From assembly GCA_963665235.2 (NCBI GenBank), contig CAXXLX010000001.1, positions 1,856,001 through 1,920,000 of the forward strand: DNA of 64,000 nt, in the 5' to 3' direction. How positions within the stretch are numbered: the stretch's first letter is position 1; each line of letters starts with the position of its first letter. Below, piece after piece: positions 1-64,000 of the stretch. The notes under the pieces are model-generated. The model ran no database searches. It was not told where the DNA came from and was given only the letters and a program-made list of their open reading frames with translations. The position numbers were made by a program, and so were the translations under genes. This stretch comes from Candidatus Poribacteria bacterium. GTDB lineage: Bacteria; Poribacteria; WGA-4E; WGA-3G.

Positions 1-8
1 AAGACTTA

Positions 9-1484
9 GTGCTCGTTGCCAATGCGTTTGGCCAGGCGGTAGGCAGGGATGTAGCCCAGAATCCCGATGTCGATCGAAGTGGCAGCGTTGATATTCTTGA
101 CCTGGTTCGCGTAACGAAACGTTTTGGTGAAACTGTGCCGGATGAGAACTCAACGTATCATGATATTCAGGAGTATATTTTTGATAAGAGCTGTGCCAGT
201 AGCATTTGCCATGCTGCACCGCAGAACGCAGCCAATTTAAATCTAACATTTAGACTTTCCTATCAAGATTTAGTCGGACGTGTGCCTCGGAATCCTGCAG
301 CGGCAGCAGCAGGGATGAAACTCGTTGACCCCGGCAATCCGGAGAACAGTTTCCTTTTGACGAAATTAATGGGCCCCGAAGCTCCCGAACTCGGTCAACG
401 CATGCCTTATGGGATGGGAGCACTTCACAACGGAAAAATTAATGCTATCCGCACATGGATTACGGCAGGCGCGCCAGAAGCAGGAAAAGTGCCAGGAATC
501 GGTGACCTCGGGGTACTTCGAGACCCGCAAGAGGTATTTACACCACCTGCACCTCCGCCCCCTGGGCAAGGTTATCAACTTCGACTGCCGCCTTTCAAGA
601 TCGCACCTGGGACTGAGCGAGAGGTGTTCTATGCAACACAGATTACGGATGAAAATGGGCAACCTATAACGGGCGACATTTTTATTAACAGGGTTGAAAT
701 TTTCTATCCATCTGGCAGTCATCACTTCATCATATATCGGATTACGGAAAATGGGCTAGCCAAAGGGCTCTTAGAGAACGGCATAATCCCTGGCATTGCG
801 GTGAACCCTGAGGATACTTTCCGGGAACTTGACGCGAGTAATCCTGATCCGGTATTCGGACATATTGGCGAAAGACTTTTTGTCGTTGGCACACAGACAG
901 ACGATACCGTCTTCCAGTTTCCTGAAGGCGTAGGCTTGCGATTGCCCGGAGATACGATTTACGACCTGAATTCTCACTATATCAATCTCCTCGGAGACGA
1001 AACGTTGATTGGCGAAACCTATGTCAATATCTATACAATTCCGGAGGAGGAGGTCAAGTATGAGGCACTCGAAATTTTCGTCAACAATCGTCAAATTAAC
1101 GTACCGCCTAAAAAGACACGCGTCGCCAAAATGACCTGGTACGTTGAAGATGAATTGCGAGTCCGCGGCCATGACCCGGATACGGCTTTGAACGTCTTTT
1201 TGCTGAGTTCTCACATGCACAGGCACGGCGAAATTTTCGAAATTTATCAGACATCAACAGATAAGTTATTGCATCGGAGTGTCGCTTATGACGATGCACC
1301 TATTGACCTATTCAAGCCGCCCTTGGTTTTAGGCCCTGACGATGGGCTCAGCTTCCGGTGTACGCATAATAACTACGATAAAGACGTGCCGCTCCAGTTC
1401 GGACTTACCTCCGAGGACGAGATGTGTATTATGTTCGGTTATTACTTTGTACCGGCTGACAAGGCGGGGAGTATAATTCAATAG
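9..1484 (+). CDS. 5'-truncated multidomain protein: dockerin-like repeat, cytochrome-c-like segment, copper type II (PHM/DBH-like) monooxygenase domain
   Basis: The frame is open from the window edge. Motifs: DVDRSGSVDILDLV (dockerin-like), CASSICH, and Cu-ligand motifs SHHF, NSHY, SHMH, DEMC. Confidence 0.7.
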   Translation: MLVANAFGQAVGRDVAQNPDVDRSGSVDILDLVRVTKRFGETVPDENSTYHDIQEYIFDKSCASSICHAAPQNAANLNLTFRLSYQDLVGRVPRNPAAAAAGMKLVDPGNPENSFLLTKLMGPEAPELGQRMPYGMGALHNGKINAIRTWITAGAPEAGKVPGIGDLGVLRDPQEVFTPPAPPPPGQGYQLRLPPFKIAPGTEREVFYATQITDENGQPITGDIFINRVEIFYPSGSHHFIIYRITENGLAKGLLENGIIPGIAVNPEDTFRELDASNPDPVFGHIGERLFVVGTQTDDTVFQFPEGVGLRLPGDTIYDLNSHYINLLGDETLIGETYVNIYTIPEEEVKYEALEIFVNNRQINVPPKKTRVAKMTWYVEDELRVRGHDPDTALNVFLLSSHMHRHGEIFEIYQTSTDKLLHRSVAYDDAPIDLFKPPLVLGPDDGLSFRCTHNNYDKDVPLQFGLTSEDEMCIMFGYYFVPADKAGSIIQ

Positions 1485-1539
1485 TATTGTAGGAGTCCTT
1501 GAATCGGGTTTCCTGTCCCACAACTACAACTATCCGCTT

Positions 1540-1632
1540 TTTGGCTTTCGGCTGTCGAAAACTATCAGCTATCGGTAAGAGGGTTTTGATTTATCATCAG
1601 AAGTCTCTTACCAACAGCTGACTGCCGATGGC
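1540..1632. repeat. Intergenic inverted-repeat element with 7-mer-like arms
   Basis: CAGCTATCGGTAAGAG (1566-1581) pairs imperfectly with CTCTTACCAACAGCTG (1605-1620). Confidence 0.55.
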
Positions 1633-1646
1633 GCATCGCAAATAGC

Positions 1647-3527
1647 ATGCTTACCACACCATATAAAAAAAAGAATTTCATCGAATCCTTAGCACAGCGA
1701 GTCCTTGTGTGCGATGGTGCCATCGGCACAGAACTCCGGAAACGTATACCGGCGCATCTGTCTTGTGTAGATGCCTGTAATATTTTTGATGAATACAGAG
1801 ACGCAGTCGTTGAGATTCACCGAGAGTACGCCGCAGTCGGGGCGGATGTTATTCAAACCAACACCTATCAGGCAAATAGAGAGGCGTTGGCAATTCACGG
1901 GTTAGCCGAGCAGGTTGAAGCCATTAACCGGGCAGGCGTGAAATTAGCGCGGCGTGGTGCAGGGGAGGCGTGCTATATTGCTGGCTCCGTTGGGCAAATT
2001 CCGTTTCAAACGGCGGATGCCACTGCCACAAACGTCAGCCCATCCAGTAAAACGATTCGCAAGCTTTTCAAAGAACAGATGGACGCACTCGTTAATGAAG
2101 GGGTTGACCTGCTCATATTGGAAACGTTTGTGTCTGCCAAGCAGGCGGAGATAGCTACGAAGCAGGCACTGACGTACGATTTACCTGTTATCGTCGAGAT
2201 TAGCGGAATTTCTGGTGGAACTGTCGGCACAGGCGTGGATGTACGCGTCTTCGCCCAGGAATTGGAACAACTCGGTGCCCATGCGGTCGGTATAAATTGT
2301 AGAGGCCCGCACGATTTGGTTGAAGCGATGGAGCTCCTCGCGCCTGTCATAAAGGTACCGCTCGTCGTGCAGCCCAACGCGGGCAATCCGAGGGTGGAAC
2401 AGGGAGAAATTGCCGTTTCCTATACCGTTGACGCGGATGTCTTTACCGACTATGTCCACAAATTAATTAAACTTGGCGCGAACATGATTGGGGGGTGTTG
2501 CGGCACAACGCCTGAGTATACCGCCAAGATTCGGGAAGCGGTTGCCGATACGAAACCGGTTAAACGGCAGCCCCGTATTTTTGTGCTGCCGAAACGTTCG
2601 CCAGCGTCCAAAACAGAACGAGATAACCCGGTGCAGCAGGTATTTGAAACACGCGAACGGATTGTGAGTGTAGAGGCGCGCGCCAATACGTTTCCACAAT
2701 TACGTGCCCTGCTCAAGGAGGCGAAAGTCCTCGCTGCGCTCGGTGTCGACCTATTTGATGTGACCGATAATTCCGGGGCAGCGGTAAACATCGGGGCAGT
2801 CGGGACAGCCTTTAGACTTCAGCAGGCGACGCATATTCCGACGCTTATCCATTGGACAACCCGGTCGCGCAATCTTATCAGTATGCAGTCGCATCTGTTG
2901 GAGGCAGAGGCGTTGGGGATTCGCGGAATAGTCGCTTTATCCGGTGACCATCCAAAGGCGGGCCCGTATGAATCCGCTAGTCTTGTCCCTGACGTTCGCG
3001 GCGCGGTTCAATTGATGAAGCTCATTTCTCGGTTAAACCGAGGTGAACTTGCCGATGGCGCGTCCATCGGAGACCCGTGTGGTTTTTATTACGGCGGCGG
3101 GTTCACAATTGCTGAAAACCTATTACCCCACGTTAAGCATCTAACCAATAAAGTCGCAAACGGCGCAAAGTTTGCCTATACACAACCGGTTTGGACATAT
3201 CAAGACATTGAACGTGCGCAGAAAGCGACTGAACACCTCGGCATAAAAATCCTTTACGGCATTCTACCGCTAACGAGTTTCCGCAGTGCCTCCTACCTAC
3301 GCGACAATTTAGGGCTTTATATTCCGCAGTTCATTGTTGATAAATTCCGGGACCTTGGCGATACGGCAGGCAGTGAACTCGGCATGCGGTTGACCTTGGA
3401 GCTGGTCCAGAAAATCCGAAATCAGGATGCATTTCCGATTGATGGCATCTATCTTATCCCCCCAGCGCGGCTAAATTGGAAAAATAGACGCGGTGTTATT
3501 TCTGAAATCGTTAAAACCTATCGTTAG
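1647..3527 (+). CDS. yitJ: Bifunctional homocysteine S-methyltransferase / methylenetetrahydrofolate reductase (YitJ-like)
   Basis: DGAIGTEL, GADVIQTNT, GINC and GGCCGTTP (Zn-binding HMT domain), followed by an MTHFR domain (VTDN, SGDHP, TQPV). Confidence 0.9.
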   Translation: MLTTPYKKKNFIESLAQRVLVCDGAIGTELRKRIPAHLSCVDACNIFDEYRDAVVEIHREYAAVGADVIQTNTYQANREALAIHGLAEQVEAINRAGVKLARRGAGEACYIAGSVGQIPFQTADATATNVSPSSKTIRKLFKEQMDALVNEGVDLLILETFVSAKQAEIATKQALTYDLPVIVEISGISGGTVGTGVDVRVFAQELEQLGAHAVGINCRGPHDLVEAMELLAPVIKVPLVVQPNAGNPRVEQGEIAVSYTVDADVFTDYVHKLIKLGANMIGGCCGTTPEYTAKIREAVADTKPVKRQPRIFVLPKRSPASKTERDNPVQQVFETRERIVSVEARANTFPQLRALLKEAKVLAALGVDLFDVTDNSGAAVNIGAVGTAFRLQQATHIPTLIHWTTRSRNLISMQSHLLEAEALGIRGIVALSGDHPKAGPYESASLVPDVRGAVQLMKLISRLNRGELADGASIGDPCGFYYGGGFTIAENLLPHVKHLTNKVANGAKFAYTQPVWTYQDIERAQKATEHLGIKILYGILPLTSFRSASYLRDNLGLYIPQFIVDKFRDLGDTAGSELGMRLTLELVQKIRNQDAFPIDGIYLIPPARLNWKNRRGVISEIVKTYR

Positions 3528-3683
3528 CCTGGGCTATTGGAAACCATTGGAAACCGTTGGAGACCAGAAGTCTCTGACGCGTGTCAAAAACCTGCTTAGA
3601 ATCGCAACCTCCTGCTAAATGCTAATTGGTTGTTGGCAAGAACGCATCGTCTAATACCGAATTTAAAAAAATAATCTTCAGGA

Positions 3684-3780
3684 CTATATTATCATTTTTG
3701 CCTATTTTTGATAATAAGGAATTCTATATTATCATTTTTACCTATTTTTGATAATAAGGAATTCTATATTATCATTTTTG
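3684..3780. repeat. AT-rich 40-bp tandem repeat, about 2.4 copies
   Basis: CTATATTATCATTTTTRCCTATTTTTGATAATAAGGAATT at 3684 and 3724, partial copy at 3764. Confidence 0.95.
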
Positions 3781-3994
3781 GAAACTATCGCGAATTTAGT
3801 GGATTTGCAAAATGGAAAAATAATATGAATCCTGTTAATTTGGTATAAGTGGGACGTTTGTATGCGCGCTTACAAATGGTGGAGGAGATGCTTAAACAAA
3901 TGAACCTCATTCCTCATTTTGTTTATTGAAGAGAACGCGAAATTCTGCTAAAATATTAGAAAAACAGGTAGGAGAAGGAGACACAACCCAAGAG

Positions 3995-5002
3995 ATGGAC
4001 AAAAAACGCGCAAATGGACGCTACTATACACGTGGAAATCCGTTTCAGATGGAGGTTTTCCAGACGTGGGCAAAAGCTCTTAATTTAGAACAACAGACCG
4101 TATTGGAACCGTTTGCAGGGGCTAAGCACATTCCACAATTAATTGCCGCAGCAGATTTGCAGTGCGGAGATTGGGCATGTTATGACATTGCACCGGGGGC
4201 AAAAGGAATTGTGCAACGTGATACACTCCTTGACTTTCCAAGGGGATTTGATGTATGCATTACCAATCCACCTTGGCTTGCGCGCAACTCTGCAACGCGC
4301 CGAGGGTTGCCGTTTCCGGAAACAACACACCACAATGATCTTTATAAATACGCGCTTGAACAGTGTTTAACACACTGTTCATGGGTTGCCGCCATCATTC
4401 CTGAGGCGTTTATTCGGAGCGGTCTGTTTTTGCAACGGTTGTGTGATTTTATCTCTTTGGTCCCACAAACACAAGGTTCGATGGCACAAGAAAATAAAAA
4501 AAGAGACACCTCCTATATGTTTGAAGACACTGAACATCCAGTGGGTCTGGCACTGTTTGCCCCGGACGCAACATCGGACGTTAGGGTATGGCGTAACAAT
4601 CAACTTATAGGTGGTCTCAATGCGCTACGGAAGCATCTCCCGATGCGTTCCAGCAATCGCGGCATTGTGTTCAATGAGCCGAATGGAAACCTCGGCCTCA
4701 TCGCCATAGATAATACCGTCTCTGCCTCTATCCAATTTTGTCCGCCAGCGGAACTGGCGGGGTATCCTATCCGCCACCAGTGTCGCTCCATTACGAAAAT
4801 TGGTGTGCCGTGGCGCGTGGACATAGAGATGCTCAACGCGCGTTTGGCAACAATCCGAGAGAAAACCCACGATGTTTTCTTGACAGCGTTCAAAGGCATA
4901 CGCCGCGATGGACAGTACCGACGACGGTTAGATTGGGCATTGGCACGGTCAATTATTGACGTGAAAGGCCTACATTTGCAACTTGAAATGGATATGGAGT
5001 AA
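3995..5002 (+). CDS. Orphan amino (N6A/N4C) DNA methyltransferase-like protein
   Basis: GRYYT, motif I LEPFAG and motif IV ITNPPW. ATG 3995 is preferred over TTG 3926. Confidence 0.65.
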   Translation: MDKKRANGRYYTRGNPFQMEVFQTWAKALNLEQQTVLEPFAGAKHIPQLIAAADLQCGDWACYDIAPGAKGIVQRDTLLDFPRGFDVCITNPPWLARNSATRRGLPFPETTHHNDLYKYALEQCLTHCSWVAAIIPEAFIRSGLFLQRLCDFISLVPQTQGSMAQENKKRDTSYMFEDTEHPVGLALFAPDATSDVRVWRNNQLIGGLNALRKHLPMRSSNRGIVFNEPNGNLGLIAIDNTVSASIQFCPPAELAGYPIRHQCRSITKIGVPWRVDIEMLNARLATIREKTHDVFLTAFKGIRRDGQYRRRLDWALARSIIDVKGLHLQLEMDME

Positions 5003-5060
5003 AAATAACTTAATCGCAACCCCGCCTGTAACAACGACGAAGGCACCATGATTCAATTCT

Positions 5061-6989
5061 ATGCAAACTCATAGACCTCCTGGTTCATCTACTCCTATTA
5101 CAAGTCGCTCCCTCCTCATAGGTGTCCTACTTATCCCTGTCAATGTCTATTGGATGACGATAGTTGAGGTGAAATACTACTCGCTTGATGGCTCGTGTCT
5201 GCCGCTGTTTATTCAACCCGTTTTCATCATGTTTGTGTGTGTGGTAGGCAATTGCATCTTGAAACAATTTGCCCCTAAACGGATGTTACAGCAAGGGGAG
5301 TTGCTAACTGTCTACATCATGGTAGCGATTTCCTGTACATTTGCCGGGCATGACACAATGCAGAATATGTTCGGCAGTATTGCCCACCCTTTCCGATTTG
5401 CAACGGAAGAGAATGAGTGGCAAACACTTTTTTTCCCATATCTTCCGTCATGGCTCACTATCTCTGATGCCCAGAGCTTGCGTGGGTTTTATGAAGGCGA
5501 ATCGACCTTCTATACAAGCCACAATTTTTTTGTTTGGATAAAACCGCTGCTGTTCTGGGGATTTTTTTTCCTCGTCATGATGTTTATGATGCTTTGTATC
5601 AACACGCTTATCCGAAAACGGTGGGCGGAGCAGGAGAAGCTGGCGTATCCTATTATCCAACTGCCGCTGTACCTTTCAGAGGAGGGCGGAAGTCGTCTAC
5701 TGAAAAATAGGATGATGTGGGTAGGTTTCAGTATTGCGGCAACCATTGGGGTGATTAACGGTATTCATTACCTATTTCCGCAGTTTCCGGAGATTCCGTA
5801 TATCAAACGGACGGCTGTATTTCAAAACATCTTTACGGAACGTCCCTTGAGTGCTATCCGCGGAACACGCATCTCTGTTTACCCGTTTGCTGTGGGATTA
5901 GCCTATTTCCTTCCGCTGGATTTGTCCTTTTCGTGCTGGTTTTTCTTTGTGGTGCGGTTAGCAGAATTTGTGATTGCGGCCGCGCTTGGCACACGTTATT
6001 TTCCGGCTTTGAACGAACAGGCTTATGGGGCGTGGGTTGCACTGTTCATATTGGCTATTTGGGTTACGCGTCGGCATCTAAAAGCGGTATTGAAAAAGGC
6101 GTTAGGTTTTCAGTCGGAGCTTGATGATTCAGATGAACCGATGCCGTATCGTGCTGCGTTGTTAGGCATTATCGGCTCACTGATTGCGCTCGGTATTTTT
6201 GCGAACATAGCGGGTATGGCATTATGGGTTGCTGGCGTTTTCTTTGGTGTCTATTTCCTGCTCTCCTTTGCGATTACCCGGGTGCGTGCGGAGCTCGGCA
6301 CACCGCATGAAATTTACTATGTGAACCCACACGATATGCTGGCGATGGTTGGCGGAACGCGGCAATTTGATACGAGCAGCCTCACAATTATGTCGCTTTT
6401 CTATTGGTTCAATCGCGGGTATCGGAATCATCCGATGCCGAATCAGATAGAGGCGTTTAAGTTGGCAGAATCAACAGGTATGGGCAACCGGCGTTTGTGG
6501 ATAGCGATGTTAATCGCAATTGTTATCGGCATTTTAGCCACCTTTTGGGCGAATCTTGACATTACCTTCCGCAACGGCGCGGTTGCTAAGGCTGGCGGTT
6601 TCAAAGGATGGGTCGGCAGAGAGTCGTTCGGTCGCCTTCAGCGGTGGTTACATAATCCGACTGAACCGAACATGGTCGGCATGGGATTTATGGGAATTGG
6701 CGCGCTTTTGACGTTCGTGATGATGTATATGCGGATGCATTTCTTGTGGTGGCCCTTTCATCCGGCGGGGTACGCGCTCGCTATCAGTTTTGCGATGGAT
6801 TACTTCTGGTTCGCCTTTTTCGTGGCGTGGTTTCTGAAATTAATGATTTTACGACACGGGGGGTTGAAGTTGCATCGACGCGTAGCACCGCTCTTTCTGG
6901 GGTTAATTTTAGGTGATTACGTCATCGGGGGCGTCTGGGCAATTATCGGGCCGCTATCGGGGTTGCGTACCTATAAAATTTTCATTTAA
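5061..6989 (+). CDS. Polytopic membrane protein, OPT-transporter-like (DUF6785/DUF6784-type)
   Basis: Many TM segments. Motifs W.E.EKLAYPIIQLP, PLDLSFSCWFF and WWPFHPAG are shared with 29001-30959. Confidence 0.7.
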   Translation: MQTHRPPGSSTPITSRSLLIGVLLIPVNVYWMTIVEVKYYSLDGSCLPLFIQPVFIMFVCVVGNCILKQFAPKRMLQQGELLTVYIMVAISCTFAGHDTMQNMFGSIAHPFRFATEENEWQTLFFPYLPSWLTISDAQSLRGFYEGESTFYTSHNFFVWIKPLLFWGFFFLVMMFMMLCINTLIRKRWAEQEKLAYPIIQLPLYLSEEGGSRLLKNRMMWVGFSIAATIGVINGIHYLFPQFPEIPYIKRTAVFQNIFTERPLSAIRGTRISVYPFAVGLAYFLPLDLSFSCWFFFVVRLAEFVIAAALGTRYFPALNEQAYGAWVALFILAIWVTRRHLKAVLKKALGFQSELDDSDEPMPYRAALLGIIGSLIALGIFANIAGMALWVAGVFFGVYFLLSFAITRVRAELGTPHEIYYVNPHDMLAMVGGTRQFDTSSLTIMSLFYWFNRGYRNHPMPNQIEAFKLAESTGMGNRRLWIAMLIAIVIGILATFWANLDITFRNGAVAKAGGFKGWVGRESFGRLQRWLHNPTEPNMVGMGFMGIGALLTFVMMYMRMHFLWWPFHPAGYALAISFAMDYFWFAFFVAWFLKLMILRHGGLKLHRRVAPLFLGLILGDYVIGGVWAIIGPLSGLRTYKIFI

Positions 6990-6990
6990 A

Positions 6991-7222
6991 ATTTCCTTGC
7001 GGTTCGGTGAGGAGATATGTAAGAAAACCGTCTATTTCCGTCCATCCAGTCCTGCCCGTTGGTTGGGTTTTTGATATTTCCTTGCGGTTCGTTTAGAATT
7101 TTAGTAGTTAAAAGGGTTTCTTCCGTATATCCAGCCCTGCTCTTAGTCCCGTAGGGACGATATATTTATAGAAGTCTTTTGTGCTCGTTCTCTTAGTCCC
7201 GTAGGGACGATATATTTATAGA
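6991..7222. repeat. Composite intergenic repeats: degenerate ~85-bp duplication plus two 33-bp REP-like copies
   Basis: ATTTCCTTGCGGTTCG at 6991 and 7076. CTCTTAGTCCCGTAGGGACGATATATTTATAGA at 7140 and 7190, with palindromic core GTCCCGTAGGGAC. Confidence 0.85.
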
Positions 7223-7352
7223 GGTTAGTGCAAACGGATGTTTATTATCAAGCTCACGTTAGATCAAGTAAACGATTTATGAGATAGACTGTAAGACAGA
7301 TACCTCTGTTGGAAACCGGCCTGTAGCGACGGGACAGGTGGTCAAGAGGACC

Positions 7353-8030
7353 ATGAATCAAAATTATCCTATTACAAATACTACAATCTCGCTCGGGGAT
7401 AGAGAGATTCAACTTACGGTTATAGATGAACCTGACCGTCTCTTGGACGAATTGAGTAGAGAGGACAGTGACGGAAAACTCTATCTCCCCTACTGGACCT
7501 ATCTCTGGGAGTCTGCTATCGGACTGGCACACCACGTGGAGGCAATAGGGCAAACGCTCTCTGACCAACACATCCTGGAAATCGGCTGCGGTTTTGGACT
7601 TGCAGGAATTGCTGCCTGTCACGCTGGGACAAAAGTGGTTTTCACGGACTTTGAACGGGAGGCACTGTTGTTTGCACGGCACAACGCACAACAAAACGGT
7701 GCGGATTCAGCTGTTTTCGTTCAGATGGATTGGAACGCGCCGTGCTTCCGTTGCAGGTTTGACGTTATTCTCGCTGCCGATGTAATCTATGAGGAGCATC
7801 ATTGGCAACCGATTTTAGCTCTGCTCCAGAAGCTGCTCGCGCCTAACGGCATCGCCCTCTTTTCTGAACCGAATCGGAAAAATGCAGATGGATTCTTCAT
7901 AACGCTACAGGATAGTGGGTTTATATACAAAAAAACCATCTGCACTATTTCCTTATCGTGCTCTGAAGCTCGCTCCTACGGGGATGAGAGGACTATCCCA
8001 ATTAACATCTACACGGTTGAACGAGCGTGA
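7353..8030 (+). CDS. Class I SAM-dependent methyltransferase (METTL21/nicotinamide N-methylase-like)
   Basis: PYWTYLWES, LEIGCGFGL, TDF and LAADVIYE motifs. GAGGA lies just before ATG 7353. Confidence 0.85.
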   Translation: MNQNYPITNTTISLGDREIQLTVIDEPDRLLDELSREDSDGKLYLPYWTYLWESAIGLAHHVEAIGQTLSDQHILEIGCGFGLAGIAACHAGTKVVFTDFEREALLFARHNAQQNGADSAVFVQMDWNAPCFRCRFDVILAADVIYEEHHWQPILALLQKLLAPNGIALFSEPNRKNADGFFITLQDSGFIYKKTICTISLSCSEARSYGDERTIPINIYTVERA

Positions 8031-8114
8031 GCTTGTAGCAGAGGCCTCTTTGATAGTGCCCAACACCATTCCTCTCAACGCGTTTGAGTTCTCCAGCTAA
8101 CTGCTGCCTTGTGT

Positions 8115-9170
8115 CTACTTATCACTCTTTTGGGTTCCCCAGGTTACTTTTTTTTTATCGCGTGGGGTAACAGGAAGCACATCATCGCTTATCCAATCTA
8201 TTATCTGATCCCACCCCGGATCGTCTGTTAGCTGTGTTCTCACACGGGTTGGGATATGATACTTATAGATATAGCAAGGTGGAAACTCTATAGGACCATG
8301 TATCGGTTCGTTCAAAGGCATACCTTCACGTGCACTAAAAACAACCGATTTACCGTCGTCCATCCAGTCAATGCCGTAGCATCTCCAATCCTCCGGTATA
8401 TCGAGTTTTTTTATGTTTGTTCCGTCGCGATTACAAATCATATACCGATACGCCCTGAAGAACCTTGCGTTGCCGACATTTGGCACGAACTCCCATTTAT
8501 GCTCCATTTCTGTAAACACAATCTGTTTACCATCCGGGGACCAGCGCGGACGGGAGCGGTGAATAACGAAATTATCCGCTTGTATACCGGGGGTAGGGAT
8601 GAGTTTGCGTCGGTTCCGACCATCCGCCCCGATAATCCAGATTGTGCTGCCAGCCCCCCCCACCGCCACTGCCTCTGCGAATACAATGGACTTGCCATCC
8701 GGAGACCAATCACAGAAGTTCGCCAGGGTATCCGCTATTTCTTTCATCTTCCCCGTTTCAATATTCAGCACGGTGATGCTGTATTTTGATTTGTTGTCCA
8801 CCCGAACTGTCCTATTAAAGACGATATACTTCCCATCCGGTGAAAATGACACTATACCGATATAACCCCCACCATCTTCTATGAGTTTCCGAACGTTCGT
8901 GCCATCCGGATCCATCAAGAATACGGCTACATCTCCATTTACACGGAGCCGTCTCTGAAATGCAATCTGTTTACCGTCAGGGGACCAGCAATTGGGGAAA
9001 GGTCTCAACTCTTTGGATTCGGTGAGGAGTGTCTGGTTGCTACCATCATCGTCCATAACGTAAACACCCCGCACCCCGTTGCGTTCTGAGCTAAAAACGA
9101 TTTTGGCCTGTGCTGCGGTTGATATAAGCAGTAGCAGCAGACAAAGCAAACTGATTTTGCGTCCAAACAT
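8115..9170 (-). CDS. Secreted TolB-like (PD40) beta-propeller protein
   Basis: Signal peptide, repeated WSPDGK/FSPDGK, and C-terminal LPVTPRDKKKVTWGTQK. Confidence 0.85.
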   Translation of the reverse strand: MFGRKISLLCLLLLLISTAAQAKIVFSSERNGVRGVYVMDDDGSNQTLLTESKELRPFPNCWSPDGKQIAFQRRLRVNGDVAVFLMDPDGTNVRKLIEDGGGYIGIVSFSPDGKYIVFNRTVRVDNKSKYSITVLNIETGKMKEIADTLANFCDWSPDGKSIVFAEAVAVGGAGSTIWIIGADGRNRRKLIPTPGIQADNFVIHRSRPRWSPDGKQIVFTEMEHKWEFVPNVGNARFFRAYRYMICNRDGTNIKKLDIPEDWRCYGIDWMDDGKSVVFSAREGMPLNEPIHGPIEFPPCYIYKYHIPTRVRTQLTDDPGWDQIIDWISDDVLPVTPRDKKKVTWGTQKSDK

Positions 9171-9305
9171 GACTATTCTCCTTGGATGGAATGGCCCCCT
9201 GCCCCAAAAAGCGGGGACAGGAGGCCTTTACAGTAGGTTATGGATTGTGGTTTTCATCAAACGTGGTAGTATTATCTGTGCCGTGCCAGATATCTGTAGT
9301 TCCAT

Positions 9306-11468
9306 CTACGGTTTGTCGGCAGGCTGAATTTCGTAACATGTGCCCTTGTAACAAACGATGACGTGCTTTCCGATGGCAAGATATTTTGCCAATTCAGGTG
9401 TCTTCGTCAGCAACTCGAAATAGGCATCACTGCCGAACGTTATCTTCGTTGTTTCGGTTTCCGGTGTGTGTGTGCTATCCACCCAGACCTTTTCGCGAAG
9501 CTGGAAAGTCTTGTCCTTGACACGTTTAACCGTAATCCGTGCTTGTGTTACTCTTCCTTCAGCCTGTAGTTCTTGAAGTGCCAGACTTTCCGCCTGTTTC
9601 GTGCTTGCTGTTTTTGGTTTTTGAACCCCGCCAAGCCTAGCAGCCTCCTGCTCGAGCTCTACCTTGTCTGGGAGCGTCTGTCCTCTCTGCCTTGATAATC
9701 GGCTGCTTAATCCCCTGCCGTTTGTTTCCTCCTCTGTTACAAGAAAAGAGGTGTATGGGGTCATAATACCGTATTTCTCACTAAGCCGTTTAATCTCGTC
9801 AATTACCTCTTTATTTTCACCGTTCAGTCTTATCGCGTCAACGAGATATGCGACTTTGCGCTGTGCCCACAATTGCGGTAAGAATTGATGTCCCGCTTCC
9901 TGTTTCGGAAATTTCGCTGTATTGGCGAATTCCCGTTTTTTGCCGTTGATGTCGCCGCGAAGGGTTAGCTGTGTCTTTCCATCACCGGCATACCTGCCAA
10001 GCACTGTCAACTGTGACCCGCGAAACAGATGGGGCAGCTTCTGCGGATACAGATTTTTGGTTTTGATGTTCTGGATATCCAAAGCCAAATTGACGAGAAT
10101 GGGTTCGCTAACCTTCGTAAAGAAAGCGGATACAGCGACCTCTAAATTTTCCTGCGGTTTGACATATTGACGGGTACCGCCATTCTGTTCCGCTATTTTA
10201 TCGAGCAAATTGACGTTGACATCGTAGCCTACCCCGAACACGAAGATACGCGATGTATCTGCGTTTGCACCGGAAACGTTCTTGAGAATTCGCCCTGTAT
10301 GGGTTTCACCGACGGTTGCCTCGCCATCAGTTAGGAAAATAACAATGCGTGGTCGCTTCGCATCCGGTTTATCCGTTACAGCGGAGAGGAGGGCGTCATT
10401 GATATTTGTGCCGCCGTTTCCCTTAATATCGTCAATGAAAGTGAGCGCGTTTTCACGTTCCTCTTTTACAGAAACCAATGTATCGGCGAACGGCTCAACA
10501 TCGGTATTGAAAAGGATGAGGTTAAATCGGTCGCCCTCGTTTAGATTGTTGACGCAAAAACGGAGTGCCTCTTTCGCCTGTTCTATTTTTCTCCCTTTCA
10601 TACTCCCGGAGCGGTCGAGGATGAAGATGAAATCCTTTTCAATAATTTCTGTCTGCTTCACCTCATATTTCGGAGAAATCAGGAGCATAAAATAACCCTC
10701 TTTCTCTGTATCCTCGCGATGGGCAATTAGGTCAATACCGAAATCTTTGTCGGAAACAGAATAGTAGCAGACGAAATCGCGGCGCACAGTGACGCTTCTG
10801 CCTTCATAACTGATGGTGGCATGATGGTCATCCTTGCGGTTGACTGCAATCTCATGGGAGGGGGAATAAATTGTTTTGAGGGGGTGTTTGCTCTTAACAT
10901 CGAGCGAAACCGCAAGGCTATCTACCGGGTAGTCAGTGAATTTCTCGGTTCGGAGTGGATACGTGTACTTGGCGAGTCCGGAATCTAAACTGATAACTTG
11001 TGAGTATTCAAGTTGGATGCGTCTTTCCCCGTTTGGCGGGATGGGAAACACGCGTGCCTGAAACGCCCGGGTGCCGATATACTCTAGAAGTGCGGGGTCT
11101 TGCATAGAACGGACAATCCCTTCGTATATATTTCGTGCCTTTGCCTTTGATAGCAGCTCCGCTTTGACCGGCTCCCCATTAATATATAGCACGAAGTCTG
11201 AAACGGCTACGTCGTCCGGAAGTGGAAAGAGATAGGTGCCTTCCAATTGAAAGCCGGTCGGGTTCGCGAAAACCTGGTCGATTTTCGTTGTGGTTAGTTG
11301 GTTATCAATTGAGACGTTCACATGATGCTTCTCAATTCTTAGGGTTTGAATGCCGTGTTGAATGTTCGCTGACCGCGTTACAATAATACCTTGTGCCTGA
11401 GCGAATTGTGCAACGCCTATCAAGAGTGTAATTAAAAACACTACGTGGGAATTCAATCTTTGAATCAT
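9306..11468 (-). CDS. Secreted VIT + vWA domain protein (inter-alpha-trypsin-inhibitor-like)
   Basis: Signal peptide, VIT domain (EGTYLFPLP...DPALLE), MIDAS DRSGSM, GGTNI, FLTDG, TPYTSFLV. Confidence 0.9.
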   Translation of the reverse strand: MIQRLNSHVVFLITLLIGVAQFAQAQGIIVTRSANIQHGIQTLRIEKHHVNVSIDNQLTTTKIDQVFANPTGFQLEGTYLFPLPDDVAVSDFVLYINGEPVKAELLSKAKARNIYEGIVRSMQDPALLEYIGTRAFQARVFPIPPNGERRIQLEYSQVISLDSGLAKYTYPLRTEKFTDYPVDSLAVSLDVKSKHPLKTIYSPSHEIAVNRKDDHHATISYEGRSVTVRRDFVCYYSVSDKDFGIDLIAHREDTEKEGYFMLLISPKYEVKQTEIIEKDFIFILDRSGSMKGRKIEQAKEALRFCVNNLNEGDRFNLILFNTDVEPFADTLVSVKEERENALTFIDDIKGNGGTNINDALLSAVTDKPDAKRPRIVIFLTDGEATVGETHTGRILKNVSGANADTSRIFVFGVGYDVNVNLLDKIAEQNGGTRQYVKPQENLEVAVSAFFTKVSEPILVNLALDIQNIKTKNLYPQKLPHLFRGSQLTVLGRYAGDGKTQLTLRGDINGKKREFANTAKFPKQEAGHQFLPQLWAQRKVAYLVDAIRLNGENKEVIDEIKRLSEKYGIMTPYTSFLVTEEETNGRGLSSRLSRQRGQTLPDKVELEQEAARLGGVQKPKTASTKQAESLALQELQAEGRVTQARITVKRVKDKTFQLREKVWVDSTHTPETETTKITFGSDAYFELLTKTPELAKYLAIGKHVIVCYKGTCYEIQPADKP

Positions 11469-11661
11469 GGGGTGCCTCCGGTTGCCTGCTGCCGTTGTTG
11501 CAGGCGGGTTTCTTCGAAATTATTGGTTAATCGCTTGAGTTCTGATGTTTCTGACATACCTCCACACCTAAAGGAGTAGGAGTATATCAGCAGTTAGCGG
11601 GGCGCGCCTATCGATAAAAATAAACGCGCCAATAAGGTTAATGAGCTGGGGAACCTAGCCC

Positions 11662-14046
11662 TTACTGCGCTGCGGCCTGGTCCTTTAAGCGGCGTGCCTT
11701 CCGGACGAGACGTAGCAGCTCTTTCCTCTGTTCCTCACGTTGAGGCGTTTCCGAATCGAAGTGCGTTAGAATCCCCTTAAGTGTCCGTTGCACCGCACCT
11801 AAACTCCCCTCCTTTGCCCAATAACTCTCTCGGAGGATTTCAGCGAATTGTGCAACTGCAGCAGCAAACTGAAAATCGGGTGACGCATCCTCAAATTTAC
11901 CTTTGAGTGCCTCCACTAGCAGTTTTTCATTGACCTCCGTAACCTGTTCCGTATCAGGGTCTTCATGTCGGATATAGACGGTTGCGAGCTCACCGGTGTC
12001 AACCTCTTTAGAGAGTTTAACCTCATAAAGTGCGGTGACGCTGTGTCCAGACCCGATTTCGCCTGCATCCGCCTCGTCGTTTCGGAAGTCTTCGTGTTTC
12101 ATTTCGCGACTCTCGTATCCGACCAACCGGAATCGGCTCACTGTCTCCTCGTTGAACTTAACCTGTATTTTTGCATCTTTTGCGATAACCTGTAACGTGC
12201 CTGTCAGATTTTCGACAAAAATACGTTTCGCTTCTTTAAGCGTGTCAACGTAGGCGTAATTCCCGTTGCCTTTCTTGGCAAGTTGTTCCATGAGAGTATC
12301 GTTGTAATTTCCCATGCCGAATCCGACCGTGGTCAAGAAAATCTTATCGTCTGCATAGTCGCTAATTTCTTTGAGGAGCGCCGGGGGCGATGTTACACCC
12401 TCGTTCGCGACACCATCTGAACAGAGGATGACACGATTGATAGACTCCTGTTGGTTGTTCTGCTGTGCAAGTTCATATCCCTTGCGGATGCCATCTTCAA
12501 CGTTTGTCACACCTTCTGGGTGCAGCGACTCAATTTTTTCCAAGATGTGTTTCCGATTCACAACGCCTGTGTGCGGTAACACAACTCGAGCAGTAGTACC
12601 GTAAACAACAATACCTATCTTATCGGTTGGGCGGAGTTGCGATACCAAGAGACGCAACGCCCTTTTCACTAAGCCGAGTCGATTCTCCATCCGCATTGAA
12701 CCGGAGACATCGATGACAAAGGTGAGGATTGCATCTTTGCGGTCGGTGTCCGGAATGGTATGTCCCTGAATACCGATACGTAGCAATTGAAGCCGTTTGC
12801 CTTTTCCAAATTTTGAGGGCGCGCCCTCAAGATGGACAGCAAACGCTGCATCGGTAGGCGGGGTATAGTTGTAATCAAAAGCGTTGATAAATTCCTCAAC
12901 CCGTACCGCTTCTGCTGGCGGTAGATGCCCATCTGTGAGATACCGACGCGTTACAGCGTAAGACGCAGAATCGGCATCCATTCCGAACGTCGAAAGGTTA
13001 TCATCTTCCGTATCAATGAATGGATTCGTGCCGTGTCCCTTAAAGTACACATCGCGATAAGCAGCACCGTTCGGCGGAGTTAACCCGAACTGTAGAGAGC
13101 GGGATGCCATAGAGCGCCTAGCCACCACCTTTTCGCGGGTACTTGCAGCACCTCTGCTTCTGGAAAGGGTCGTCTGGCGTAAAGGTGGCGGTTGCGCCTG
13201 TTCCTGTTCACTTGAGAAATAAGATATTGGACGCTCCTTGGGTTCAGGAGACTGTAAAACCCCTAATAGTGCGTCACAAGTCGCTAGTTGTTCTTCCTCA
13301 AGATGGGCCTCCGTGAGCGAATATGAACAGACGAAATCGGTGTCTAATTTGACCGCCGTAGCCTGATAAGTTATGTGCGATTGTTCCTCAGGTTCATCGG
13401 TAACCGTGACAGCGTGTGAGGCGGAGCTGAACTTTTCAACCTTATAACCTGCTTCAGTCGCAATTGACACTTCGAAATTCTCAACGGTATCATCGCTTTG
13501 AAGCGGATGTGTGTATACAAAGTTCTCATCAGTTTCCGTAACCGATTCGGTATATCGGACTTGAACACGGCACTCCGCATCAGCGGGGAGTTGCAACACC
13601 TTTGTCTGTAAGGTGACAATACCAATTGCCTCTAAAATTGGGGCATTTTCTGCGTGGAATGCCTGTCCGAAGACCGCTTCTAATTTCTTTGGAGTTGCCA
13701 CTTTTACCGGGACGACTTTGTCGTTAATAACAACCTCCGCGGTTGGGAGGACAGCCTTTTCAGGGAGCGGAATGATAAACACTCCCTCAATTGCCGCCGC
13801 GTTCGGGTTAGTGAAAACGAGTTGAACATCCGTCGTTGCATATCCGTGTCCGATGCGGATGTTCAGAAGATAGTGTTTGATAACTAATTTTTCAAATTGA
13901 CCGACCTCCGCTAAGCGTGGAATAAATCGGGTCTGCGCCAATGAATTTGAATCGGGGTGCCTCTGCTTCCCTGCTGCCGTTGTTGCAGGCGGGGCCGTCC
14001 CTTGATGTTGTGAGGTTCCTCTTTGTTGTTCAACCGATTTTTTCAT
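11662..14046 (-). CDS. VIT + vWA (YfbK-like) + DUF3520-type domain protein
   Basis: Divergent N-terminal VIT, then STFGMDADSASY, VRVEEFINAFDY, DVSGSM, RLVGYE, DAGEIGSGHSVTALYE. Confidence 0.85.
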   Translation of the reverse strand: MKKSVEQQRGTSQHQGTAPPATTAAGKQRHPDSNSLAQTRFIPRLAEVGQFEKLVIKHYLLNIRIGHGYATTDVQLVFTNPNAAAIEGVFIIPLPEKAVLPTAEVVINDKVVPVKVATPKKLEAVFGQAFHAENAPILEAIGIVTLQTKVLQLPADAECRVQVRYTESVTETDENFVYTHPLQSDDTVENFEVSIATEAGYKVEKFSSASHAVTVTDEPEEQSHITYQATAVKLDTDFVCSYSLTEAHLEEEQLATCDALLGVLQSPEPKERPISYFSSEQEQAQPPPLRQTTLSRSRGAASTREKVVARRSMASRSLQFGLTPPNGAAYRDVYFKGHGTNPFIDTEDDNLSTFGMDADSASYAVTRRYLTDGHLPPAEAVRVEEFINAFDYNYTPPTDAAFAVHLEGAPSKFGKGKRLQLLRIGIQGHTIPDTDRKDAILTFVIDVSGSMRMENRLGLVKRALRLLVSQLRPTDKIGIVVYGTTARVVLPHTGVVNRKHILEKIESLHPEGVTNVEDGIRKGYELAQQNNQQESINRVILCSDGVANEGVTSPPALLKEISDYADDKIFLTTVGFGMGNYNDTLMEQLAKKGNGNYAYVDTLKEAKRIFVENLTGTLQVIAKDAKIQVKFNEETVSRFRLVGYESREMKHEDFRNDEADAGEIGSGHSVTALYEVKLSKEVDTGELATVYIRHEDPDTEQVTEVNEKLLVEALKGKFEDASPDFQFAAAVAQFAEILRESYWAKEGSLGAVQRTLKGILTHFDSETPQREEQRKELLRLVRKARRLKDQAAAQ

Positions 14047-14328
14047 GGGAAGTAAGCTCCTTTATTTATGTTTAATTTGTGAATTAGTGGATGTCTAAGT
14101 TCGTAATAGTTAGCAACGTTCAGACACAGATGTGTGGGACTGCGCCTCAGATACACCCTGGAAAGAGAAAGGTGCGTTTGAACGCTTGGTACCTATCTTA
14201 TGACGTTTATTTAACCAAAAAGTTTAAATGTTTGAATAGGACATTTGTAAGCGCGCCTGCAAATGGGGGGGGGGCACCTAAACGCTAGGTTTCTCTGCGT
14301 TCAAACCGACCTATAAGACGGTATTATC

Positions 14329-16011
14329 CTACAAATTCACGATTTTTGGGGGGGTGTCTTTCGCCATGACAATGCGTTTTTGCCAATTTGCATCGTCTTT
14401 GTCAGGGAAGTCCGTGCGGGAGTGGGCACCACGGCTTTCGGTTCGAATGAGTGCCGCTTGCGCGATTATCCAGGCGACATTGAGCATATTTAACGTTTCA
14501 CATAATGCCACATCAGTCGTTTGAAGATATGTAGGTGAATTAGGGCTGAGACCAATCTGTGTCCCTATTTTCTCTAAATCGGTGAGGGTTTGTTCTAACC
14601 CTTCGCTGTCGCGTTCAATACCGACATTTTCCCAGAGCGTCTCGCGAATAGCGTTCTGTGTGATTTGTGTAACATTCTCAACCGATTCCGTTGTTACGGA
14701 AACCTTCGGGGCATGCCGACTCCTTTCATCCGGGGGTTGGTCCGATGTTTGAGACATCGCATAAGCAGCAGCGTTAGTGCCAGCACGTACTCCGAAGACG
14801 AGGCATTCTAAGAGCGAATTGCTTGCTAAGCGATTTGCTCCGTGTACGCCGGTGCATGCAACCTCCCCACATGCATATAATCCGTTGAGATTTGTTTCTG
14901 TATCGATATTTGTGCGGATGCCGCCCATCATAAAGTGTGCGCCAGGGCGGACAGGAATTAGGTCGATGGAGATGTCCAATCCGTAGTGTTTTGTCGTCTG
15001 AGTGATAGTCGGAAAACGTTTCTGGATAAAGTCCGCGGATTTATGGGTGATGTCAAGATAGACACATGGGAAGCCTGTGAGGTGCATTTCGTTTTGTATG
15101 GCTTGACTGACGATGTCTCGCGGTGCGAGTTCACCTTTTTGGTGGTATTTCTCCATAAACCGTTCGCCTCGGATGTTGATGAGTTGTCCGCCTTCGCCGC
15201 GTACGGCTTCGGAGATTAGGAAATTAGGCGCGCCATCAAGATAGAGGGTGGTTGGGTGGAATTGAACGAATTCCATATCTATCATTTCACATCCGGCGCG
15301 CCATGCTGCTGCAAACCCGTCTCCTGTGGCTACCTCCGGATTGGAGGTGCAGGGGTAGAGGCGGCCGAGTCCCCCTGTTGCGAGGATTGTCGCCTTGGCA
15401 TAGATGTGGACCTGTTCTCCGTTTACAATTGCGGAAATACCGTAGCATGTGATATTTTCATTTTCTACAGCATCTGTCAGCAAATCGATTGCAAAGGCGT
15501 TTGAGAGGACGCGGATACGTTCTGTGTTAAGGACGCGCTGCACGAGAACATCTGTTGTTTCGCGTCCTGTTGCGTCTCCTTTGTGAACGATTCTCCGTCG
15601 ACTATGTGCTGCCTCTTGTGTAAATTGGGGTAACGTGCCTTCCCAATCGAAGTCTGCTCCCCAGTCTAACAGCTCCGTTACGCGCGGTATTCCCTCAGCG
15701 ACCATTGTCTCAACTGCCTTGACATCACATAAGCCGTTCCCGGCGGTGCATGTATCCTCGACGTGGAGTTCTATAGTGTCGTCGACGTTCATGGCAACAG
15801 CGATGCCGCCTTGGGCGTAGAGCGTATTACTCTCTTTGAGCGTTGTTTTGGTGATGAGGGTAACCTGAGCGTTTTCACTTGCTGCAAGTGCGGCTCGCAG
15901 GCCTGCGGCTCCACTGCCGATGATAAGGACATCGGTATCCCAATTTGGATTCAACACAGAAAAATCTGTTTCGGTTTTCATATTATCCTGTCGTGGGCGA
16001 AAAATTTTCAC
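14329..16011 (-). CDS. nadB: L-aspartate oxidase
   Basis: GSGAAG, YAQGGIA, EAAHSRRRI, QFHPT, SEAVRGEG, HGANRLASNSLLE, ESRGAH. Confidence 0.95.
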   Translation of the reverse strand: MKIFRPRQDNMKTETDFSVLNPNWDTDVLIIGSGAAGLRAALAASENAQVTLITKTTLKESNTLYAQGGIAVAMNVDDTIELHVEDTCTAGNGLCDVKAVETMVAEGIPRVTELLDWGADFDWEGTLPQFTQEAAHSRRRIVHKGDATGRETTDVLVQRVLNTERIRVLSNAFAIDLLTDAVENENITCYGISAIVNGEQVHIYAKATILATGGLGRLYPCTSNPEVATGDGFAAAWRAGCEMIDMEFVQFHPTTLYLDGAPNFLISEAVRGEGGQLINIRGERFMEKYHQKGELAPRDIVSQAIQNEMHLTGFPCVYLDITHKSADFIQKRFPTITQTTKHYGLDISIDLIPVRPGAHFMMGGIRTNIDTETNLNGLYACGEVACTGVHGANRLASNSLLECLVFGVRAGTNAAAYAMSQTSDQPPDERSRHAPKVSVTTESVENVTQITQNAIRETLWENVGIERDSEGLEQTLTDLEKIGTQIGLSPNSPTYLQTTDVALCETLNMLNVAWIIAQAALIRTESRGAHSRTDFPDKDDANWQKRIVMAKDTPPKIVNL

Positions 16012-16414
16012 CCACTGGCATCACCTTGCCGGTGCCAGTTGCGATGAGGGTGCCATCACTGCGTTTAATTTCTGCCTTCGCTTCTACTAAGCGTCGGGAG
16101 ACCTTAACCCGTTCAGCGCGAACGAGCAGTTTCACCCCGGTTGGCGCGGGAGTGCGAAATCGGACCTCAAGCTGGGCGGTAACGGCCGGTCCGTTAAAGG
16201 TGCCTATCCCAATGTGGGTGATTGCTTCATCCAACAAGGTGCTGAGTATGCCGCCGTGTAAGACGTTTGCCCACCCTTGCAAGTGTTCCGAGGGGGTGCA
16301 TTCAATGCTGACAGACGCGCCAGCGTCGCTAATTTCCGGTTTGACTTGTAGACCGAATGGGTTCTCCATTCCGCAAACAAAACAGCGGTTATTGTTTTCA
16401 ATTGCCATTTTCAC
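15983..16414 (-). CDS. PaaI-family hotdog thioesterase
   Basis: CFVCG.ENP.GL and HGGILSTLLDE. Confidence 0.9.
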   Translation of the reverse strand: MKMAIENNNRCFVCGMENPFGLQVKPEISDAGASVSIECTPSEHLQGWANVLHGGILSTLLDEAITHIGIGTFNGPAVTAQLEVRFRTPAPTGVKLLVRAERVKVSRRLVEAKAEIKRSDGTLIATGTGKVMPVGENFSPTTG

Positions 16415-19066
16415 TTCCTGATTCGGTGAGCATTGCTAAGCTCCGGGCTAACTTTTGCTGTTCAGCCTGGAGTCGTTCTAGCTGTGCTCGCTTTTGGTTG
16501 ACAACTTTTTCTGGGGCTCGCTCAATGAAGTTTGGGTTCTCCAATGCTTTCTTCGCTGCCGCTACATCCTTGGCTGCCTTTTGATGCCGTTTCGTTAGCC
16601 GCGCTGTTTCCGCTTCAAGGTCGATAACCCCTGATAGTGGTACATATATCGCAAGTTCGCCTATGACAGCCTCTGCTGAAGCGGCGGGTTTCGGCAAAGA
16701 TTCGGCGATAGTGATTTTCTCCACGCGCGTAAAAGCCGGTAAGTACTGCTCGAGATAGGTTTCAAGCCGATTTCGAATCTCAGCATCTGGTGCTTGAATG
16801 TGAACCTCCACGGATGCACCGATTGGAACGTTCAGCTCGCCACGGATACTTCTAATATTCTCAATAACTCCCATAACAGTTGCCATTGCGGCTTCTGCTG
16901 TGGGATTCTCTCCTGTTGGTTTCGGCCACGGGGCGACGGTCACGGAGCCGTTATCCTCAGGAAGAGCACGTCGGTGTGGCAGTTGTTGCCAAATTTCCTC
17001 TGTTAAAAACGGCATAATTGGATGTAGCAGCCGCAGTGTCTGTTCCAAAACATCCGCTGCAACCCACAACGTTTTTGGTGTGTCTTTTGTAAGACGTTGT
17101 TTGGCAAATTCCAGGTACCAATCACAGAATTCGTGCCAGAGAAACGCATAGAGGGTTTGTGCGGCTTCGTGGAAACGGAAGTTTTCCAGGGCATCAGTTG
17201 TTGTTTTTATTGTGTGGCTCAAACGGCTGCGTATCCATTCAACCTCTAACGGCACTTGTTCCTCTTCTGTCCCTTCATCTTCGCTAATGGGATGCTTCTC
17301 CAAGTTCATAAGGATAAATCGCGCAGCGTTCCACACCTTATTTGCGAACCTTCTCCCCGCCTCAATCTGTGATTCGGGGAGCGGCAGATATGGGTTCGGG
17401 GTGCTTACGTTTATGAGTGCAAATCGGAATGCATCTGCGCCGTAGGCATCAATTGTCTCGAGCGGGTCAATGGTATTGCCTTTCGATTTGCTCATCTTTT
17501 GTCCCTTTTCATCGACAACAAGGCCGTGGAGGTAGACGGTATGGAACGGTACTTCGTCCATACATGCAAGTCCCAACATTATCATCCGGGCAACCCAGAA
17601 AAAGAGAATATCCCATCCCGTGACAAGTACAGATGTCGGATAAAAGGTTTCTAGGTCTGCTGTTTTGTCCGGCCATCCCATCGTAGAAAAGGGCCAAAGT
17701 CCGGAGCTGAACCATGTGTCAAGAACGTCCTCTTCCTGCCGAAAGTCGGTCGCGCCACATTCACACTGCGCGGGCGTATCCGTTGCAGCGGTGGGTTTTT
17801 CACAGGTATTGCAGTACCATATTGGCAGTCGGTGTCCCCACCAACGTTGGCGTGAAATCGGCCACGGTTCGATATTTTCCATCCAATGAAAAAAGCGGGC
17901 GGTCTCGCGTTCGGGGATAAATACAACCTCCCCTTTTTTAGTAGCTTCCATCGCCTGTTCAGCAAGCGGACGTACATTCATGAACCATTGCGGCGATATT
18001 GCCGGTTCGACTATTGTGTCACATCTATCATGATGCCCGACAGCATGTTTATGTGGCACAATTTTGACCAGATATCCCGCCTCTTTCAAATCTGTGACTA
18101 CCTGTTCTCGGCACGCCCATCGGGTTAATCCGACATATTTTTCACCTGCTGCATCGTTTATGTGTCCATCGGGTGTGAAAATCGTACGTTGTTCAAGATT
18201 ATGCCGCAAACCGATTTCGTAATCGTTGACATCGTGTGCGGGCGTAACCTTCAACGCTCCCGTTCCAAATTCGGAATCCACGTAAGCATCTGCAATTATC
18301 GGAATTTCTCTGTTATGAAGCGGAAGCATCGCTTTTTTGCCAATCAGGTGCTGGTAACGTTCATCCTCTGGATGCACAGCGACTGCCGTGTCGCCTAGCA
18401 TTGTTTCGGGCCGTGTCGTTGCAATTTCAAGGACTCTATCGGTGTCTATAACAGGATAGTGGATGTGATAGAAGTTGCCATCAATCTCAATCGGTTCGAC
18501 CTCCAGATTACTTACGGCCGTGTTGCATTGTGGGCACCAATTCACCATATAGGTATCGCGATAGATAAGTCCTTGATTGTAGAGTTGAACGAACGCGGTT
18601 CGCACCGCTTTAGACCGCTCCTCATCAAGGGTAAAACGTTCCCGTGTCCAATCACAAGAGCTTCCTATTTTTTGAAGCTGCTCGACAATGTACTCCGCGG
18701 ACTCCGCTTTCCACTGCCACATACGTTCAATAAATTTTTCGCGGCCGACCGTCTCTTTACTACTACCCTCCTCGGCGAGTTTTCGTTCCATGATGAGCTC
18801 TGTGACGATGCCAGCGTGGTCGGTGCCGGGTAGCCAGAGCACGTTGTATCCTTGCATGCGTCGCCATCGGATGAGGCAGTCTTGAAGCGTGTTATTTAAT
18901 GCGTGCCCGATGTGCAAGCTGCCCGTGATGTTCGGTGGCGGGATTACAATTGTGTAAGACGTTTTGTTATCAGGTGCCTTGGCGAGAAAGTAGTCACCTT
19001 TTAGCCAGGATTCGTAACGTTTTTTCTCAATATCCTGAGGTGCATAAATTTTCGGGAGATTTGTAT
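16398..19066 (-). CDS. valS: Valine--tRNA ligase; start codon not resolved
   Basis: HIGH, KMSKS, DVLDTWFSS and a C-terminal coiled coil. The frame extends upstream of the ORF-track start as TNLPKIYAPQDIEKK...YTIVIPPPNITGSLHIGH, with no in-frame ATG/GTG/TTG before the stop at 19122-19124. Confidence 0.95.
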
Positions 19067-19123
19067 CAAAATATTCGGTGTGGAGACCCCCAGCATTTAT
19101 GCGGGGGAGGAAACACCGCTCCT
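19067..19123 (+). mobile_element. IS200/IS605-type left-end hairpin (non-autonomous remnant)
   Basis: CAAAATATTCGGTGTGGAGACCCCCAGCATTTATGCGGGGGAGGAAACACCG is near-identical to 32074-32125. Confidence 0.7.
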
Positions 19124-19282
19124 ATATTGAAAGTTCAAGCGTGTCGTTGTCCATCTTTTGAATGCAGAGAATAGTCCTTCATTAACACCCGCAAGGCGTG
19201 TTAGTCCGTATTTGTCGTGCTTTATCAATGTGTTTTTAACAAGTCCATCGCCTAATAAGGTTTAAAATCGTAGGTCATGAGG

Positions 19283-19311
19283 TGTACCACAAATTGACAG
19301 TTTGTGGTACA
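19283..19311. repeat. REP-like palindrome (ACAAACT..AGTTT family); possible hpf terminator
   Basis: TGTACCACAAATTGACAGTTTGTGGTACA. Relatives at 20058-20087, 21939-21960 and 55710-55772. Confidence 0.7.
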
Positions 19312-19323
19312 GTGAAACAGATG

Positions 19324-19892
19324 TTAGGTAAAGAGCGGTTCCACCCATCCATATTTGCGGTCATCTGTTTGATAGAGTAGGTTTATCTCCTGCGTTTCCG
19401 AATTAAAGAAGAGGAGGAACGTCTCATCGGATGCTTGGAGTTCCGTTGCTGCTTCTGTGACGCTCAGCGGTTTTGAAGCGAACTTATCTGGTACAGCAAC
19501 AATAGCGGGTGTGTCGGATGTATCCGCTTCTGCCTGCGGTTCTGCGGTGCGTCTTGGAGTTCCGGGTTTAGTTGAGCGACGACTTCTCGGTGGGGTGCAT
19601 GATGCCGTCTATCCTTCAGCCGTTCTTTGTATCGGCGTATCTGACGGATGACCTTGTCTGCTGCGCCGTCCAATGCGGCGAAGACCTCATTTGCGCTGTT
19701 TTTTGCGTAAAATGATACCCGCGGTGCCGTAACTATCAGTTCCACTTCGAACTGATGTTTTTCCACTTTGAGGACGACGTTTAGGGCTTGCATTTCGCCG
19801 AAACGGGCTTCAATTTTATCGGCACGTTTGAGGATGAATTCATGAATATCGTCGGTAATTTTCAGTTGATGTGCAGAATAGGTAATTTTCAT
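19324..19892 (-). CDS. hpf: Long-form ribosome hibernation promoting factor (HPF/RaiA) with a 1-nt frameshift near 19548
   Basis: N-domain ...AALDGAADKVIRQIRRYKERL. The C-domain KPLSVTEAATELQ...FLLFFNSETQEINLLY...YGWVEP* is in a different frame and ends at 19324. Confidence 0.85.
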
Positions 19893-20103
19893 GTGTTGCC
19901 TCCTAGAAAATTATTGATAAAAGCATCGCGTTTGTGTTGCGGATACGCCTATATTATAACCTAAGTTGCCGCCTATAAATTTTTAGACTTGGGAACGCCG
20001 CTTTTAGTCAAAAAATGCTGTTAATTGTCCCGTGAGCTTCCTAGTTCGCGCCCTTATGGAAGACCCAAACTAGGAAGTTTATGCTACTATGTGGCAACTT
20101 GCG

Positions 20104-21942
20104 TTATAGGTGGTGTTTCCTTTGCTGTGAAGAAAGAATTCCGAGTTCGTCACGATATTTTTGAACGGTTCGCCTTGCTACAACAAAACCTCGGTCCTTC
20201 AAAGACACACTGACCGCCTCGTCGCTTAGCGGTTTGGCTGGGTTTTCGCTCCCTATTATCTCTTTAATCACCGATTTGACCCGCGCGGTAGACACTGTGT
20301 CCCCGTGTGTGGTGTCCAATCGGTTACTAAAGAAAAACTTTAAAGGAAAAATTCCGTGTGGTGTTTGCACATATTTATTGCTGGTGACGCGGCTCACTGT
20401 AGATTCATGCACTTCCGCCATCGTAGCGATAGTTTTCAAGATTAAGGGTTTGATGCTATCGGGCCCTTCTGTTAGAAAATCGGATTGCACCTCAAAGATA
20501 GCTTGTGTGATGCGGACAATAGTGTTCCCGCGCTGTGCGATATTGCTGAGCAGGTCGGTGGCTTTGCTGTACCGTTTCTGTATCCATTCTTTTGTTTCCG
20601 CATCCAAAGTTTCGTTGTGATTATGCAGGAGGTCAGCATAGTACCGGTTTATCCGCAAACGTGGGATATGGTCGTTATTCTGAAGAATCTGATATTCTCC
20701 GTTAATTTGCAAAATTTGGACATCCGGTATAACGATTTGGCTGCCTCCTGGGGGGGCTGTCATAGTTCTGAGAGTCGGGTCGGAAAAGTATCGTCCTGGA
20801 TAAGGGGATAAAGTGCCAATCCATTGCGCGGCCCGGCGTATTTCAGCTTTGTCGGTCCCGAGGGCATCTTCGATAGTAGTAATATGGTTGTTTAAGAGGT
20901 CATCGAGATGATGTTTTATGATATTTTTTGCAAGTTGATATGGAGCGTTACCGTCTGTTGACGAATCTAAGCTACTGGTCTTAAAGTGCTGCGTTCGGTA
21001 CGTATCAATCTGTATACAGAGCGTTTCCTGTAGGTCGCGATAGGCGATACCGGTCGGCTCAAAAGTGTGCTGAATTGTGTAAAGAACAGATTCAACTTGC
21101 GACAGCGGACATCCGATTTTTAGTGCAATATCCTCTAGGGTAAGTTGATACAGCATCAGTTCTGTTTCCTGTCGCTTGACTGTATAAGTTTTTTTATTAG
21201 CGGTATCAACGAGTTGCCATCCGCTATATTTCCCATCTAAACCTATATGTTCAGGAGGTGCTGTTATTGGATAGATAGCAAAACCTGATTCTTTATCTTC
21301 CCGGTTAGGTGCTCTGTCTTCGGGCGTTAGGTTGCCGAGCTTTTTGGATAGCGTAGTGTCTAATTCCTCCGAGATGCTGCCCTGTTCAAAGTCCTCAGTG
21401 AATTTTAAGGGGAGGGCAAACAGTTTTAGTTCTAGTTGCCCATCGTCGTTTAAGTTTCCTATAATGAGTTCACCGATAGCCCGTTCAATTTCGGTGAAGG
21501 GTGCAAGCTGCAGTTGTCGATAGAGGTATTCATGAAGGGACAAAGTTTCAGCGATGTCTGGTTCCGGCGCGTCAGGGTCAACATACTGATTATTCATTTT
21601 CGGTGTAGGAACGCGCATATCGTCAAATGCATCGGACCAGTCCATATCGACGTATGCGTCTTCGCGGTCAATATTTTCGGGTTCACTCCACTCCGGGGGA
21701 GGGTCAAACTCTTCAAGCTGCTTTCCGGTTTCCTCTTTAATCTTCTCTGTGATTTCACTGTCTTCTTCAATTTCCAGCAGTGGGTTTTCCACTATTTCCT
21801 GTTCAATAAACTGGCGAAGCTCTAACTGGGGCATCAAGAGAATTTCAATTGCGCGGCGCAATTGAGGTGTCATGACAATCCGGTTGGATTGGTGCTGTGT
21901 ATGAGTAATTTGCATTTTATTCTTCATCGGACCGCTCGGCAC
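20104..21942 (-). CDS. rpoN: RNA polymerase sigma-54 factor with an internal insertion
   Basis: MTPQLRRAIEILL, HESTVSR and RpoN box ARRTVQKYR. True start is probably ATG 21927 or 21915. Confidence 0.95.
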   Translation of the reverse strand: MPSGPMKNKMQITHTQHQSNRIVMTPQLRRAIEILLMPQLELRQFIEQEIVENPLLEIEEDSEITEKIKEETGKQLEEFDPPPEWSEPENIDREDAYVDMDWSDAFDDMRVPTPKMNNQYVDPDAPEPDIAETLSLHEYLYRQLQLAPFTEIERAIGELIIGNLNDDGQLELKLFALPLKFTEDFEQGSISEELDTTLSKKLGNLTPEDRAPNREDKESGFAIYPITAPPEHIGLDGKYSGWQLVDTANKKTYTVKRQETELMLYQLTLEDIALKIGCPLSQVESVLYTIQHTFEPTGIAYRDLQETLCIQIDTYRTQHFKTSSLDSSTDGNAPYQLAKNIIKHHLDDLLNNHITTIEDALGTDKAEIRRAAQWIGTLSPYPGRYFSDPTLRTMTAPPGGSQIVIPDVQILQINGEYQILQNNDHIPRLRINRYYADLLHNHNETLDAETKEWIQKRYSKATDLLSNIAQRGNTIVRITQAIFEVQSDFLTEGPDSIKPLILKTIATMAEVHESTVSRVTSNKYVQTPHGIFPLKFFFSNRLDTTHGDTVSTARVKSVIKEIIGSENPAKPLSDEAVSVSLKDRGFVVARRTVQKYRDELGILSSQQRKHHL

Positions 21943-22094
21943 AAACTAACAAGTTTATGCCCCTGTCTCCCATAGATACCGAAGGGCGATGTTCTTACGC
22001 GCTTTGCTCTGTCTTCGTCTGTTGTGTTGTCTGCCCGTTTGATAGCGTCTCATGCTCAGGAGCTCGCGCCTACCTTTGAGGCAGCGGGTTGAGG

Positions 22095-22859
22095 CTATGG
22101 TCCATCTGCCGTTGTGTTCCGCTGTTTGCCGTAAGGGAAGTTGTGACCGAAATAGAGTTCTCTTGCAACTTCACTGTTCAGTAGTTCATCAGGCGTACCA
22201 TCCAACGTAATTTTTCCATTCGCAATAAGATACGCTCTGTCAACAATATCAAGTGTTTCAACAGCATTATGGTCCGTAATAAGAATGCCGAGGTTCCGCT
22301 CGCGTAAATGCAAAATGAGATGCTTAATATCTGCGACAGCGATAGGGTCAATTCCTGAAAGTGGTTCATCTAATAGTATAAACGCTGGTTCCGCCGCAAG
22401 GGCACGCGCAATTTCAGCACGGCGGCACTCTCCACCTGACAACGTGTAAGCCTTTCGGTCCAGGAGTTCAAATATACCGAGCTCGGATGTTAACTCATGA
22501 ATACGGGCTTCACGTTCAGACTTAGGCACCCCTTTCGCCTCTAAAATTGCCTCAATGTTTTGCTTGATAGTCAGTTTTCGGAAGATTGACGTTTCTTGGG
22601 CAAGATAGCCGATACCAAGCCGTGCCCGTTTATACATCGGCAAGAAGGTGATGTCCTTGTCGTTATATGTTATCCTACCAGCATTCGGGCGGATAAGCCC
22701 GACCACCATATAAAACGTGGTTGATTTACCGGCACCGTTGGGCCCAAGCAAACCGATAATTTCACCCTGCCGGACAGACAGGCTCACCTCGTTGACGACG
22801 ATAGGCCCTCGCCGCGTATAACGTTTCACGAGTCCATGTGTTTGAAGTTCTATTGCCAC
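22095..22859 (-). CDS. lptB: LPS export ABC transporter ATP-binding protein
   Basis: GPNGAGKST, RARLGIGYLAQE, LSGGE, ITDHN; lies upstream of rpoN. Confidence 0.95.
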   Translation of the reverse strand: MAIELQTHGLVKRYTRRGPIVVNEVSLSVRQGEIIGLLGPNGAGKSTTFYMVVGLIRPNAGRITYNDKDITFLPMYKRARLGIGYLAQETSIFRKLTIKQNIEAILEAKGVPKSEREARIHELTSELGIFELLDRKAYTLSGGECRRAEIARALAAEPAFILLDEPLSGIDPIAVADIKHLILHLRERNLGILITDHNAVETLDIVDRAYLIANGKITLDGTPDELLNSEVARELYFGHNFPYGKQRNTTADGP

Positions 22860-22956
22860 TATGTTGATACCTATATTCTATTGTTGGAAACCTATTGGTT
22901 TCTTGCCGAATGTGCATAAGAAAACCTGCGGCGTGTTTAACCCGACCTACAATATA

Positions 22957-23970
22957 CTATTCCGTTTCTTCCGGCGGTTCCGTGTCGTCAGGTTTTTCCT
23001 CTGTCTCGTCAGGTTTTTCTTCCGTGTCATCAGATTTCTCTTCTGTTTCTGTGGGGGGCGTTTCTTTATCTGTATCAGATTTTGAATCTGTATCCGCTTC
23101 TTTCGTTTCAGACGGAGCAGTTTTCTCTTCGGAATCTGCTTTCCCGGAGTCATCGGCTTTGCCTGTATCTTCTTTCGTTTTGGCAGGTGCAGGCTTTTCC
23201 TCAGCAGTGCCAGGTTTTGTATCACTAGTGCCGGTGCTCGGCTCCGTTTTTTCAGATTCATCGGTTTCGGCTGGCGTTTCAGGTACGACTTGTGTGATGC
23301 GCACCTCAAATTTAACACCCCCCTCGCCAGTCTGTTTTCCGGTTACCCGATTAAACGTGAAAACCTTGGTTTCAAGCCTATCCTTCTCCTGTAAAACAAC
23401 GACATCCCCTGTAAGGGTAATGAGATTCGTCAGGTTATCCAAGGTAGCATGGTTGCATGTAGCGAAGATGTCTTTATCTCGAATTTCCACGTTGCCCTCA
23501 GCGATAACCTCTTTGGTACGCCCGGTTTCCAAGTCATTTTTGAGCGTGACTTTATCTCCGTTGAGAAATCCGATTTCTTCACCTTTTCCGCCATCTTCTT
23601 TCTGTTCGTACCGTAGCATTTTGACATTTCCGGTAAAGATTATTATGCCTTTTGGCTCATCTCTCTCCGCGTTATCGGAGGAGCCGACAATGATTTCTTG
23701 AGTCGTTTGGGGCGGGCTGCTGTTGTTACCTGCGTCCGTTTTGCCCGAATTTGTCTCGGATTCGCCACTTTGGACTGCCTGCGGTTGTACTTCTTCCTGC
23801 TTGACAACGTCATCCTCTTTTTTTTCGGGGTTCGGGGCATCTTCTGCCCACACTGAGCACACTGTCAAACAGATAACTACCGCAAAAAGGGCTAATCCGT
23901 TCCCAATGAGTAGGGGTAGCTTCCACAGTACGTCAGCACTGCGTCTAGATAGGATTTTTATGCTAGTCAT
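22957..23970 (-). CDS. lptA: LptA/OstA-family protein with a long acidic low-complexity tail
   Basis: FTGNV, AEGNV and LTGDVVV jellyroll motifs; lies between lptC and lptB. Confidence 0.75.
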   Translation of the reverse strand: MTSIKILSRRSADVLWKLPLLIGNGLALFAVVICLTVCSVWAEDAPNPEKKEDDVVKQEEVQPQAVQSGESETNSGKTDAGNNSSPPQTTQEIIVGSSDNAERDEPKGIIIFTGNVKMLRYEQKEDGGKGEEIGFLNGDKVTLKNDLETGRTKEVIAEGNVEIRDKDIFATCNHATLDNLTNLITLTGDVVVLQEKDRLETKVFTFNRVTGKQTGEGGVKFEVRITQVVPETPAETDESEKTEPSTGTSDTKPGTAEEKPAPAKTKEDTGKADDSGKADSEEKTAPSETKEADTDSKSDTDKETPPTETEEKSDDTEEKPDETEEKPDDTEPPEETE

Positions 23971-24661
23971 GTATTTCCTCGTCTTTTGAATAGAGTGTAA
24001 ATCGATTATTTTCCATGTTTACGGTTTCAAGTGTTGGATTGGCCACCATTTCGGTGCCATACCATGTAGAATTACCCCGGACGATTTTAACCTCATTCGG
24101 CGCGTAGAGCGTGCCTTTCTTGTTCTGCCAGAAGAGCTCTTCAGTATAGAGCGTTCCGTTTTCGCTGATTCCGACCACATCTTCCCGTAGATGTAAATTG
24201 TCCTTCTCTTTACCCCGGAGAAAATGCTGTCCTCTTTTACTGGTCAACGTTATAGCGACCTGTCCCTCTTCAAAAATTTGGACCTTTGGATTCTGAACGG
24301 TGACCTTATCCCTACTGACATCCGATTCTTCGCCAATGATGGTTAAAACCTCACCGACAAGCGTCCACTTGAGGACACCTGCCTCGGTGTGTTGCATGGC
24401 GAACTGTTCCAGCTGCTGTGTCGGCTCAGGGTCAACCGGTTGCTGGCCGTTTTCCTCCTGGCGGCATGCTGTGAACGCTAGGAGTAGGAACAGATTCAGC
24501 ACCACTACGATGCAAAAATCTTTCCAACTTGTAGGCTTACAACACCTGCTTCCCCGACGATGGACGTGTTTTCCAACGTTGATGCATCCAAATCCACTGC
24601 TCCGGATATTGTCGGATGTAGGATTCAATAATTTTTGTGAATTTCTGTGTATTGATAACAA
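23963..24661 (-). CDS. lptC: LPS export periplasmic protein LptC; true start probably downstream
   Basis: Hydrophobic anchor ending FTAC, LYTEELFW motif, and synteny. Confidence 0.75.
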   Translation of the reverse strand: MLSIHRNSQKLLNPTSDNIRSSGFGCINVGKHVHRRGSRCCKPTSWKDFCIVVVLNLFLLLAFTACRQEENGQQPVDPEPTQQLEQFAMQHTEAGVLKWTLVGEVLTIIGEESDVSRDKVTVQNPKVQIFEEGQVAITLTSKRGQHFLRGKEKDNLHLREDVVGISENGTLYTEELFWQNKKGTLYAPNEVKIVRGNSTWYGTEMVANPTLETVNMENNRFTLYSKDEEIHD

Positions 24662-25430
24662 GTTCTTTCTCTTTAGCCTCTGTCCGTTTCAACACTAACG
24701 GTGGTTCAATAATAACCCGATGCGAATTATCGGGTTGCCTTACCATAAAGGTCGGTAGTATTGCAGCACCTGTTTTGAGCGCGAAAGCAATCGGACTATA
24801 TGGCGTATAGGCCCGTCTACCGAAAAAATCAACAAAAACCCCGTTGACGGTCGTATCCACATCCGCGAGAATGCCGAGCAGTTCGTTGCGTTTTAAGCAC
24901 CGCAGTGCATGTCGTACCCCGGTATCCCGGTCGATGGTGACATATCCGCCCTTTTCTCGGTAACGTTGAACCAGGACGTTTAGCCGCGGGGAGCGTAACT
25001 CGCGTGCAATCGGGGACAGCGGGGCAACGGTCGCAGCGAGGCTTGCACCAAGGAGCTCCCAATTTCCGAAATGTGCTGTTAAAATAATTGCTCCTTTCCC
25101 TTGTGACAGCGCGTGCTCCACATGCTGAAGTCCCTCAAAGCTGACGTGCCTTTGAATCCGCTTTAGATTCAAGCGCGGATACTGCATAAACTCTACCGCA
25201 TTTTTGCCTAAATTTTCAAAACACCTTTTCGCTATCGCTTTAACCTGCCGGTCATCCGTCAGGTCCAAACTGCGCCGGAGGTGTTCACAAGCCAATCTGC
25301 GTTGCTGCGGTGCAACCCAGAATGCAAGGGTTCCCAACCACCGACCGATAGCTAAGGCTACCGAACGCGGGAGGTAAGATACACAAAAACCGAGCAGTTT
25401 GACTGCAAATTCATAAAACTGATCTTTCAT
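24537..25430 (-). CDS. Lipid A late (lauroyl-type) acyltransferase, LpxL/HtrB family
   Basis: TAHFGNWE, FVDFFG and YPEQWIWMHQRWK. Confidence 0.9.
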   Translation of the reverse strand: MKDQFYEFAVKLLGFCVSYLPRSVALAIGRWLGTLAFWVAPQQRRLACEHLRRSLDLTDDRQVKAIAKRCFENLGKNAVEFMQYPRLNLKRIQRHVSFEGLQHVEHALSQGKGAIILTAHFGNWELLGASLAATVAPLSPIARELRSPRLNVLVQRYREKGGYVTIDRDTGVRHALRCLKRNELLGILADVDTTVNGVFVDFFGRRAYTPYSPIAFALKTGAAILPTFMVRQPDNSHRVIIEPPLVLKRTEAKEKELVINTQKFTKIIESYIRQYPEQWIWMHQRWKTRPSSGKQVL

Positions 25431-25620
25431 TGTTTAAATAGTATACTAAATTTCTCGCGAAATTACAAAGAAAAATTGTGAAGTAAAAACAAATTCTGTA
25501 GGTCTTTTGATATTAGTTTATATTTTTACACAATTTCTTCATTTTTTTCAACAAATTCGGTTAAAACCTCTGAAATACGACTTGATTTTTCGTCGGAATT
25601 TCGGGTACACTTTAAACAGA

Positions 25621-26937
25621 ATGGACATCTCTATGCAAAACGCTGAGGGCATCAACAAACAAATCGTTCGGTTGGCTATTCCGAATATCATTAGCAACTT
25701 TTCTATCCCACTTCTTGGTGCAGTAGATACCGCTTTGATGGGCCACTTGGAGTCTGAGTTCTACTTAGGTGCGGTCGGTATCGGCGGTGTAATCTTCAGT
25801 TTTATCTACTGGGGATTTGGGTTTATTAGAATGGCGACAACAGGCTTGACTGCCCAAGCCTTCGGGAAAAACGATACTGCAGCATGCGGTCTCTTGCTCC
25901 AGAGAGGCATATCCATCGGTTTAATCGGGGGGCTCCTACTGTTTAGCGGCCAATGGTTTCTTGCCGATGTAAGTTTCATGCTTATTGAAACGAGTCCGGA
26001 GGTAGTAGAGCTCGCTCGTACCTATTTTCACATCCGCATCTACGCTGCCCCGGCGACACTCTGTCTACACGCCTTCCACGGCGTTTTTTTAGGATTACAG
26101 AACGCCCATTATCCGATGGTGTTGACACTTATCGTCAATCTCATCAACATTGTCCTGAACCTATTATTTGTGAACCTGCTTGGCATGAAGGTAGAGGGAG
26201 TCGCCTTCGCAACCGTCATCGCGCAATATGTCGGTCTCTTTTTGGCAGGTGTGCTCTTTTTGACGCGCTATCGGCACCTCCTAACAACCTGGGATTTCCG
26301 AAAAATCCTCGCGTTCTCTAAACTGAAGCGATTCCTCGGCATCAGCAGTGATATTTTCATCCGGACCCTTTGCTTGGTATTTAGCCATGCCTATTTCACA
26401 GCAAAATCTGCTGCCTTGAGTGATAGCTTTTTGGCAATTAACACTATTCTGCTCCAGTATATTAATCTGTTATCTTACGCGATTGATGGGTTCGCTTTTG
26501 CAGCCGAGAGCATGGTGGGCAAATACAAAGGGGCAGGTGACATGTCCAATTTGAAGCGGACAGTACGTCATATTTTTATGTCAGCGTTCCTATTCAGCTG
26601 CATGTTGACGTTGATTTTTAGCGTTTTTAGTGAGGAATTGTTCAATATTTTCACCAATCAGGTCAATCTTATTCAGGAAGTTGAACCGTATTTTATTTGG
26701 ATAATCGTCGCGCCTATTGTCAACGTTGCTGCCTACATTTGGGATGGGATTTATCTTGGCGCGACCGCCTCAAAACCGTTGCGAAATGCTATGATTGTTT
26801 CAATGGTGTTCTTTTTAGGGGCCGTCTATCTGCTAATGCCTTTTGGCAACCATGGACTTTGGGGCGCGTTGACACTCTTGTTGGTAGCGCGTGGCGTATC
26901 GCTCACGTTGTTGGCACCGAAGCATTTGTATTCCTAA
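25621..26937 (+). CDS. MATE-family efflux transporter (DinF-like)
   Basis: LAIPNIISN..PLLGAVDT, RMATTGLTAQA and DGFAFAAE. Start is 25621 or 25633. Confidence 0.9.
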   Translation: MDISMQNAEGINKQIVRLAIPNIISNFSIPLLGAVDTALMGHLESEFYLGAVGIGGVIFSFIYWGFGFIRMATTGLTAQAFGKNDTAACGLLLQRGISIGLIGGLLLFSGQWFLADVSFMLIETSPEVVELARTYFHIRIYAAPATLCLHAFHGVFLGLQNAHYPMVLTLIVNLINIVLNLLFVNLLGMKVEGVAFATVIAQYVGLFLAGVLFLTRYRHLLTTWDFRKILAFSKLKRFLGISSDIFIRTLCLVFSHAYFTAKSAALSDSFLAINTILLQYINLLSYAIDGFAFAAESMVGKYKGAGDMSNLKRTVRHIFMSAFLFSCMLTLIFSVFSEELFNIFTNQVNLIQEVEPYFIWIIVAPIVNVAAYIWDGIYLGATASKPLRNAMIVSMVFFLGAVYLLMPFGNHGLWGALTLLLVARGVSLTLLAPKHLYS

Positions 26938-26993
26938 GCACGGGACGAGCGGTACCCATTCGAGCCGATTATGTGGATAGTTTTAAAAATATT

Positions 26994-27022
26994 TTGACAT
27001 TTTCAAGAAATTTTGGTATGCT
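26994..27022 (+). promoter_or_regulatory. Sigma70-type promoter for the cytochrome c gene
   Basis: TTGACA-N17-TATGCT with TG extension. Confidence 0.7.
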
Positions 27023-27085
27023 AGAGTCATGCAAACGAAAAACAGTTACGAATCGTAAGAAATTTACTAGGAACAATCAAAAGTC

Positions 27086-27991
27086 ATGAAACAAGCTTTC
27101 TTATTTTTAGCATTATCTGTGTTGATGAGCACAATTGCTATCTTCAAAATCGCAACGCTGCATGCAGATACGGCGAAAACGGCGGATACAACAGCTGCTG
27201 CAGCACCGAACACACAAACCCCCTTTGCTGAAGGATGTAACAAGTGTCATGCAGATGAACCTGCGTCCAAAGAGTGGAAGCAAGCGGGACACTCACATGC
27301 CCTTGTTAATCTCCTCAAGGGGCCCTATGAGGTGCGCCGCTCCTGTCTAAGTTGCCACTCCTCTGGGTATGAAATTTTCAGTGAGCGGGGGTATCCAGGG
27401 CATACCTATAACGAAAAGACAGCGGTAAATGCAGTCGCGTGCTCTTCATGCCATTCGCATAATAGTAAAGAGGAACATCTGTTGGTAAAACCGGTGAAGA
27501 AATTATGTGTCAGCTGCCATAAAATGGATTGCGGTTGTGCCGGGGCGGGTATCGTCCATCAGTCACAATCGGAGATGTTTTTAGGACGTGAGGGTGCGGG
27601 TGTCAAACGGATGCCCTCGCCGCATGTGCGGGCAATGAAGAAGCGGTGCGTCCATTGTCACATGGCAAAAGATGACCCGAAAGCTGTAGTAAAACATGGC
27701 GGGCATACGTTCGCTGCAGATTTTTCGACGTGTAGCAACGCGGGCTGCCACGATAGTGCGGACAACGATATGAAAATAAAACTGCCGCTGTATCGCACCG
27801 AAATTGAGGCAAAGATGAAGGCTGTCAAAACGATGCTGGACGGTGTCGAAGACAAAACCTCACAAGCCTACAAAGACGCGAAGCTCAACTACGATATGGT
27901 GAAAGGCGATAGCGGCTATGGGTTACACAATATCCCGTACGCTCACGCCTTATTGGACTACAGCCTCTCCCTTAAGTCGGTGCTAAAATAG
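27086..27991 (+). CDS. Periplasmic multiheme cytochrome c
   Basis: Signal peptide, five CxxCH motifs (CNKCH, CLSCH, CSSCH, CVSCH, CVHCH), one CSNAGCH, and C-terminal DSGYGLHN. Confidence 0.9.
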   Translation: MKQAFLFLALSVLMSTIAIFKIATLHADTAKTADTTAAAAPNTQTPFAEGCNKCHADEPASKEWKQAGHSHALVNLLKGPYEVRRSCLSCHSSGYEIFSERGYPGHTYNEKTAVNAVACSSCHSHNSKEEHLLVKPVKKLCVSCHKMDCGCAGAGIVHQSQSEMFLGREGAGVKRMPSPHVRAMKKRCVHCHMAKDDPKAVVKHGGHTFAADFSTCSNAGCHDSADNDMKIKLPLYRTEIEAKMKAVKTMLDGVEDKTSQAYKDAKLNYDMVKGDSGYGLHNIPYAHALLDYSLSLKSVLK

Positions 27992-28017
27992 GCGCGCGCC
28001 AACGTTAGGCACGCGCT

Positions 28018-28887
28018 TTAATTCGCTGCAGGCAATGCCGTTTTTAAGGGCACATCCTTATCTTGCGGAATATAATAGCTCAACGGGTCGTCGACGACCC
28101 CGATTAGCTGCTTCTGAATCGGGTTGCATTTGGCGACCAGTTCGTCGGGCATCATGATATAATCCATCGGTTTGACCCAGCGGTAGGCATATCCCATAAA
28201 AATAGTTTTGCGTGGATAGCCGACCCAGTTATGCCCGATACCGTGCCACGTCCGTTGTTCAAAGAGAAATGCATCGCCTGCGTTGACGTTCATAGAGATT
28301 GCCCCGCGTGCCCAACCTGTTTCCGGTTCAACGGCGGGCCTGCCAGTCAAGCGGTTGCTGCCTGGGACAAGCACCGTCGCACCCGATGCGGGGTCAGATT
28401 GGTCGCTGATAGCGTAAGCTATCTTGAGCAGAATGCGCGGATGCGGCTCCTGCATTTCACGATAGGAGGTACCGCCATCACGATGAAGCCCGATGCGCGT
28501 CTTGACATCCGCCGCCGGCTCCGCTTTAGAAGGAAGTACAATTAGATGTGATGTAATCATCTGAACGTTCCAATTCAGTACGCCACACGCAAGCGGTACT
28601 GTGTTGTGCCAGTCAAGCAGTTGAAGAAAGGCTTCGTGATGTGTAATGCAGTTGCGTAGGTTTAACTTACCGCCTGCCTCCAGATTGCCCGCTGCCTCTT
28701 GTTCGGCGTACACTTCATCAACTGCAGCATCGATTTCTGATACGACATCCGGGGGCAACGCATTTTTGATTAGCAGATAACCGTTGTTGTCAACGAACTG
28801 CTTTTGCTCAGGCGTAAGGACTATTGCCTCTGACAAATCGGTTTTTGTATCCATGTTTGTTTTCATCCTTTTTTTAGATATGTGCAA
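28018..28887 (-). CDS. Phytanoyl-CoA dioxygenase (PhyH) family Fe(II)/2OG dioxygenase
   Basis: NGYLLIKNAL, LHRD, VLVPGSN, GDAFLF...WHG. Start is probably slightly downstream. Confidence 0.9.
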   Translation of the reverse strand: MHISKKRMKTNMDTKTDLSEAIVLTPEQKQFVDNNGYLLIKNALPPDVVSEIDAAVDEVYAEQEAAGNLEAGGKLNLRNCITHHEAFLQLLDWHNTVPLACGVLNWNVQMITSHLIVLPSKAEPAADVKTRIGLHRDGGTSYREMQEPHPRILLKIAYAISDQSDPASGATVLVPGSNRLTGRPAVEPETGWARGAISMNVNAGDAFLFEQRTWHGIGHNWVGYPRKTIFMGYAYRWVKPMDYIMMPDELVAKCNPIQKQLIGVVDDPLSYYIPQDKDVPLKTALPAAN

Positions 28888-29000
28888 AATTCACACTTAT
28901 GCTATTCCATTAAACGTGTTTTCGTTTAAAAGTATACAACCATTCGCAGAAAATTTCAAGAAAATTGAGCAGCCCCCCACGTGTAAGGTGATGCACAGAA

Positions 29001-30959
29001 TTGAGGCAAGATATTTCAGAGCAAACTTCACGGCAATCAGCAGGCCGACACAAGCTCCGCCATAACGAACGCATGCAACAAAACTTCGGAGCGACATGGC
29101 GTGCCATTTTAATCGGTACGCTCCTGACTATTCCCAACGTCTATTGGATTTTAGATTCAGCAGGACAAGGGTACCCGACAACAATTTCGCTCTACTTTAA
29201 CGTCATTTTCTGCATCTTTCTCCTGACAGGCGCGAATCTGGCGTTGACCCGGGTTATGCCCCGAATCGCATTCCAGCAGGGGGAGTTGCTGACGATTTAC
29301 GTCATGCTTGCCATCGCCTCATCCTTAGCAGGACACGATGTCCTTCGCGTCCTAATCCCCATGATTCCCTACGCCTTCTGGTACGCCACGCCTGAAAATG
29401 ATTGGGCGGACCTATTTCATCGCTACATTCCGGATTGGATAGCTGTCAAAGACCGGACGTTTTTAACCGAATATTACCGCGGCGAAGCCAGTCTATATCG
29501 TTGGGAAATCATTGATGGATGGCTTACCACCACCCTAACCTGGGGCGGTTTTTTATGCATGCTCGTGCTCGTGATGGTTTTTATCAATAGTCTTGTACGC
29601 AAACAGTGGACCGAACATGAAAAGCTGAGCTACCCCATCATTCAGCTACCGCTTGAATTGACAGGCACCGGTAGGACAAACCTGCTGACAAGCAAGATGA
29701 TGTGGCTCGGTTTCGGCATAGCCGGTGCGATTGACATTCTCAACGGATTGCACTATCTCTACCCGACTGTCCCCAGCTTGGGCGGCCGCCTCTACGATTT
29801 ACGACCGTTCTTTACCCAAAAACCGTGGAGTGCAATCGGTTGGACTCCGATGGCAGTGTTTCCGTTCGCGGTCGGTATGGCGTTTTTTATTCCGCTTGAC
29901 TTGTCATTTTCCTGTTGGTTTTTTTATCTTTTTTGGAAGGCAGAACGTATCTTCGGCGATGCTTTGGGGATTAGGGGCATGCCGAACTTTCCGTTCACCG
30001 ATGAACAATCGTTTGGCGCGTACATCGGGCTCTTTGTTATCGCTGTTGTTGCCACCCGCAAACATCTTGCACAAGTCGGACGCAAAATCTTTAAAAACGA
30101 TGCTCGTATTGACGATTCTGACGAACCGCTCTCCTATCGCGGCATGGTCCTCTGCCTCATCATCAGCCTGATGGCACTCATTATTTTTTGCAACGTTGCG
30201 GGAATGTCTGTGTGGGTAATCCTCGTTTTCTTTGGCATTTACTACGCAATTTCCACCGCTGTAACCCGAATGCGTGCCGAACTCGGCTCCCCAGTACACG
30301 ATTTGCATTTCATCGGTCCGGATGAGATGATGCCGCGCATATTTGGCACCCGCCTGCTCGGCCCACGAAACTTAACGATGTTTGCATACCTCTTCTCCTT
30401 CAATCGGGCCTATCGTGGGCATCCGATGCCGCATATCCTTGAGGGTTTTAAACTTGCCGAACGGACCCGCATTTCCAATCGTAGGCTGCTCATCGCTATG
30501 TGTATTGCAATTGGTGTCGGCACATTTGCCTCGTTTTGGGCGTTTTATCACATCTCCTACATTGAAGGCGCGCGCGATTGGTTCGCTGGCAGACCTTTCA
30601 ACCGCCTCCAAGGCTGGCTATCTTCGCCCAGGGTGCCGGATGTGCCAGCCACTGTCGCTATGTGTGTCGGGTTTCTGATTACAGGCTTCTTAATGCTTAT
30701 GCGGATACGACTGTTTTGGTGGCCCTTTCACCCCGCAGGGTTCGCTATCTCCAGCAGCTGGTCAATGAACGTGTTTTGGTTTTCAATCTTCGTCAGTTCT
30801 GTCATCAAGTGGATTATTCTGAGGCACGGCGGGATGAATCTGCACCGCAAGCTCATCCCGTTTTTCCTCGGCTTAATTTTAGGGGAGTTTATTGTCGGGG
30901 GTGTCTGGAGTCTTATCGGAATTACGTTGAATCAACCGATGTATCGTTTCCTGTTTTAG
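29001..30959 (+). CDS. Second OPT-like polytopic membrane protein (paralogue of 5061-6989)
   Basis: Same conserved blocks as 5061-6989. Start is probably ATG 29073. Confidence 0.7.
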   Translation: MRQDISEQTSRQSAGRHKLRHNERMQQNFGATWRAILIGTLLTIPNVYWILDSAGQGYPTTISLYFNVIFCIFLLTGANLALTRVMPRIAFQQGELLTIYVMLAIASSLAGHDVLRVLIPMIPYAFWYATPENDWADLFHRYIPDWIAVKDRTFLTEYYRGEASLYRWEIIDGWLTTTLTWGGFLCMLVLVMVFINSLVRKQWTEHEKLSYPIIQLPLELTGTGRTNLLTSKMMWLGFGIAGAIDILNGLHYLYPTVPSLGGRLYDLRPFFTQKPWSAIGWTPMAVFPFAVGMAFFIPLDLSFSCWFFYLFWKAERIFGDALGIRGMPNFPFTDEQSFGAYIGLFVIAVVATRKHLAQVGRKIFKNDARIDDSDEPLSYRGMVLCLIISLMALIIFCNVAGMSVWVILVFFGIYYAISTAVTRMRAELGSPVHDLHFIGPDEMMPRIFGTRLLGPRNLTMFAYLFSFNRAYRGHPMPHILEGFKLAERTRISNRRLLIAMCIAIGVGTFASFWAFYHISYIEGARDWFAGRPFNRLQGWLSSPRVPDVPATVAMCVGFLITGFLMLMRIRLFWWPFHPAGFAISSSWSMNVFWFSIFVSSVIKWIILRHGGMNLHRKLIPFFLGLILGEFIVGGVWSLIGITLNQPMYRFLF

Positions 30960-31010
30960 TTTGTGCTATAATTTTTTCAACATATTAACCTCACAATAAG
31001 GACTTTAATC

Positions 31011-32036
31011 ATGAAATACTGCATTATGTTCACGCTACCGCTTATATTGAGCCTCTGCGTCACCGCGGGGGAGTACGATAACGACCCGATTCAAACCCTA
31101 CTGCCTTTTGATGCTATTCCGGCTATTCTAAAACCGCAATTTGTGCCTGCTAGCGAGGCGAAATTAGATGCAGATACATCTGTTATTGGGGTGACTTTCA
31201 ATGGCGAAAGCCACGCCTATTCACGCTATCTGCTGAACGGACACGAAATCGTCAACGATGTTGTCGGCGGTGAAAAAATCGCCACTACTTGGTGACCGCT
31301 CTGTAGAACGGCTATCGTGTATAGTCGAGCACTTGAGGGTAAAACCTATACGTTCGGGGTTAGCGGTAAATTGTGGCGAGATGCACTCTTGATGTACGAC
31401 CACCAAACCCGTTCGCTCTGGTCCCATATTACTGGAGAAGCGATACGGGGACCGCTAAAAGGCAAACGTTTGAAACCGCTCGCCTCCATGCCCGAAATTG
31501 CTTGGAAAACCTGGCGGACAAATTATCCGAAGACAAAAGTGCTTTCAGTTCCGTTTCGCGGGGGCATGCGCGAAAGCCTCAAGCAGGACGTATATTCAGA
31601 GTATCACGCCAGCCAAGACACGGGTGTCAGTGGAATGGAATACACCGATAACAGACTGCCCAACAAATCACTCGTTATCGGCGTTCAGGTTACGGATAAA
31701 AATGGGGAGAAACATGCACGCGCCTATCCGCTTACACAATTTACGGAAAACACTGTCATCAACGGGACAGTGAACGGGGTGCCGTTGTTAGTTTTTCACG
31801 ACAAAGATTCTTATGCAACGGCTGTTTTTAAACGTACAGTTGACGATAGCATAGAAACCTTTGCACCTAAGTCGGGTTATTTTGTCCAAGACGGGACGGG
31901 GACGCAGTGGAATCTCATTACAGGTGCGGCAACATCGGGGAAAAACAGCGGTAAACGTCTAGAACGGTTACCAGCAGTCAATATCTATTGGTTCGCTTGG
32001 GCCCGCTATTACCCCGACACAACAATTTACCGTTAG
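31011..32036 (+). CDS. DUF3179-family selenoprotein; in-frame TGA at 31293-31295 read as Sec
   Basis: ORFs 31011-31295 and 31317-32036 are in the same frame. The junction reads TTW-U-PLC, matching the family CPLC motif. Also DAIPAI, HEIVND, FGVSGKL, MYDHQTRSLWS, WFAW. Confidence 0.85.
31309..31327 (+). promoter_or_regulatory. Candidate bacterial SECIS hairpin
   Basis: CGGCTAT-CGTGT-ATAGTCG: a 7-bp stem with a G-containing loop, 13 nt after the UGA. Confidence 0.65.
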
Positions 32037-32073
32037 CAGCCATGGAGTGGCTGCCCTATTTTTAGCGAATCAT

Positions 32074-32563
32074 CAAAATCTTCGGATTGGAAACCCCCAG
32101 CATTTATGCGGGGGAGGAAAATCCGCCTCCTTTTAAAACTATCCCCAAAGGGGGAAGAGAAAACAAATGAACTTTGTTCATTTGTTTTCTCCTTCGGGTT
32201 GTTTTTTCGCCACAAACCCGTAGGCGTTCCTCGCTGACTGTGCTGCTTCGTTCAACAGAACTCGCACTTTCTGTTTACTTGACCTGACACGGTTTACTTA
32301 TGACACTTTAAGAAAGCAGGTAAGTCTCCTTTCGGAGTATATATTGCCCCATCCCGATCGCGATACCCGCATGAACCCAACCCTTGGGGAGCAGGCTTAG
32401 CTATAGAAACTACCACTTGACTATAGCGTTTTAATGGATACGTTGAGGCTGCCACGCCTCGATATCGCGATATATTACGGTAGTAAAAATCTTAATCCTT
32501 GACAGGGAACGTGTGTGGCTACGCTTTGTCAAAGCACCCAAGCTTTAGCTGGGTGATCTTTAC
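32074..32563 (+). mobile_element. ORF-less element with IS200/IS605-type left and right end hairpins and a structured interior
   Basis: TCAT|CAAAATCTTCGGATTGGAAACCCCCAGCATTTATGCGGGGGAGGAAAATCCG ... AAAGCACCCAAGCTTTAGCTGGGTGATCTTTAC. Confidence 0.65.
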
Positions 32564-32579
32564 AGCTTACTTCTTTCCT

Positions 32580-33341
32580 TCAATCGTCCAATTCAACAAT
32601 TTCGCCTGCCATATTGCGATGCATCGTCGGCCGGATGACCAATTCAGGGATATTGCTCCGTTGTGGCAGATTAGCGATGAGCAGAATTGCCGCTGACGTT
32701 TCGGAAACGTCTACCATCATCGTCCGAGCGTCAGCATCCGGTGGAATCGGACGTTTGTCCAAAATTGGTGTTGCCACCTCACCCGGGATGACAACACTCG
32801 CTCGGATACCGGTATTTCTTAAGTCGTTGTTCAGGAATTCGGTGAAGTTGATAACCGCTGCCTTCGCTGCGCCGTACGCAAATCCGCTAAACGGCCCAGG
32901 CGTAACCGCCGCAAGCGACGAAATATTGATAATCGTCCCGGATTTCGCTTTCAGCATCGCTGGCACGACTGCTTGCGTACAGAAAAACGTGCCGATGAGG
33001 TTCGAATCAATGACTGACCGGATCTCTTCGGGAGTCGTGTTGAGAAGCCTCCGGTTATGTGAGCTGTGGCCCGCATTGTTTACAAGCACATCAATCCGCC
33101 CAAATTTCTCAAGCACATCATCCACCATCTGTTGGACACCGTGGTAATCAGCGACATCGAGTGCGTAACTCGCTGCTGTTCCGCCTGCTGTCGTAATTTC
33201 TGTTTTCACAGCCTCCAGCTTGGGTTCTGTTCTACCGACGATTACAACGTTAGCACCTGCTTGTGCCATCTTTCGGGCAGCATCGCGGCCAATTCCACTA
33301 CCGCCGCCTGTGATAATACAGACCTGTTCCTCTAAACTCAT
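32580..33341 (-). CDS. Short-chain dehydrogenase/reductase
   Basis: TGGGSGIG, NNAG and YGAAK. Confidence 0.95.
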   Translation of the reverse strand: MSLEEQVCIITGGGSGIGRDAARKMAQAGANVVIVGRTEPKLEAVKTEITTAGGTAASYALDVADYHGVQQMVDDVLEKFGRIDVLVNNAGHSSHNRRLLNTTPEEIRSVIDSNLIGTFFCTQAVVPAMLKAKSGTIINISSLAAVTPGPFSGFAYGAAKAAVINFTEFLNNDLRNTGIRASVVIPGEVATPILDKRPIPPDADARTMMVDVSETSAAILLIANLPQRSNIPELVIRPTMHRNMAGEIVELDD

Positions 33342-33363
33342 GTTTTACCTCTTCGGTGTAATC

Positions 33364-35133
33364 CTATTCGTCGCCATACATGTCCGCTATCAGGTCGCTG
33401 TATCTTTCCATAATGACGTTACGCTTTAATTTTAGCGTTGGTGTCATCTCATCTTCTTCTTGAGAAAATTCCTTCTCAAGCAAGGTGAATCGACGGACCT
33501 GTTCAAAGTCGGAGAAATCTGTCAAACGTTCCTGAATTTCCCCCTGAATCAACTGTTGGACTTCACGCGTTTTGACCATTTCGGCCTGCTCGCTTGTGTC
33601 AATGCTATTCTCCTTCCCCCAGGCTTTGAGTGCTTCGAAGTTTGGTACAATCAGTGCAGCGAGGTTTTTACGTTCGTTGCCCATCAGCAGAATTTGGTCA
33701 ATAAATGGGCTTTGCACCAATTCACTCTCTATCGGTTGCGGTGCGACATTCTTACCATTGGAAAGGACGATAATATTTTTCTTCCGGTCGGTAATTTTAA
33801 CGAACTCGTCCTCGTCAATGATACCGATATCGCCAGTGTGGAACCATCCATCGGCATCGATAACTTCCGCTGTTGCGGTGGGATTGTCGAAATACCCTTT
33901 CATGACGTGTGGGCCGCGCGTCAAAATCTCACCATCTTCAGCGATTTGGACTTCGACCCCGGGCACGGTTGGCCCGACGGTGCCAAATTTCCATTTTTCT
34001 GGATAGTTGAGGCTAATAACAGGTGAGGTTTCTGTTAGACCGTATCCCTCTAAAATCAGTATTCCCGCTGCGTGGAAAAATTCTGCGATAGATTGGGGTA
34101 ACGCTGCGCCGCCTGATATGAAAAATCGCAACCTGCCGCCTGTTGCCGCCTTCAATTTTGTGAAGACTAACTTGTCTGCGAGGCCAGCCTTGATTTTCAG
34201 CGGAACGGACGGTTTTTTGCCGTGTTGAATTGCGGAACTTACGGCTGACCCGACGGATACCCCCCAATGGAATATTTGCTGTTTCAGAGATGACCCGGCT
34301 TCAACCTGCCGCAGAATTTTATCGTGCATCGCTTCGTAAAGCCGGGGAACGCTTAACATCACCGTCGGAGAAACCTCCCGCATATTCTCGGCAACCGTGA
34401 ACATGCTTTCGGCATAAGCGATTTTCGCCCCGGAGCACAGCGGTATATAATGCCCCCCAAGCCGTTCGAAGACATGGGACAATGGCAGAAATGATAATAA
34501 CACATCCGTTTCATCTATGGAAACACGTGTTTTGCAGGCTTCAAGGTTTGAAATAAAATTCGCGTGCGTCAACATTACCCCTTTTGGGTCGCCTGTTGTG
34601 CCTGACGTATAGATAATTGTGGCGATGTCATCCTCATTTATAGGTACACCTGTTTCAGAGGCTTCCTGTTCGGTGAACGTCTTAAAACTGATAATATCCA
34701 GCGGGGACTCATCCGCTTCCTCAATTGAATCGAACAGAATAATCTGTGTAAGTTCAGGTAACTCCGACTGGATATCGGTTACCTTTTCCAACTGCTTTTC
34801 GGTTGAGACACAGATAATTTTCGCGCCGGAATGCTTCAAAATGTAGCCAGCTTGTACTGGTGTCAGCGTTGAAAAGAGTGGTACAGTTATCGCGCCTGCG
34901 CTGAGAATGCCGAAGTCAGCGATTGCCCATTCCGGCCGATTTTCGGATAAAATGGCGACCCTGTCCCCTTTCTGAATTCCGTGGGCGATTAATCCGCTGC
35001 GAAATGCTGCAACGGATTCACCCAGGGTGGCATAGGAGATGTCCTGATATGTCTCCCCTTTCGGTTTATATGCCAAGGCAGGTCTGTCGCCATATTGCTG
35101 AATTGCGCTTTCTAACATAGCGGTGAGCGTCAT
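33364..35133 (-). CDS. Long-chain fatty acid--CoA ligase
   Basis: IYTSGTTGDPKG, EGYGLTE, GWFHTGDIG and TPTLKLKR. Confidence 0.95.
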   Translation of the reverse strand: MTLTAMLESAIQQYGDRPALAYKPKGETYQDISYATLGESVAAFRSGLIAHGIQKGDRVAILSENRPEWAIADFGILSAGAITVPLFSTLTPVQAGYILKHSGAKIICVSTEKQLEKVTDIQSELPELTQIILFDSIEEADESPLDIISFKTFTEQEASETGVPINEDDIATIIYTSGTTGDPKGVMLTHANFISNLEACKTRVSIDETDVLLSFLPLSHVFERLGGHYIPLCSGAKIAYAESMFTVAENMREVSPTVMLSVPRLYEAMHDKILRQVEAGSSLKQQIFHWGVSVGSAVSSAIQHGKKPSVPLKIKAGLADKLVFTKLKAATGGRLRFFISGGAALPQSIAEFFHAAGILILEGYGLTETSPVISLNYPEKWKFGTVGPTVPGVEVQIAEDGEILTRGPHVMKGYFDNPTATAEVIDADGWFHTGDIGIIDEDEFVKITDRKKNIIVLSNGKNVAPQPIESELVQSPFIDQILLMGNERKNLAALIVPNFEALKAWGKENSIDTSEQAEMVKTREVQQLIQGEIQERLTDFSDFEQVRRFTLLEKEFSQEEDEMTPTLKLKRNVIMERYSDLIADMYGDE

Positions 35134-35154
35134 AAAATAATACCTCCTGATTGT

Positions 35155-35586
35155 CTATTCATCGCCATTCGAGCGTAACAGGTGTATTCCGATAGCACCA
35201 TTTAGCAATGGAAGTATAGCATCAAAGATAATCCATATCGTCGATTGGGTTTCGGGGCCAATGGCTGTAAAGGTTTCAGCGTTGAGCAAAATGAACCAAT
35301 TCCAGAAGAAAATTATAGCGGCAAACATGAAACCGTAGAATAACGTGTTCGCTGCGATAAACTCTTGAACACTGGAGCTCTCGTTGACTTTTTTCATGCG
35401 AATGTAGCTGAATATTATCCCCAGTACTATTGAAATAGCAGAAAGTGGGTTGATGTAACCCCAAATAGAGCTATACAGATTAGCGTCGGTAGAAGTGTGG
35501 TATATCGGTTCAATGACTGTGTGAATTGCGACTATTGCTGCGATGGCGATGTGAACAACGCCTATGACTTTCTTGAGGCCTTCCAT
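35155..35586 (-). CDS. Small 4-TM hypothetical membrane protein
   Basis: AAGGAG RBS before ATG 35586; four hydrophobic segments. Confidence 0.75.
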   Translation of the reverse strand: MEGLKKVIGVVHIAIAAIVAIHTVIEPIYHTSTDANLYSSIWGYINPLSAISIVLGIIFSYIRMKKVNESSSVQEFIAANTLFYGFMFAAIIFFWNWFILLNAETFTAIGPETQSTIWIIFDAILPLLNGAIGIHLLRSNGDE

Positions 35587-35621
35587 GATATTCTCCTTCC
35601 CTAATTGGGTTTGTAACGTAT

Positions 35622-35699
35622 ATTTCGTGATAGCACCCAACGCCTAAAGGCGACCGTGTGAAAACTTTCACGGAGCACTATCCCTGCCTACAACGAAAT
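35622..35699 (-). promoter_or_regulatory. Structured 5' leader (candidate cis-regulatory RNA)
   Basis: Nested stems AUUUCGU/ACGAAAU and GAUAGUGCU/GGUGCUAUC enclose two hairpins, downstream of the promoter at 35717-35745. Confidence 0.45.
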
Positions 35700-35716
35700 T
35701 TCCGGACATTTTCTTA

Positions 35717-35745
35717 ATTTTAGCAAAAAGGCGATTAAATGTCAA
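35717..35745 (-). promoter_or_regulatory. Sigma70-type promoter
   Basis: TTGACA-N17-TAAAAT with TG extension on the minus strand. Confidence 0.7.
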
Positions 35746-35806
35746 ATGCAAAAATTAAACCACCATGAAAATTTTTTGACTTTTTACGGAAAATTTATAC
35801 TTTTAT

Positions 35807-36357
35807 CAAGTCCCCCGCTACAAAACCCCCGTGCTTTAGCTGGGGGATGTAGTAGCGGCGCATGAGTTGAAAATTTCATTTGACTTTCTGTCGAAAATAT
35901 GGTATAAGATATACAGCTGCTGGTAGAGAATTAACGACTTTAGCAACCTTGCTATTGTTCTCTACCACCCACGTTAATGGGCAGAGCAGTTGCAGCGAAC
36001 CACAGACACTGCCAGCGGTATAAACTCTAAATATAGACCGGAATTCCCTGTAAACAAATATAGGACTAGCTGTCCTGCGAAGTGCCCAAATACGTGAGCG
36101 CTACTTAGCTGCCTGATAGTCCCCTGGAGGATACAGCTATCTGAGTGCACCGCACTAAAAAACTTGTCCTGATTTTTCCGCTAAACGGAAATTTTGTATT
36201 GTAGGGCAGGGCATTGTCCTACTTGAGTAGAACGTGTTAGACTTGTTTTGTAAGTCCTTTTTGGACAACAACCTACAAGCGTCGTTTGTTGATGCCACAA
36301 TCTACCCAGAGAAGCATTGGGCTCTTTCTAAGAATCCCCCTTGCTTTAGCATGTCAA
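35807..36357 (+). mobile_element. ORF-less IS200/IS605-type element with an internal promoter and a structured ~440-nt interior
   Basis: Left end TTAT|CAAGTCCCCCGCTACAAAACCCCCGTGCTTTAGCTGGGGGATGTAGTAGCGG. Right end AAGAATCCCCCTTGCTTTAGCATGTCAA (hairpin partly deleted). Promoter TTGACT-N17-TATAAG at 35880-35908. Confidence 0.6.
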
Positions 36358-36455
36358 TGTTGATTGCAAGTAGGCGTGGTCAAGAGGGTTTCCACCCACT
36401 GCCGCAATACCACAAGTTGGCTAAAACCCTCTAAAAAATATAAGGAGATTTAAGT

Positions 36456-37652
36456 ATGAAAATAAGAGGCGTTACAACATTCGCGTTTGTAGTGGCAGTT
36501 GTTTTGGCTCTGGGGCTTTCCGGTTGCGAGAGGGCTGACGATGGCATCATTGACCTCAACAACGTCACAGAAGTTTTAGAAAATAACAAAGTGGAAGAAA
36601 TTAACATCGGCATTATCGTATCTCAATCAGGGAAAGATGCCGCACCCTATGGGTGGCCAATGCTACACGGTTTTCATTTGGCACGAGAAGAGATTAACAA
36701 GGCACGAATCGGCAATGCAAGACTCAAGTTCCAGGTTGTAGACGACGAGAGCTCTGCAGCAGGCGCGAAGGCAGCTGTCCAAACATTGGTTGAAGCCGGT
36801 GTTCCTGTCATTGCCGGAATTGCTATCTCAACTTACCTCAAAGAGGCTTTTCCAGTTGCACAAGACGCGGGAGTAGTCGCTTTCAGTCCTGTCTCCTCCG
36901 CTGCTGGTCTAAGCAAAGAAATTGGAGATTTCGTCTTCCGTGCTGCTATCGCTACAAATATAGTCATGCCGAGTGGTGTGATGACGACTCAGAGCAAACT
37001 TGGCTATACAAAAGCGGCAGCGATATATGATGAGATTGATGCCTATTCCACAAGCAGCAACGAGGAGATAAGCAAAGCACTTGAAGCAAACGGGGTTGAG
37101 ATAATTGCTACGGAAACCTTTAGCACCGGCGACACCGATTTTTCCGAGCAATTAACCAAGATAAAGGATATGGCACCTGAGGCTGTCTTCATTTCTGCGC
37201 TGGCATCAGAGATACCTGAGATTATCAAACAGGGACGCGCGCTTGGAATTCCCGATACTGTTCACTTTATTGTGCCCGATTTAACCCAAAGCGAAATACA
37301 GCAAGCGGGTGATGCCGCCGAAGGAGCAGTAGCTTTTACGGGGTGGTCCAGTTTTTCTGACACACCCGGAAATCAGGATTTCATCGAGAATTATCAGATG
37401 AAATACAAAAGAGCACCGTTACCCTGGGCAGCACAGTCTTATGCAGCCCTGCACATTCTCGCTGACGCAATTAAGAACGCAGAGAAAAATCCAGATGGAA
37501 TGAGAGATGCAGCCGGAATTCGAGATGCACTCGCGCAAACTCAGGATTTTCCTACGATTTTAGGGGACTTCTCTTTTGATGCCGATGGCGAAGCTATATA
37601 CGACTCGACTGTACTTATCGTTAAGGATGGAATGCTTCAACTCTTTGAGTAA
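36456..37652 (+). CDS. Branched-chain amino acid-type (LivJ/K family) ABC substrate-binding lipoprotein
   Basis: Lipobox LSGC, LAREEIN, DTDFSEQLTKI, AAQSYAAL and GDFSFDADG. Confidence 0.9.
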   Translation: MKIRGVTTFAFVVAVVLALGLSGCERADDGIIDLNNVTEVLENNKVEEINIGIIVSQSGKDAAPYGWPMLHGFHLAREEINKARIGNARLKFQVVDDESSAAGAKAAVQTLVEAGVPVIAGIAISTYLKEAFPVAQDAGVVAFSPVSSAAGLSKEIGDFVFRAAIATNIVMPSGVMTTQSKLGYTKAAAIYDEIDAYSTSSNEEISKALEANGVEIIATETFSTGDTDFSEQLTKIKDMAPEAVFISALASEIPEIIKQGRALGIPDTVHFIVPDLTQSEIQQAGDAAEGAVAFTGWSSFSDTPGNQDFIENYQMKYKRAPLPWAAQSYAALHILADAIKNAEKNPDGMRDAAGIRDALAQTQDFPTILGDFSFDADGEAIYDSTVLIVKDGMLQLFE

Positions 37653-37677
37653 TCCCCAACCCCTCACTACACGTACC

Positions 37678-37724
37678 AAAAGAACCGTTATCAGCCACTT
37701 CTGCTAATAACGGTTCTTTTGTTT
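37678..37724 (+). terminator. Intrinsic terminator, possibly bidirectional
   Basis: AAAAGAACCGTTAT...ATAACGGTTCTTTTGTTT. Confidence 0.8.
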
Positions 37725-37886
37725 AATGCTACTATAGTTTGGACAATATCCGTGAGCCTGATGCCCGATTTCCAAAGCATTTCTCATTTTTCTATAAGTT
37801 CCTCACACAAATGCAAATAGCAGAAAATAGACTCAAATGGGTTTTGCAAAGCGCAGTCCCAGCGGGGCGGAATGTTTATAGCATGT

Positions 37887-38036
37887 TGGCTAATGGCTAA
37901 TGGCTGTTAGCAATTAGCAAGAGAAAGAAACAAAAGGGAGAAACCTCTAACGCGCGTCAGATATGTGTTTAGAATCACAAACCTCTTGCCAATTGCCAAT
38001 CGCCAATCGCCAATCGCCAATCGCTAATTGCTAATT
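37887..38036. repeat. Element with inverted arrays of 7-mers
   Basis: TGGCTAA/TTAGCAA units on the left, (GCCAATY)x5 plus GCTAATT on the right. The core resembles 3567-3617. Confidence 0.8.
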
Positions 38037-38053
38037 TCGCGTCGTATCAGGAA

Positions 38054-40993
38054 TTAATTCCGTGCTTCAGGCGTAACTTTCAACTTTACCTCTTTTCCAT
38101 CTCGCATCACAACGACTTCAACAGGGTTTCCAATTTTGACAGCGTCAAGGGCGTACGTATAATCATAGATATTGGTAATCTTTTTACCGCCAAATTTAAC
38201 GATGATATCCCCGCCCTTTAATCCCGCTTTATCGGCGGGCCCGCCAGCGCGAACTCCGGAGAGTTTGACTCCCGCACCTTCTGTGGTATAATCAGGGATT
38301 GTTCCCAGATATGCACGCAGTGTATCGCGGCTGCCCTCTTCAGACCTGCTCCGTTCTACCTTTACATATTCAGGACGCGTATCGGCACTGACAAGGTCCG
38401 AAATAATTCCGTAGGCCAAGCTTGAGATACGTTCTAAACCGGTATAGTTAAGCGTGCTTGCATCATCGGTTGGACGGTTGTAATCTTCGTGGGCCCCTGT
38501 GAAAAAGTTGAGGACCGGCACCTCTTTCGGATAGAAGGCGGTCACATCCGTTGGCAAATAGGGGTCTTCTTGCAACGTTAGATTAAAACCGATAGGCACG
38601 TTCCGCTTTTCAATGAGCTTTGTCCAGATAGGTGATGAACCGACCCCTTGCAGGATAAGTCTGTTTTCGCGCAGTCGTCCGACCATATCGAAGTTGATGT
38701 AGGCTGCAACGTTCTCTAAGGGAAGCACGGGCGCGTTCACAAAGTGCGTAGAGCCGATGAGCCCAAGTTCTTCACCTGACCAGAGTGCGAAGATAATGCC
38801 TCTGTTGAATTTTTCTGGCATTTGTTGACTAAACATCGTTGCAAGTTTCAAAACGACAGCGGTGCCGGAAGCATTATCATCCGCCCCGTTATGGATTTGT
38901 CCCTCTTCCCCCTTTCTTGCAAGTGAGCTGATTTCACCGTGTCCGATATGGTCATAGTGTGCCCCGACGATGATATACTCAGCCTCATCTGTTTGTTCGG
39001 TTAACGTTGGCGGGATAATCGCGAGGACATTTTTATCCGTTTTCTTAACCTTTTCAATGGAAACATCAATTTTGATTTTAACGTGAGGCAACGGGAATTG
39101 ACCGACAAAGTGCGGATTTTCAACATCAAGTCCGGATTGAACCTCTTTCAAGGTTTTACCGGACGGTGCAAAAAGCGCGTTTGCGATGGTATCGGTGATG
39201 GAAGCAGCGACAATACCAGAGTCGGCAAGGCTGCTGTCAAAATCGAGCGGTATTAATTTGCCACCGTTTGGCGAATTCGGTCCGGCGACGACAAGAAATG
39301 CCTTGGCACCGTGTTCACGTGCCAGCATCGCCTTGTAACGGAGCCCCGCATACCGATTCAGGAGCTGCCTCCGTTCAGCGTCAACCGCTTCTGGAACATA
39401 GCGAAGGGCGACGACGATTTTATCCTTTACATCCAGACCCGCGTAAGCATCGTATCCCTCACCCATCTCCCCCGGAACGGAAAGCCCATATCCGACGAAC
39501 ACGACCTCCCCCTCAACGCCGCCGTTGCGTGAGAAGGAGAGCGGCAGGAAGTCTTTTTCAATTGTAAATTCAGTGCCTGTCTCGGTTTCGTGGGACCTGT
39601 GTGTGATATGAAAACGATTTTCATGAGGTATCACCTTTCTACCCGCTGTGAATTCAAAGGTTTGAAAATAGCTGTCCTCCTCGCCTGCGGGTTTGAGGTT
39701 GCGTTGCATAAATTGGGCAGCGATGTAATCCGCTGCGCGTTTCGCGCCATCTGTGCCGGTCATTCTTCCTTGTAGAGCATCGTCAGCTAGGAATTGAACG
39801 TGCTGGCGGAGGGTAGGCTCCGTTTTATCTGTCAATTCAGCAGCTGCATCCGCGGTCTGTGGAATTTCTGAAATTTGGCTCCGCGGTGCTGCGTAAATCG
39901 CTTTCAGCGCAGCGTTGTGGCTCCAGGAGGCGAGATAGAGTTGTGAAACCTCTTGACTGTTACGATTAGAGGTCCAGCACAATCGATTTCCATCGGGTGA
40001 AAAGACCGGTAGTCCATCAAAACCATCGGTTTCGGTAACGCGAATAGGTTCATGTCTGCCCTTTGCGTCGACGAGATAGAGCTCGAAGTTGGAAAATCCG
40101 AGTTTGTTGGAGGCAAAAATGACGTATAACCCGCTTGGGTGGAAATAGGGTGCCCAGGACATGCTATCGAAATCTGTCAACCGTTGGACCCCTGTGCCAT
40201 CCAAGCGCATCGTGTAGATATCGGATTTGCTGCCATCAGGTGTGAAATGCCGCCAGACGATGTGTTGTCCATCTGGGGTAAAGAAGGGCCCGCCATCGTA
40301 TCCTGGCCAGTCGGTTAAGCGTCTCTGATTGGTGCCATCCGCATCCATGATATAAATTTCACCAAAATAGGCGGGGTCAACTTCGAGCTGTTTCAGGTCT
40401 TTAGGTGTAAGTTGACTTTTCGGGTATGCGTCCCGCAGTGAACAGAACACGATGTGTTCACCATTGGGGGAGTATGAGGCTTCAGCATCGTATCCGTGCG
40501 CGTCTGTCAACTGTGTCAGGTCGCTTCCGTCTCGGTTTGCGCTGAAGATGTCCATCGCTTCGTCGTAATCCCAGCTATAGCGACGTTCTTTTCCGGAGGC
40601 GCGGAACTTGAGTTCCTCCACCTGTTTCGCCTTTGCGAAAACGTCGTGGTGTGTAGAGGCGTAAAGTACCTGCTCGGTTCCGGGTCGAAAGAAAGCACAT
40701 GTTGTTTTGCCAACCCCGGGTGAGACGCGATGCGTATCGCCTGTTAGTAGGTTTAAGAGGTATATTTGATAGAACGGGTTGTCAGGTTCGCGTTCGCTTT
40801 GAAAGATGAGCGCGTTTCCATCTTCGGAGAAATAGCCTTCTCCGGCACGCTTTCCATCGTACGTGAGTTGTCGGATATCGCTGAGAAATTGGGATTCCTC
40901 GGCGGAGACAGAAACGGTTAGGAGTAGCAAGCAGAAAAGAGTCAACCCTGTTCTAGCAAGGCATTTCACGAAACGCATCTCAATGTCCTCCAA
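38054..40993 (-). CDS. Secreted M28 peptidase with PD40 propeller, PA and PDZ domains
   Basis: GAHYDH, GADDNASG, GEELGL, NFDMVG, PD40 repeats and a C-terminal PDZ (GGPADKAGL). Confidence 0.92.
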   Translation of the reverse strand: MEDIEMRFVKCLARTGLTLFCLLLLTVSVSAEESQFLSDIRQLTYDGKRAGEGYFSEDGNALIFQSEREPDNPFYQIYLLNLLTGDTHRVSPGVGKTTCAFFRPGTEQVLYASTHHDVFAKAKQVEELKFRASGKERRYSWDYDEAMDIFSANRDGSDLTQLTDAHGYDAEASYSPNGEHIVFCSLRDAYPKSQLTPKDLKQLEVDPAYFGEIYIMDADGTNQRRLTDWPGYDGGPFFTPDGQHIVWRHFTPDGSKSDIYTMRLDGTGVQRLTDFDSMSWAPYFHPSGLYVIFASNKLGFSNFELYLVDAKGRHEPIRVTETDGFDGLPVFSPDGNRLCWTSNRNSQEVSQLYLASWSHNAALKAIYAAPRSQISEIPQTADAAAELTDKTEPTLRQHVQFLADDALQGRMTGTDGAKRAADYIAAQFMQRNLKPAGEEDSYFQTFEFTAGRKVIPHENRFHITHRSHETETGTEFTIEKDFLPLSFSRNGGVEGEVVFVGYGLSVPGEMGEGYDAYAGLDVKDKIVVALRYVPEAVDAERRQLLNRYAGLRYKAMLAREHGAKAFLVVAGPNSPNGGKLIPLDFDSSLADSGIVAASITDTIANALFAPSGKTLKEVQSGLDVENPHFVGQFPLPHVKIKIDVSIEKVKKTDKNVLAIIPPTLTEQTDEAEYIIVGAHYDHIGHGEISSLARKGEEGQIHNGADDNASGTAVVLKLATMFSQQMPEKFNRGIIFALWSGEELGLIGSTHFVNAPVLPLENVAAYINFDMVGRLRENRLILQGVGSSPIWTKLIEKRNVPIGFNLTLQEDPYLPTDVTAFYPKEVPVLNFFTGAHEDYNRPTDDASTLNYTGLERISSLAYGIISDLVSADTRPEYVKVERSRSEEGSRDTLRAYLGTIPDYTTEGAGVKLSGVRAGGPADKAGLKGGDIIVKFGGKKITNIYDYTYALDAVKIGNPVEVVVMRDGKEVKLKVTPEARN

Positions 40994-41013
40994 TTTCCAG
41001 ATTGTAATGTGGA

Positions 41014-41865
41014 TTACAGATATTGGTTTGCCATCTTTTTGAGAAAGGCGAGTCCATCTGTAGCGAGACTTTCGGCACTCGGTGCAATGTCACGCCAGAT
41101 ACACGTTGCAGCGGCAATCTCTTTGACCGCGGGTGTAAACGACTCAATGACGAGCCATCTATCATAGTTAACCTTGGCGAGTGCACTGAATACGCCATCC
41201 CAATCGACAAGACCTGTACCGGGGGTGCCGCGGTCGTTTTCACAGCAGTGCATGTGATGCAAAAACGTCCCTGTGTTTACAATTGCTTCCGCCTGGTCCT
41301 TTTCCTCTATGTTCATGTGGAAGGTATCGAGGTGAACTTTGAAGTACGGACTATCAACGGCTTCAGCGAGTTTAACGGCATCTTCGGCAATGTTGACGAA
41401 GTAGGTTTCAAAGCGGTTGAGCGGTTCGCTGGCAAGCGTGACTCCGTGTTTCCCACCGAATTCGGCGACCTCTTGTAACCCCGCAACGCACCACTCCCAC
41501 TCCTGTTGATTTCTGCCTCTGCCCACTAGTTTACCGACGGCACTGTACATCGGACCGACAAGCGTATCCGCTCCCAATTCGGCGATAACCTCGATTGTGC
41601 GTTTGAGATAGTTTTTTCCGTTTTCCCGAATGGCTGGGTCTTCGTCAATCGGATTTCTATCGCCTGCCATGATATTACACCCGATGGTTTCTAAGCCTGT
41701 ATCCTTAAGGATTGCTTGGGTATAGGGGATGTCGACCGTATCAGGGTCAAAAATCGGAATTTCGACTCCATCGAACCCCATGTCTGCAACTTTCGGAATG
41801 AGGTCCGCAGTTTCTCTATCGAACTTATCTGCCCAGAGTAATAAATTGACACCAAATTTTGGCAT
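41014..41865 (-). CDS. D-tagatose/D-psicose 3-epimerase-family sugar epimerase
   Basis: EPLNRFE, DTFHMNIEE, ENDRG and IESF. Confidence 0.9.
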   Translation of the reverse strand: MPKFGVNLLLWADKFDRETADLIPKVADMGFDGVEIPIFDPDTVDIPYTQAILKDTGLETIGCNIMAGDRNPIDEDPAIRENGKNYLKRTIEVIAELGADTLVGPMYSAVGKLVGRGRNQQEWEWCVAGLQEVAEFGGKHGVTLASEPLNRFETYFVNIAEDAVKLAEAVDSPYFKVHLDTFHMNIEEKDQAEAIVNTGTFLHHMHCCENDRGTPGTGLVDWDGVFSALAKVNYDRWLVIESFTPAVKEIAAATCIWRDIAPSAESLATDGLAFLKKMANQYL

Positions 41866-41953
41866 TTTCGGTTTTTCTCCTTCTCGCGGTTATATACTTT
41901 TTTGTAGTTTACCACAAATTGCAAAACGTTTCAAGAATTTTTGGCGGATACGA

Positions 41954-43660
41954 CTATCGGTTTGTATAGAGGAAATAGCAAATCATATCAGTCGCGTTTT
42001 TGTTCCCCTTGTTCTTGAGATTTTTCTGGTTAACGAATTCTAAGCGGGAACCGGCGGGCAAGAAAAGCGGTTTGCGGTAATGGTAAATATCGTGCCAATC
42101 GGTATCGGATGCTTTGATATGGAGCATTGGAATATGCTCACCTATCGGGGTTATTGCAATGATTTGCATGTCCTGTTTGGATATACCCATCGATGGATAG
42201 GCAGCGAACACATGGACATCTGTTTTAAACCGATACGAAGAGCCGTTTATCAGTGTTGCTGTGTGTAATTGGGCTGTCTCTGGCGTTTTGGAAAAATAAA
42301 GTCCGACCTGTAAGGTGTCACGTTCGTGATGTCCTGTGCCTTGATATAGGACATTTAAAATTAGATGCGCACCCTTTGGCAACAGATGTCCGACTCCCGC
42401 GGGCAAGGCAGGAGGGGCGACCCCGGGTGTCCATGCAGTTAGTATACCGTCAAACGTGTAATTGGGGGTTGCTTGTCCCCCGGAAGCAGTCGGTGTAACA
42501 GCCATTTTTTTACCAAAATTTGCGGTGATACCCCGGACCGATTTTCTATTCTCTAACTGAAAATCGATTGCCTGAACGGACATAGCTTTGTCGAAGCCTG
42601 TTGGGAGGGCAAACAGATGAGAGCCCCGTTTTCCCACAGGCAGTGCTTTAAAATCGAGCGGAATCTCGGTTACCCAATCCGGTTCACCGAGCGTCCATGT
42701 CCATGTCTCTGAGGTGGACGTTATGGGGGTGTGATGGATTGCTGGGCCTGCTGGCGTGTTGGTTTTAACCCATGTTGTTATCATCTCAATTTCGGTATCA
42801 GTAAGTCGTCGTTCGTTCTTGAAGTCGCCGTAGCCGTGTACCGGTTTCCATGGCGGCATGAGACGTGCTTGTGTGTATTCGGCAATTTTGGCACCGTGTG
42901 TCTTCGCATCGTCATAACTCAATAGTGCAAACGGTGCGAACCCGTTCTGCTGATGACAGGTTTGGCAGTTCTTTTGCAAGATAGGCGCGATATGTTCGCT
43001 ATAGGTTATCTGCTTTTGTGTGGCCTGTTCGGGAAGATGAATTGTGCATCCGAATGCGGGGGTCTCTTTGACCGGTACCGGTTTTCCATCAAGAACCGCT
43101 ACGAGCGCGTCTCTCAGGTAATTGTGCTTTATCCGTGTTTCATAACGGTTGTCGTCGATTGGGCCCCGGTAACGTAAAACCCCCCGCGAGTCGATGAGAT
43201 GTGCTTGTGGAGTCATCGTTGCGCCGAGGTGCCGTGCTAAACTGCCATCGGTATCCTTCACAATCGGGAACGGGAATTCTGCTTTAGCAAGGTATGCCTT
43301 GATGTCATCTACAGAATCGTTTTCGTTGGCGTAGACTCCGATAAGGGTGACGTGTTTGTCAGCAAATTTGGTATGCATCCGCTTTAATCGCATTGCATAT
43401 CGCTGCGCGACGGGGCATTCTGCGGCGAGAAATACAAAGATGGCTGGCCCCTGTGTGATAAGTAAACCTAAGCTGCGTGTGTTGCCCGGCAGTGTTGTGA
43501 AGGTAATGTCCGATAACTTCGTGCCGACCGGGACACGTTGTGAATCTGGCAATTTTTCCTGAATGACGCGATGTTTTTTCGGTATGGTATAGTCTGTTTG
43601 TGCATGCACTACTGTTGGTAGGATTAATATGAATAAGATTGTTGCAATTTTGCGTATCAT
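41954..43660 (-). CDS. Secreted redoxin (AhpC/TSA) + monoheme cytochrome c + degenerate Cu-monooxygenase-like domain
   Basis: ECPVA, YRGPIDD, FGCTI, CQTCH, MPPW and LGEPD. Confidence 0.8.
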   Translation of the reverse strand: MIRKIATILFILILPTVVHAQTDYTIPKKHRVIQEKLPDSQRVPVGTKLSDITFTTLPGNTRSLGLLITQGPAIFVFLAAECPVAQRYAMRLKRMHTKFADKHVTLIGVYANENDSVDDIKAYLAKAEFPFPIVKDTDGSLARHLGATMTPQAHLIDSRGVLRYRGPIDDNRYETRIKHNYLRDALVAVLDGKPVPVKETPAFGCTIHLPEQATQKQITYSEHIAPILQKNCQTCHQQNGFAPFALLSYDDAKTHGAKIAEYTQARLMPPWKPVHGYGDFKNERRLTDTEIEMITTWVKTNTPAGPAIHHTPITSTSETWTWTLGEPDWVTEIPLDFKALPVGKRGSHLFALPTGFDKAMSVQAIDFQLENRKSVRGITANFGKKMAVTPTASGGQATPNYTFDGILTAWTPGVAPPALPAGVGHLLPKGAHLILNVLYQGTGHHERDTLQVGLYFSKTPETAQLHTATLINGSSYRFKTDVHVFAAYPSMGISKQDMQIIAITPIGEHIPMLHIKASDTDWHDIYHYRKPLFLPAGSRLEFVNQKNLKNKGNKNATDMICYFLYTNR

Positions 43661-43698
43661 GGATTTAGCTTCTCTAATTATTGTTAGTGTTAATTTAA

Positions 43699-43782
43699 AG
43701 TATACCATTATTGTGTACAGATGTCAAATGTTTTTTTATTTTCAAAAAAAGAGTTGACATTTGAGCAGCGGTTTGGTACACT
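43699..43782. promoter_or_regulatory. Back-to-back divergent sigma70-type promoters
   Basis: Minus strand: TTGACA-N17-TATACT (43727-43699). Plus strand: TTGACA-N17-TACACT (43754-43782). Confidence 0.7.
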
Positions 43783-43833
43783 ATGGAGATGATGGCTGAC
43801 GAAAAATATAGCATCTACAAAGGAGAATTTTTG

Positions 43834-44496
43834 ATGTCACAACATGACCAGATTGCCCTTTTCAACGGTAAGGATATGACAGGTTGGCTCGCCAGGGGCG
43901 GAGCTGCACAACATGAATGGGCTGCTGTCGGTGCCGTTTCCCTGAATCCAGACGATAATAAACTGTTGGCAACGACCGCCGGTGAAGGAATCTTTTGCAA
44001 CGGGCCCACCGGGCGAACAGTCGATATTTACACGGAAGAGACACACGGTGATTGTGAGCTGCACGTTGAATTTATGGTGCCGCAGGGCTCCAATTCCGGT
44101 GTTTACGTGATGGGTCGGTATGAGATTCAGATATTGGATAGCTGGGGCGCGACTGAGCTCCACTACGGTACGTGTGGCGGTGTTTACTGTCGTTGGATTG
44201 ATAATAAACCTGTTGATGGCGTACCGCCGCGCGTCAATGCTAGTAAGCCGCCGGGGGAGTGGCAGACGTTTGATATCAACTTCCGTGCACCCAAGTTTGA
44301 CGCGGATGGCAATAAGACTGCAAACGCGCTTTTCGTGGAGGTCTTGTGGAACGGACAGGTGGTCCACGAAAACGTTGAGGTTGCTGGTTGTACACGGGGG
44401 GCGATGTTAGGAGAGGAAGCGGCGACGGGGCCCTTGCTTTTACAGGGTGACCACGGGCCGGTTGCTTATCGCAACGTGGTTTTGACCCCGGTTTAG
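43834..44496 (+). CDS. DUF1080 (3-keto-glycoside hydrolase-like) protein
   Basis: LFNGKDMTGW, SNSGVY, YEIQILDS, GEWQ and LQGDHG..YRN. AAGGAG RBS. Confidence 0.9.
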   Translation: MSQHDQIALFNGKDMTGWLARGGAAQHEWAAVGAVSLNPDDNKLLATTAGEGIFCNGPTGRTVDIYTEETHGDCELHVEFMVPQGSNSGVYVMGRYEIQILDSWGATELHYGTCGGVYCRWIDNKPVDGVPPRVNASKPPGEWQTFDINFRAPKFDADGNKTANALFVEVLWNGQVVHENVEVAGCTRGAMLGEEAATGPLLLQGDHGPVAYRNVVLTPV

Positions 44497-44506
44497 ACTG
44501 GACAAT

Positions 44507-45028
44507 TTACAGTGGGCCCGGAGGATGCAGGATATGATACGTTGCAACGGCAAGAGCGACGTGTACATTTAAGGAGCCGATTTTGCCGTACATCGGGAGG
44601 TAAATTGCTAATTCGCATGCATCTAAGGTCCGTCGGGAAACGCCGCGGTATTCGTTACCGACGACGAGGCATACTTTTTCGGGATATTCCACGGTGTGAT
44701 AAGGCACGGCATTTGACGCGACCTCAAGGGCACATGTGAGATACCCCTCTTCTGTGTATTTTTCAACGGCCTCGGCGGCGTATTTTATGGTGCGCCAGGG
44801 GACTCTGCGATGTGTGCCGCGCCCAATACCGGCGATGGTGGGATGTGGCGGGTGCGCGCTAATCCCAGCTAACACAATTTCGCGGGCTCTACATGCATCT
44901 GCAATTCTAAAGGTCGCGCCAACGTTAACCGGGTCTTCAACATCTTGTAGGACAAAAACGAGCTCAACCGCTGGCGAACCGTCCTGTTTTAAAAAACGTT
45001 TGAGTGCGTTGTTTCGTAACTGCTTCAT
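44507..45028 (-). CDS. TrmH/SpoU-family RNA methyltransferase
   Basis: DPVNVGATFR, VGNEYRG and PMYGKIGSLNV. Confidence 0.9.
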   Translation of the reverse strand: MKQLRNNALKRFLKQDGSPAVELVFVLQDVEDPVNVGATFRIADACRAREIVLAGISAHPPHPTIAGIGRGTHRRVPWRTIKYAAEAVEKYTEEGYLTCALEVASNAVPYHTVEYPEKVCLVVGNEYRGVSRRTLDACELAIYLPMYGKIGSLNVHVALAVATYHILHPPGPL

Positions 45029-45051
45029 TATTTTAAGGAATTATTTGGATT

Positions 45052-46111
45052 ATGGAAAAACTAAAACTCGGCATTATTGGTGCAGGTGGTATCGTCTGCC
45101 GGATGCATCTACCCGATTTAACGAACGGAACCGATTTTGAGGTAGCCGTAATTGGCGGTAGACGTGAACACCGTTTAAAATATCAGTGTGAAGAATTTAA
45201 CATTCCACGTTGGACGCAGGATTACGATGAGATTATCGCCGATGAGACGCTGGATGCGATTCTTGTCGGTACCCCGCATCCCCTGCACGTTTCGTGGGGA
45301 GTGAAGGCGTTAGAAGCGGGTAAGCATGTCCTGATGCAAAAACCGCTCTGCGGGGATATGGACGAGGCGAATCAGTTTGTCGCTGCGGCGGAAGCGAGTG
45401 GCAAAACGGTAATGTGCCTTCCACATTTCGGTGCGTCTATCTACAAAATCCGCGAACTTATCGCTGAAAATGCTATCGGCCGCGTATCCGGGGCGAGAAT
45501 GCGGAGCAGCCACGGTGGTCCAGAAATCTATTATGCTGAAATTCGCGACATTTTCGGTGAAACCGAGGACGATTTATGGTTTTTTGATGCTAAACAGGCT
45601 AGCGTCGGTGCCCTTTTTGATATGGGGGTTTACGCTGTCTCTGGTCTCGTTGCGATGCTCGGCACCTTCAAACGGGTGACCGGCTTCGTCTCCACGTTTC
45701 GATAAACCGACTGAACTAGAGGATGTCGCTACGCTGGTGCTTGAGATGCAATCGGGTGGCATTGTCACAGCCGAAACGAGCTGGTGCGACCCAGCACGTA
45801 CAGGTGAATCAAGTATCCACGGGACTGCTGGTAAATTTACAATGCCCGGTAAAGATGGCGCGGCAGTAACGCAGTGGACTCCTACCTCCTATACCCGCGA
45901 ACACGCGCCTGTTGATACTAAGTCAGTTGATTGCAGTGATGCTGCCCCGAAAGGTATGCATGCCCATTTCGCTGAACACATTCGAGCTGGCACACAACCG
46001 CCGCTCTCCAATGTTTACACCGCACGGCATGTGACTGAAATTATGCTTGCAGGACTCAAATCCTCTGAAACGGGAAGGGCAATTGAACTGACGACAACTG
46101 CTGACCAATAG
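45052..46111 (+). CDS. Gfo/Idh/MocA oxidoreductase with a 1-nt frameshift near 45698
   Basis: GIIGAG, GKHVLMQKP and GALFDMGVY. Removing one T from ACGTTTCGAT joins the frame to FDKPTELEDVATLVLEM. Confidence 0.85.
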
Positions 46112-46188
46112 TTAGGAAAACTGGACAGATGTCTTCATGTGATAAAGGGCAGAAAGTGCACCTACATGACATGAAGACATCTCAATAT

Positions 46189-46626
46189 TTAACCTAAACT
46201 CGCGTGAAATTCGTACCAATCGTCAAGGTTGTTAAGGTTAATCGCGTCTAAAATTGTTCCATCGTCTTCAATACCGCTTGCGCCGAGGATGCTCGTCCGG
46301 GTATCGTCGTCGTGATGGTACCCCTCAATTGCGGCGTTCAACTCGGCGACTGCGTCTTCGTCAAGGCTGCCACCGCTCTGCTCTAAGACCCATGCCTCAA
46401 ATTGCGGATAGGTGGGTGAATTGTCCTGGATATATGCCAGCGTTTCGTCTTTGTCGAGACCGAGAGCATCTAATACCATCTGATCATAACCCATTCCGCA
46501 TGCTGGATACTCTTCATGAAGAACGCCCTTGGCATCCATCAACACTTTTGACCAGAACCGGGGGAGGTGCAAGACACCGAGGGGACCAGCAACCCCGGAA
46601 CTGATTGTCGGAATCATTCCTGCCAT
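46189..46626 (-). CDS. DUF5069-like small protein
   Basis: GPLGVLHLPR.W.K and YPACGMGYD. AAGGAG RBS before ATG 46626. Confidence 0.7.
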   Translation of the reverse strand: MAGMIPTISSGVAGPLGVLHLPRFWSKVLMDAKGVLHEEYPACGMGYDQMVLDALGLDKDETLAYIQDNSPTYPQFEAWVLEQSGGSLDEDAVAELNAAIEGYHHDDDTRTSILGASGIEDDGTILDAINLNNLDDWYEFHASLG

Positions 46627-46783
46627 TTTGTTTTCTCCTTTTGTTGTTATTGCGATAGACACTGTTGCCCATCATGTGCAAATCTTCGGACGTAGTTTGC
46701 AAGTCTATCTTACAAACCGTTTTGATTATAGCACGAATTTTAAAAAAAGTGTAACAAAATTTTGGAAGTCCTGATTTTAAAAG

Positions 46784-46851
46784 TGGAAGGATGGAAGATT
46801 GGAAGGATGGAAGGATGGAAGGATGGAAGGATGGAAGATTGGAAGGATGGA
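46784..46851. repeat. 8-bp microsatellite, 8 copies
   Basis: (TGGAAGGA/TGGAAGAT)x8. Confidence 0.95.
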
Positions 46852-47278
46852 TTTCGCGCGTGTGTTGTCTGAATGCACATCGCATTTGAGCAAGTACGCC
46901 GCAAATCACGGATTATCGCGGAGGACACGGAGGCCGCGGCAAGAAGAGGTTTTCGAGCATGAAACATATTACCTGTCTGGGTTTAAGCGGTGGGACATTG
47001 CGTTTTGTATAAACATATCGCCCTTGAGGAGCGGGAAACCGTTTGCCCGAATACTGGGGCTAAGCCCGGGGCCGGTCGGTGCGGTTTTTTCTGTGTCCTC
47101 TGTGTAATCCGAGATTCTGACAAATCAAAAACGCGGACATGCTTTTGTACAAAAACTTTACGCACTCGTATGCTGGCGATGCGTTCTTGGCAGAATCGCG
47201 GGTTGGCGCGGATTACACGGATTTCGCGGGTTGTCACTTTGCAACATCAAGTTATCTGCTAAGCGGACAGCTTTTTAT

Positions 47279-48073
47279 CTATGGAGGCGTTAGCAGTGCG
47301 GCGATGTCCTCTGGTAGTTTAACATCATGTTTCTGTTCGAAGTCGGCAACGTTCGCGTAGGCGTTGTGAAATAAAGCAACGATATCCTTTTCCATGTCTT
47401 TGGCAGTTGCCAGGTCCGATTTTGCTTTTTCCCACTCTTGCAAGTGTAAAAATGCCATACCGCGATTGTAATATGCCTCGGCAAAATTCGGTTTGCGTTC
47501 TATTGCCGCGTTATAGTCTTCAATTGCCCGTTGATACTCGCCTTTTCGCGAATAAGCACTACCCCGACCGTTATAGGAATCTACAAAGTTCGGTTTAAGT
47601 TCTAGTGCCTTGCTATAGTCTACGATTGCGTTATTATACTCCTGTCTTTCAAAGTAAACGATGCCACGGTTGTAATACGGATAGGTAAAACTGGGCTCGA
47701 GTTCTATTGCTGTGTTATAGTCCTCAATAGCCCGCTCAATTTCACCTTTGAGTTTATAAACTATCCCACGATTGTTATATCCCACAGGCAAATTAGGCTC
47801 TAACCTTATCGCTTTGTTACAATCTTCGAGGGCGCGCTCGTAATTCCCTTTGATACGGTATGCGCTACCCCGATTGCTGTATGCCTCGGCATAGTTTTCA
47901 TCGCGACTAATAGCTGTGTTGAAGTCTTTAATAGCACGCTCAATTTCGCCTTTATTAGTATACGCAATGCCGCGGTAGTTATAAGGCCTGGCAAAACTGG
48001 GTTTTTCCATAATTAGTTTGGTAAAACGTTCGATAGCCCTATCGTTAGGATCTTGTCCAATTTCGGTCTTCAT
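47279..48073 (-). CDS. Tetratricopeptide repeat protein
   Basis: About six 34-aa repeats of the type AYxNRGxAYxxKGExxRAIEDYNxAI. Confidence 0.95.
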   Translation of the reverse strand: MKTEIGQDPNDRAIERFTKLIMEKPSFARPYNYRGIAYTNKGEIERAIKDFNTAISRDENYAEAYSNRGSAYRIKGNYERALEDCNKAIRLEPNLPVGYNNRGIVYKLKGEIERAIEDYNTAIELEPSFTYPYYNRGIVYFERQEYNNAIVDYSKALELKPNFVDSYNGRGSAYSRKGEYQRAIEDYNAAIERKPNFAEAYYNRGMAFLHLQEWEKAKSDLATAKDMEKDIVALFHNAYANVADFEQKHDVKLPEDIAALLTPP

Positions 48074-48075
48074 GT

Positions 48076-48768
48076 TTATGCCTCCGTTATGTTTGGCGTT
48101 GAGCCCATCGAGTCTTCTTCGGCTTGATAAATCTCTATAGAGGTTTTCTGATGGCTGCCTTGCTCTCTAATAAACCCATGGAGATCATTGTAAACGGTTT
48201 GTGTTGAGATACCGTGCTGTTTTCGCAGATGGTCTAATATCGGTTCCTTGAGTGATGCGGGAATGTCTATTACAGCGAAGTGTTCAGGTTCAATAAACCC
48301 CTTCGGTGGCCGAACGAATATACTTTTCTGTGCTATGATACGGTTTTGCGGGTTCCGAGGTTCTTTAATCTGATATTTTTCGTTTATCTCCTCACTTCTC
48401 TCCAACAAAATAATCCGGCCGGATTTTCCAAGTGAACCGTCACAGGCGAAAAAGAGAGCGATGTGGTTGTCTGTCGTAAAATCCACAAGATTGGTATGAC
48501 CGCCGTAGTGTTGGAGTTCTGTCAAGATTTCAAAACTATCTTCCTTGTAGGTATAGGCTTTAGCCACTTCCAGAATGTCTACTTGGATAGCTTCTATATC
48601 GAATTCCTCTGTTCCAATTTCTTTCTGGCATTCACGCCACAGACTTGAAGATACTTTCTCATAGTGTTGAGGTTCGCCGCGATAGATGAATCCGCCATCG
48701 GCGGTTGTTTCTGCTATCTTACTGACTATCTCTAAAATGCTGTTGCGTTCGGTTTCTTGTGTGTTCAA
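48076..48768 (-). CDS. FRG domain protein
   Basis: IYRGE, LQHYGGHTNLVDFT, ALFFAC and RIIAQKSIF. TTG start with GGAG. Confidence 0.92.
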   Translation of the reverse strand: MNTQETERNSILEIVSKIAETTADGGFIYRGEPQHYEKVSSSLWRECQKEIGTEEFDIEAIQVDILEVAKAYTYKEDSFEILTELQHYGGHTNLVDFTTDNHIALFFACDGSLGKSGRIILLERSEEINEKYQIKEPRNPQNRIIAQKSIFVRPPKGFIEPEHFAVIDIPASLKEPILDHLRKQHGISTQTVYNDLHGFIREQGSHQKTSIEIYQAEEDSMGSTPNITEA

Positions 48769-48805
48769 ACTTGCTCTCCATGATGCGAATTTCCGCTGAT
48801 GTTAA

Positions 48806-48834
48806 ATTATAGCATGTCCGCGTTCGCTTGTCAA
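48806..48834 (-). promoter_or_regulatory. Perfect-consensus sigma70 promoter for FRG-TPR
   Basis: TTGACA-N17-TATAAT with TG extension. Confidence 0.85.
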
Positions 48835-48917
48835 TTTCAATTTTGCGGGGTTGTCAGAATCACGGATTATCACAGATTACACAGATTTCGCGGATTATTG
48901 AGTTTGGTATCCGAACG

Positions 48918-49322
48918 TTATTTGCCGAATGCCAGGGCGAAAAGTACCTCTATCAGGTAAAAAACAGTAAGCGTGATAGAAAAAATGGCCGATAACCAAT
49001 TACATTTCGGTTTACCTTTGTGCTTGCTGAGATTCATTTCGAAATCGGTGTCAGTTTGTTGGCGGATTTCGTTGTAGACCTGTCGGAACAGTCGTTCCTG
49101 CCAGAGAAAGTACCCGTCCAGAATCCAAAATCCCGCGATGGTAAGTAAAACTCCCAAAACAAAATATGCGCCTTGCCCGGAGTTCTCTATAGCGCTTAAA
49201 ACCCTGGCTGCAACAAGGAGCGTCACGCTCCAACTTTTTACAAGAAGACTGTTCCGGCCTAAACGGTTAATAACGACTTGCGTCATTTCCAAATGCTTTA
49301 CGACTTTTTCAGTGCCGTCCAT
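48918..49322 (-). CDS. Small 3-TM protein, second copy
   Basis: KHLEMTQ.VINRLGRNS..K.WS and FWILDGYFLWQERLFR. AAGGAGG RBS; own promoter TTGACA-N17-TACAAT at 49400-49372. Confidence 0.8.
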   Translation of the reverse strand: MDGTEKVVKHLEMTQVVINRLGRNSLLVKSWSVTLLVAARVLSAIENSGQGAYFVLGVLLTIAGFWILDGYFLWQERLFRQVYNEIRQQTDTDFEMNLSKHKGKPKCNWLSAIFSITLTVFYLIEVLFALAFGK

Positions 49323-49705
49323 GAATCTATCCTCCTTTACCAGATTTGCAGGCTGATTGTGCGTTTGTTAAATTGTAATGCTTATAAGTGAATTTGTCAA
49401 TACATTTCTAAGGGAAATGCACGGTTTTAGGGGTGAATTTCTAATTGGCAGGGTTAGGGGTTGGCGTTTTCTTATTGTCTGAATCGCGGATTATCGCGGA
49501 TGACGCGGATTGCCTGTCTTGTCTGAATCGCGGATTATCGCGGATTACACGGATTTCGCGGATTATTGCCTCTGATGTCGGCAAGTTGTGTTATCTAAGA
49601 TTCCTAAAATGTTACCTATACACCGGATGCAGCTTTCTCAATGCGATCCGCCTAAAATCTGTGTCATCCGATAAATCCGCGATGAGGTTATTTGAATAAG
49701 TGTTC

Positions 49706-50755
49706 TTAAACGTTCAAAGAAAAACGAAGTCTTTCGTCCGCAGCAACCAATTTCTCCATTAAATACGTAATATCTACCCATTTTAGTTGTTTGGGGATCG
49801 TTCTTTCCTGGCTTATTATCCAACTAAGGATTAGACTGAGGTCAAATGCGTTTCTAGCTGGTGCGAATTTTTCTAGTACTTTTTCTTTCTGTACATAATT
49901 TCGTGGCTCGCTCGGATATGATGTAAGTTCGGAGGGTGGTGGAATCTTATTGGTACCATCAGTTTCTTGTGCTTCATCTGTTTTAACTTGAATATCATAT
50001 CCTTCCGTAGCGATATGGTATGCCCTTGCTGCCCTTTCGTAGTCCCATTTGTTTTTAACATCATTATCAATCCAATGTGCTAATGTTTGCAGGTTTACCT
50101 CAGCTCTTTTCCAACGCTTGTAAAATTCGCGCTCACCTGAAAGTTTTGTAAGATGATTTTTTAAGAATGAATAGATTTCATCTGCAATTATATCTGAGTC
50201 TAACTCCTTTTCGCTTTTGCGTTTTATCTTTTTGAACTTTACTTCCTGTGAAGATAACATCCCGTAAGGTATTCGGGTTCCGTATGTAGGTTCATACCAG
50301 CTTAGGCGGATATCTAAGGCTGTTCCCGGTTTTACTGCATTTAATCCGCTAATTTCAAGGAGAAGCGGAAAGTGTTCTGCTTTATCCAGTTCAGAGGGTT
50401 CTAATGTAAAACTGACCCACATACGTTCACCGTATTCTGTAATACGCAAAGTGGCTTCGGGAGACCGTTTATCAGACGCGACTAACTTCACTGCATGCAC
50501 TAATGCCTTGAATACGTCTCGGTGTTGGATAAGTCGGTATTGTTTTGAAGCGGTGCATACCGGTATGTCCTGACGATCTTTAATAAATTCAGCATCGATG
50601 CTGAGAGATTCACGTATTATGTTGTCAAGGTATTTATTGGTGCCGCCATTATGTAGACTAAATGGAACTCTTTTGAAGTGTGGAATCCAATTTATTAATT
50701 CGTTAACCGGTTTTTTGTGTACAAATGCTTCTCTACCTTCCCATTTTAGTGTCAT
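49706..50755 (-). CDS. Hypothetical protein, weakly DUF932-like
   Basis: SKQYRLIQHRDVF and TEYGERM. GGAGG RBS before ATG 50755. Confidence 0.55.
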   Translation of the reverse strand: MTLKWEGREAFVHKKPVNELINWIPHFKRVPFSLHNGGTNKYLDNIIRESLSIDAEFIKDRQDIPVCTASKQYRLIQHRDVFKALVHAVKLVASDKRSPEATLRITEYGERMWVSFTLEPSELDKAEHFPLLLEISGLNAVKPGTALDIRLSWYEPTYGTRIPYGMLSSQEVKFKKIKRKSEKELDSDIIADEIYSFLKNHLTKLSGEREFYKRWKRAEVNLQTLAHWIDNDVKNKWDYERAARAYHIATEGYDIQVKTDEAQETDGTNKIPPPSELTSYPSEPRNYVQKEKVLEKFAPARNAFDLSLILSWIISQERTIPKQLKWVDITYLMEKLVAADERLRFSLNV

Positions 50756-51095
50756 ATTACACCTCCATATCAGTGTTTTCCACAATCGTAATCTGCTTTC
50801 TGCCGTGCTGCCATTTCTATCGCAGCATCAGATTTTGCTGGCACGGGTTCCGGTTCGGGTTCAGAAAACGCAGTCTCAACATCTTCCTCAAGATAACCCT
50901 CAACGCTTTCAGGTTAGGACTGCACTTCTTCAACAGGTTCAAGTTATGTTCCCTTAGTATATCATACAATTAAACGATTTTCAAGGAAAAAGAATTCGCA
51001 CTGGTTTGTATGTTGGCGGTGCGTTATTGTCTGAATCGCGGATTAGCACGGATTACACAGATTACGCGGATTGAAAGAGGATTCGCGATCTGTAG

Positions 51096-51581
51096 CTATC
51101 TGCCTGCTTGTTTGGCGGCTTTCTCTATCCAGTTTCCAAGGTTGGCATAACCGTTATCAGTAACCCAGTCGTAGTACGAACAACAAGGGTAAACAGGGTT
51201 AGTGGTAGGTCTAAAGTTAAAGGGGGATTGACTAAAAGGACATGCTCCTTTAGGCGATGTCCAACCGTACCTGTTTTTAACATTATTGATGTGCACCCCA
51301 AGCAAACCATTGCCCTTTTCAATACTTTTCTCGATTTCGTACTTGACCCATCTGCTATTAGCAGTTTGACTGCCAATCAGAACACACGTCACAGACGTAC
51401 CGTCCATCTGCTTATCTATCCATCGCTTGATGGCAAGATCAGTATTTCTTTTTAGTGTTTCGATTTCGGCACTATCAACAAAACCTGCTGCTGTGTAACT
51501 GCCTTTCGCAACCCAACTGTATCGGACTTGATTGACGCGCCAAACATCATCCCAATCAAAACTGAAAAATACATGTCTCAT
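51096..51581 (-). CDS. ThsB-like TIR-domain protein (MTH538/DUF1863 type)
   Basis: RHVFFSF, RVNQVR, TSVTCVLIG.QT..SRWVKYEI (catalytic Glu) and YDWV.DNGY.N. GGAG RBS. Confidence 0.9.
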   Translation of the reverse strand: MRHVFFSFDWDDVWRVNQVRYSWVAKGSYTAAGFVDSAEIETLKRNTDLAIKRWIDKQMDGTSVTCVLIGSQTANSRWVKYEIEKSIEKGNGLLGVHINNVKNRYGWTSPKGACPFSQSPFNFRPTTNPVYPCCSYYDWVTDNGYANLGNWIEKAAKQAGR

Positions 51582-51597
51582 AGCAACTCCACATAAA

Positions 51598-52005
51598 CTA
51601 AAAAAAATAGACAATTGCACAGACAAAAAAGACTTCGATGAGATAAAAAATGACAAGTGTTTGGGAAAAAATAGCGGAGCCCCGGTTACACTTCGGTTTA
51701 TCTTTGTGTTTACCAACATTCATCTTGAAGTCGGTGTCAGTTTGTTGGCGGATTTCGTTGTAGACCTGTCGGAACAGTCGTTCCTGCCAGAGAAAGTACC
51801 CATCCAGAATCCAAAACCCCAGGATGGGGATCAAAAGCACCAGAGCAATATATGGATTTTGCAGCTCCTGTTTGGCGATTAAGACCATTGCTGCAACAAG
51901 AACCGTCATGCTCCAACTTTTTAAGAGAAAACTGTTGCGCCCTAAACGGTTAATAACAGCTTGCGTCATTTCCAAGTGTTTTACAACTTTTTCGGTGCCA
52001 TTCAT
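51598..52005 (-). CDS. Small 3-TM protein (candidate effector between two TIR genes)
   Basis: Three hydrophobic segments and AAGGAG RBS. Near-identical blocks to 48918-49322. Confidence 0.8.
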   Translation of the reverse strand: MNGTEKVVKHLEMTQAVINRLGRNSFLLKSWSMTVLVAAMVLIAKQELQNPYIALVLLIPILGFWILDGYFLWQERLFRQVYNEIRQQTDTDFKMNVGKHKDKPKCNRGSAIFSQTLVIFYLIEVFFVCAIVYFF

Positions 52006-52061
52006 GAATCCATTCTCCTTATGTTTGTGGCCGCTTAATAGTCGCCATTTAAACGACCTAT

Positions 52062-52637
52062 TTACCGCAATCCATGTTCTTTTTGTAGTTCGTACGCTTT
52101 TCCTAAAAGCCAACTACCGGAGCGCCCTCTCTTAATCCTATCGAAAATTTCCGAGATAGTCTCAGCCCAATTTTTTACATCATCAAGACTTCCGAGTGGT
52201 GTTCCTAAAGAGATGAACTCAGGATGGTTACCTGATGTGACTAAATGTGCGATAAGAGGATTAGGAGCTAGATCTGGAAAAGGGCCAGGCGAATTTTGGA
52301 ATGGCTTAACGAATCTCTGGCGTCCTCGGGCTCCGCCAATCTCATATGGGGGCCACGGCGATGTGAAAGTTTGTGGACTAATTACACCTAAAAGTGCCGA
52401 TGCCACATCTAACCCTTCTTCAACGCAACGTGCAATTTCATGATGGGGACTATCCTCTGGCAAGCGCGCATCTTTTTTGTCAAACCAGATGTCAAGTTCG
52501 TATGTGTTCTGGACTATATCTGCACATTCTTCAGCCCATTCCGCGTCTGGTGATTTATTCCTATAAGAGATAAACACGATCTTTGTTGTTGAAGATATTG
52601 TAGATCTCCTAAATTCACAGTAGTTTATTCCCGGCAT
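52062..52637 (-). CDS. TIR-domain protein
   Basis: VFISYR, DIWFD and LLGVIS.QT..SPWPPYEIG (catalytic Glu). GGAGG RBS. Confidence 0.85.
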   Translation of the reverse strand: MPGINYCEFRRSTISSTTKIVFISYRNKSPDAEWAEECADIVQNTYELDIWFDKKDARLPEDSPHHEIARCVEEGLDVASALLGVISPQTFTSPWPPYEIGGARGRQRFVKPFQNSPGPFPDLAPNPLIAHLVTSGNHPEFISLGTPLGSLDDVKNWAETISEIFDRIKRGRSGSWLLGKAYELQKEHGLR

Positions 52638-53062
52638 TTTAACTTGCCTCCATTTAGAACATTTTGATTGATAACAGCACTGCGGGAATGTAGAGACACC
52701 TCCCTGAACATTTCCGCCCTGCTGCCAATTGATTTTAAATTTACCATATCTAATAAAAAAAAAGCAAGAAAAAACTAAACTTATTTTTTACCTGATTTAC
52801 CAGAAGGCACGTTCTTCAGGATAACCAATTTCTGTCCAATAGAGCGAAACTCTGATGGCCCAACGGATATGTGAGAGTGTCCAGTCCATCAAAAACGACA
52901 ATCGGTTCTAAATCGATAAATTTCACAGATCTGCTTGTCCTAAAAACCCGAGTACTCCATATAATCCGCGACTCAGACACTCCCCTCCACAATCGCAATC
53001 TCATCTTCTGTTAAATTATACAATTGATATACCCGTTTGTCAATCTCTTCTTCCTGCATAGC

Positions 53063-54385
53063 CAGGGCCATTTAGTTTTAGGAATTTTTTTCCTATCTGT
53101 TATTATTTTGATTTGGACAGATGCAGCGTGACTTTTTTCGCTGCATCTGCTATACTTCACTGTAAATAAAATAATCCTTTTTTTTAGGAAGGTTGAAGTA
53201 TGTTACTCAGTATATTATCACAAATTGTAGATCCACGCAAGGCAAAAGGCAAACGGCATCCTTTGGTTTCCATCCTTGCTCTTATTATTATCGGTTTTCT
53301 GTGCGGTCATACAGGTTATACGTCTATAGCGACCTGGGCCCGCAATGAACCTGAACTGGCTGAAGCGTTAGGTTTCCGTTGTGGGAAGACCCCGTGTCCT
53401 GCCACGATTCATAATCTGTTTAAGCATCTTGATATAGAAAGTTTAGAAACCGCCCTAACCGAATGGGTGTCTTTACAACTTGCGGCTCTTGAAGGGACAG
53501 ACCCCTCGGGTTTGAAAGGCATTGCTATAGATGGTAAAGAACTCTGCGGTTCCATAGACATAGACACCGGCCGCCGAACCCATTTACTCTCCGCTGTCTG
53601 TCATGAGTTAGGGGTTACCCTTGCACAATGTGCCGTCAGTCACAAGACCAATGAGATACCTATTTCCCGGCAACTGCTGGAAAAGTTTGATGTCAAAGGA
53701 AAAGTGGTGACAACGGATGCTCTATTGACCCAACGTGCTTTTTGTAAAGAACTTATCAAACAGAAAGCCTATTATGTGCTGCGTGTCAAAAAGAATCAGA
53801 AACAGATGTATATCGATATTGTGTGGGTCTTTGCCCCCCTTGTAGAGACGGACCCCCCCGAGGTGCAAGCACGCAGACTTCAAAACGCACACACGCAAGC
53901 AGGGGCACACCTACAAACGCACACCGATGTTGAAGAAACACGCGGATTTATCATCACACGCATCCTAACAGCTAGCACAAGCGTGTCAGATTATATTGAC
54001 TGGCCGGGTCTTGCACAAGTCTATCAATACAAAGTGCAGCGCGTCAATACCAAAACAGGTGAATGTGAAACTTCTATCCAGTATGGTATCACTAACTTGT
54101 CGCCCGAAGAGGCAACAGCGGAAGACTTGCTAAAACTACACCGAGAACATTGGACGATAGAAAACAAATCCCACTGGGTTCGAGACGTGGTTTTAGGAGA
54201 GGATGCCTCAAAAGCAAGAACAGGCAGCATCCCCCAAGTCATGGCAGCTTTACGCAACACCGCACTGGCAGTCTTACGATTTGCCGGTTATACGAAAATC
54301 ACCGAGACAATACGATCTTTCGCCTCAAAACCTAAACTCGCAGTTAACCTCATCACATGAAAATTCTTAAAACTAAATGGCCCTG
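53063..54385 (+). mobile_element. Complete ISAs1-family insertion sequence (1323 bp)
   Basis: Inverted repeats CAGGGCCATTTAGTTTTAGGAATTT / AAATTCTTAAAACTAAATGGCCCTG. 10-bp direct repeat CCTGCATAGC at 53053-53062 and 54386-54395. Confidence 0.97.
53200..54360 (+). CDS. ISAs1-family transposase
   Basis: DPR...KRH, IAIDGK, KTNEI, VTTDALLTQ, VKKNQ and HWTIEN.SHWVRDV..GED. Confidence 0.97.
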   Translation: MLLSILSQIVDPRKAKGKRHPLVSILALIIIGFLCGHTGYTSIATWARNEPELAEALGFRCGKTPCPATIHNLFKHLDIESLETALTEWVSLQLAALEGTDPSGLKGIAIDGKELCGSIDIDTGRRTHLLSAVCHELGVTLAQCAVSHKTNEIPISRQLLEKFDVKGKVVTTDALLTQRAFCKELIKQKAYYVLRVKKNQKQMYIDIVWVFAPLVETDPPEVQARRLQNAHTQAGAHLQTHTDVEETRGFIITRILTASTSVSDYIDWPGLAQVYQYKVQRVNTKTGECETSIQYGITNLSPEEATAEDLLKLHREHWTIENKSHWVRDVVLGEDASKARTGSIPQVMAALRNTALAVLRFAGYTKITETIRSFASKPKLAVNLIT

Positions 54386-55653
54386 CCTGCATAGCGGTGT
54401 CCGCATTTGGATTCCCCGCTTTCGCTTCAAGAATTTCATCTACTAAATCAATAATAGGGGTTTGTTCCTTTTTTGCCGGCATAGCTATGGGTAATTCGCG
54501 AACAACCTTAACCTTCACTTGTGCTTGGCTCTTGCCCTGTTCTTGTGATATCGAATGATAGATATAGTTCATCAAACGACTATTAAATAACGCCAGAAAA
54601 TACTTTAGGTCCGTTTTTTGAGATTTGGGGAGAATCGTATGCAGCGTGTTATCTGTGTAAAAACGTCCCAATTCGGCTTCGCTATGATAGGCCACTATTA
54701 AATCATCGTCAGTTTGACGCATAAGCAAACGTTCGGGTTGATGATGGTTCCTAATATCACCGCGAAATTTCCAGTATTCGTTTCGTTTACTCGGTTTTCC
54801 CCCTCGACCAATTCCGGGAATTGGTAGCGGCTCGTAGTTGACATCACAGAACATGTATTTGGCTTTTGAGGAAGTCCACTGCACCGAGTATTTTTGAATT
54901 TGCCTTCCTTGTAAGAGGCGATGTCTGCACCCGTTGTCTTCCGAAAAGAAAATTTTAGATCTGACATTTCCTGAATCAATTCCAGTGTCCAAGACCTCAC
55001 AGTATTTTCCCACCTTATCAAGTGCCAAAAGTCTTAACACCCAATCGTTTTTTGCACTTAACAGGAATTTAGAGTCTGGTATTTTGTTGATCGCTGCGTA
55101 TTCTACTGCACCGTTTGAGTGGTATTGAAAATCGGGAAAGTTCATTTCTCCGCTCATGTAGGAATGCTGATCTTCTACCTCCGATTTCAACAAAATAAAA
55201 ATAGCCGTATAGATAGTGGCTTCAAATGTGTTCGCTGGTGCCTTGACTAAATGAAGTAACCTATTTTCCAAAAACAGGTTACGAATCCTACGTTTTGTGG
55301 GCAGCGCGACGTAACTGTCATTAGCAATATATGCAAAAATCCTATTCTCGGCAGTAAGCTTAAACCCAGCAAAGATAAAGTAGTCGTATAAATCACCTGC
55401 CCAGCCGTAACTCTCTCTGAGCTGGTTACGCATTGTGAGAGATAGGTGTTCACCTTTTGCATAAGGCGGATTGCCAATCACTACATCAAATCCATTTGCA
55501 ATGCCAAACATCCGTTCCGAGTCAAACCAATCAGCAGTATCGTTTTGGTCATAAATATCCCATTTGGCGATCTTTTCGGCATCATCTGCTGGCATACCGA
55601 CATATTTTAGCTCGGTTGCCAATTTTGTTCGCAATCTTTTATCCTTAGTCTTA

Positions 55654-55801
55654 TACCATTTTTATTAATTATTCTATCATTACCGGTTGTTAGAAATGAA
55701 ACGGAGAACGGAAGACCCAAACTAAAAGTTTATGCTACAATAAAGAGCACAAACTGGAAGTTTATGCTACAATAAAGAGACATTTTCAATTAGAAATGGT
55801 A
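55654..55801. mobile_element. 148-bp MITE with TTA target duplication, carrying two REP-like units
   Basis: Ends TACCATTTTTATT / AATTAGAAATGGTA. TTA at 55651-55653 and 55802-55804. Excision restores R-A-C-K-T-K-D-K-R-L-R in frame. Confidence 0.85.
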
Positions 55802-57965
55802 TTACATGCACGTTTGCGTTTGCGGGTAGTGGCGTGGAAGTGCTGTTCACGGTTGTTAAGCAGTTCACGTTCCAAACGTTGTGCCTTTTCGCTTGTTAGT
55901 GTCGGGTTCAGATCTATCAGCGTGTTGGCAGCGATAAACCGCGTCTCTAAATTCGGCAACGGTTTAATACCAAAATTCTCTGCGTTCTGCATCGGTTCCT
56001 GCTCAATTGCAAGCGAGATAAAAAAGCGGAGTTTAGCGATTTGACACGCAATCGGTTGGATATCCACCCCGAAGATAGTGTTTTGGATTAGGTATAACTT
56101 CCGTCCGAAGTCTGAATCTCGGTAACGCTCAAAGGTAGCACTGATTTCGGTAAGTTCGACATCGCGTTCCTGTTGGTCGGACGTATCAAAAGCCTCGGAT
56201 GCGCGTTGTGTCGCAAGTTCCTTCTGCAATTTTTCCCATCGGGTGTTATCTGGGTCAAGCCGCCGGAGTGCCAGTGTCAGTTTGTGGAGCATTCCCATTG
56301 GGAACGCACCGGAACCGACCGCCGGATCGAGGACTTTAAGTTCGGAAATTGCTCGGACGATTGCGTCTGTCTCGACATCGTCAAACCATTCGCTTGCATC
56401 GTCAAACTGCTGTGCATAGTCGAGGAGATAGTGTAACCGCTCCTTCCAGAGTTCTGCGTCGCCGTCGGTTGGGGCACACTTTTGGGAGAGCGTCGCGACC
56501 AATGCTGTCCTCTACCATATAGTCGACGATAGCACGTGGGGTGTAGTAGGAGCCTGTCTGTTTTCGTGCCGTTGCCCCGGTTTCTGGATTGTAGGCGGCG
56601 AGTAGGTTTTCAAACACCTTGCCGAGCAGCTCGGGGTCCAGTGCCACCTCCTGCTCTATCGGTGTGTTCTCCTCAACGGTGAATTTGTAATGCTCAAGTA
56701 GGGGGAGGAGTCCTCGGTTTTTGTCAAAAAAGAGGCGGTTGGGGATAGATAGTTTGTGGTACTGATTATCAGAGAAACAGTCTATTCTGTAGCTCTTTTC
56801 ACCTGTTGCTTTGAAGGTATCCAGACAATCGAACAGTCCGCCGTTGATGAAGGGGGTTTGTGCAAAGAGGGATAGCAGTTTATCCGGGTCGCGCATCTGT
56901 GCTTTATATCGGTAGCAGGAGAAATCGCGGTTCGTATCGTAGGTTTCTTTGCTAAACCTACGTTTGTCTATTTCGGTGTTGAGTGTAGCGAAAAAGAGGT
57001 TTTGTAGCACGGCGCGATAGTAGGAGTCGCCGGTATCAAAATTATCCTCTTTGAGTAGGTCTTGGATTTGTGTTTTGTTGAACAACTCCTCAGCCACCAA
57101 CCCTGTTGCTTGATAAACCAGATAAAGAGCAGTCGTGTGATGAGGCGGATGACATGCTCCTCCGGTTTCTATGACACGGTTTTCATCTGTCGGGAACGTC
57201 GATTCTTTAACTGCCCATTCAAACCATGCGAACAGTTTTCGATAGAACTGTTTGTTGAGTTCTTCGGTGTCCAGTTTGGCGAGCCAGGCAGCGAGTAATC
57301 CGTCGAAGTTTTTCGGTTTTTTGTTGCTAACCATCCACTCTGCACACGTTTGTAGAGAAAGTTCGGAGAGGATATCGCGATGTGCGCGATGTGGGTTGTT
57401 GAGGCGGATGTCTTTGATGAGGGTGACCTGTCCGAGCACATCGCGGTCGCCATCAATTTTGTCTGGACGACGGTCGGCAAAGGCAACCGTCAAACGAGCC
57501 CCCGCGCGAAACAGGATCACAGTGGGTGTGAACATACGTTTGTTAATTTCTCGTGTGAACGTAGCGTATTTAGTCCGGGAGTAGGTGTTATCTTTCAATT
57601 CCACTGCACAGAAAAGGAAACTTTCTATGTTTCCCTTATCAAACGACCCTGCCTCAAGAAGCGTCAACTGCTGCTCCCTGGCGACTTCGTCGCTTGTGAA
57701 TTGGAACACTATTTGGACAGATTCGACGTTGTTGCGGAATTCCTGTTCGGTCTTAGTGTTGACGTTCTCTGCTGGAAAATCTTCAATAAATTCATCTACT
57801 GAGTCGATGCGTTCATGTGTGCGTTCACTGCGGTACCCCAAGGTTGCCAGGAGGTTTTTTGATTTTTCAAGAAAATCGCCGGTGGACATTGCTGATAGTG
57901 AGGCGTTAATTGCATTTCTGCTCGTCATGTGCGTAATCTCTGCTATTCTGTTGAGAAAATCAAGG

Positions 57966-60900
57966 TTATGGCGTTGTGATAATTAGCCATGTCACCAATT
58001 CAAAATCGCTGGAATCTGTAGGAGCCTCGGATGCGACAGGCAATCTGAAACCGCGCGGGCCGCCCCGCCCCAAATTTTGCCTTTGCGTCTTTTTATGTGA
58101 ACGTGTGATATGTGCAATAACAGTGTCCAGCAGCTTGTCGTAATCTTTCATATTGTTGCCGTGCTGGGTTTCTTGGTCGAATTGAAGGCATAACCTTTCT
58201 AATACCTCACGTTTTCCGACAGCGGAAGTTTCAAACAGCTCTAACACCTGTTTGGCGTTTGCACAGCCGTAGCGGATATCCCCGTTTTTGCGGATGTAGA
58301 CTGTATAATACGGATAGATGGGGCTCGGTGTTTTTTTCTCTTTGTCTGTTGTAGTGTTAAGTTGGCGTAGGAAGAAGATAACCCCGTTTTCCGTAGGATT
58401 GTTTCCGTTATCGGTAACCGCGTACGCCCCATCCGGCGTGTTTTCCAATTCTGCCCTATTTTTTTCCAGATATTTTAGCAGCTGTGCGAAGAAGTAATCC
58501 AGTGTGAAATCGCTTAGGACAACGCCATCAGAGAGTTCATCTAAATCCAACACCTCTTCCCGGAGCTGCTGCAGCTGTTTATCACGGAAATTGAGTTCCA
58601 TCTGTGCCTGTTGGTATGTAAATTCATTTAGCGGGTCATCATCGCCGCTTGCAGCGGTATCCGCGAGTGCCATACGAGCGGCGACGCGGCACTGTAATCG
58701 GAGATACACCTCCATGTCTTCGGTAGGCCAATAGTTAATCATTTTGACCGCTGTATTGCGGCTGCCGATTCGGTCAATCCGTCCAAACCGTTGAATGATA
58801 CGGACAGGATTCCAGTGAATATCGTAGTTCAGCACCGTATCACAATCCTGAAGGTTTTGCCCTTCGGAGATGCAGTCTGTAGCGATGAGAAGGTCTATGT
58901 TTTCAGTTGTGCTGTCGCTGCGGACTCTTGCGCGTGGAGCAAAGTTAGTTAGGATAGCGTTAAAGTTGTTTTGTCCACAAGTGGTTCGCGTCAGGTCCCC
59001 GGAGACCATCGCCATCTTCAGTCCTAATTCAGTAGCGAGGGGTGTCAATTGGTCATAAAGATAGAGTGCGGTATCTTTGAAGGTAGTGAAGATTAGCAGT
59101 TTGCGATTAGTTTTTCCATCCATATCGGTTGTTGGATTTTGTGCCTTGTTTCGGATGTGCACTTTAATTGCTTTAAGTTTTCCGTCCCTTTCAGGGCTAA
59201 TGGCTTTGACGTTGTCCCATGCGGCGGTTAAGGTTTTTTTATCCTTGATGAGGTCTTGCTTCCAACGGTTGCAATCTAATTCGCTGAGGTGGTACGGATT
59301 TTTGGCACGGTTGACTAAAAATTCCTCATCTTCCTCATCCTCATCGGGGAGGACATCGGCTTGTGCATCAGGTATATTGCGGTTTTGCTGGAACCGTTCG
59401 ATTTTTTCCAGCATTGTACCAATTTTATTGATGGTGCGTTCAAGCGTTTGGGAGAGGGAGTGTGCGGCACTCTCCAAACGTTTGAGGAAGTTGGTTTGCA
59501 TCATACCGATGAGGAATTTCTCACGGTCTTCCTGATTGAAGCGGAGTCTCTCTTTTTCATCTGCAAGTCGTTGTTTTGCGGCTGCGCTAACGACATAACT
59601 TGAGGGTCTATAAATAGACAGCGCAAATTCCCCTATCTGGTCCGTCAAAGCTTTGTAGGAGAGTGCGCCGGTGAGGTCGGTAGGCGGGTAGCAATTTTCT
59701 GGGTCGAGTTGTTGCGGAAATTCGCCTATTTTATCCATCTCTTCAGCATAGAATCGCTGGATATGTTTTCGGGAGCGAGCGATAGAAATTCCGCCGAGTA
59801 ATTGAAAAAAGTCCGCGCCCAATGTTTCAAAGAGTTGTGCCTTGTCTCTTATGTTGTTCTCGGTTGCTTTGTCTTCCCATGTCTTAAATGCTTTTTGTGC
59901 CTGCCGAATTAAATTGCCGATATTGCTTATGCCTAGGCTCTCTCTAAAGACATCCTCGCGTTTTTCAGTCATGAGATGGATTTGATTACGTAGGTCGGTA
60001 AGAGAGGTATTCACCGGGGTTGCGGAGAGCATCAACACTTTGGTTTTTGTTCCTGCCTTGATGACCTCCTCCAATAGGCGGGAATAGCGACTGTGTTTAA
60101 CGATGTTGTCATCGGCATCGCGAGTAGGTTTGGTATCGTTTCGGAAGTTATGCGATTCGTCGATGACGACTAGGTCAAAGTTGCGCCAGTTGAAATTTGC
60201 CAAATTGACTCCCCCAGCATCGCCGCTATAGCGGGAGAGGTCGGTATGTGATAACAACGTGTACCCGAATTTGTCCTCAAGGAACGGATTGGATTCTTGT
60301 GCATTGTGTGCGGGGTAGAGAGCCCAATTTTCATTTAGTTTTTTAGGGCAGAGGACGAGTACACGTTCGTTTCGCAATTCAAAGAATTTGATAACTGCAA
60401 GTGCCGTGTAGGTTTTTCCCAGGCCGACGCTATCTGCCAGGATACAACCGTTGTGACGTAATAGCCGGGCGATTACACTTTTCGCTCCCTCTTTTTGGAA
60501 TTCATACAACTTTTTCCAAATTTCTGTATCGTAGAGATGTGTATCTTCGAGGGTCTGTTCGTTCGTTTTTCGGGTTTTAATTTCTTCTCGGAACAGTTCG
60601 TAAAGGGTTTTGTAATAGATAAGTTCGGGTGGATGATTCCGCCCAAGCTGCTCCAATTTTGCAAGGACTATCTCTTTGACATCTTCAACCAGGGTATCGT
60701 CATTCCAGATTTCGTCGAACCACGCCTTGAGGTCTGTGCGGTCTCGGTCGCTGTCCACCTCAAGGTTAAGTTCAATGTTGCTGGTATCTGTGCTCAGTCC
60801 GAGCCCACGCATCGTAAAATTGGAGCTGCCGAGGATAGCTTTGTCTATGCCGTTGTTAGCGATGTGATACATTTTCCCATGGAGTAGATTAGATTTACGG

Positions 60901-61253
60901 GTCGTTCGGATTTCCACCTTCTCCTTTATCCATTCGGCACAAGCTTTGGCAAGCGGTTTTTGTCGGAGCTGCTGGTTGAGTTCCAACCCTGTATCCGTTA
61001 TGGTAAACGCCTTTCTGTCACTGTTTATCGGGTCGAGATGTTTGATAAAATCGGGTTCGCCGAATAGGAAGCGGAGTTCGTCTATTTTGTCTAAAGCGTG
61101 TTGCAACTTTTCATAGGCGTAGATGGTGAAATAGGCGGATACAATGGAGAGCGTGGAACCGTTTTGAATGTGCTGTTCTAGAAAATTATGAACCGTTCCG
61201 CGGCGGAGGTTGTCTCGGATAGCGGATTTGAGGCGTGGGTTTTTATCTGCCAT
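57966..61253 (-). CDS. PLD-nuclease + SNF2-type helicase associated with the R-M gene
   Basis: LHGKMY...GSSNFT (PLD), ADSVGLGKT, DESHNFRN, LSATP, SEGQNLQ and QRFGRIDRIG. Confidence 0.92.
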   Translation of the reverse strand: MADKNPRLKSAIRDNLRRGTVHNFLEQHIQNGSTLSIVSAYFTIYAYEKLQHALDKIDELRFLFGEPDFIKHLDPINSDRKAFTITDTGLELNQQLRQKPLAKACAEWIKEKVEIRTTRKSNLLHGKMYHIANNGIDKAILGSSNFTMRGLGLSTDTSNIELNLEVDSDRDRTDLKAWFDEIWNDDTLVEDVKEIVLAKLEQLGRNHPPELIYYKTLYELFREEIKTRKTNEQTLEDTHLYDTEIWKKLYEFQKEGAKSVIARLLRHNGCILADSVGLGKTYTALAVIKFFELRNERVLVLCPKKLNENWALYPAHNAQESNPFLEDKFGYTLLSHTDLSRYSGDAGGVNLANFNWRNFDLVVIDESHNFRNDTKPTRDADDNIVKHSRYSRLLEEVIKAGTKTKVLMLSATPVNTSLTDLRNQIHLMTEKREDVFRESLGISNIGNLIRQAQKAFKTWEDKATENNIRDKAQLFETLGADFFQLLGGISIARSRKHIQRFYAEEMDKIGEFPQQLDPENCYPPTDLTGALSYKALTDQIGEFALSIYRPSSYVVSAAAKQRLADEKERLRFNQEDREKFLIGMMQTNFLKRLESAAHSLSQTLERTINKIGTMLEKIERFQQNRNIPDAQADVLPDEDEEDEEFLVNRAKNPYHLSELDCNRWKQDLIKDKKTLTAAWDNVKAISPERDGKLKAIKVHIRNKAQNPTTDMDGKTNRKLLIFTTFKDTALYLYDQLTPLATELGLKMAMVSGDLTRTTCGQNNFNAILTNFAPRARVRSDSTTENIDLLIATDCISEGQNLQDCDTVLNYDIHWNPVRIIQRFGRIDRIGSRNTAVKMINYWPTEDMEVYLRLQCRVAARMALADTAASGDDDPLNEFTYQQAQMELNFRDKQLQQLREEVLDLDELSDGVVLSDFTLDYFFAQLLKYLEKNRAELENTPDGAYAVTDNGNNPTENGVIFFLRQLNTTTDKEKKTPSPIYPYYTVYIRKNGDIRYGCANAKQVLELFETSAVGKREVLERLCLQFDQETQHGNNMKDYDKLLDTVIAHITRSHKKTQRQNLGRGGPRGFRLPVASEAPTDSSDFELVTWLIITTP

Positions 61254-61320
61254 GTGGGAAACCTATATACAACGGGCGATGAATCGCCTTTAGGAGTGGG
61301 AAACCGTTTGCCCGAATAAT

Positions 61321-61390
61321 GTATCGCGTGCTAAGCACGCTCGGACAGAAGATAAGCACGGTATCGCGTGCTAAGCACGCTCCTACAGAA
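61321..61390. repeat. Two tandem REP-like palindromes
   Basis: GTATCGCGTGCTAAGCACGCTC..ACAGAAGA at 61321 and 61361. The second copy reads GTAG plus palindrome on the minus strand. Confidence 0.85.
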
Positions 61391-61432
61391 GAGGATTTCG
61401 GTCTTTTATAGCATAGGGTGTGTCCACGACTT

Positions 61433-62311
61433 TTAACCATCTTGGGCGGCTGCGCCACTGACAATTTCTGATATTTCTGTTGTGATTTGGGTTTGACGTG
61501 CTCTGTTACGTTGTAGGACCAATTCGTCGATGAGCTCTTTCGCTTTTTGGGTAGCGTTTTCCATCGCTGCCATTCGGGCGGCTTGCTCCGCTGCGTTGGA
61601 GTCTAATAACACCTTCCACATTTGCATGTTCAGATGCTTACCGAGCAGCATCTCAAAGAGTTCTACCTGCCCCGGTTCATAGATATAATCGAGAAAAAGT
61701 TCATCGCCTTCGGGGGTTTCAGGGACAAGGGGGAGCAGCTGCTCAACGAGTACTGTCTGGAGGATAGCAGATTTGAAGTTGTTATAGATAACCTCAACCT
61801 TGTCAATTTCTTTGTCGATATAGAGGTGTTCAAATTCATGAACGACATCGACAGCCGTTTGGAATTCAAGTTGGCGGAAGATATTGATGTATGCATCGGT
61901 GATGTCGTATCCGCGGCGTGAAAAATGTTCCTGTGTACGTCTGCCTATGCAGATAAGCGTCACGTCTGCACCGCCCTCCTGATAATGTTCTATCCGTTGT
62001 GTGGTGGTCCGGATGACGTTGCTGTTGAAACTTCCGCATAACCCCCGGTCGCCGGAGACAGAGATGATACAGACATGTTTGAGTTCTCGGACCTCAAGCA
62101 GGGGATGTGTCAACGCTTCTGTCTCAATGTCCATCTGTGAAATCAGATGTCCGAGGATAGTGTTGAGTTTATCTGCGTAGGGGCGCGTTGCGGTAATGTT
62201 TTCTTGTGCCCGACGGAGCCGCGCGGCAGCGACAACGCGCATTGCATCGGTCACCTGCTCAATGTTTTTAATACTGGCGATGCGTCGCCGAATTTCTCGT
62301 AGGGTTGCCAT
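61433..62311 (-). CDS. atpG: F1 ATP synthase subunit gamma
   Basis: LREIRRRI, DRGLCGSFN, ARMAAM.NAT and RQTQITTEISEI. Confidence 0.98.
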   Translation of the reverse strand: MATLREIRRRIASIKNIEQVTDAMRVVAAARLRRAQENITATRPYADKLNTILGHLISQMDIETEALTHPLLEVRELKHVCIISVSGDRGLCGSFNSNVIRTTTQRIEHYQEGGADVTLICIGRRTQEHFSRRGYDITDAYINIFRQLEFQTAVDVVHEFEHLYIDKEIDKVEVIYNNFKSAILQTVLVEQLLPLVPETPEGDELFLDYIYEPGQVELFEMLLGKHLNMQMWKVLLDSNAAEQAARMAAMENATQKAKELIDELVLQRNRARQTQITTEISEIVSGAAAQDG

Positions 62312-62313
62312 GG

Positions 62314-63918
62314 CTATTCACCTTCTGCCGGGGTTTCTTCTGTCGCTGGAGTGGCATCTTCAGATTGCGTGTCCTCTATTTGGATTTGCGGCATCGGTGT
62401 GTCACTCCAATTTTCCTTGAACGTTTTAACAGCAGCGTGTAAGGTTTGTAGCAATTCATCGCTCAGCACTCCGGTTTCCGAGATTTCGGAGAGGAGCTCC
62501 GCGTGATTCCTGTCGAGGTATTGCAGGAATTCTGCCTCAAACCGGGCGACTTCTGATTCTGGTACATCATCTAAGTAGCCGTTAGTGCCGCAGAAGATAG
62601 AGGCGACCTCGCGTTCAACAGGCATCGGTTGATATTGCGGTTGTTTTAGCAATTCCACGAGCCGTGCCCCGCGCAGGAGCAGCGATTGTGTTAATGCATC
62701 CAGATCGGACCCGAATTGTGCAAAGGCAGCAACCTCGCGGAAACTCGCCAAATCGAGTTTAAGGGTGCCCGCCACCTCATCGGCTTTCATGGCTTTTACC
62801 TGTGCGTCACCGCCAACACGCGAAACAGATATTCCGACATCAATTGCTGGTCTCACCCCTTTGTTGAATAGGTCCGTTGTGAGATATATCTGTCCATCGG
62901 TGATAGAGATAACGTTTGTGGGTATATAGGTAGTCAAGTCGCCTTCAAAGATTTCGATGATAGGGAGTGCGGTAAGGGAGCCGCCGCCCAATTCGTCGCT
63001 AAGTTTTGCAGCGCGTTCTAACAGGCGTGAGTGGAGATAAAAAACATCCCCGGGGTATGCTTCGCGCCCCGGTGGTCTACGTGAAAGGAGCGACATTTGG
63101 CGGTATGCCCATGCATGTTTCGTTAAGTCATCGTAGATGATGAGTGCATGTTTGCCGTTATCTCGGAAGTATTCGCCCATGGAGGTGCCAGAGTAGGGGG
63201 CGATATACTGGAGCGGAGAGGGGGCACTTGCAGCGGCGGAGACAATGGTCGTATACTCCATTGCATTGTGTTCCTGAAGGGTGTTTGCAACTTGTGCCAA
63301 CGTAGAGCCCTTTTGACCGACAGCGACATAGATGCAATAGACATCCGTGTTTTTCTGGCTCAGAATAGCATCTATTGCAATAGCAGTTTTGCCGGTTCGC
63401 CTATCCCCGATGATGAGTTCCCGCTGTCCTCTACCGATGGGTGTTAGGCTGTCAATCGCTTTTAATCCTGTGTAAAGCGGTTCACCGACCGGTTGCCGTT
63501 GAACGATGCCTAGTCCTTTCTGTTCGACGGGGAGTGTGTGTTCCGTATGGATTTCTCCCAATCCATCAATCGGTTGTCCGAGGGCATCGACGATGCGTCC
63601 GAGGAGGGCTTCGCCTACGGGTACTTCAGCGAGTCTTCCGGTGCGTTTGACGGTATCGCCTTCATGTATGAGTTGGTCTTCACCGAACAGTACGCACCCG
63701 ACGTTGTCCTCTTCAAGGTTAAAGGCGATGCCGTATATATCGTTTGGGAATTCAATCATTTCGCTTGCCATTGCGTTAGCAAGCCCATGCACCCGTGCGA
63801 TTCCATCGCCGACCTCGAGCACAGTGCCGGAGTCATAGATGTCTACGTCCTGTTCGAACTGTTGGAGCTGTTGTTTAAGGATATTTGATATTTCGTCCGG
63901 TCGGACTTCTCTTGCCAT
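62314..63918 (-). CDS. atpA: F1 ATP synthase subunit alpha
   Basis: [45 protein letters not shown] and SVSRVGG. Confidence 0.99.
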
Positions 63919-64000
63919 ATTTTTAACATTCCTTGCGGAGATTTTTGTTTTCTGATGTTATTCAACAGAGCCCTCCGCTGTAGCCTTTATTAACATTCCT

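Follow-up and report, generated by a model that had tools for sequence, protein, structure and literature searches.

A protein-free IS200/IS605-type element with a TnpB omega-RNA-like 3' domain in a Candidatus Poribacteria genome

What is the protein-free element at positions 35808-36357 of the window (the whole stretch of 64,000 nt of Candidatus Poribacteria DNA analysed here), and does its predicted RNA belong with TnpB or with something else? A preliminary description of this DNA had offered two answers, a stand-alone and unusually long omega-RNA-like gene acting in trans, or an unrelated large noncoding RNA carried as cargo. The element is intergenic, between two divergent genes, i.e., a 161-aa ORF on the minus strand without any Pfam match and, on the plus strand, a gene for a periplasmic binding protein (Peripla_BP_6; 36456-37652). 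As argued below, it is an omega-RNA-bearing PATE, a kind of element already in print (Meers 2023; Gomes-Filho 2015), and in our judgement it is likely that such an element acts via TnpB and TnpA in trans; this copy itself most likely no longer moves and has a guide RNA that is weakened or dead.

The element lies directly 3' of the target pentanucleotide TTATC (35803-35807, plus strand), which, by analogy with IS608 and ISDra2, we take to be also the TAM for TnpB. TTATC precedes the left end in every copy among the matches listed and is nearly invariant in 30 aligned relatives. The left end itself (35808-35865, plus strand) is a presumed recognition structure for TnpA, formed by the top strand. 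Its outer stem pairs CCGCTAC (35815-21) with GTAGTAGCGG (35849-58) and its inner stem pairs CCCCC (35826-30) with GGGGG (35842-46). The nested hairpin noticed earlier after TTAT is thus present, and both of its stems covary in the relatives (alignment columns 21-26/85-90 and 31-34/70-74). Such a left subterminal hairpin, 3' of a conserved motif and with no inverted terminal repeats, is a feature of PATEs derived from IS200/IS605.

The window's own genome contains about 35-40 copies of the left end; searched with 621 nt spanning the element and its surroundings, it yielded 42 matches. The interior is covered at just one other place, a sister copy (G000:C1:490753-491331) with 84% identity. A third copy (C1:1298524-1298882) matches the element at the left end and over its final ~150 nt, and the remaining matches are confined to the opening ~105 nt, with left end and promoter, to the final ~56 nt, or to both. 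The downstream DNA was inspected for 35 mapped left-end copies. Intact TnpB ORFs of 400/401 aa, in tnpB-only elements, follow nine of these left ends, shortened forms of the 400-aa ORF follow three, and tnpA followed by tnpB was found behind two; the others lead to different TnpB types or to several separate families, ~350-550 bp long, that lack an ORF. Pfam OrfB_IS605 and Cas12f1-like_TNB both match the 400-aa protein, and the RuvC motifs D, E, D and the zinc-finger cysteines are legible in the TnpB sequence. The 137-aa protein of the tnpA+tnpB elements is a Y1 transposase (Pfam Y1_Tnp, E 2.7e-37), i.e., a cognate Y1 transposase is present elsewhere in the genome on two elements with a matching left end. 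With a profile built from these proteins, 34 TnpB-like ORFs with a length of 250 aa or more were found in this genome.

Other protein-free families were observed in the same genome. One has ~10 copies of ~450 bp (L005, L003 and L004; G000:C1:546342-546828, C1:2603622-2604085, C1:4312575-4313032 and ~7 more); it agrees with the element in the left end, the three-way-junction layout of the leader and the omega-type 3' domain, and differs from it in the middle. At least three additional small families lacking ORFs, E07, E31 and that of the third copy mentioned above, are present as well.

No credible ORF had been seen in the element, and none was found: the longest ORF overlapping it has 66 aa. 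When the 34 TnpB-like ORFs were compared with 14 short elements by tblastn (413 rows at E up to 10), this copy had no TnpB similarity among the best 40 rows, which reach E 0.71; the sole significant match among these 40 (2e-8) was to E07, another PATE family. Together with the left-end copies and the siblings bearing TnpA and TnpB, these results confirm that the element is a protein-free one of the IS200/IS605 type. They also bear on the idea that the interior is a remnant of a decayed tnpB ORF, left by internal deletion, in which no RNA function would exist beyond the omega region. Internal deletion is a common origin of PATEs, and in TnpB elements the counterpart of the 3' domain does extend into the sequence that codes for the C-terminus. 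However, the tblastn comparison left this copy unmatched within the rows just given, and the DNA of the spacer (see below) is unlike that of any TnpB locus compared. We therefore regard a tnpB remnant as a highly improbable explanation; alignment of the interior to decayed tnpA or tnpB coding sequence, which the preliminary description had named as the outcome that would speak against its reading, was checked and not found.

The promoter described earlier stands as claimed. It is of sigma-70 type, with TTGACT, a spacing of 17 nt with TG at -15/-14, and TATAAG (35880-35908, plus strand). TTGA of the -35 box and TA...T of the -10 box are conserved at 90% or more in the 30 related elements, in which the form is TTGAC-17-TATAAT. 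The -10 box reads TATAAG in this copy as opposed to TATAAT in the sister copy. A scanner for consensus promoters did not list the site at 35880-35908, which is explained by the -10 box ending in G.

The predicted RNA of ~440 nt that would start here had been viewed as one unusually long omega-RNA. This view was not sustained, as only ~155-183 nt are omega-like; the first ~97 nt are a leader of tnpB type and ~160 nt are a private spacer. Judged from sequence comparison, the predicted RNA is a mosaic of three parts, the leader, the private spacer and the omega domain.

The leader (35914-36012, plus strand) is predicted, from homology and covariation, to form a three-way junction followed by a hairpin. 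The junction comprises P1 (GCTGC 35916-20 with GCAGT 35986-90), P2 (GGTAGAGAA 35922-30 with TTCTCTACC 35958-66) and P3 (CCCA 35968-71 with TGGG 35978-81), and the hairpin pairs GCAG (35992-95) with CTGC (36009-12). This module is 76-83% identical in protein-free elements of three other genera, and helices 1, 2 and 4 covary in the alignment of 30 relatives. Among the stems proposed previously, TGGTAGAGAA/TTCTCTACCA, a perfect 10-nt inverted repeat, was upheld, since the homologous helix covaries in relatives. When 30 TnpB loci taken from five other genomes were compared with the family model, it extended from the left end through the leader, to position 183-207, in three of them, and in the two of these three that were inspected the leader module is the 5'UTR immediately ahead of the start codon of tnpB. 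Visual inspection and folding suggest a junction of the same layout in the co-resident 400-aa TnpB element.

As an observation in its own right, tnpB mRNAs appear to start with a conserved three-way-junction leader abutting the start codon (L212:2600-2830, minus strand; L207:2620-2850, minus strand; G000 L010:1500-1700). No description of such a tnpB leader was found in the portions of the literature consulted.

The spacer (36013-36174, plus strand) is private to this copy and its sister. Genome searches found it twice among 176 genomes of the phylum, both times in the window's own genome. It had no match elsewhere in that genome or among ~229 compared loci, and no DNA similarity to any TnpB locus there; a 20-mer scan of metagenomes gave a single match, a chance one in GC-rich coding DNA. 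The possibility that this spacer is a functional structured RNA cargo unrelated to TnpB was considered. It is the internal part best conserved between the two copies in terms of substitutions (154 of 164 aligned positions), and the whole RNA folds somewhat better than shuffled sequences (z = -3.2 on the plus strand). Nevertheless, the reverse strand is nearly as foldable (z = -2.4), both values are modest, and folding therefore does not tell the strands apart. The restriction to two copies among the 176 genomes and the 32 extra nt in the sister copy's spacer also speak against a cargo, and the 120 predicted consensus pairs show, between the two copies, only two compensatory and six one-sided changes, with 112 unchanged and none broken. 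These pair changes are too few to decide whether the spacer is structured.

Searches with known RNA families pointed the same way. The Rfam check called for earlier was carried out and gave no family match at gathering scores in the whole 64-kb window, and, at E up to 10 over 35400-36800, gave just psRNA14, snoR101 and WT1-AS_7 (E 0.26-1.8), which were taken as chance. The spacer also had no match to R1, the covariance model of the M family treated below. An RNA cargo in the spacer is thus considered very unlikely, and the suggestion of an unrelated large noncoding RNA carried by the element is unsupported, given the absence of an Rfam match, the negative result with R1, and the occurrence of only two copies with almost no covariation signal.

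Separately, a group I intron (IStron) and HEARO, the omega-RNA of IscB, were ruled out as identities of the element, there being no Rfam match at gathering scores. An omega-RNA of IscB/IsrB type was likewise tested for and not found.

The evidence is different for the 3' part. The last 155-183 nt of the element (36175/36203-36357) align to the 3' termini of TnpB elements from four genomes, namely this one, G082, G125 and G036, and the search for copies and for tnpB loci sharing the 3' part, which had been recommended at the outset, thus found both. In the TnpB elements the homologous DNA overlaps the C-terminus of TnpB, just after the RuvC-III motif. The region overlapping the 3' end of tnpB is where omega-RNAs (also called reRNA or sotRNA) are encoded. 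In these alignments the homologue of the TnpB omega-RNA scaffold (36175-36357, plus strand) consists of a hairpin at 36175-36191, stem 1, stem 2 and the right end (36330-36357), and it reaches the element boundary, as expected of an omega-RNA scaffold. The proposal that the 3' part is such a scaffold is therefore supported by TnpB-element 3' ends of four genomes.

The omega-domain alignment contained 13 sequences, with five protein-free (PATE) rows and eight TnpB-linked 3' ends from four genomes. Stem 1, which in this copy pairs AGGGCAG (36203-09) with TTGTCCT (36214-20), is kept through three consecutive double changes, with AGGGCA/TGTCCT in the protein-free elements and AGGTTG/CAACCT in the TnpB elements. 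Overall, eight of the 24 consensus pairs change on both sides with pairing kept. These changes are split along the five PATE and eight TnpB rows, and hence represent few independent events. The hairpin TTTCCG/CGGAAA at 36175-36191, another stem put forward previously, is real; with its T-run it resembles a terminator and it precedes most of the omega domain, and the TnpB-linked sequences have a hairpin at the equivalent position. Unlike this stem and the 10-nt inverted repeat, neither CTACTTGAGTAG nor GACTTG/TAAGTC is conserved among the homologous omega-RNA regions, which support a different pairing.

The right end, ...AAGAATCCCCCTTGCTTTAGC-ATGTCAA, stops at 36357, and the element closes with ...AAGAATCCCCCTTGCTTTAGCATGTCAA. 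It had been overlooked that the right-end hairpin is incomplete. Nine nucleotides that make up its 3' arm are gone from this copy, with the 5' arm and loop present, whereas the hairpin is complete in sister copies and in TnpB elements. This hairpin is presumed to be the substrate of TnpA and the last scaffold stem next to the guide. As the right subterminal hairpin of a PATE is not intact here, this copy is a PATE by descent that probably no longer serves as a transposition substrate.

Comparison with the sister copy places this damage in context. Aligned with each other, the predicted RNAs of the two copies agree at 394 of 440 positions, the alignment having 50 gap columns. Compared over 35808-36357 and G000:C1:490753-491345, the modules of the two copies diverge unequally: identity is 96.8% in the left-end hairpin, 68% in the promoter region, 77% in the leader, 93.9% in the spacer and 91.8% in the omega domain. 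The promoter and leader, at 68-77%, thus stand apart from the left-end hairpin, spacer and omega domain, at 92-97%, and this mosaic divergence suggests module exchange between elements. Considering the missing 9 nt together with TATAAG, this copy is probably immobile and decaying, and its present activity is doubtful.

The same lesions could be taken further, in that the element would be an inert fossil that neither moves nor gives a usable guide RNA, and whose promoter, if it fires at all, would have read-through into the Peripla_BP_6 gene as its sole effect. The deletion in the right-end hairpin and the degenerate -10 box fit this, as does a subfamily of only two copies. The Peripla_BP_6 gene lies downstream on the same strand, with no terminator-like site between 36357 and its start. 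On the other hand, both lesions are absent from the sister copy, and the element is not uniformly decayed, with the spacer and omega domain at 92-94% identity compared with 68-77% for the promoter and leader. This alternative makes the same claim of identity as the explanation preferred here and differs from it only on present activity; in its full form it appears unlikely to us.

The preferred explanation, an omega-RNA-bearing PATE served in trans, would work as follows. Transcription from the left-end promoter would run through the omega-RNA scaffold and past the right end, so that the 3' end of the RNA would be a guide copied from the flank. TnpB from one of the nine intact sibling elements would bind the element RNA in trans, and TnpB with the guide would cut chromosomes that carry an empty site (TTATC plus guide), and repair would then restore the element by copying. 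The autonomous copies would supply the TnpA that moves such elements. In this copy, the loss of the 3' arm of the right-end hairpin and of the last T of the -10 box would have left the element fixed in place and the guide RNA weakened or dead. The action in trans that had been proposed is plausible, since intact TnpB (nine proteins of 400/401 aa) and TnpA are present on elements with the same left end. In the parts of their report consulted, Meers et al. (10.1101/2023.03.14.532601) state that PATEs often encode omega-RNAs and that TnpB of other elements must act in trans, and it was they who proposed the trans TnpB scheme for PATEs. A transcribed PATE-derived RNA in Halobacterium is described in the corresponding portions of Gomes-Filho et al. 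2015 (PMC4615843).

If the transcript passes the right end, the would-be 16-nt guide is given, by its position, by the flanking DNA at 36358-36373 (plus strand). No further exact match to this guide exists in the genome, as would be expected under the proposed scheme. Metagenomes scanned for the empty site with the 29 nt that follow the element on its right yielded no matches. Contigs from four public runs were also compared over 35300-36900. In each of three runs one contig joins 35760 to 36358 or 36361, with 597-600 nt skipped and ~60 other letters between the two sides; the right edge coincides with the predicted element end, and the left edge is 35760 rather than 35807. The sides of these joints measure only 35-45 nt and the calls were made at 85% likeness, so little weight is given to the joints; they hint, weakly, at an allele without the element whose right edge is the predicted right end. 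Just upstream, the 48 nt at 35753-35800 look like an incomplete duplicate of the promoter segment from a different left end (TTGACT-17-TATACT), lacking the hairpin. In view of this remnant the site may be nested, i.e., the insertion may have taken place at a TTATC in or beside an older remnant.

In other Poribacteria genomes there is a family of protein-free IS605-type elements of ~530-630 bp, referred to as the M family and present at up to 10 copies in a single genome (L023:167-698, minus strand; L059:1230-1768, plus strand; L044:1477-2019, minus strand; and 27 more in alignment A1). Each of its elements has its own TTGAC-17-TATAAT promoter and a predicted RNA of ~420 nt. With the G014 element as query, matches were obtained in 24 of the 112 genomes of the family, including the window's own genome, where only the leader matched. 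A profile found 50 full-length M copies among 190 loci, all uninterrupted from the left to the right end and ~530-630 bp long; 46 of these sequences are distinct and 32 differ mutually by more than 5%. A scan of genome contigs with a 17-base pattern gave at least 118 stretches, and the family model recognises 14 of 80 loci among the matches listed, all 14 of them from records titled Poribacteria, the other 66 being chance matches; six additional matching loci carried no title.

Thirty M sequences were aligned; L046 and L072, in which the match to the model begins at positions 77 and 53, respectively, were for this reason excluded. The predicted M RNA has 70 pairs in 15 helices, which are 95.9% paired compared with 72.9% for shuffles and 37-45% for slid partners. 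Fifty-seven of the 70 pairs change on both sides, and the observed covariation score was reached by none of 500 shuffles. Invariant motifs, namely AAGTATCGGT, CCGTAG and ATG.CCCGC.CC, lie between the helices. G-U pairs are frequent on the plus strand (e.g., 29/30 at one pair), which indicates that the M RNA is on that strand. A reading of the M family as IsrB/IscB-type was rejected on the strand of these G-U pairs and for want of a HEARO match. Rfam searches on eight related loci gave only mir-15 (E 0.06) and HgcC on the 3' end of one element from another genome (E 0.16).

None of 30 TnpB loci of five genomes contains the core of the M elements (~250 nt, model positions ~208-484). The same five genomes contain 21 M-type right ends, which belong to 18 full-length protein-free copies, one copy split by an insertion, one right-end fragment and one unrelated sequence, and no TnpB-like ORF occurs within 1.5 kb of any of the 21. 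As to the window's own genome, a unit of ~200 bp at G000:C1:3459690-3459897 bears a promoter and an M-type right end (…GGGAGGTGTCAA), the sole such right end found there by pattern.

Is the window element then a member of the M family? When the M family was compared with it by nhmmer, only the left end, promoter and leader aligned. The core model R1, run with filters off against the window and four loci (76,951 nt), gave eight matches of E 0.54-9.5, none of them in 35808-36357 or in the sister copy. Membership was therefore ruled out, and the window element has only the left end, promoter and leader in common with the M family. A broader picture, which we put forward tentatively as an unlikely but distinct possibility, would be a Poribacteria radiation of promoter-driven, RNA-only IS605 transposons, with the window element as a decayed side branch. 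The M core would then be no ordinary TnpB omega-RNA and could be a new large RNA on IS605 ends, either a scaffold for another protein or self-acting.

By itself the window locus changes little, being one more omega-RNA-bearing PATE, and a damaged one. Its value is that it displays the build of such elements, from the left end and promoter through the tnpB 5' leader and the spacer to the omega scaffold, with modules that diverge unequally between copies, and that it led to the better conserved protein-free M family in related genomes. The M family is the more interesting lead, and if its core proves to be without a TnpB-linked counterpart, as it is among the loci compared, it would be a candidate for a new class of mobile structured RNA and a test case for guide-RNA-only 'hyperparasites' of TnpB.

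Among known systems, the omega-RNA PATEs related to ISGst1/ISGst5 in Geobacillus stearothermophilus are close counterparts. According to the portions of the source consulted (10.1101/2023.03.14.532601), they likewise have IS200/IS605 ends, no protein gene and an omega-RNA scaffold at the right end, and are likewise served by TnpA and TnpB from other elements of the same genome. Compared with that description, which is the basis of the Geobacillus comparison, the window element adds its own promoter, a 5' leader of tnpB type and a private spacer of 160 nt, and this copy has a shortened right-end hairpin. With the TnpB omega-RNA, reRNA or sotRNA of IS1341-type tnpB genes, including HgcC (RF00062), as far as these are covered in the sections of PMC4615843 used here, it shares the right-end position, the homology that overlaps the TnpB C-terminus, and conserved stems. 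The differences are that the window element is unlinked to tnpB, has an extra hairpin in stem 2 and has an incomplete last hairpin; HgcC itself had no match in 35400-36800 even at E up to 10. IStrons, in which IS605 or IS607 is combined with a group I intron, also yield a structured RNA of a few hundred nucleotides, and ORF-less versions exist, as reported in the parts of Zedaveinyte et al. (10.1101/2023.11.20.567912) consulted. Unlike IStrons, the window element has no group I intron match in Rfam (E up to 10), its predicted RNA starts at an internal promoter rather than at the left-end boundary, and it is intergenic instead of lying within a gene. The departures of this element from a textbook PATE are thus the retention of a promoter and a tnpB leader, the private spacer and the broken right end.

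Follow-up and report, generated by a model that had tools for sequence, protein, structure and literature searches.

Genes and repeats of the defence island

The window (the whole 64,000-nucleotide stretch of Poribacteria DNA that was analysed) contains a defence island whose intergenic spacers carry a recurrent sequence, hereafter the arm, composed of an 18-nt core, TTGTCWGAATCRCGGATT, and a variable run of 9/10-mers spaced at about one helical turn. The source genome is designated G000, contigs are numbered C1, C2, etc., and G094 is the genome of another genus. Genes were called with a rough home-made finder. The features of the region are listed below.

46784..46851, + strand: tandem array of the 8-mer TGGAAGGA, 8.5 copies; in many copies across the genome the core is preceded by this module
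46865..46935, + strand: degenerate arm, core with an insert of ~37 nt, then three 9-mers (46907-46932)
47089..47123, - strand: arm with its core at 47106-47123 (1 mismatch), adjoining the next arm back to back at a distance of 63 nt
47187..47230, + strand: arm, core 47187-47204 (2 mismatches), end of the conserved post-TPR junction module
47279..48073, - strand: TPR protein gene, partner of FRG
48076..48768, - strand: FRG-domain gene, PADLOC PDC-S15
48806..48834, - strand: perfect (12/12) sigma-70-type promoter match for FRG-TPR
48851..48898, + strand: arm, core and four 9/10-mers
48918..49322, - strand: second PDC-M50A membrane-protein gene, a diverged paralogue, missing from the G094 island
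49372..49400, - strand: promoter-like site (11/12)
49475..49566, + strand: two direct arms, cores at 49475 and 49519
49640..49683, - strand: degenerate inverted 9-mer run without a core
49706..50785, - strand: 359-aa gene, DUF932-like by Atlas features only
50956..50984, - strand: promoter-like site (10/12)
51027..51075, + strand: arm following M50B, with a counterpart in G094 at the matching place and orientation
51096..52637, - strand: Thoeris-like unit of TIR_2 (52062-52637), PDC-M50A (51598-52005) and ThsB-TIR/PDC-M50B (51096-51581)
52963..52980, - strand: core only, 2 mismatches, holding the TGA of the methylase tail (53058-52972)
53063..54386, + strand: ISAs1-like insertion sequence (transposase 53200-54360) splitting the methylase; ends approximate, from contig pieces
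54288..61253, - strand: pieces of an Eco57I/TaqI_C-type methylase, a 508-aa unknown protein and a PLD-SNF2 helicase, syntenic with G094

Judging from sequence, the cargo is a predicted defence unit of the Thoeris-like / PADLOC PDC-M50 type, in which the TIR protein adjoins an M50A membrane protein (PDLC04686, 1.2e-36; PDLC00431 and PDLC04688, 2e-59 and 7e-55). The second M50A gene, originally regarded as a copy made into a separate unit, is a diverged paralogue of the first: the proteins are 74% identical and the homology covers the coding region only. Homologues of the 359-aa gene are present in 38 of 121 genomes of the order, and its product has no Pfam match. What had been taken for a restriction-modification gene is just the 3′ end of a methylase gene that the insertion sequence has split and that is further interrupted at 55640-55785. 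A core does lie at its end, but the 9-mers are absent and the orientation is opposite.

A search of the window allowing up to 3 mismatches retrieved seven cores against 0.28 expected, a number reached in none of 100 shuffles, at 47106(-), 47187(+), 48851(+), 49475(+), 49519(+), 51027(+) and 52963(-), i.e. all within 47.1-53.0 kb. The 9-mer CRCGGATTA has 12 matches, 11 of them in 46.9-53.0 kb and one at 9533. Since all core matches and all but one of the 9-mer matches lie in the island region, the claim that the repeat is not found elsewhere in the window holds. So does the claim that it stands behind five co-oriented units, at 0-48 bases from the last stop codon. The TGA of the methylase tail lies inside the core at 52963-52980; from the stop codons of M50B (51096), the second M50A gene (48918) and the TPR gene (47279) the repeat is ~20, ~19 and ~48 nt away, respectively, and the 359-aa gene (stop 49706) is ~22 nt from the degenerate inverted run 49640-49683. 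These five consecutive repeat-bearing gaps constitute the longest such run in the genome; runs of at least five appeared in 121 of 2000 length-stratified permutations. By our estimate from reading the sequence, arms occupy about a quarter to a third of the island spacers.

The interrupted core of the arm at 46865..46935 recurs at C1:~1002200, and the arm at 47187..47230 closes a junction module made of the C-terminal tail of the TPR protein, a spacer and the arm.

Genome-wide distribution of the repeat

The assembly of G000 contains 129 cores with at most 1 mismatch (reversed control, 0), 119 of them intergenic and distributed over 102 regions. Convergent, tandem and divergent contexts (17/73/29) are represented in proportion to intergenic length, and the cores adjoin housekeeping genes as well (carA|pyrC, nadC, lpdA, gap, rpe, ruvX). 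The original prediction, which saw in the repeat a capture site comparable to integron attC, had treated spread behind housekeeping genes as speaking against it, and such a spread is what we found. Defence genes lay beside 15 of 40 repeat-bearing regions and 8 of 40 length-matched controls, an enrichment that is not significant (p=0.14). Solo arms follow no orientation rule genome-wide: the island pattern is seen in 17 of 81 and the opposite orientation is commoner (33 versus 17), with arms facing gene starts and gene ends alike. In the island, in genome G054 and in G094, the single arms all point the same way with respect to the genes, which purely random insertion does not predict.

Arms also occur in pairs. 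A search allowing up to 2 mismatches detects 207 cores, which include 17 adjacent pairs in core-outward arrangement. Paired units fold (z -4.5 and -3.4), as does the back-to-back pair 47089..47123 / 47187..47230 (z -2.8), and the single arms in 48840-48920 and 51015-51095 do not (z +0.56 and -0.98). Beyond G000, 34 of 41 related genomes, representing three of four families, have the core, in up to 335 copies; exact clustered copies occur in other phyla, the 18 nucleotides being the same without a single change between Poribacteria families and in those phyla.

These data bear on two possible explanations. In the first, the island would be an integron or CALIN-type array with merely divergent attC sites, as suggested by short co-oriented units, each followed by a related repeat. 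We consider this extremely improbable. The repeat is dispersed in 129 copies; the attC-like imperfect palindrome is missing from the single arms; the units have their own promoters, three arms being followed by promoter-like sites; and no Rfam match was obtained at E<=0.1 in 44000-57000. Moreover, PF00589, searched for in an assembly 92.6% complete, has one match (C2:247386-247913) and none in the window. The integron analogy of the original prediction is therefore abandoned, on the grounds of dispersal, no integron integrase found, unfolded single arms and own promoters.

In the second, phased 9/10-mers and core would serve as binding sites, bent DNA or insulators for the adjacent transcription units. 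The units do have promoters of their own, as had been proposed for the sites at 48834-48806 (12/12) and 49400-49372 (11/12); a third lies at 50984-50956 (10/12), and each island unit has such a site after the preceding arm. In the FRG-TPR promoter, 16 nt separate the -35 hexamer from the outer core end, a distance fixed in FRG loci, and the arm concerned (48851..48898) has orthologues in 11 of 14 FRG-TPR loci across three genera. The spacing of the 9/10-mers near one helical turn would fit such a role too. However, the core-to-promoter distance elsewhere varies (16, 42 and 74 nt in the window), arms face both ends of genes, three FRG-TPR loci retain the promoter without an arm, and single arms form no terminator-type hairpin. 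A regulatory element is improbable. Promoter-like sites in the region total 7, under the shuffle mean of 13.6.

Association with a GxxExxY nuclease gene

The only PF13366 gene of the genome (C1:348236-348580) sits between a (-) arm and a (+) arm, within one of the two densest 10-kb core clusters, and further hairpin units adjoin it. In relatives, a core (up to 3 mismatches) was found within ~230 nt at 14 of 25 PF13366 loci, the strict geometry of (-) upstream and (+) downstream being restricted to 4 of the 25. In a tree of 26 proteins, one clade of 14 (support 100/98) contains 13 of 13 core-flanked genes, and the other two clades, with 12 proteins, contain none; 0 of 500 label shuffles matched this result. 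Arm type thus co-varies with nuclease lineage. In a Spirochaetae MAG, the GxxExxY gene is surrounded by a matching core and 9-mers.

The repeat is the arm of a "GxxExxY" (PDDEXK_3) nuclease mini-cassette, a small gene bracketed by inverted tandem-repeat arms, which we observe in G000, G094 and the Spirochaetae MAG. Because the same arms bracket the PDDEXK_3 gene, the copies in the window are gene-less, mostly single, mini-cassette arms. The Poribacteria version has many gene-less intergenic copies; it is distinguished by its strictly conserved 18-nt core and by single arms acting as conserved junction modules between units of defence genes. Many cores without any PF13366 match occur in four relatives, namely, G015 (335), G017 (172), G003 (170) and G021 (98), so core copy number is not tied to presence of the nuclease gene. 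PMC3424549 lists the GxxExxY (PDDEXK_3) family with the function 'Unknown'. Literature searches for GxxExxY, PDDEXK_3/PF13366/TIGR04256 found no paper describing such arms. The original prediction also called for a search for a co-occurring recombinase or nuclease; a nuclease gene was found, between arms, and the only tyrosine recombinase match was the single PF00589 match on C2.

Island boundaries, duplicates and strain variants

The orthologous island of G094 has conserved gene order and also bears arms, namely, at the stop codon of the methylase, behind M50B, in front of the FRG promoter and behind TPR. No fewer than four of the local arms are old, inherited with the island or its FRG-TPR module, and orthologous arms have been retained in place across genera. 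Differences in gene content between the two islands border arms. Where G000 has TIR_2, G094 has five tandem hairpin units and a PDDEXK_3 gene (E 3.7e-38); homology between them stops exactly at the core/9-mer junction (52963) and restarts at the arm at 48906. Arms likewise bound the segment that G000 has in addition (49700-48907: arms, promoter and second M50A gene). For the 359-aa gene, homology to other genomes stops at 49683-49685 in three of five comparisons; in G013 and G067 the gene is without flanking arms and only its coding region is homologous.

Boundaries at arm ends recur in duplicates and strain variants. Window positions 47193-48848 match a second FRG-TPR copy at C2:575400-577094 (84% over 1699 nt), the match ending 6 and 3 nt from the outer core ends, and the C2 copy has an arm at its 3′ end only. 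Strain-variant contigs differ at repeat clusters. Haplotig C3 and C1 are distinguished by two arm units, the junction lying at a core end, beyond which identity drops from 99.5% to 88%, and C4 differs from C1 by a 3.5-kb two-gene indel flanked by a 68-nt direct repeat of a neighbouring mosaic module. Because boundaries coincide with arms in G094, in the FRG-TPR duplicate and in the strain contigs, the expectation that breakpoints of gene gain and loss fall at the repeats is borne out, and the repeats mark junctions of reshuffled units. This part of the capture-site reading stands; dedicated capture is possible but seems unlikely.

Coincidence of boundaries with arms is partly expected, given that arms fill much of the spacers and that homology of diverged paralogues often stops at gene ends. 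The breakpoints fall at differing points of the arm (outer end, inner end, array edge). Genome-wide, 74 of 5774 HSP ends lie near a core edge, most of them from multi-copy gene or IS families.

Another possibility is a dedicated cassette system, a version of the original prediction with a nuclease taking the place of an integrase. In it, the GxxExxY nuclease or another trans-acting enzyme would cut at the outer end of the core, and units of promoter, gene(s) and arm would be excised and inserted at other arms or secondary sites. The FRG-TPR duplicate spans core end to core end with its C2 copy armed only 3′, where strains differ by the gain or loss of an arm unit the joint falls precisely on a core end, and the G094/G000 difference begins exactly at a core/9-mer junction. 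Defence genes of G054 and G094 are also each separated by co-oriented arms, the G094 island contains the nuclease cassette, a D12 methyltransferase gene and a DUF6807 gene of G000 lie between inward-facing cores, and the core is identical to the letter across families and phyla. However, arms stand beside housekeeping genes in every orientation, the link to defence genes is not significant, and the 359-aa gene occurs without arms in G013 and G067, with homology limited to its coding region. Furthermore, breakpoints vary in position within the arm, orthologous arms have not moved across genera, arm-rich genomes can be without the nuclease, and the excision junctions proposed earlier were not seen in reads, which yielded only repeat-to-repeat joints with sides of 21-38 nt. 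On balance, such enzyme-driven movement of units seems unlikely.

Nature of the repeat

The repeat is probably a genome-wide selfish-type intergenic repeat of sponge-symbiont Poribacteria, REP/BIME-like and acting as portable homology. It belongs to a modular non-coding interspersed family, core plus 9/10-mer run, often joined to other modules, with a long hairpin of two inverted arms as the complete form. Arms have spread through intergenic DNA genome-wide and are tolerated in the spacers of the defence island, where they may behave as selfish DNA and provide portable homology or break-prone ends. We infer, rather than directly observe, that recombination at arms adds, deletes or swaps promoter-gene units, presumably with no dedicated integrase-type capture system involved.

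REP/BIME and REPIN-RAYT elements of enterobacteria and pseudomonads are short dispersed intergenic repeats in tens to hundreds of copies, occurring singly, as hairpin-forming inverted doublets or in mosaic clusters, with a low-copy enzyme gene flanked by repeats and strain-variable sites. The Poribacteria repeat resembles them in being dispersed and intergenic, single or in inverted hairpin doublets and mosaic clusters, and in having a repeat-flanked low-copy enzyme gene and strain-level variation at repeats. Unlike in REPIN-RAYT, the flanked gene encodes a PD-(D/E)XK GxxExxY protein and not a Y1 (RAYT) transposase: PF01797 has 13 matches, and in the 10 examined 1.7-85 kb separate the gene from the closest core. 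Unlike REP, the arm is an 18-nt core with tandem 9/10-mers and not one short palindrome. Pneumococcal BOX, Neisseria Correia elements and Porphyromonas BrickBuilt MITEs also combine a fixed end module with variable short sub-repeats near promoters or gene ends, as the arm does, but they are presumably unrelated to it in sequence, and these families are not known to have an associated nuclease gene. Integron and CALIN sites are confined to the array, and their cassettes are mostly promoterless. The island shares with them the co-oriented units, each followed by a related repeat, and gain and loss boundaries at repeats; it differs in having no integrase found, unfolded single arms, own promoters and copies dispersed beside housekeeping genes.

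The integron analogy is thereby replaced by a tested identification, the 'closing repeat' being the arm of a small undescribed nuclease cassette. In these defence-rich symbionts, junctions of defence units and strain differences lie at such repeats, making arms a concrete candidate for the reshuffling of defence islands, and with the conserved core a substrate is at hand on which the function of the GxxExxY family can be tested directly. We attach a low probability to the further idea that the core and 9-mer arm are the working end of a nuclease-dependent cassette system moving between phyla; if true, Poribacteria would assemble and reshuffle their defence islands from units of promoter, gene(s) and arm without an integrase.

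The repeat and the defence units of the window

The repeat that closes the defence units of the window belongs among REP/BIME-like mosaic elements; it derives from the arms of GxxExxY nuclease cassettes or co-evolves with them, and is not an integron-type site. Each arm consists of an 18-nt core, TTGTCWGAATCRCGGATT, followed by a variable, non-coding run of 9/10-mers. In the window the core has seven matches at up to three mismatches, versus 0.28 expected, and 9/10-mer runs trail four of the seven. All of them fall within 47106-52980, in agreement with the original prediction, which had noticed the repeat nowhere else in the window. The repeat also lies behind the last stop codon in 5/5 units, at a distance of 0-48 nt, and three strong promoter-like sites are located behind arms.

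Genes of the defence units, with strand and basis of assignment
47279-48073, minus strand: TPR gene (domain/profile assignment)
48076-48768, minus strand: FRG/PDC-S15 gene (domain/profile assignment)
48918-49322, minus strand: PDC-M50A membrane-protein gene (domain/profile assignment)
49706-50785, minus strand: gene of a 359-aa protein (Atlas placement only)
51096-51581, minus strand: ThsB-type TIR/PDC-M50B gene (domain/profile assignment)
51598-52005, minus strand: second PDC-M50A gene of the region 46.8-53.1 kb (domain/profile assignment)
52062-52637, minus strand: TIR_2 gene (domain/profile assignment)

A Pfam search with the 359-aa protein gave no match; its grouping with DUF932 clusters by the protein Atlas (score 0.97) is a lead only, and a metagenome scan using it produced 94 pattern matches, none of which was confirmed. 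The two PDC-M50A paralogues have a mean nucleotide identity of ~78%, yet share an identical stretch of ~90 nt (49020-49135 versus 51700-51830), which points to gene conversion. One and the same ~37-nt insert splits the core in two copies (window 46865-46906 and C1:~1002180-1002240 of G000, the genome whose contig C1 carries the window at 1856001-1920000); it looks like a smaller element nested within the core.

The Eco57I/TaqI_C-type methylase is interrupted twice. An ISAs1-like insertion sequence (53063-54386, with a DDE_Tnp_1 transposase at 53200-54360) severs its last 28 codons (52972-53058), and a ~146-nt non-coding element with 32-nt tandem units occupies 55640-55785, where G094, a genome of another genus, has 28 nt. 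The latter element recurs in the genome (154 matches overall), no fewer than 40 of the copies being nearly full length with 93-100% identity, and contig depth in public runs reaches ~7000 at 55640-55785 versus ~25 on the flanks. Given the two insertions, the R-M/DISARM-like system of this strain is probably inactive. Facing TIR_2-M50A-M50B, a perfect TTGACA-17-TATAAT match (53015-53043) lies inside the conserved coding sequence for the methylase's C-terminal tail.

Distribution of the repeat

Across the genome, 129 cores were found at up to one mismatch (72 on the plus and 57 on the minus strand), and a genome-wide search with a reversed-core control returned no matches. According to a rough purpose-written gene finder, 119 of the 129 are intergenic, spread over 102 regions, and they divide among convergent, tandem and divergent gaps as 17/73/29, the corresponding shares of intergenic length being 0.11/0.62/0.26. 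No orientation or stop-codon-proximity rule was found genome-wide; 17 of the 81 solo arms have the orientation seen in the island, with the core towards the next gene start and the 9-mers towards the previous gene end, and 33 have the opposite one. Among 40 randomly chosen repeat-bearing regions, the window's own island being left out, the flanks include carA/pyrC, nadC, lipoamide dehydrogenase, GAPDH, rpe, ruvX, disA, trkH and mntR, and likewise restriction-modification, PtuA-like, FRG and transposase genes. Spread beside housekeeping genes, which the original prediction itself had listed as evidence against a capture site, is thus what the 129 dispersed cores display. Enrichment of defence genes is weak and not significant: PADLOC matches (E<=1e-12) occur in 15/40 repeat-bearing versus 8/40 length-matched repeat-free regions (p=0.14). 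Generic domains account for four of the 15 positive regions, and their removal leaves 11/40 versus 8/40 (p=0.60).

Arms lie in 210 of the genome's 2214 gaps measuring 60 nt or more, and the arm-bearing rate ranges from 1.5% of gaps of 60-150 nt to 48% of those longer than 1200 nt. The five consecutive arm-bearing gaps of the window are the longest run in the genome; length-stratified permutation gave a run of at least five in 121 of 2000 cases.

Of 41 related genomes, 34 carry the core, which is strictly conserved; they belong to three of four families and hold as many as 335 copies each. Outside Poribacteria, exact core clusters were found, among the matches listed, in Saprospiraceae, Sphingobacteriales, Flavihumibacter, a Spirochaetae MAG, Fibrobacter, Ignavibacteria, Anaerolineae and Desulfobulbus. 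Isolated exact matches there could be due to chance, ~69 being expected in 596 Gb; clustered ones cannot.

Association with a PDDEXK_3 nuclease gene

The only gene of the genome for the small PD-(D/E)XK nuclease GxxExxY (PDDEXK_3, PF13366) lies at C1:348236-348580, in one of the two 10-kb stretches most densely packed with cores, flanked by a (-) arm and a (+) arm, with gene-less inverted pairs to either side. Among 25 strong PF13366 loci of related genomes, 14 have a core at up to three mismatches no more than ~230 nt away; within 1 kb of the remaining 11 no core was found. A maximum-likelihood tree was built from 26 proteins: all 13 genes flanked by a core at up to two mismatches fall in a single clade (14 rows, support 100/98), and the other two clades have none; 0 of 500 shuffles of the labels required as few changes. 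PF13366 genes were also present in 5/5 genomes with exact core clusters outside Poribacteria, and the Spirochaetae MAG has its gene between arms of the same core and 9-mers. Four relatives (G015, G017, G003 and G021) have 98-335 cores, yet a PF13366 search of these genomes gave no match, which counts against a simple dependence of the repeat on the enzyme.

Two further genes, at C1:3676534-3677669 and C2:545521-546549, lie between inward-facing cores as the nuclease gene does; their products are a DUF6807 protein and a methyltransferase of the D12 class for N6-adenine in DNA. The genome's only PF05635 (four-helix-bundle) gene is bracketed by arms of another type, based on a 7-mer (locus L010, C2:250767-254084). 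These match GCCAATC-type arrays at 37988-38036 of the window and are a second cassette-arm family of the same mosaic.

Paired arm units form long hairpins (z -4.5 and -3.4); no hairpin folding was found for the single arms of the window. Together with the genome-wide spread and the failure to find an integrase, this argues against the integron-type capture site originally proposed: the assembly has only one tyrosine recombinase match, on a different contig. No attC-type imperfect palindrome was found in single arms, and an Rfam search of 44000-57000 gave no match at E<=0.1. A RAYT/Y1 transposase was rejected as a partner because Y1 genes are not close to cores, the nearest core being 1.7-85 kb off for the 10 of 13 Y1 matches examined. 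The portions of the literature covered by our search held no description of core/9-mer arms.

The island in related genomes

The island (~46.7-61.3 kb) lies between a DUF5069-like gene (a weak Pfam match, under the curated cut-off) and atpG. All comparison genomes belong to other genera, against which both island borders are synteny breaks, so that breakpoints are not mappable from the flanks. The ATP synthase operon is split: atpA-atpG stop at the island border (61433-63918), and atpD is found 120 kb away on the opposite strand (C1:2038118-2039494). Since atpD follows atpG in 5/5 relatives examined, this points to an inversion, one breakpoint of which would lie at the island.

G094 has an orthologous island of identical order: PLD-SNF2 helicase, a 508-aa unknown protein fused to the methylase, M50A-M50B, a fragment of the 359-aa gene and FRG-TPR. 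In both genomes arms are found at the methylase stop, after M50B, before the FRG promoter and after TPR, and the methylase stop codon is located inside the core. Because at least four arms are common to the two, the local array is largely inherited rather than recently built. The differences in gene content adjoin arms. Homology stops precisely at a core/9-mer junction (window 52963), where G094 has five tandem hairpin units and a PDDEXK_3 gene (E 3.7e-38) and G000 has ~330 nt and TIR_2. G000 also has an extra segment (49700-48907: arms, promoter and second M50A gene) between the 359-aa gene and the arm upstream of FRG, and in G094 the 359-aa gene is truncated behind a duplicated promoter module.

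Between genomes, the 359-aa gene is homologous over its coding region alone, and in 3/5 comparisons the homology ends at 49683-49685. A different island, in G054, comprises TIR-TPR, the 359-aa gene, TIR-TPR, Schlafen/AlbA_2, M50A and PIN, each parted by single-orientation arms. No arm was found in the 18 kb examined around the 359-aa gene of G013, and in G067 the sole arms lie ~7 kb from it.

FRG genes are common in the order (matches in 134/159 genomes). An arm lies upstream of FRG in 11 of 14 FRG-TPR loci, three of the 11 being degenerate, with the core ending 16 nt before the -35 hexamer; it is absent from the other three. The conserved junction module (alignment A2) consists of TPR tail, spacer, 9-mers, core and promoter. 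The last 13 TPR codons (..KLPEDIAALLTPP) and the following spacer recur as a module (47279-47330; locus L110: 9400-9460, 11700-11750 and 12220-12270). Where TPR genes end, this module is part of the coding sequence, and behind other genes of G094, G013 and G067 it does not code; the 3' ends of genes may thus be supplied or imitated by some repeat modules.

Probable reshuffling at arms

The strongest single indication of a promoter-gene-repeat unit is a duplicate of FRG-TPR that runs from arm end to arm end: window 47193-48848 matches C2:575400-577094 (84% over 1699 nt), and its boundaries lie 6 and 3 nt off the outer ends of the two cores. Only at its 3' end does the C2 copy have an arm, and either copying between element ends or the exact removal of a single arm would explain the duplicate equally well.

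Two C1 regions have ~99% identical haplotigs, the contigs C3 and C4; two or more strains are thus mixed in the assembly, a help in comparing strains. Structural differences from C1 fall at eight points. At one, two arm units were gained or lost with the joint at a core end, beyond which identity drops from 99.5% to 88%. Such a joint would fit a dedicated nuclease-driven mechanism, which we nevertheless regard as improbable, partly in view of the core-rich relatives with no PF13366 match. Another point is a 3.5-kb two-gene indel bordered by a 68-nt direct repeat of an adjacent mosaic module; a third is an insertion sequence ~90 nt off a core, three are within other interspersed repeats and two in coding or tandem repeats. 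Public reads, used as short Logan contigs from four of eight runs (none of the eight recorded as RNA), are broken at repeats; within 46.8-53.1 kb most of the listed joints begin or finish in repeats with sides of 21-38 nt and are therefore unable to show excision, and the joint from 47165 to 53063 most likely comes from a different IS copy. In a self-BLAST of the genome, most homology ends at core edges came from IS elements and gene families with many copies.

The position of the eight differences makes repeats the chief seat of structural variation, and as far as these sequences tell, recombination between direct copies appears to remove or add gene units. The original view of the repeats as unit boundaries thus holds in that they mark junctions of reshuffled defence units, as in the G094 island differences, the FRG-TPR duplicate and the haplotigs, and fails as regards an integron-type site. 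Shared homology and fragile element ends would, quite probably, be enough on their own to account for the reshuffling at arms.
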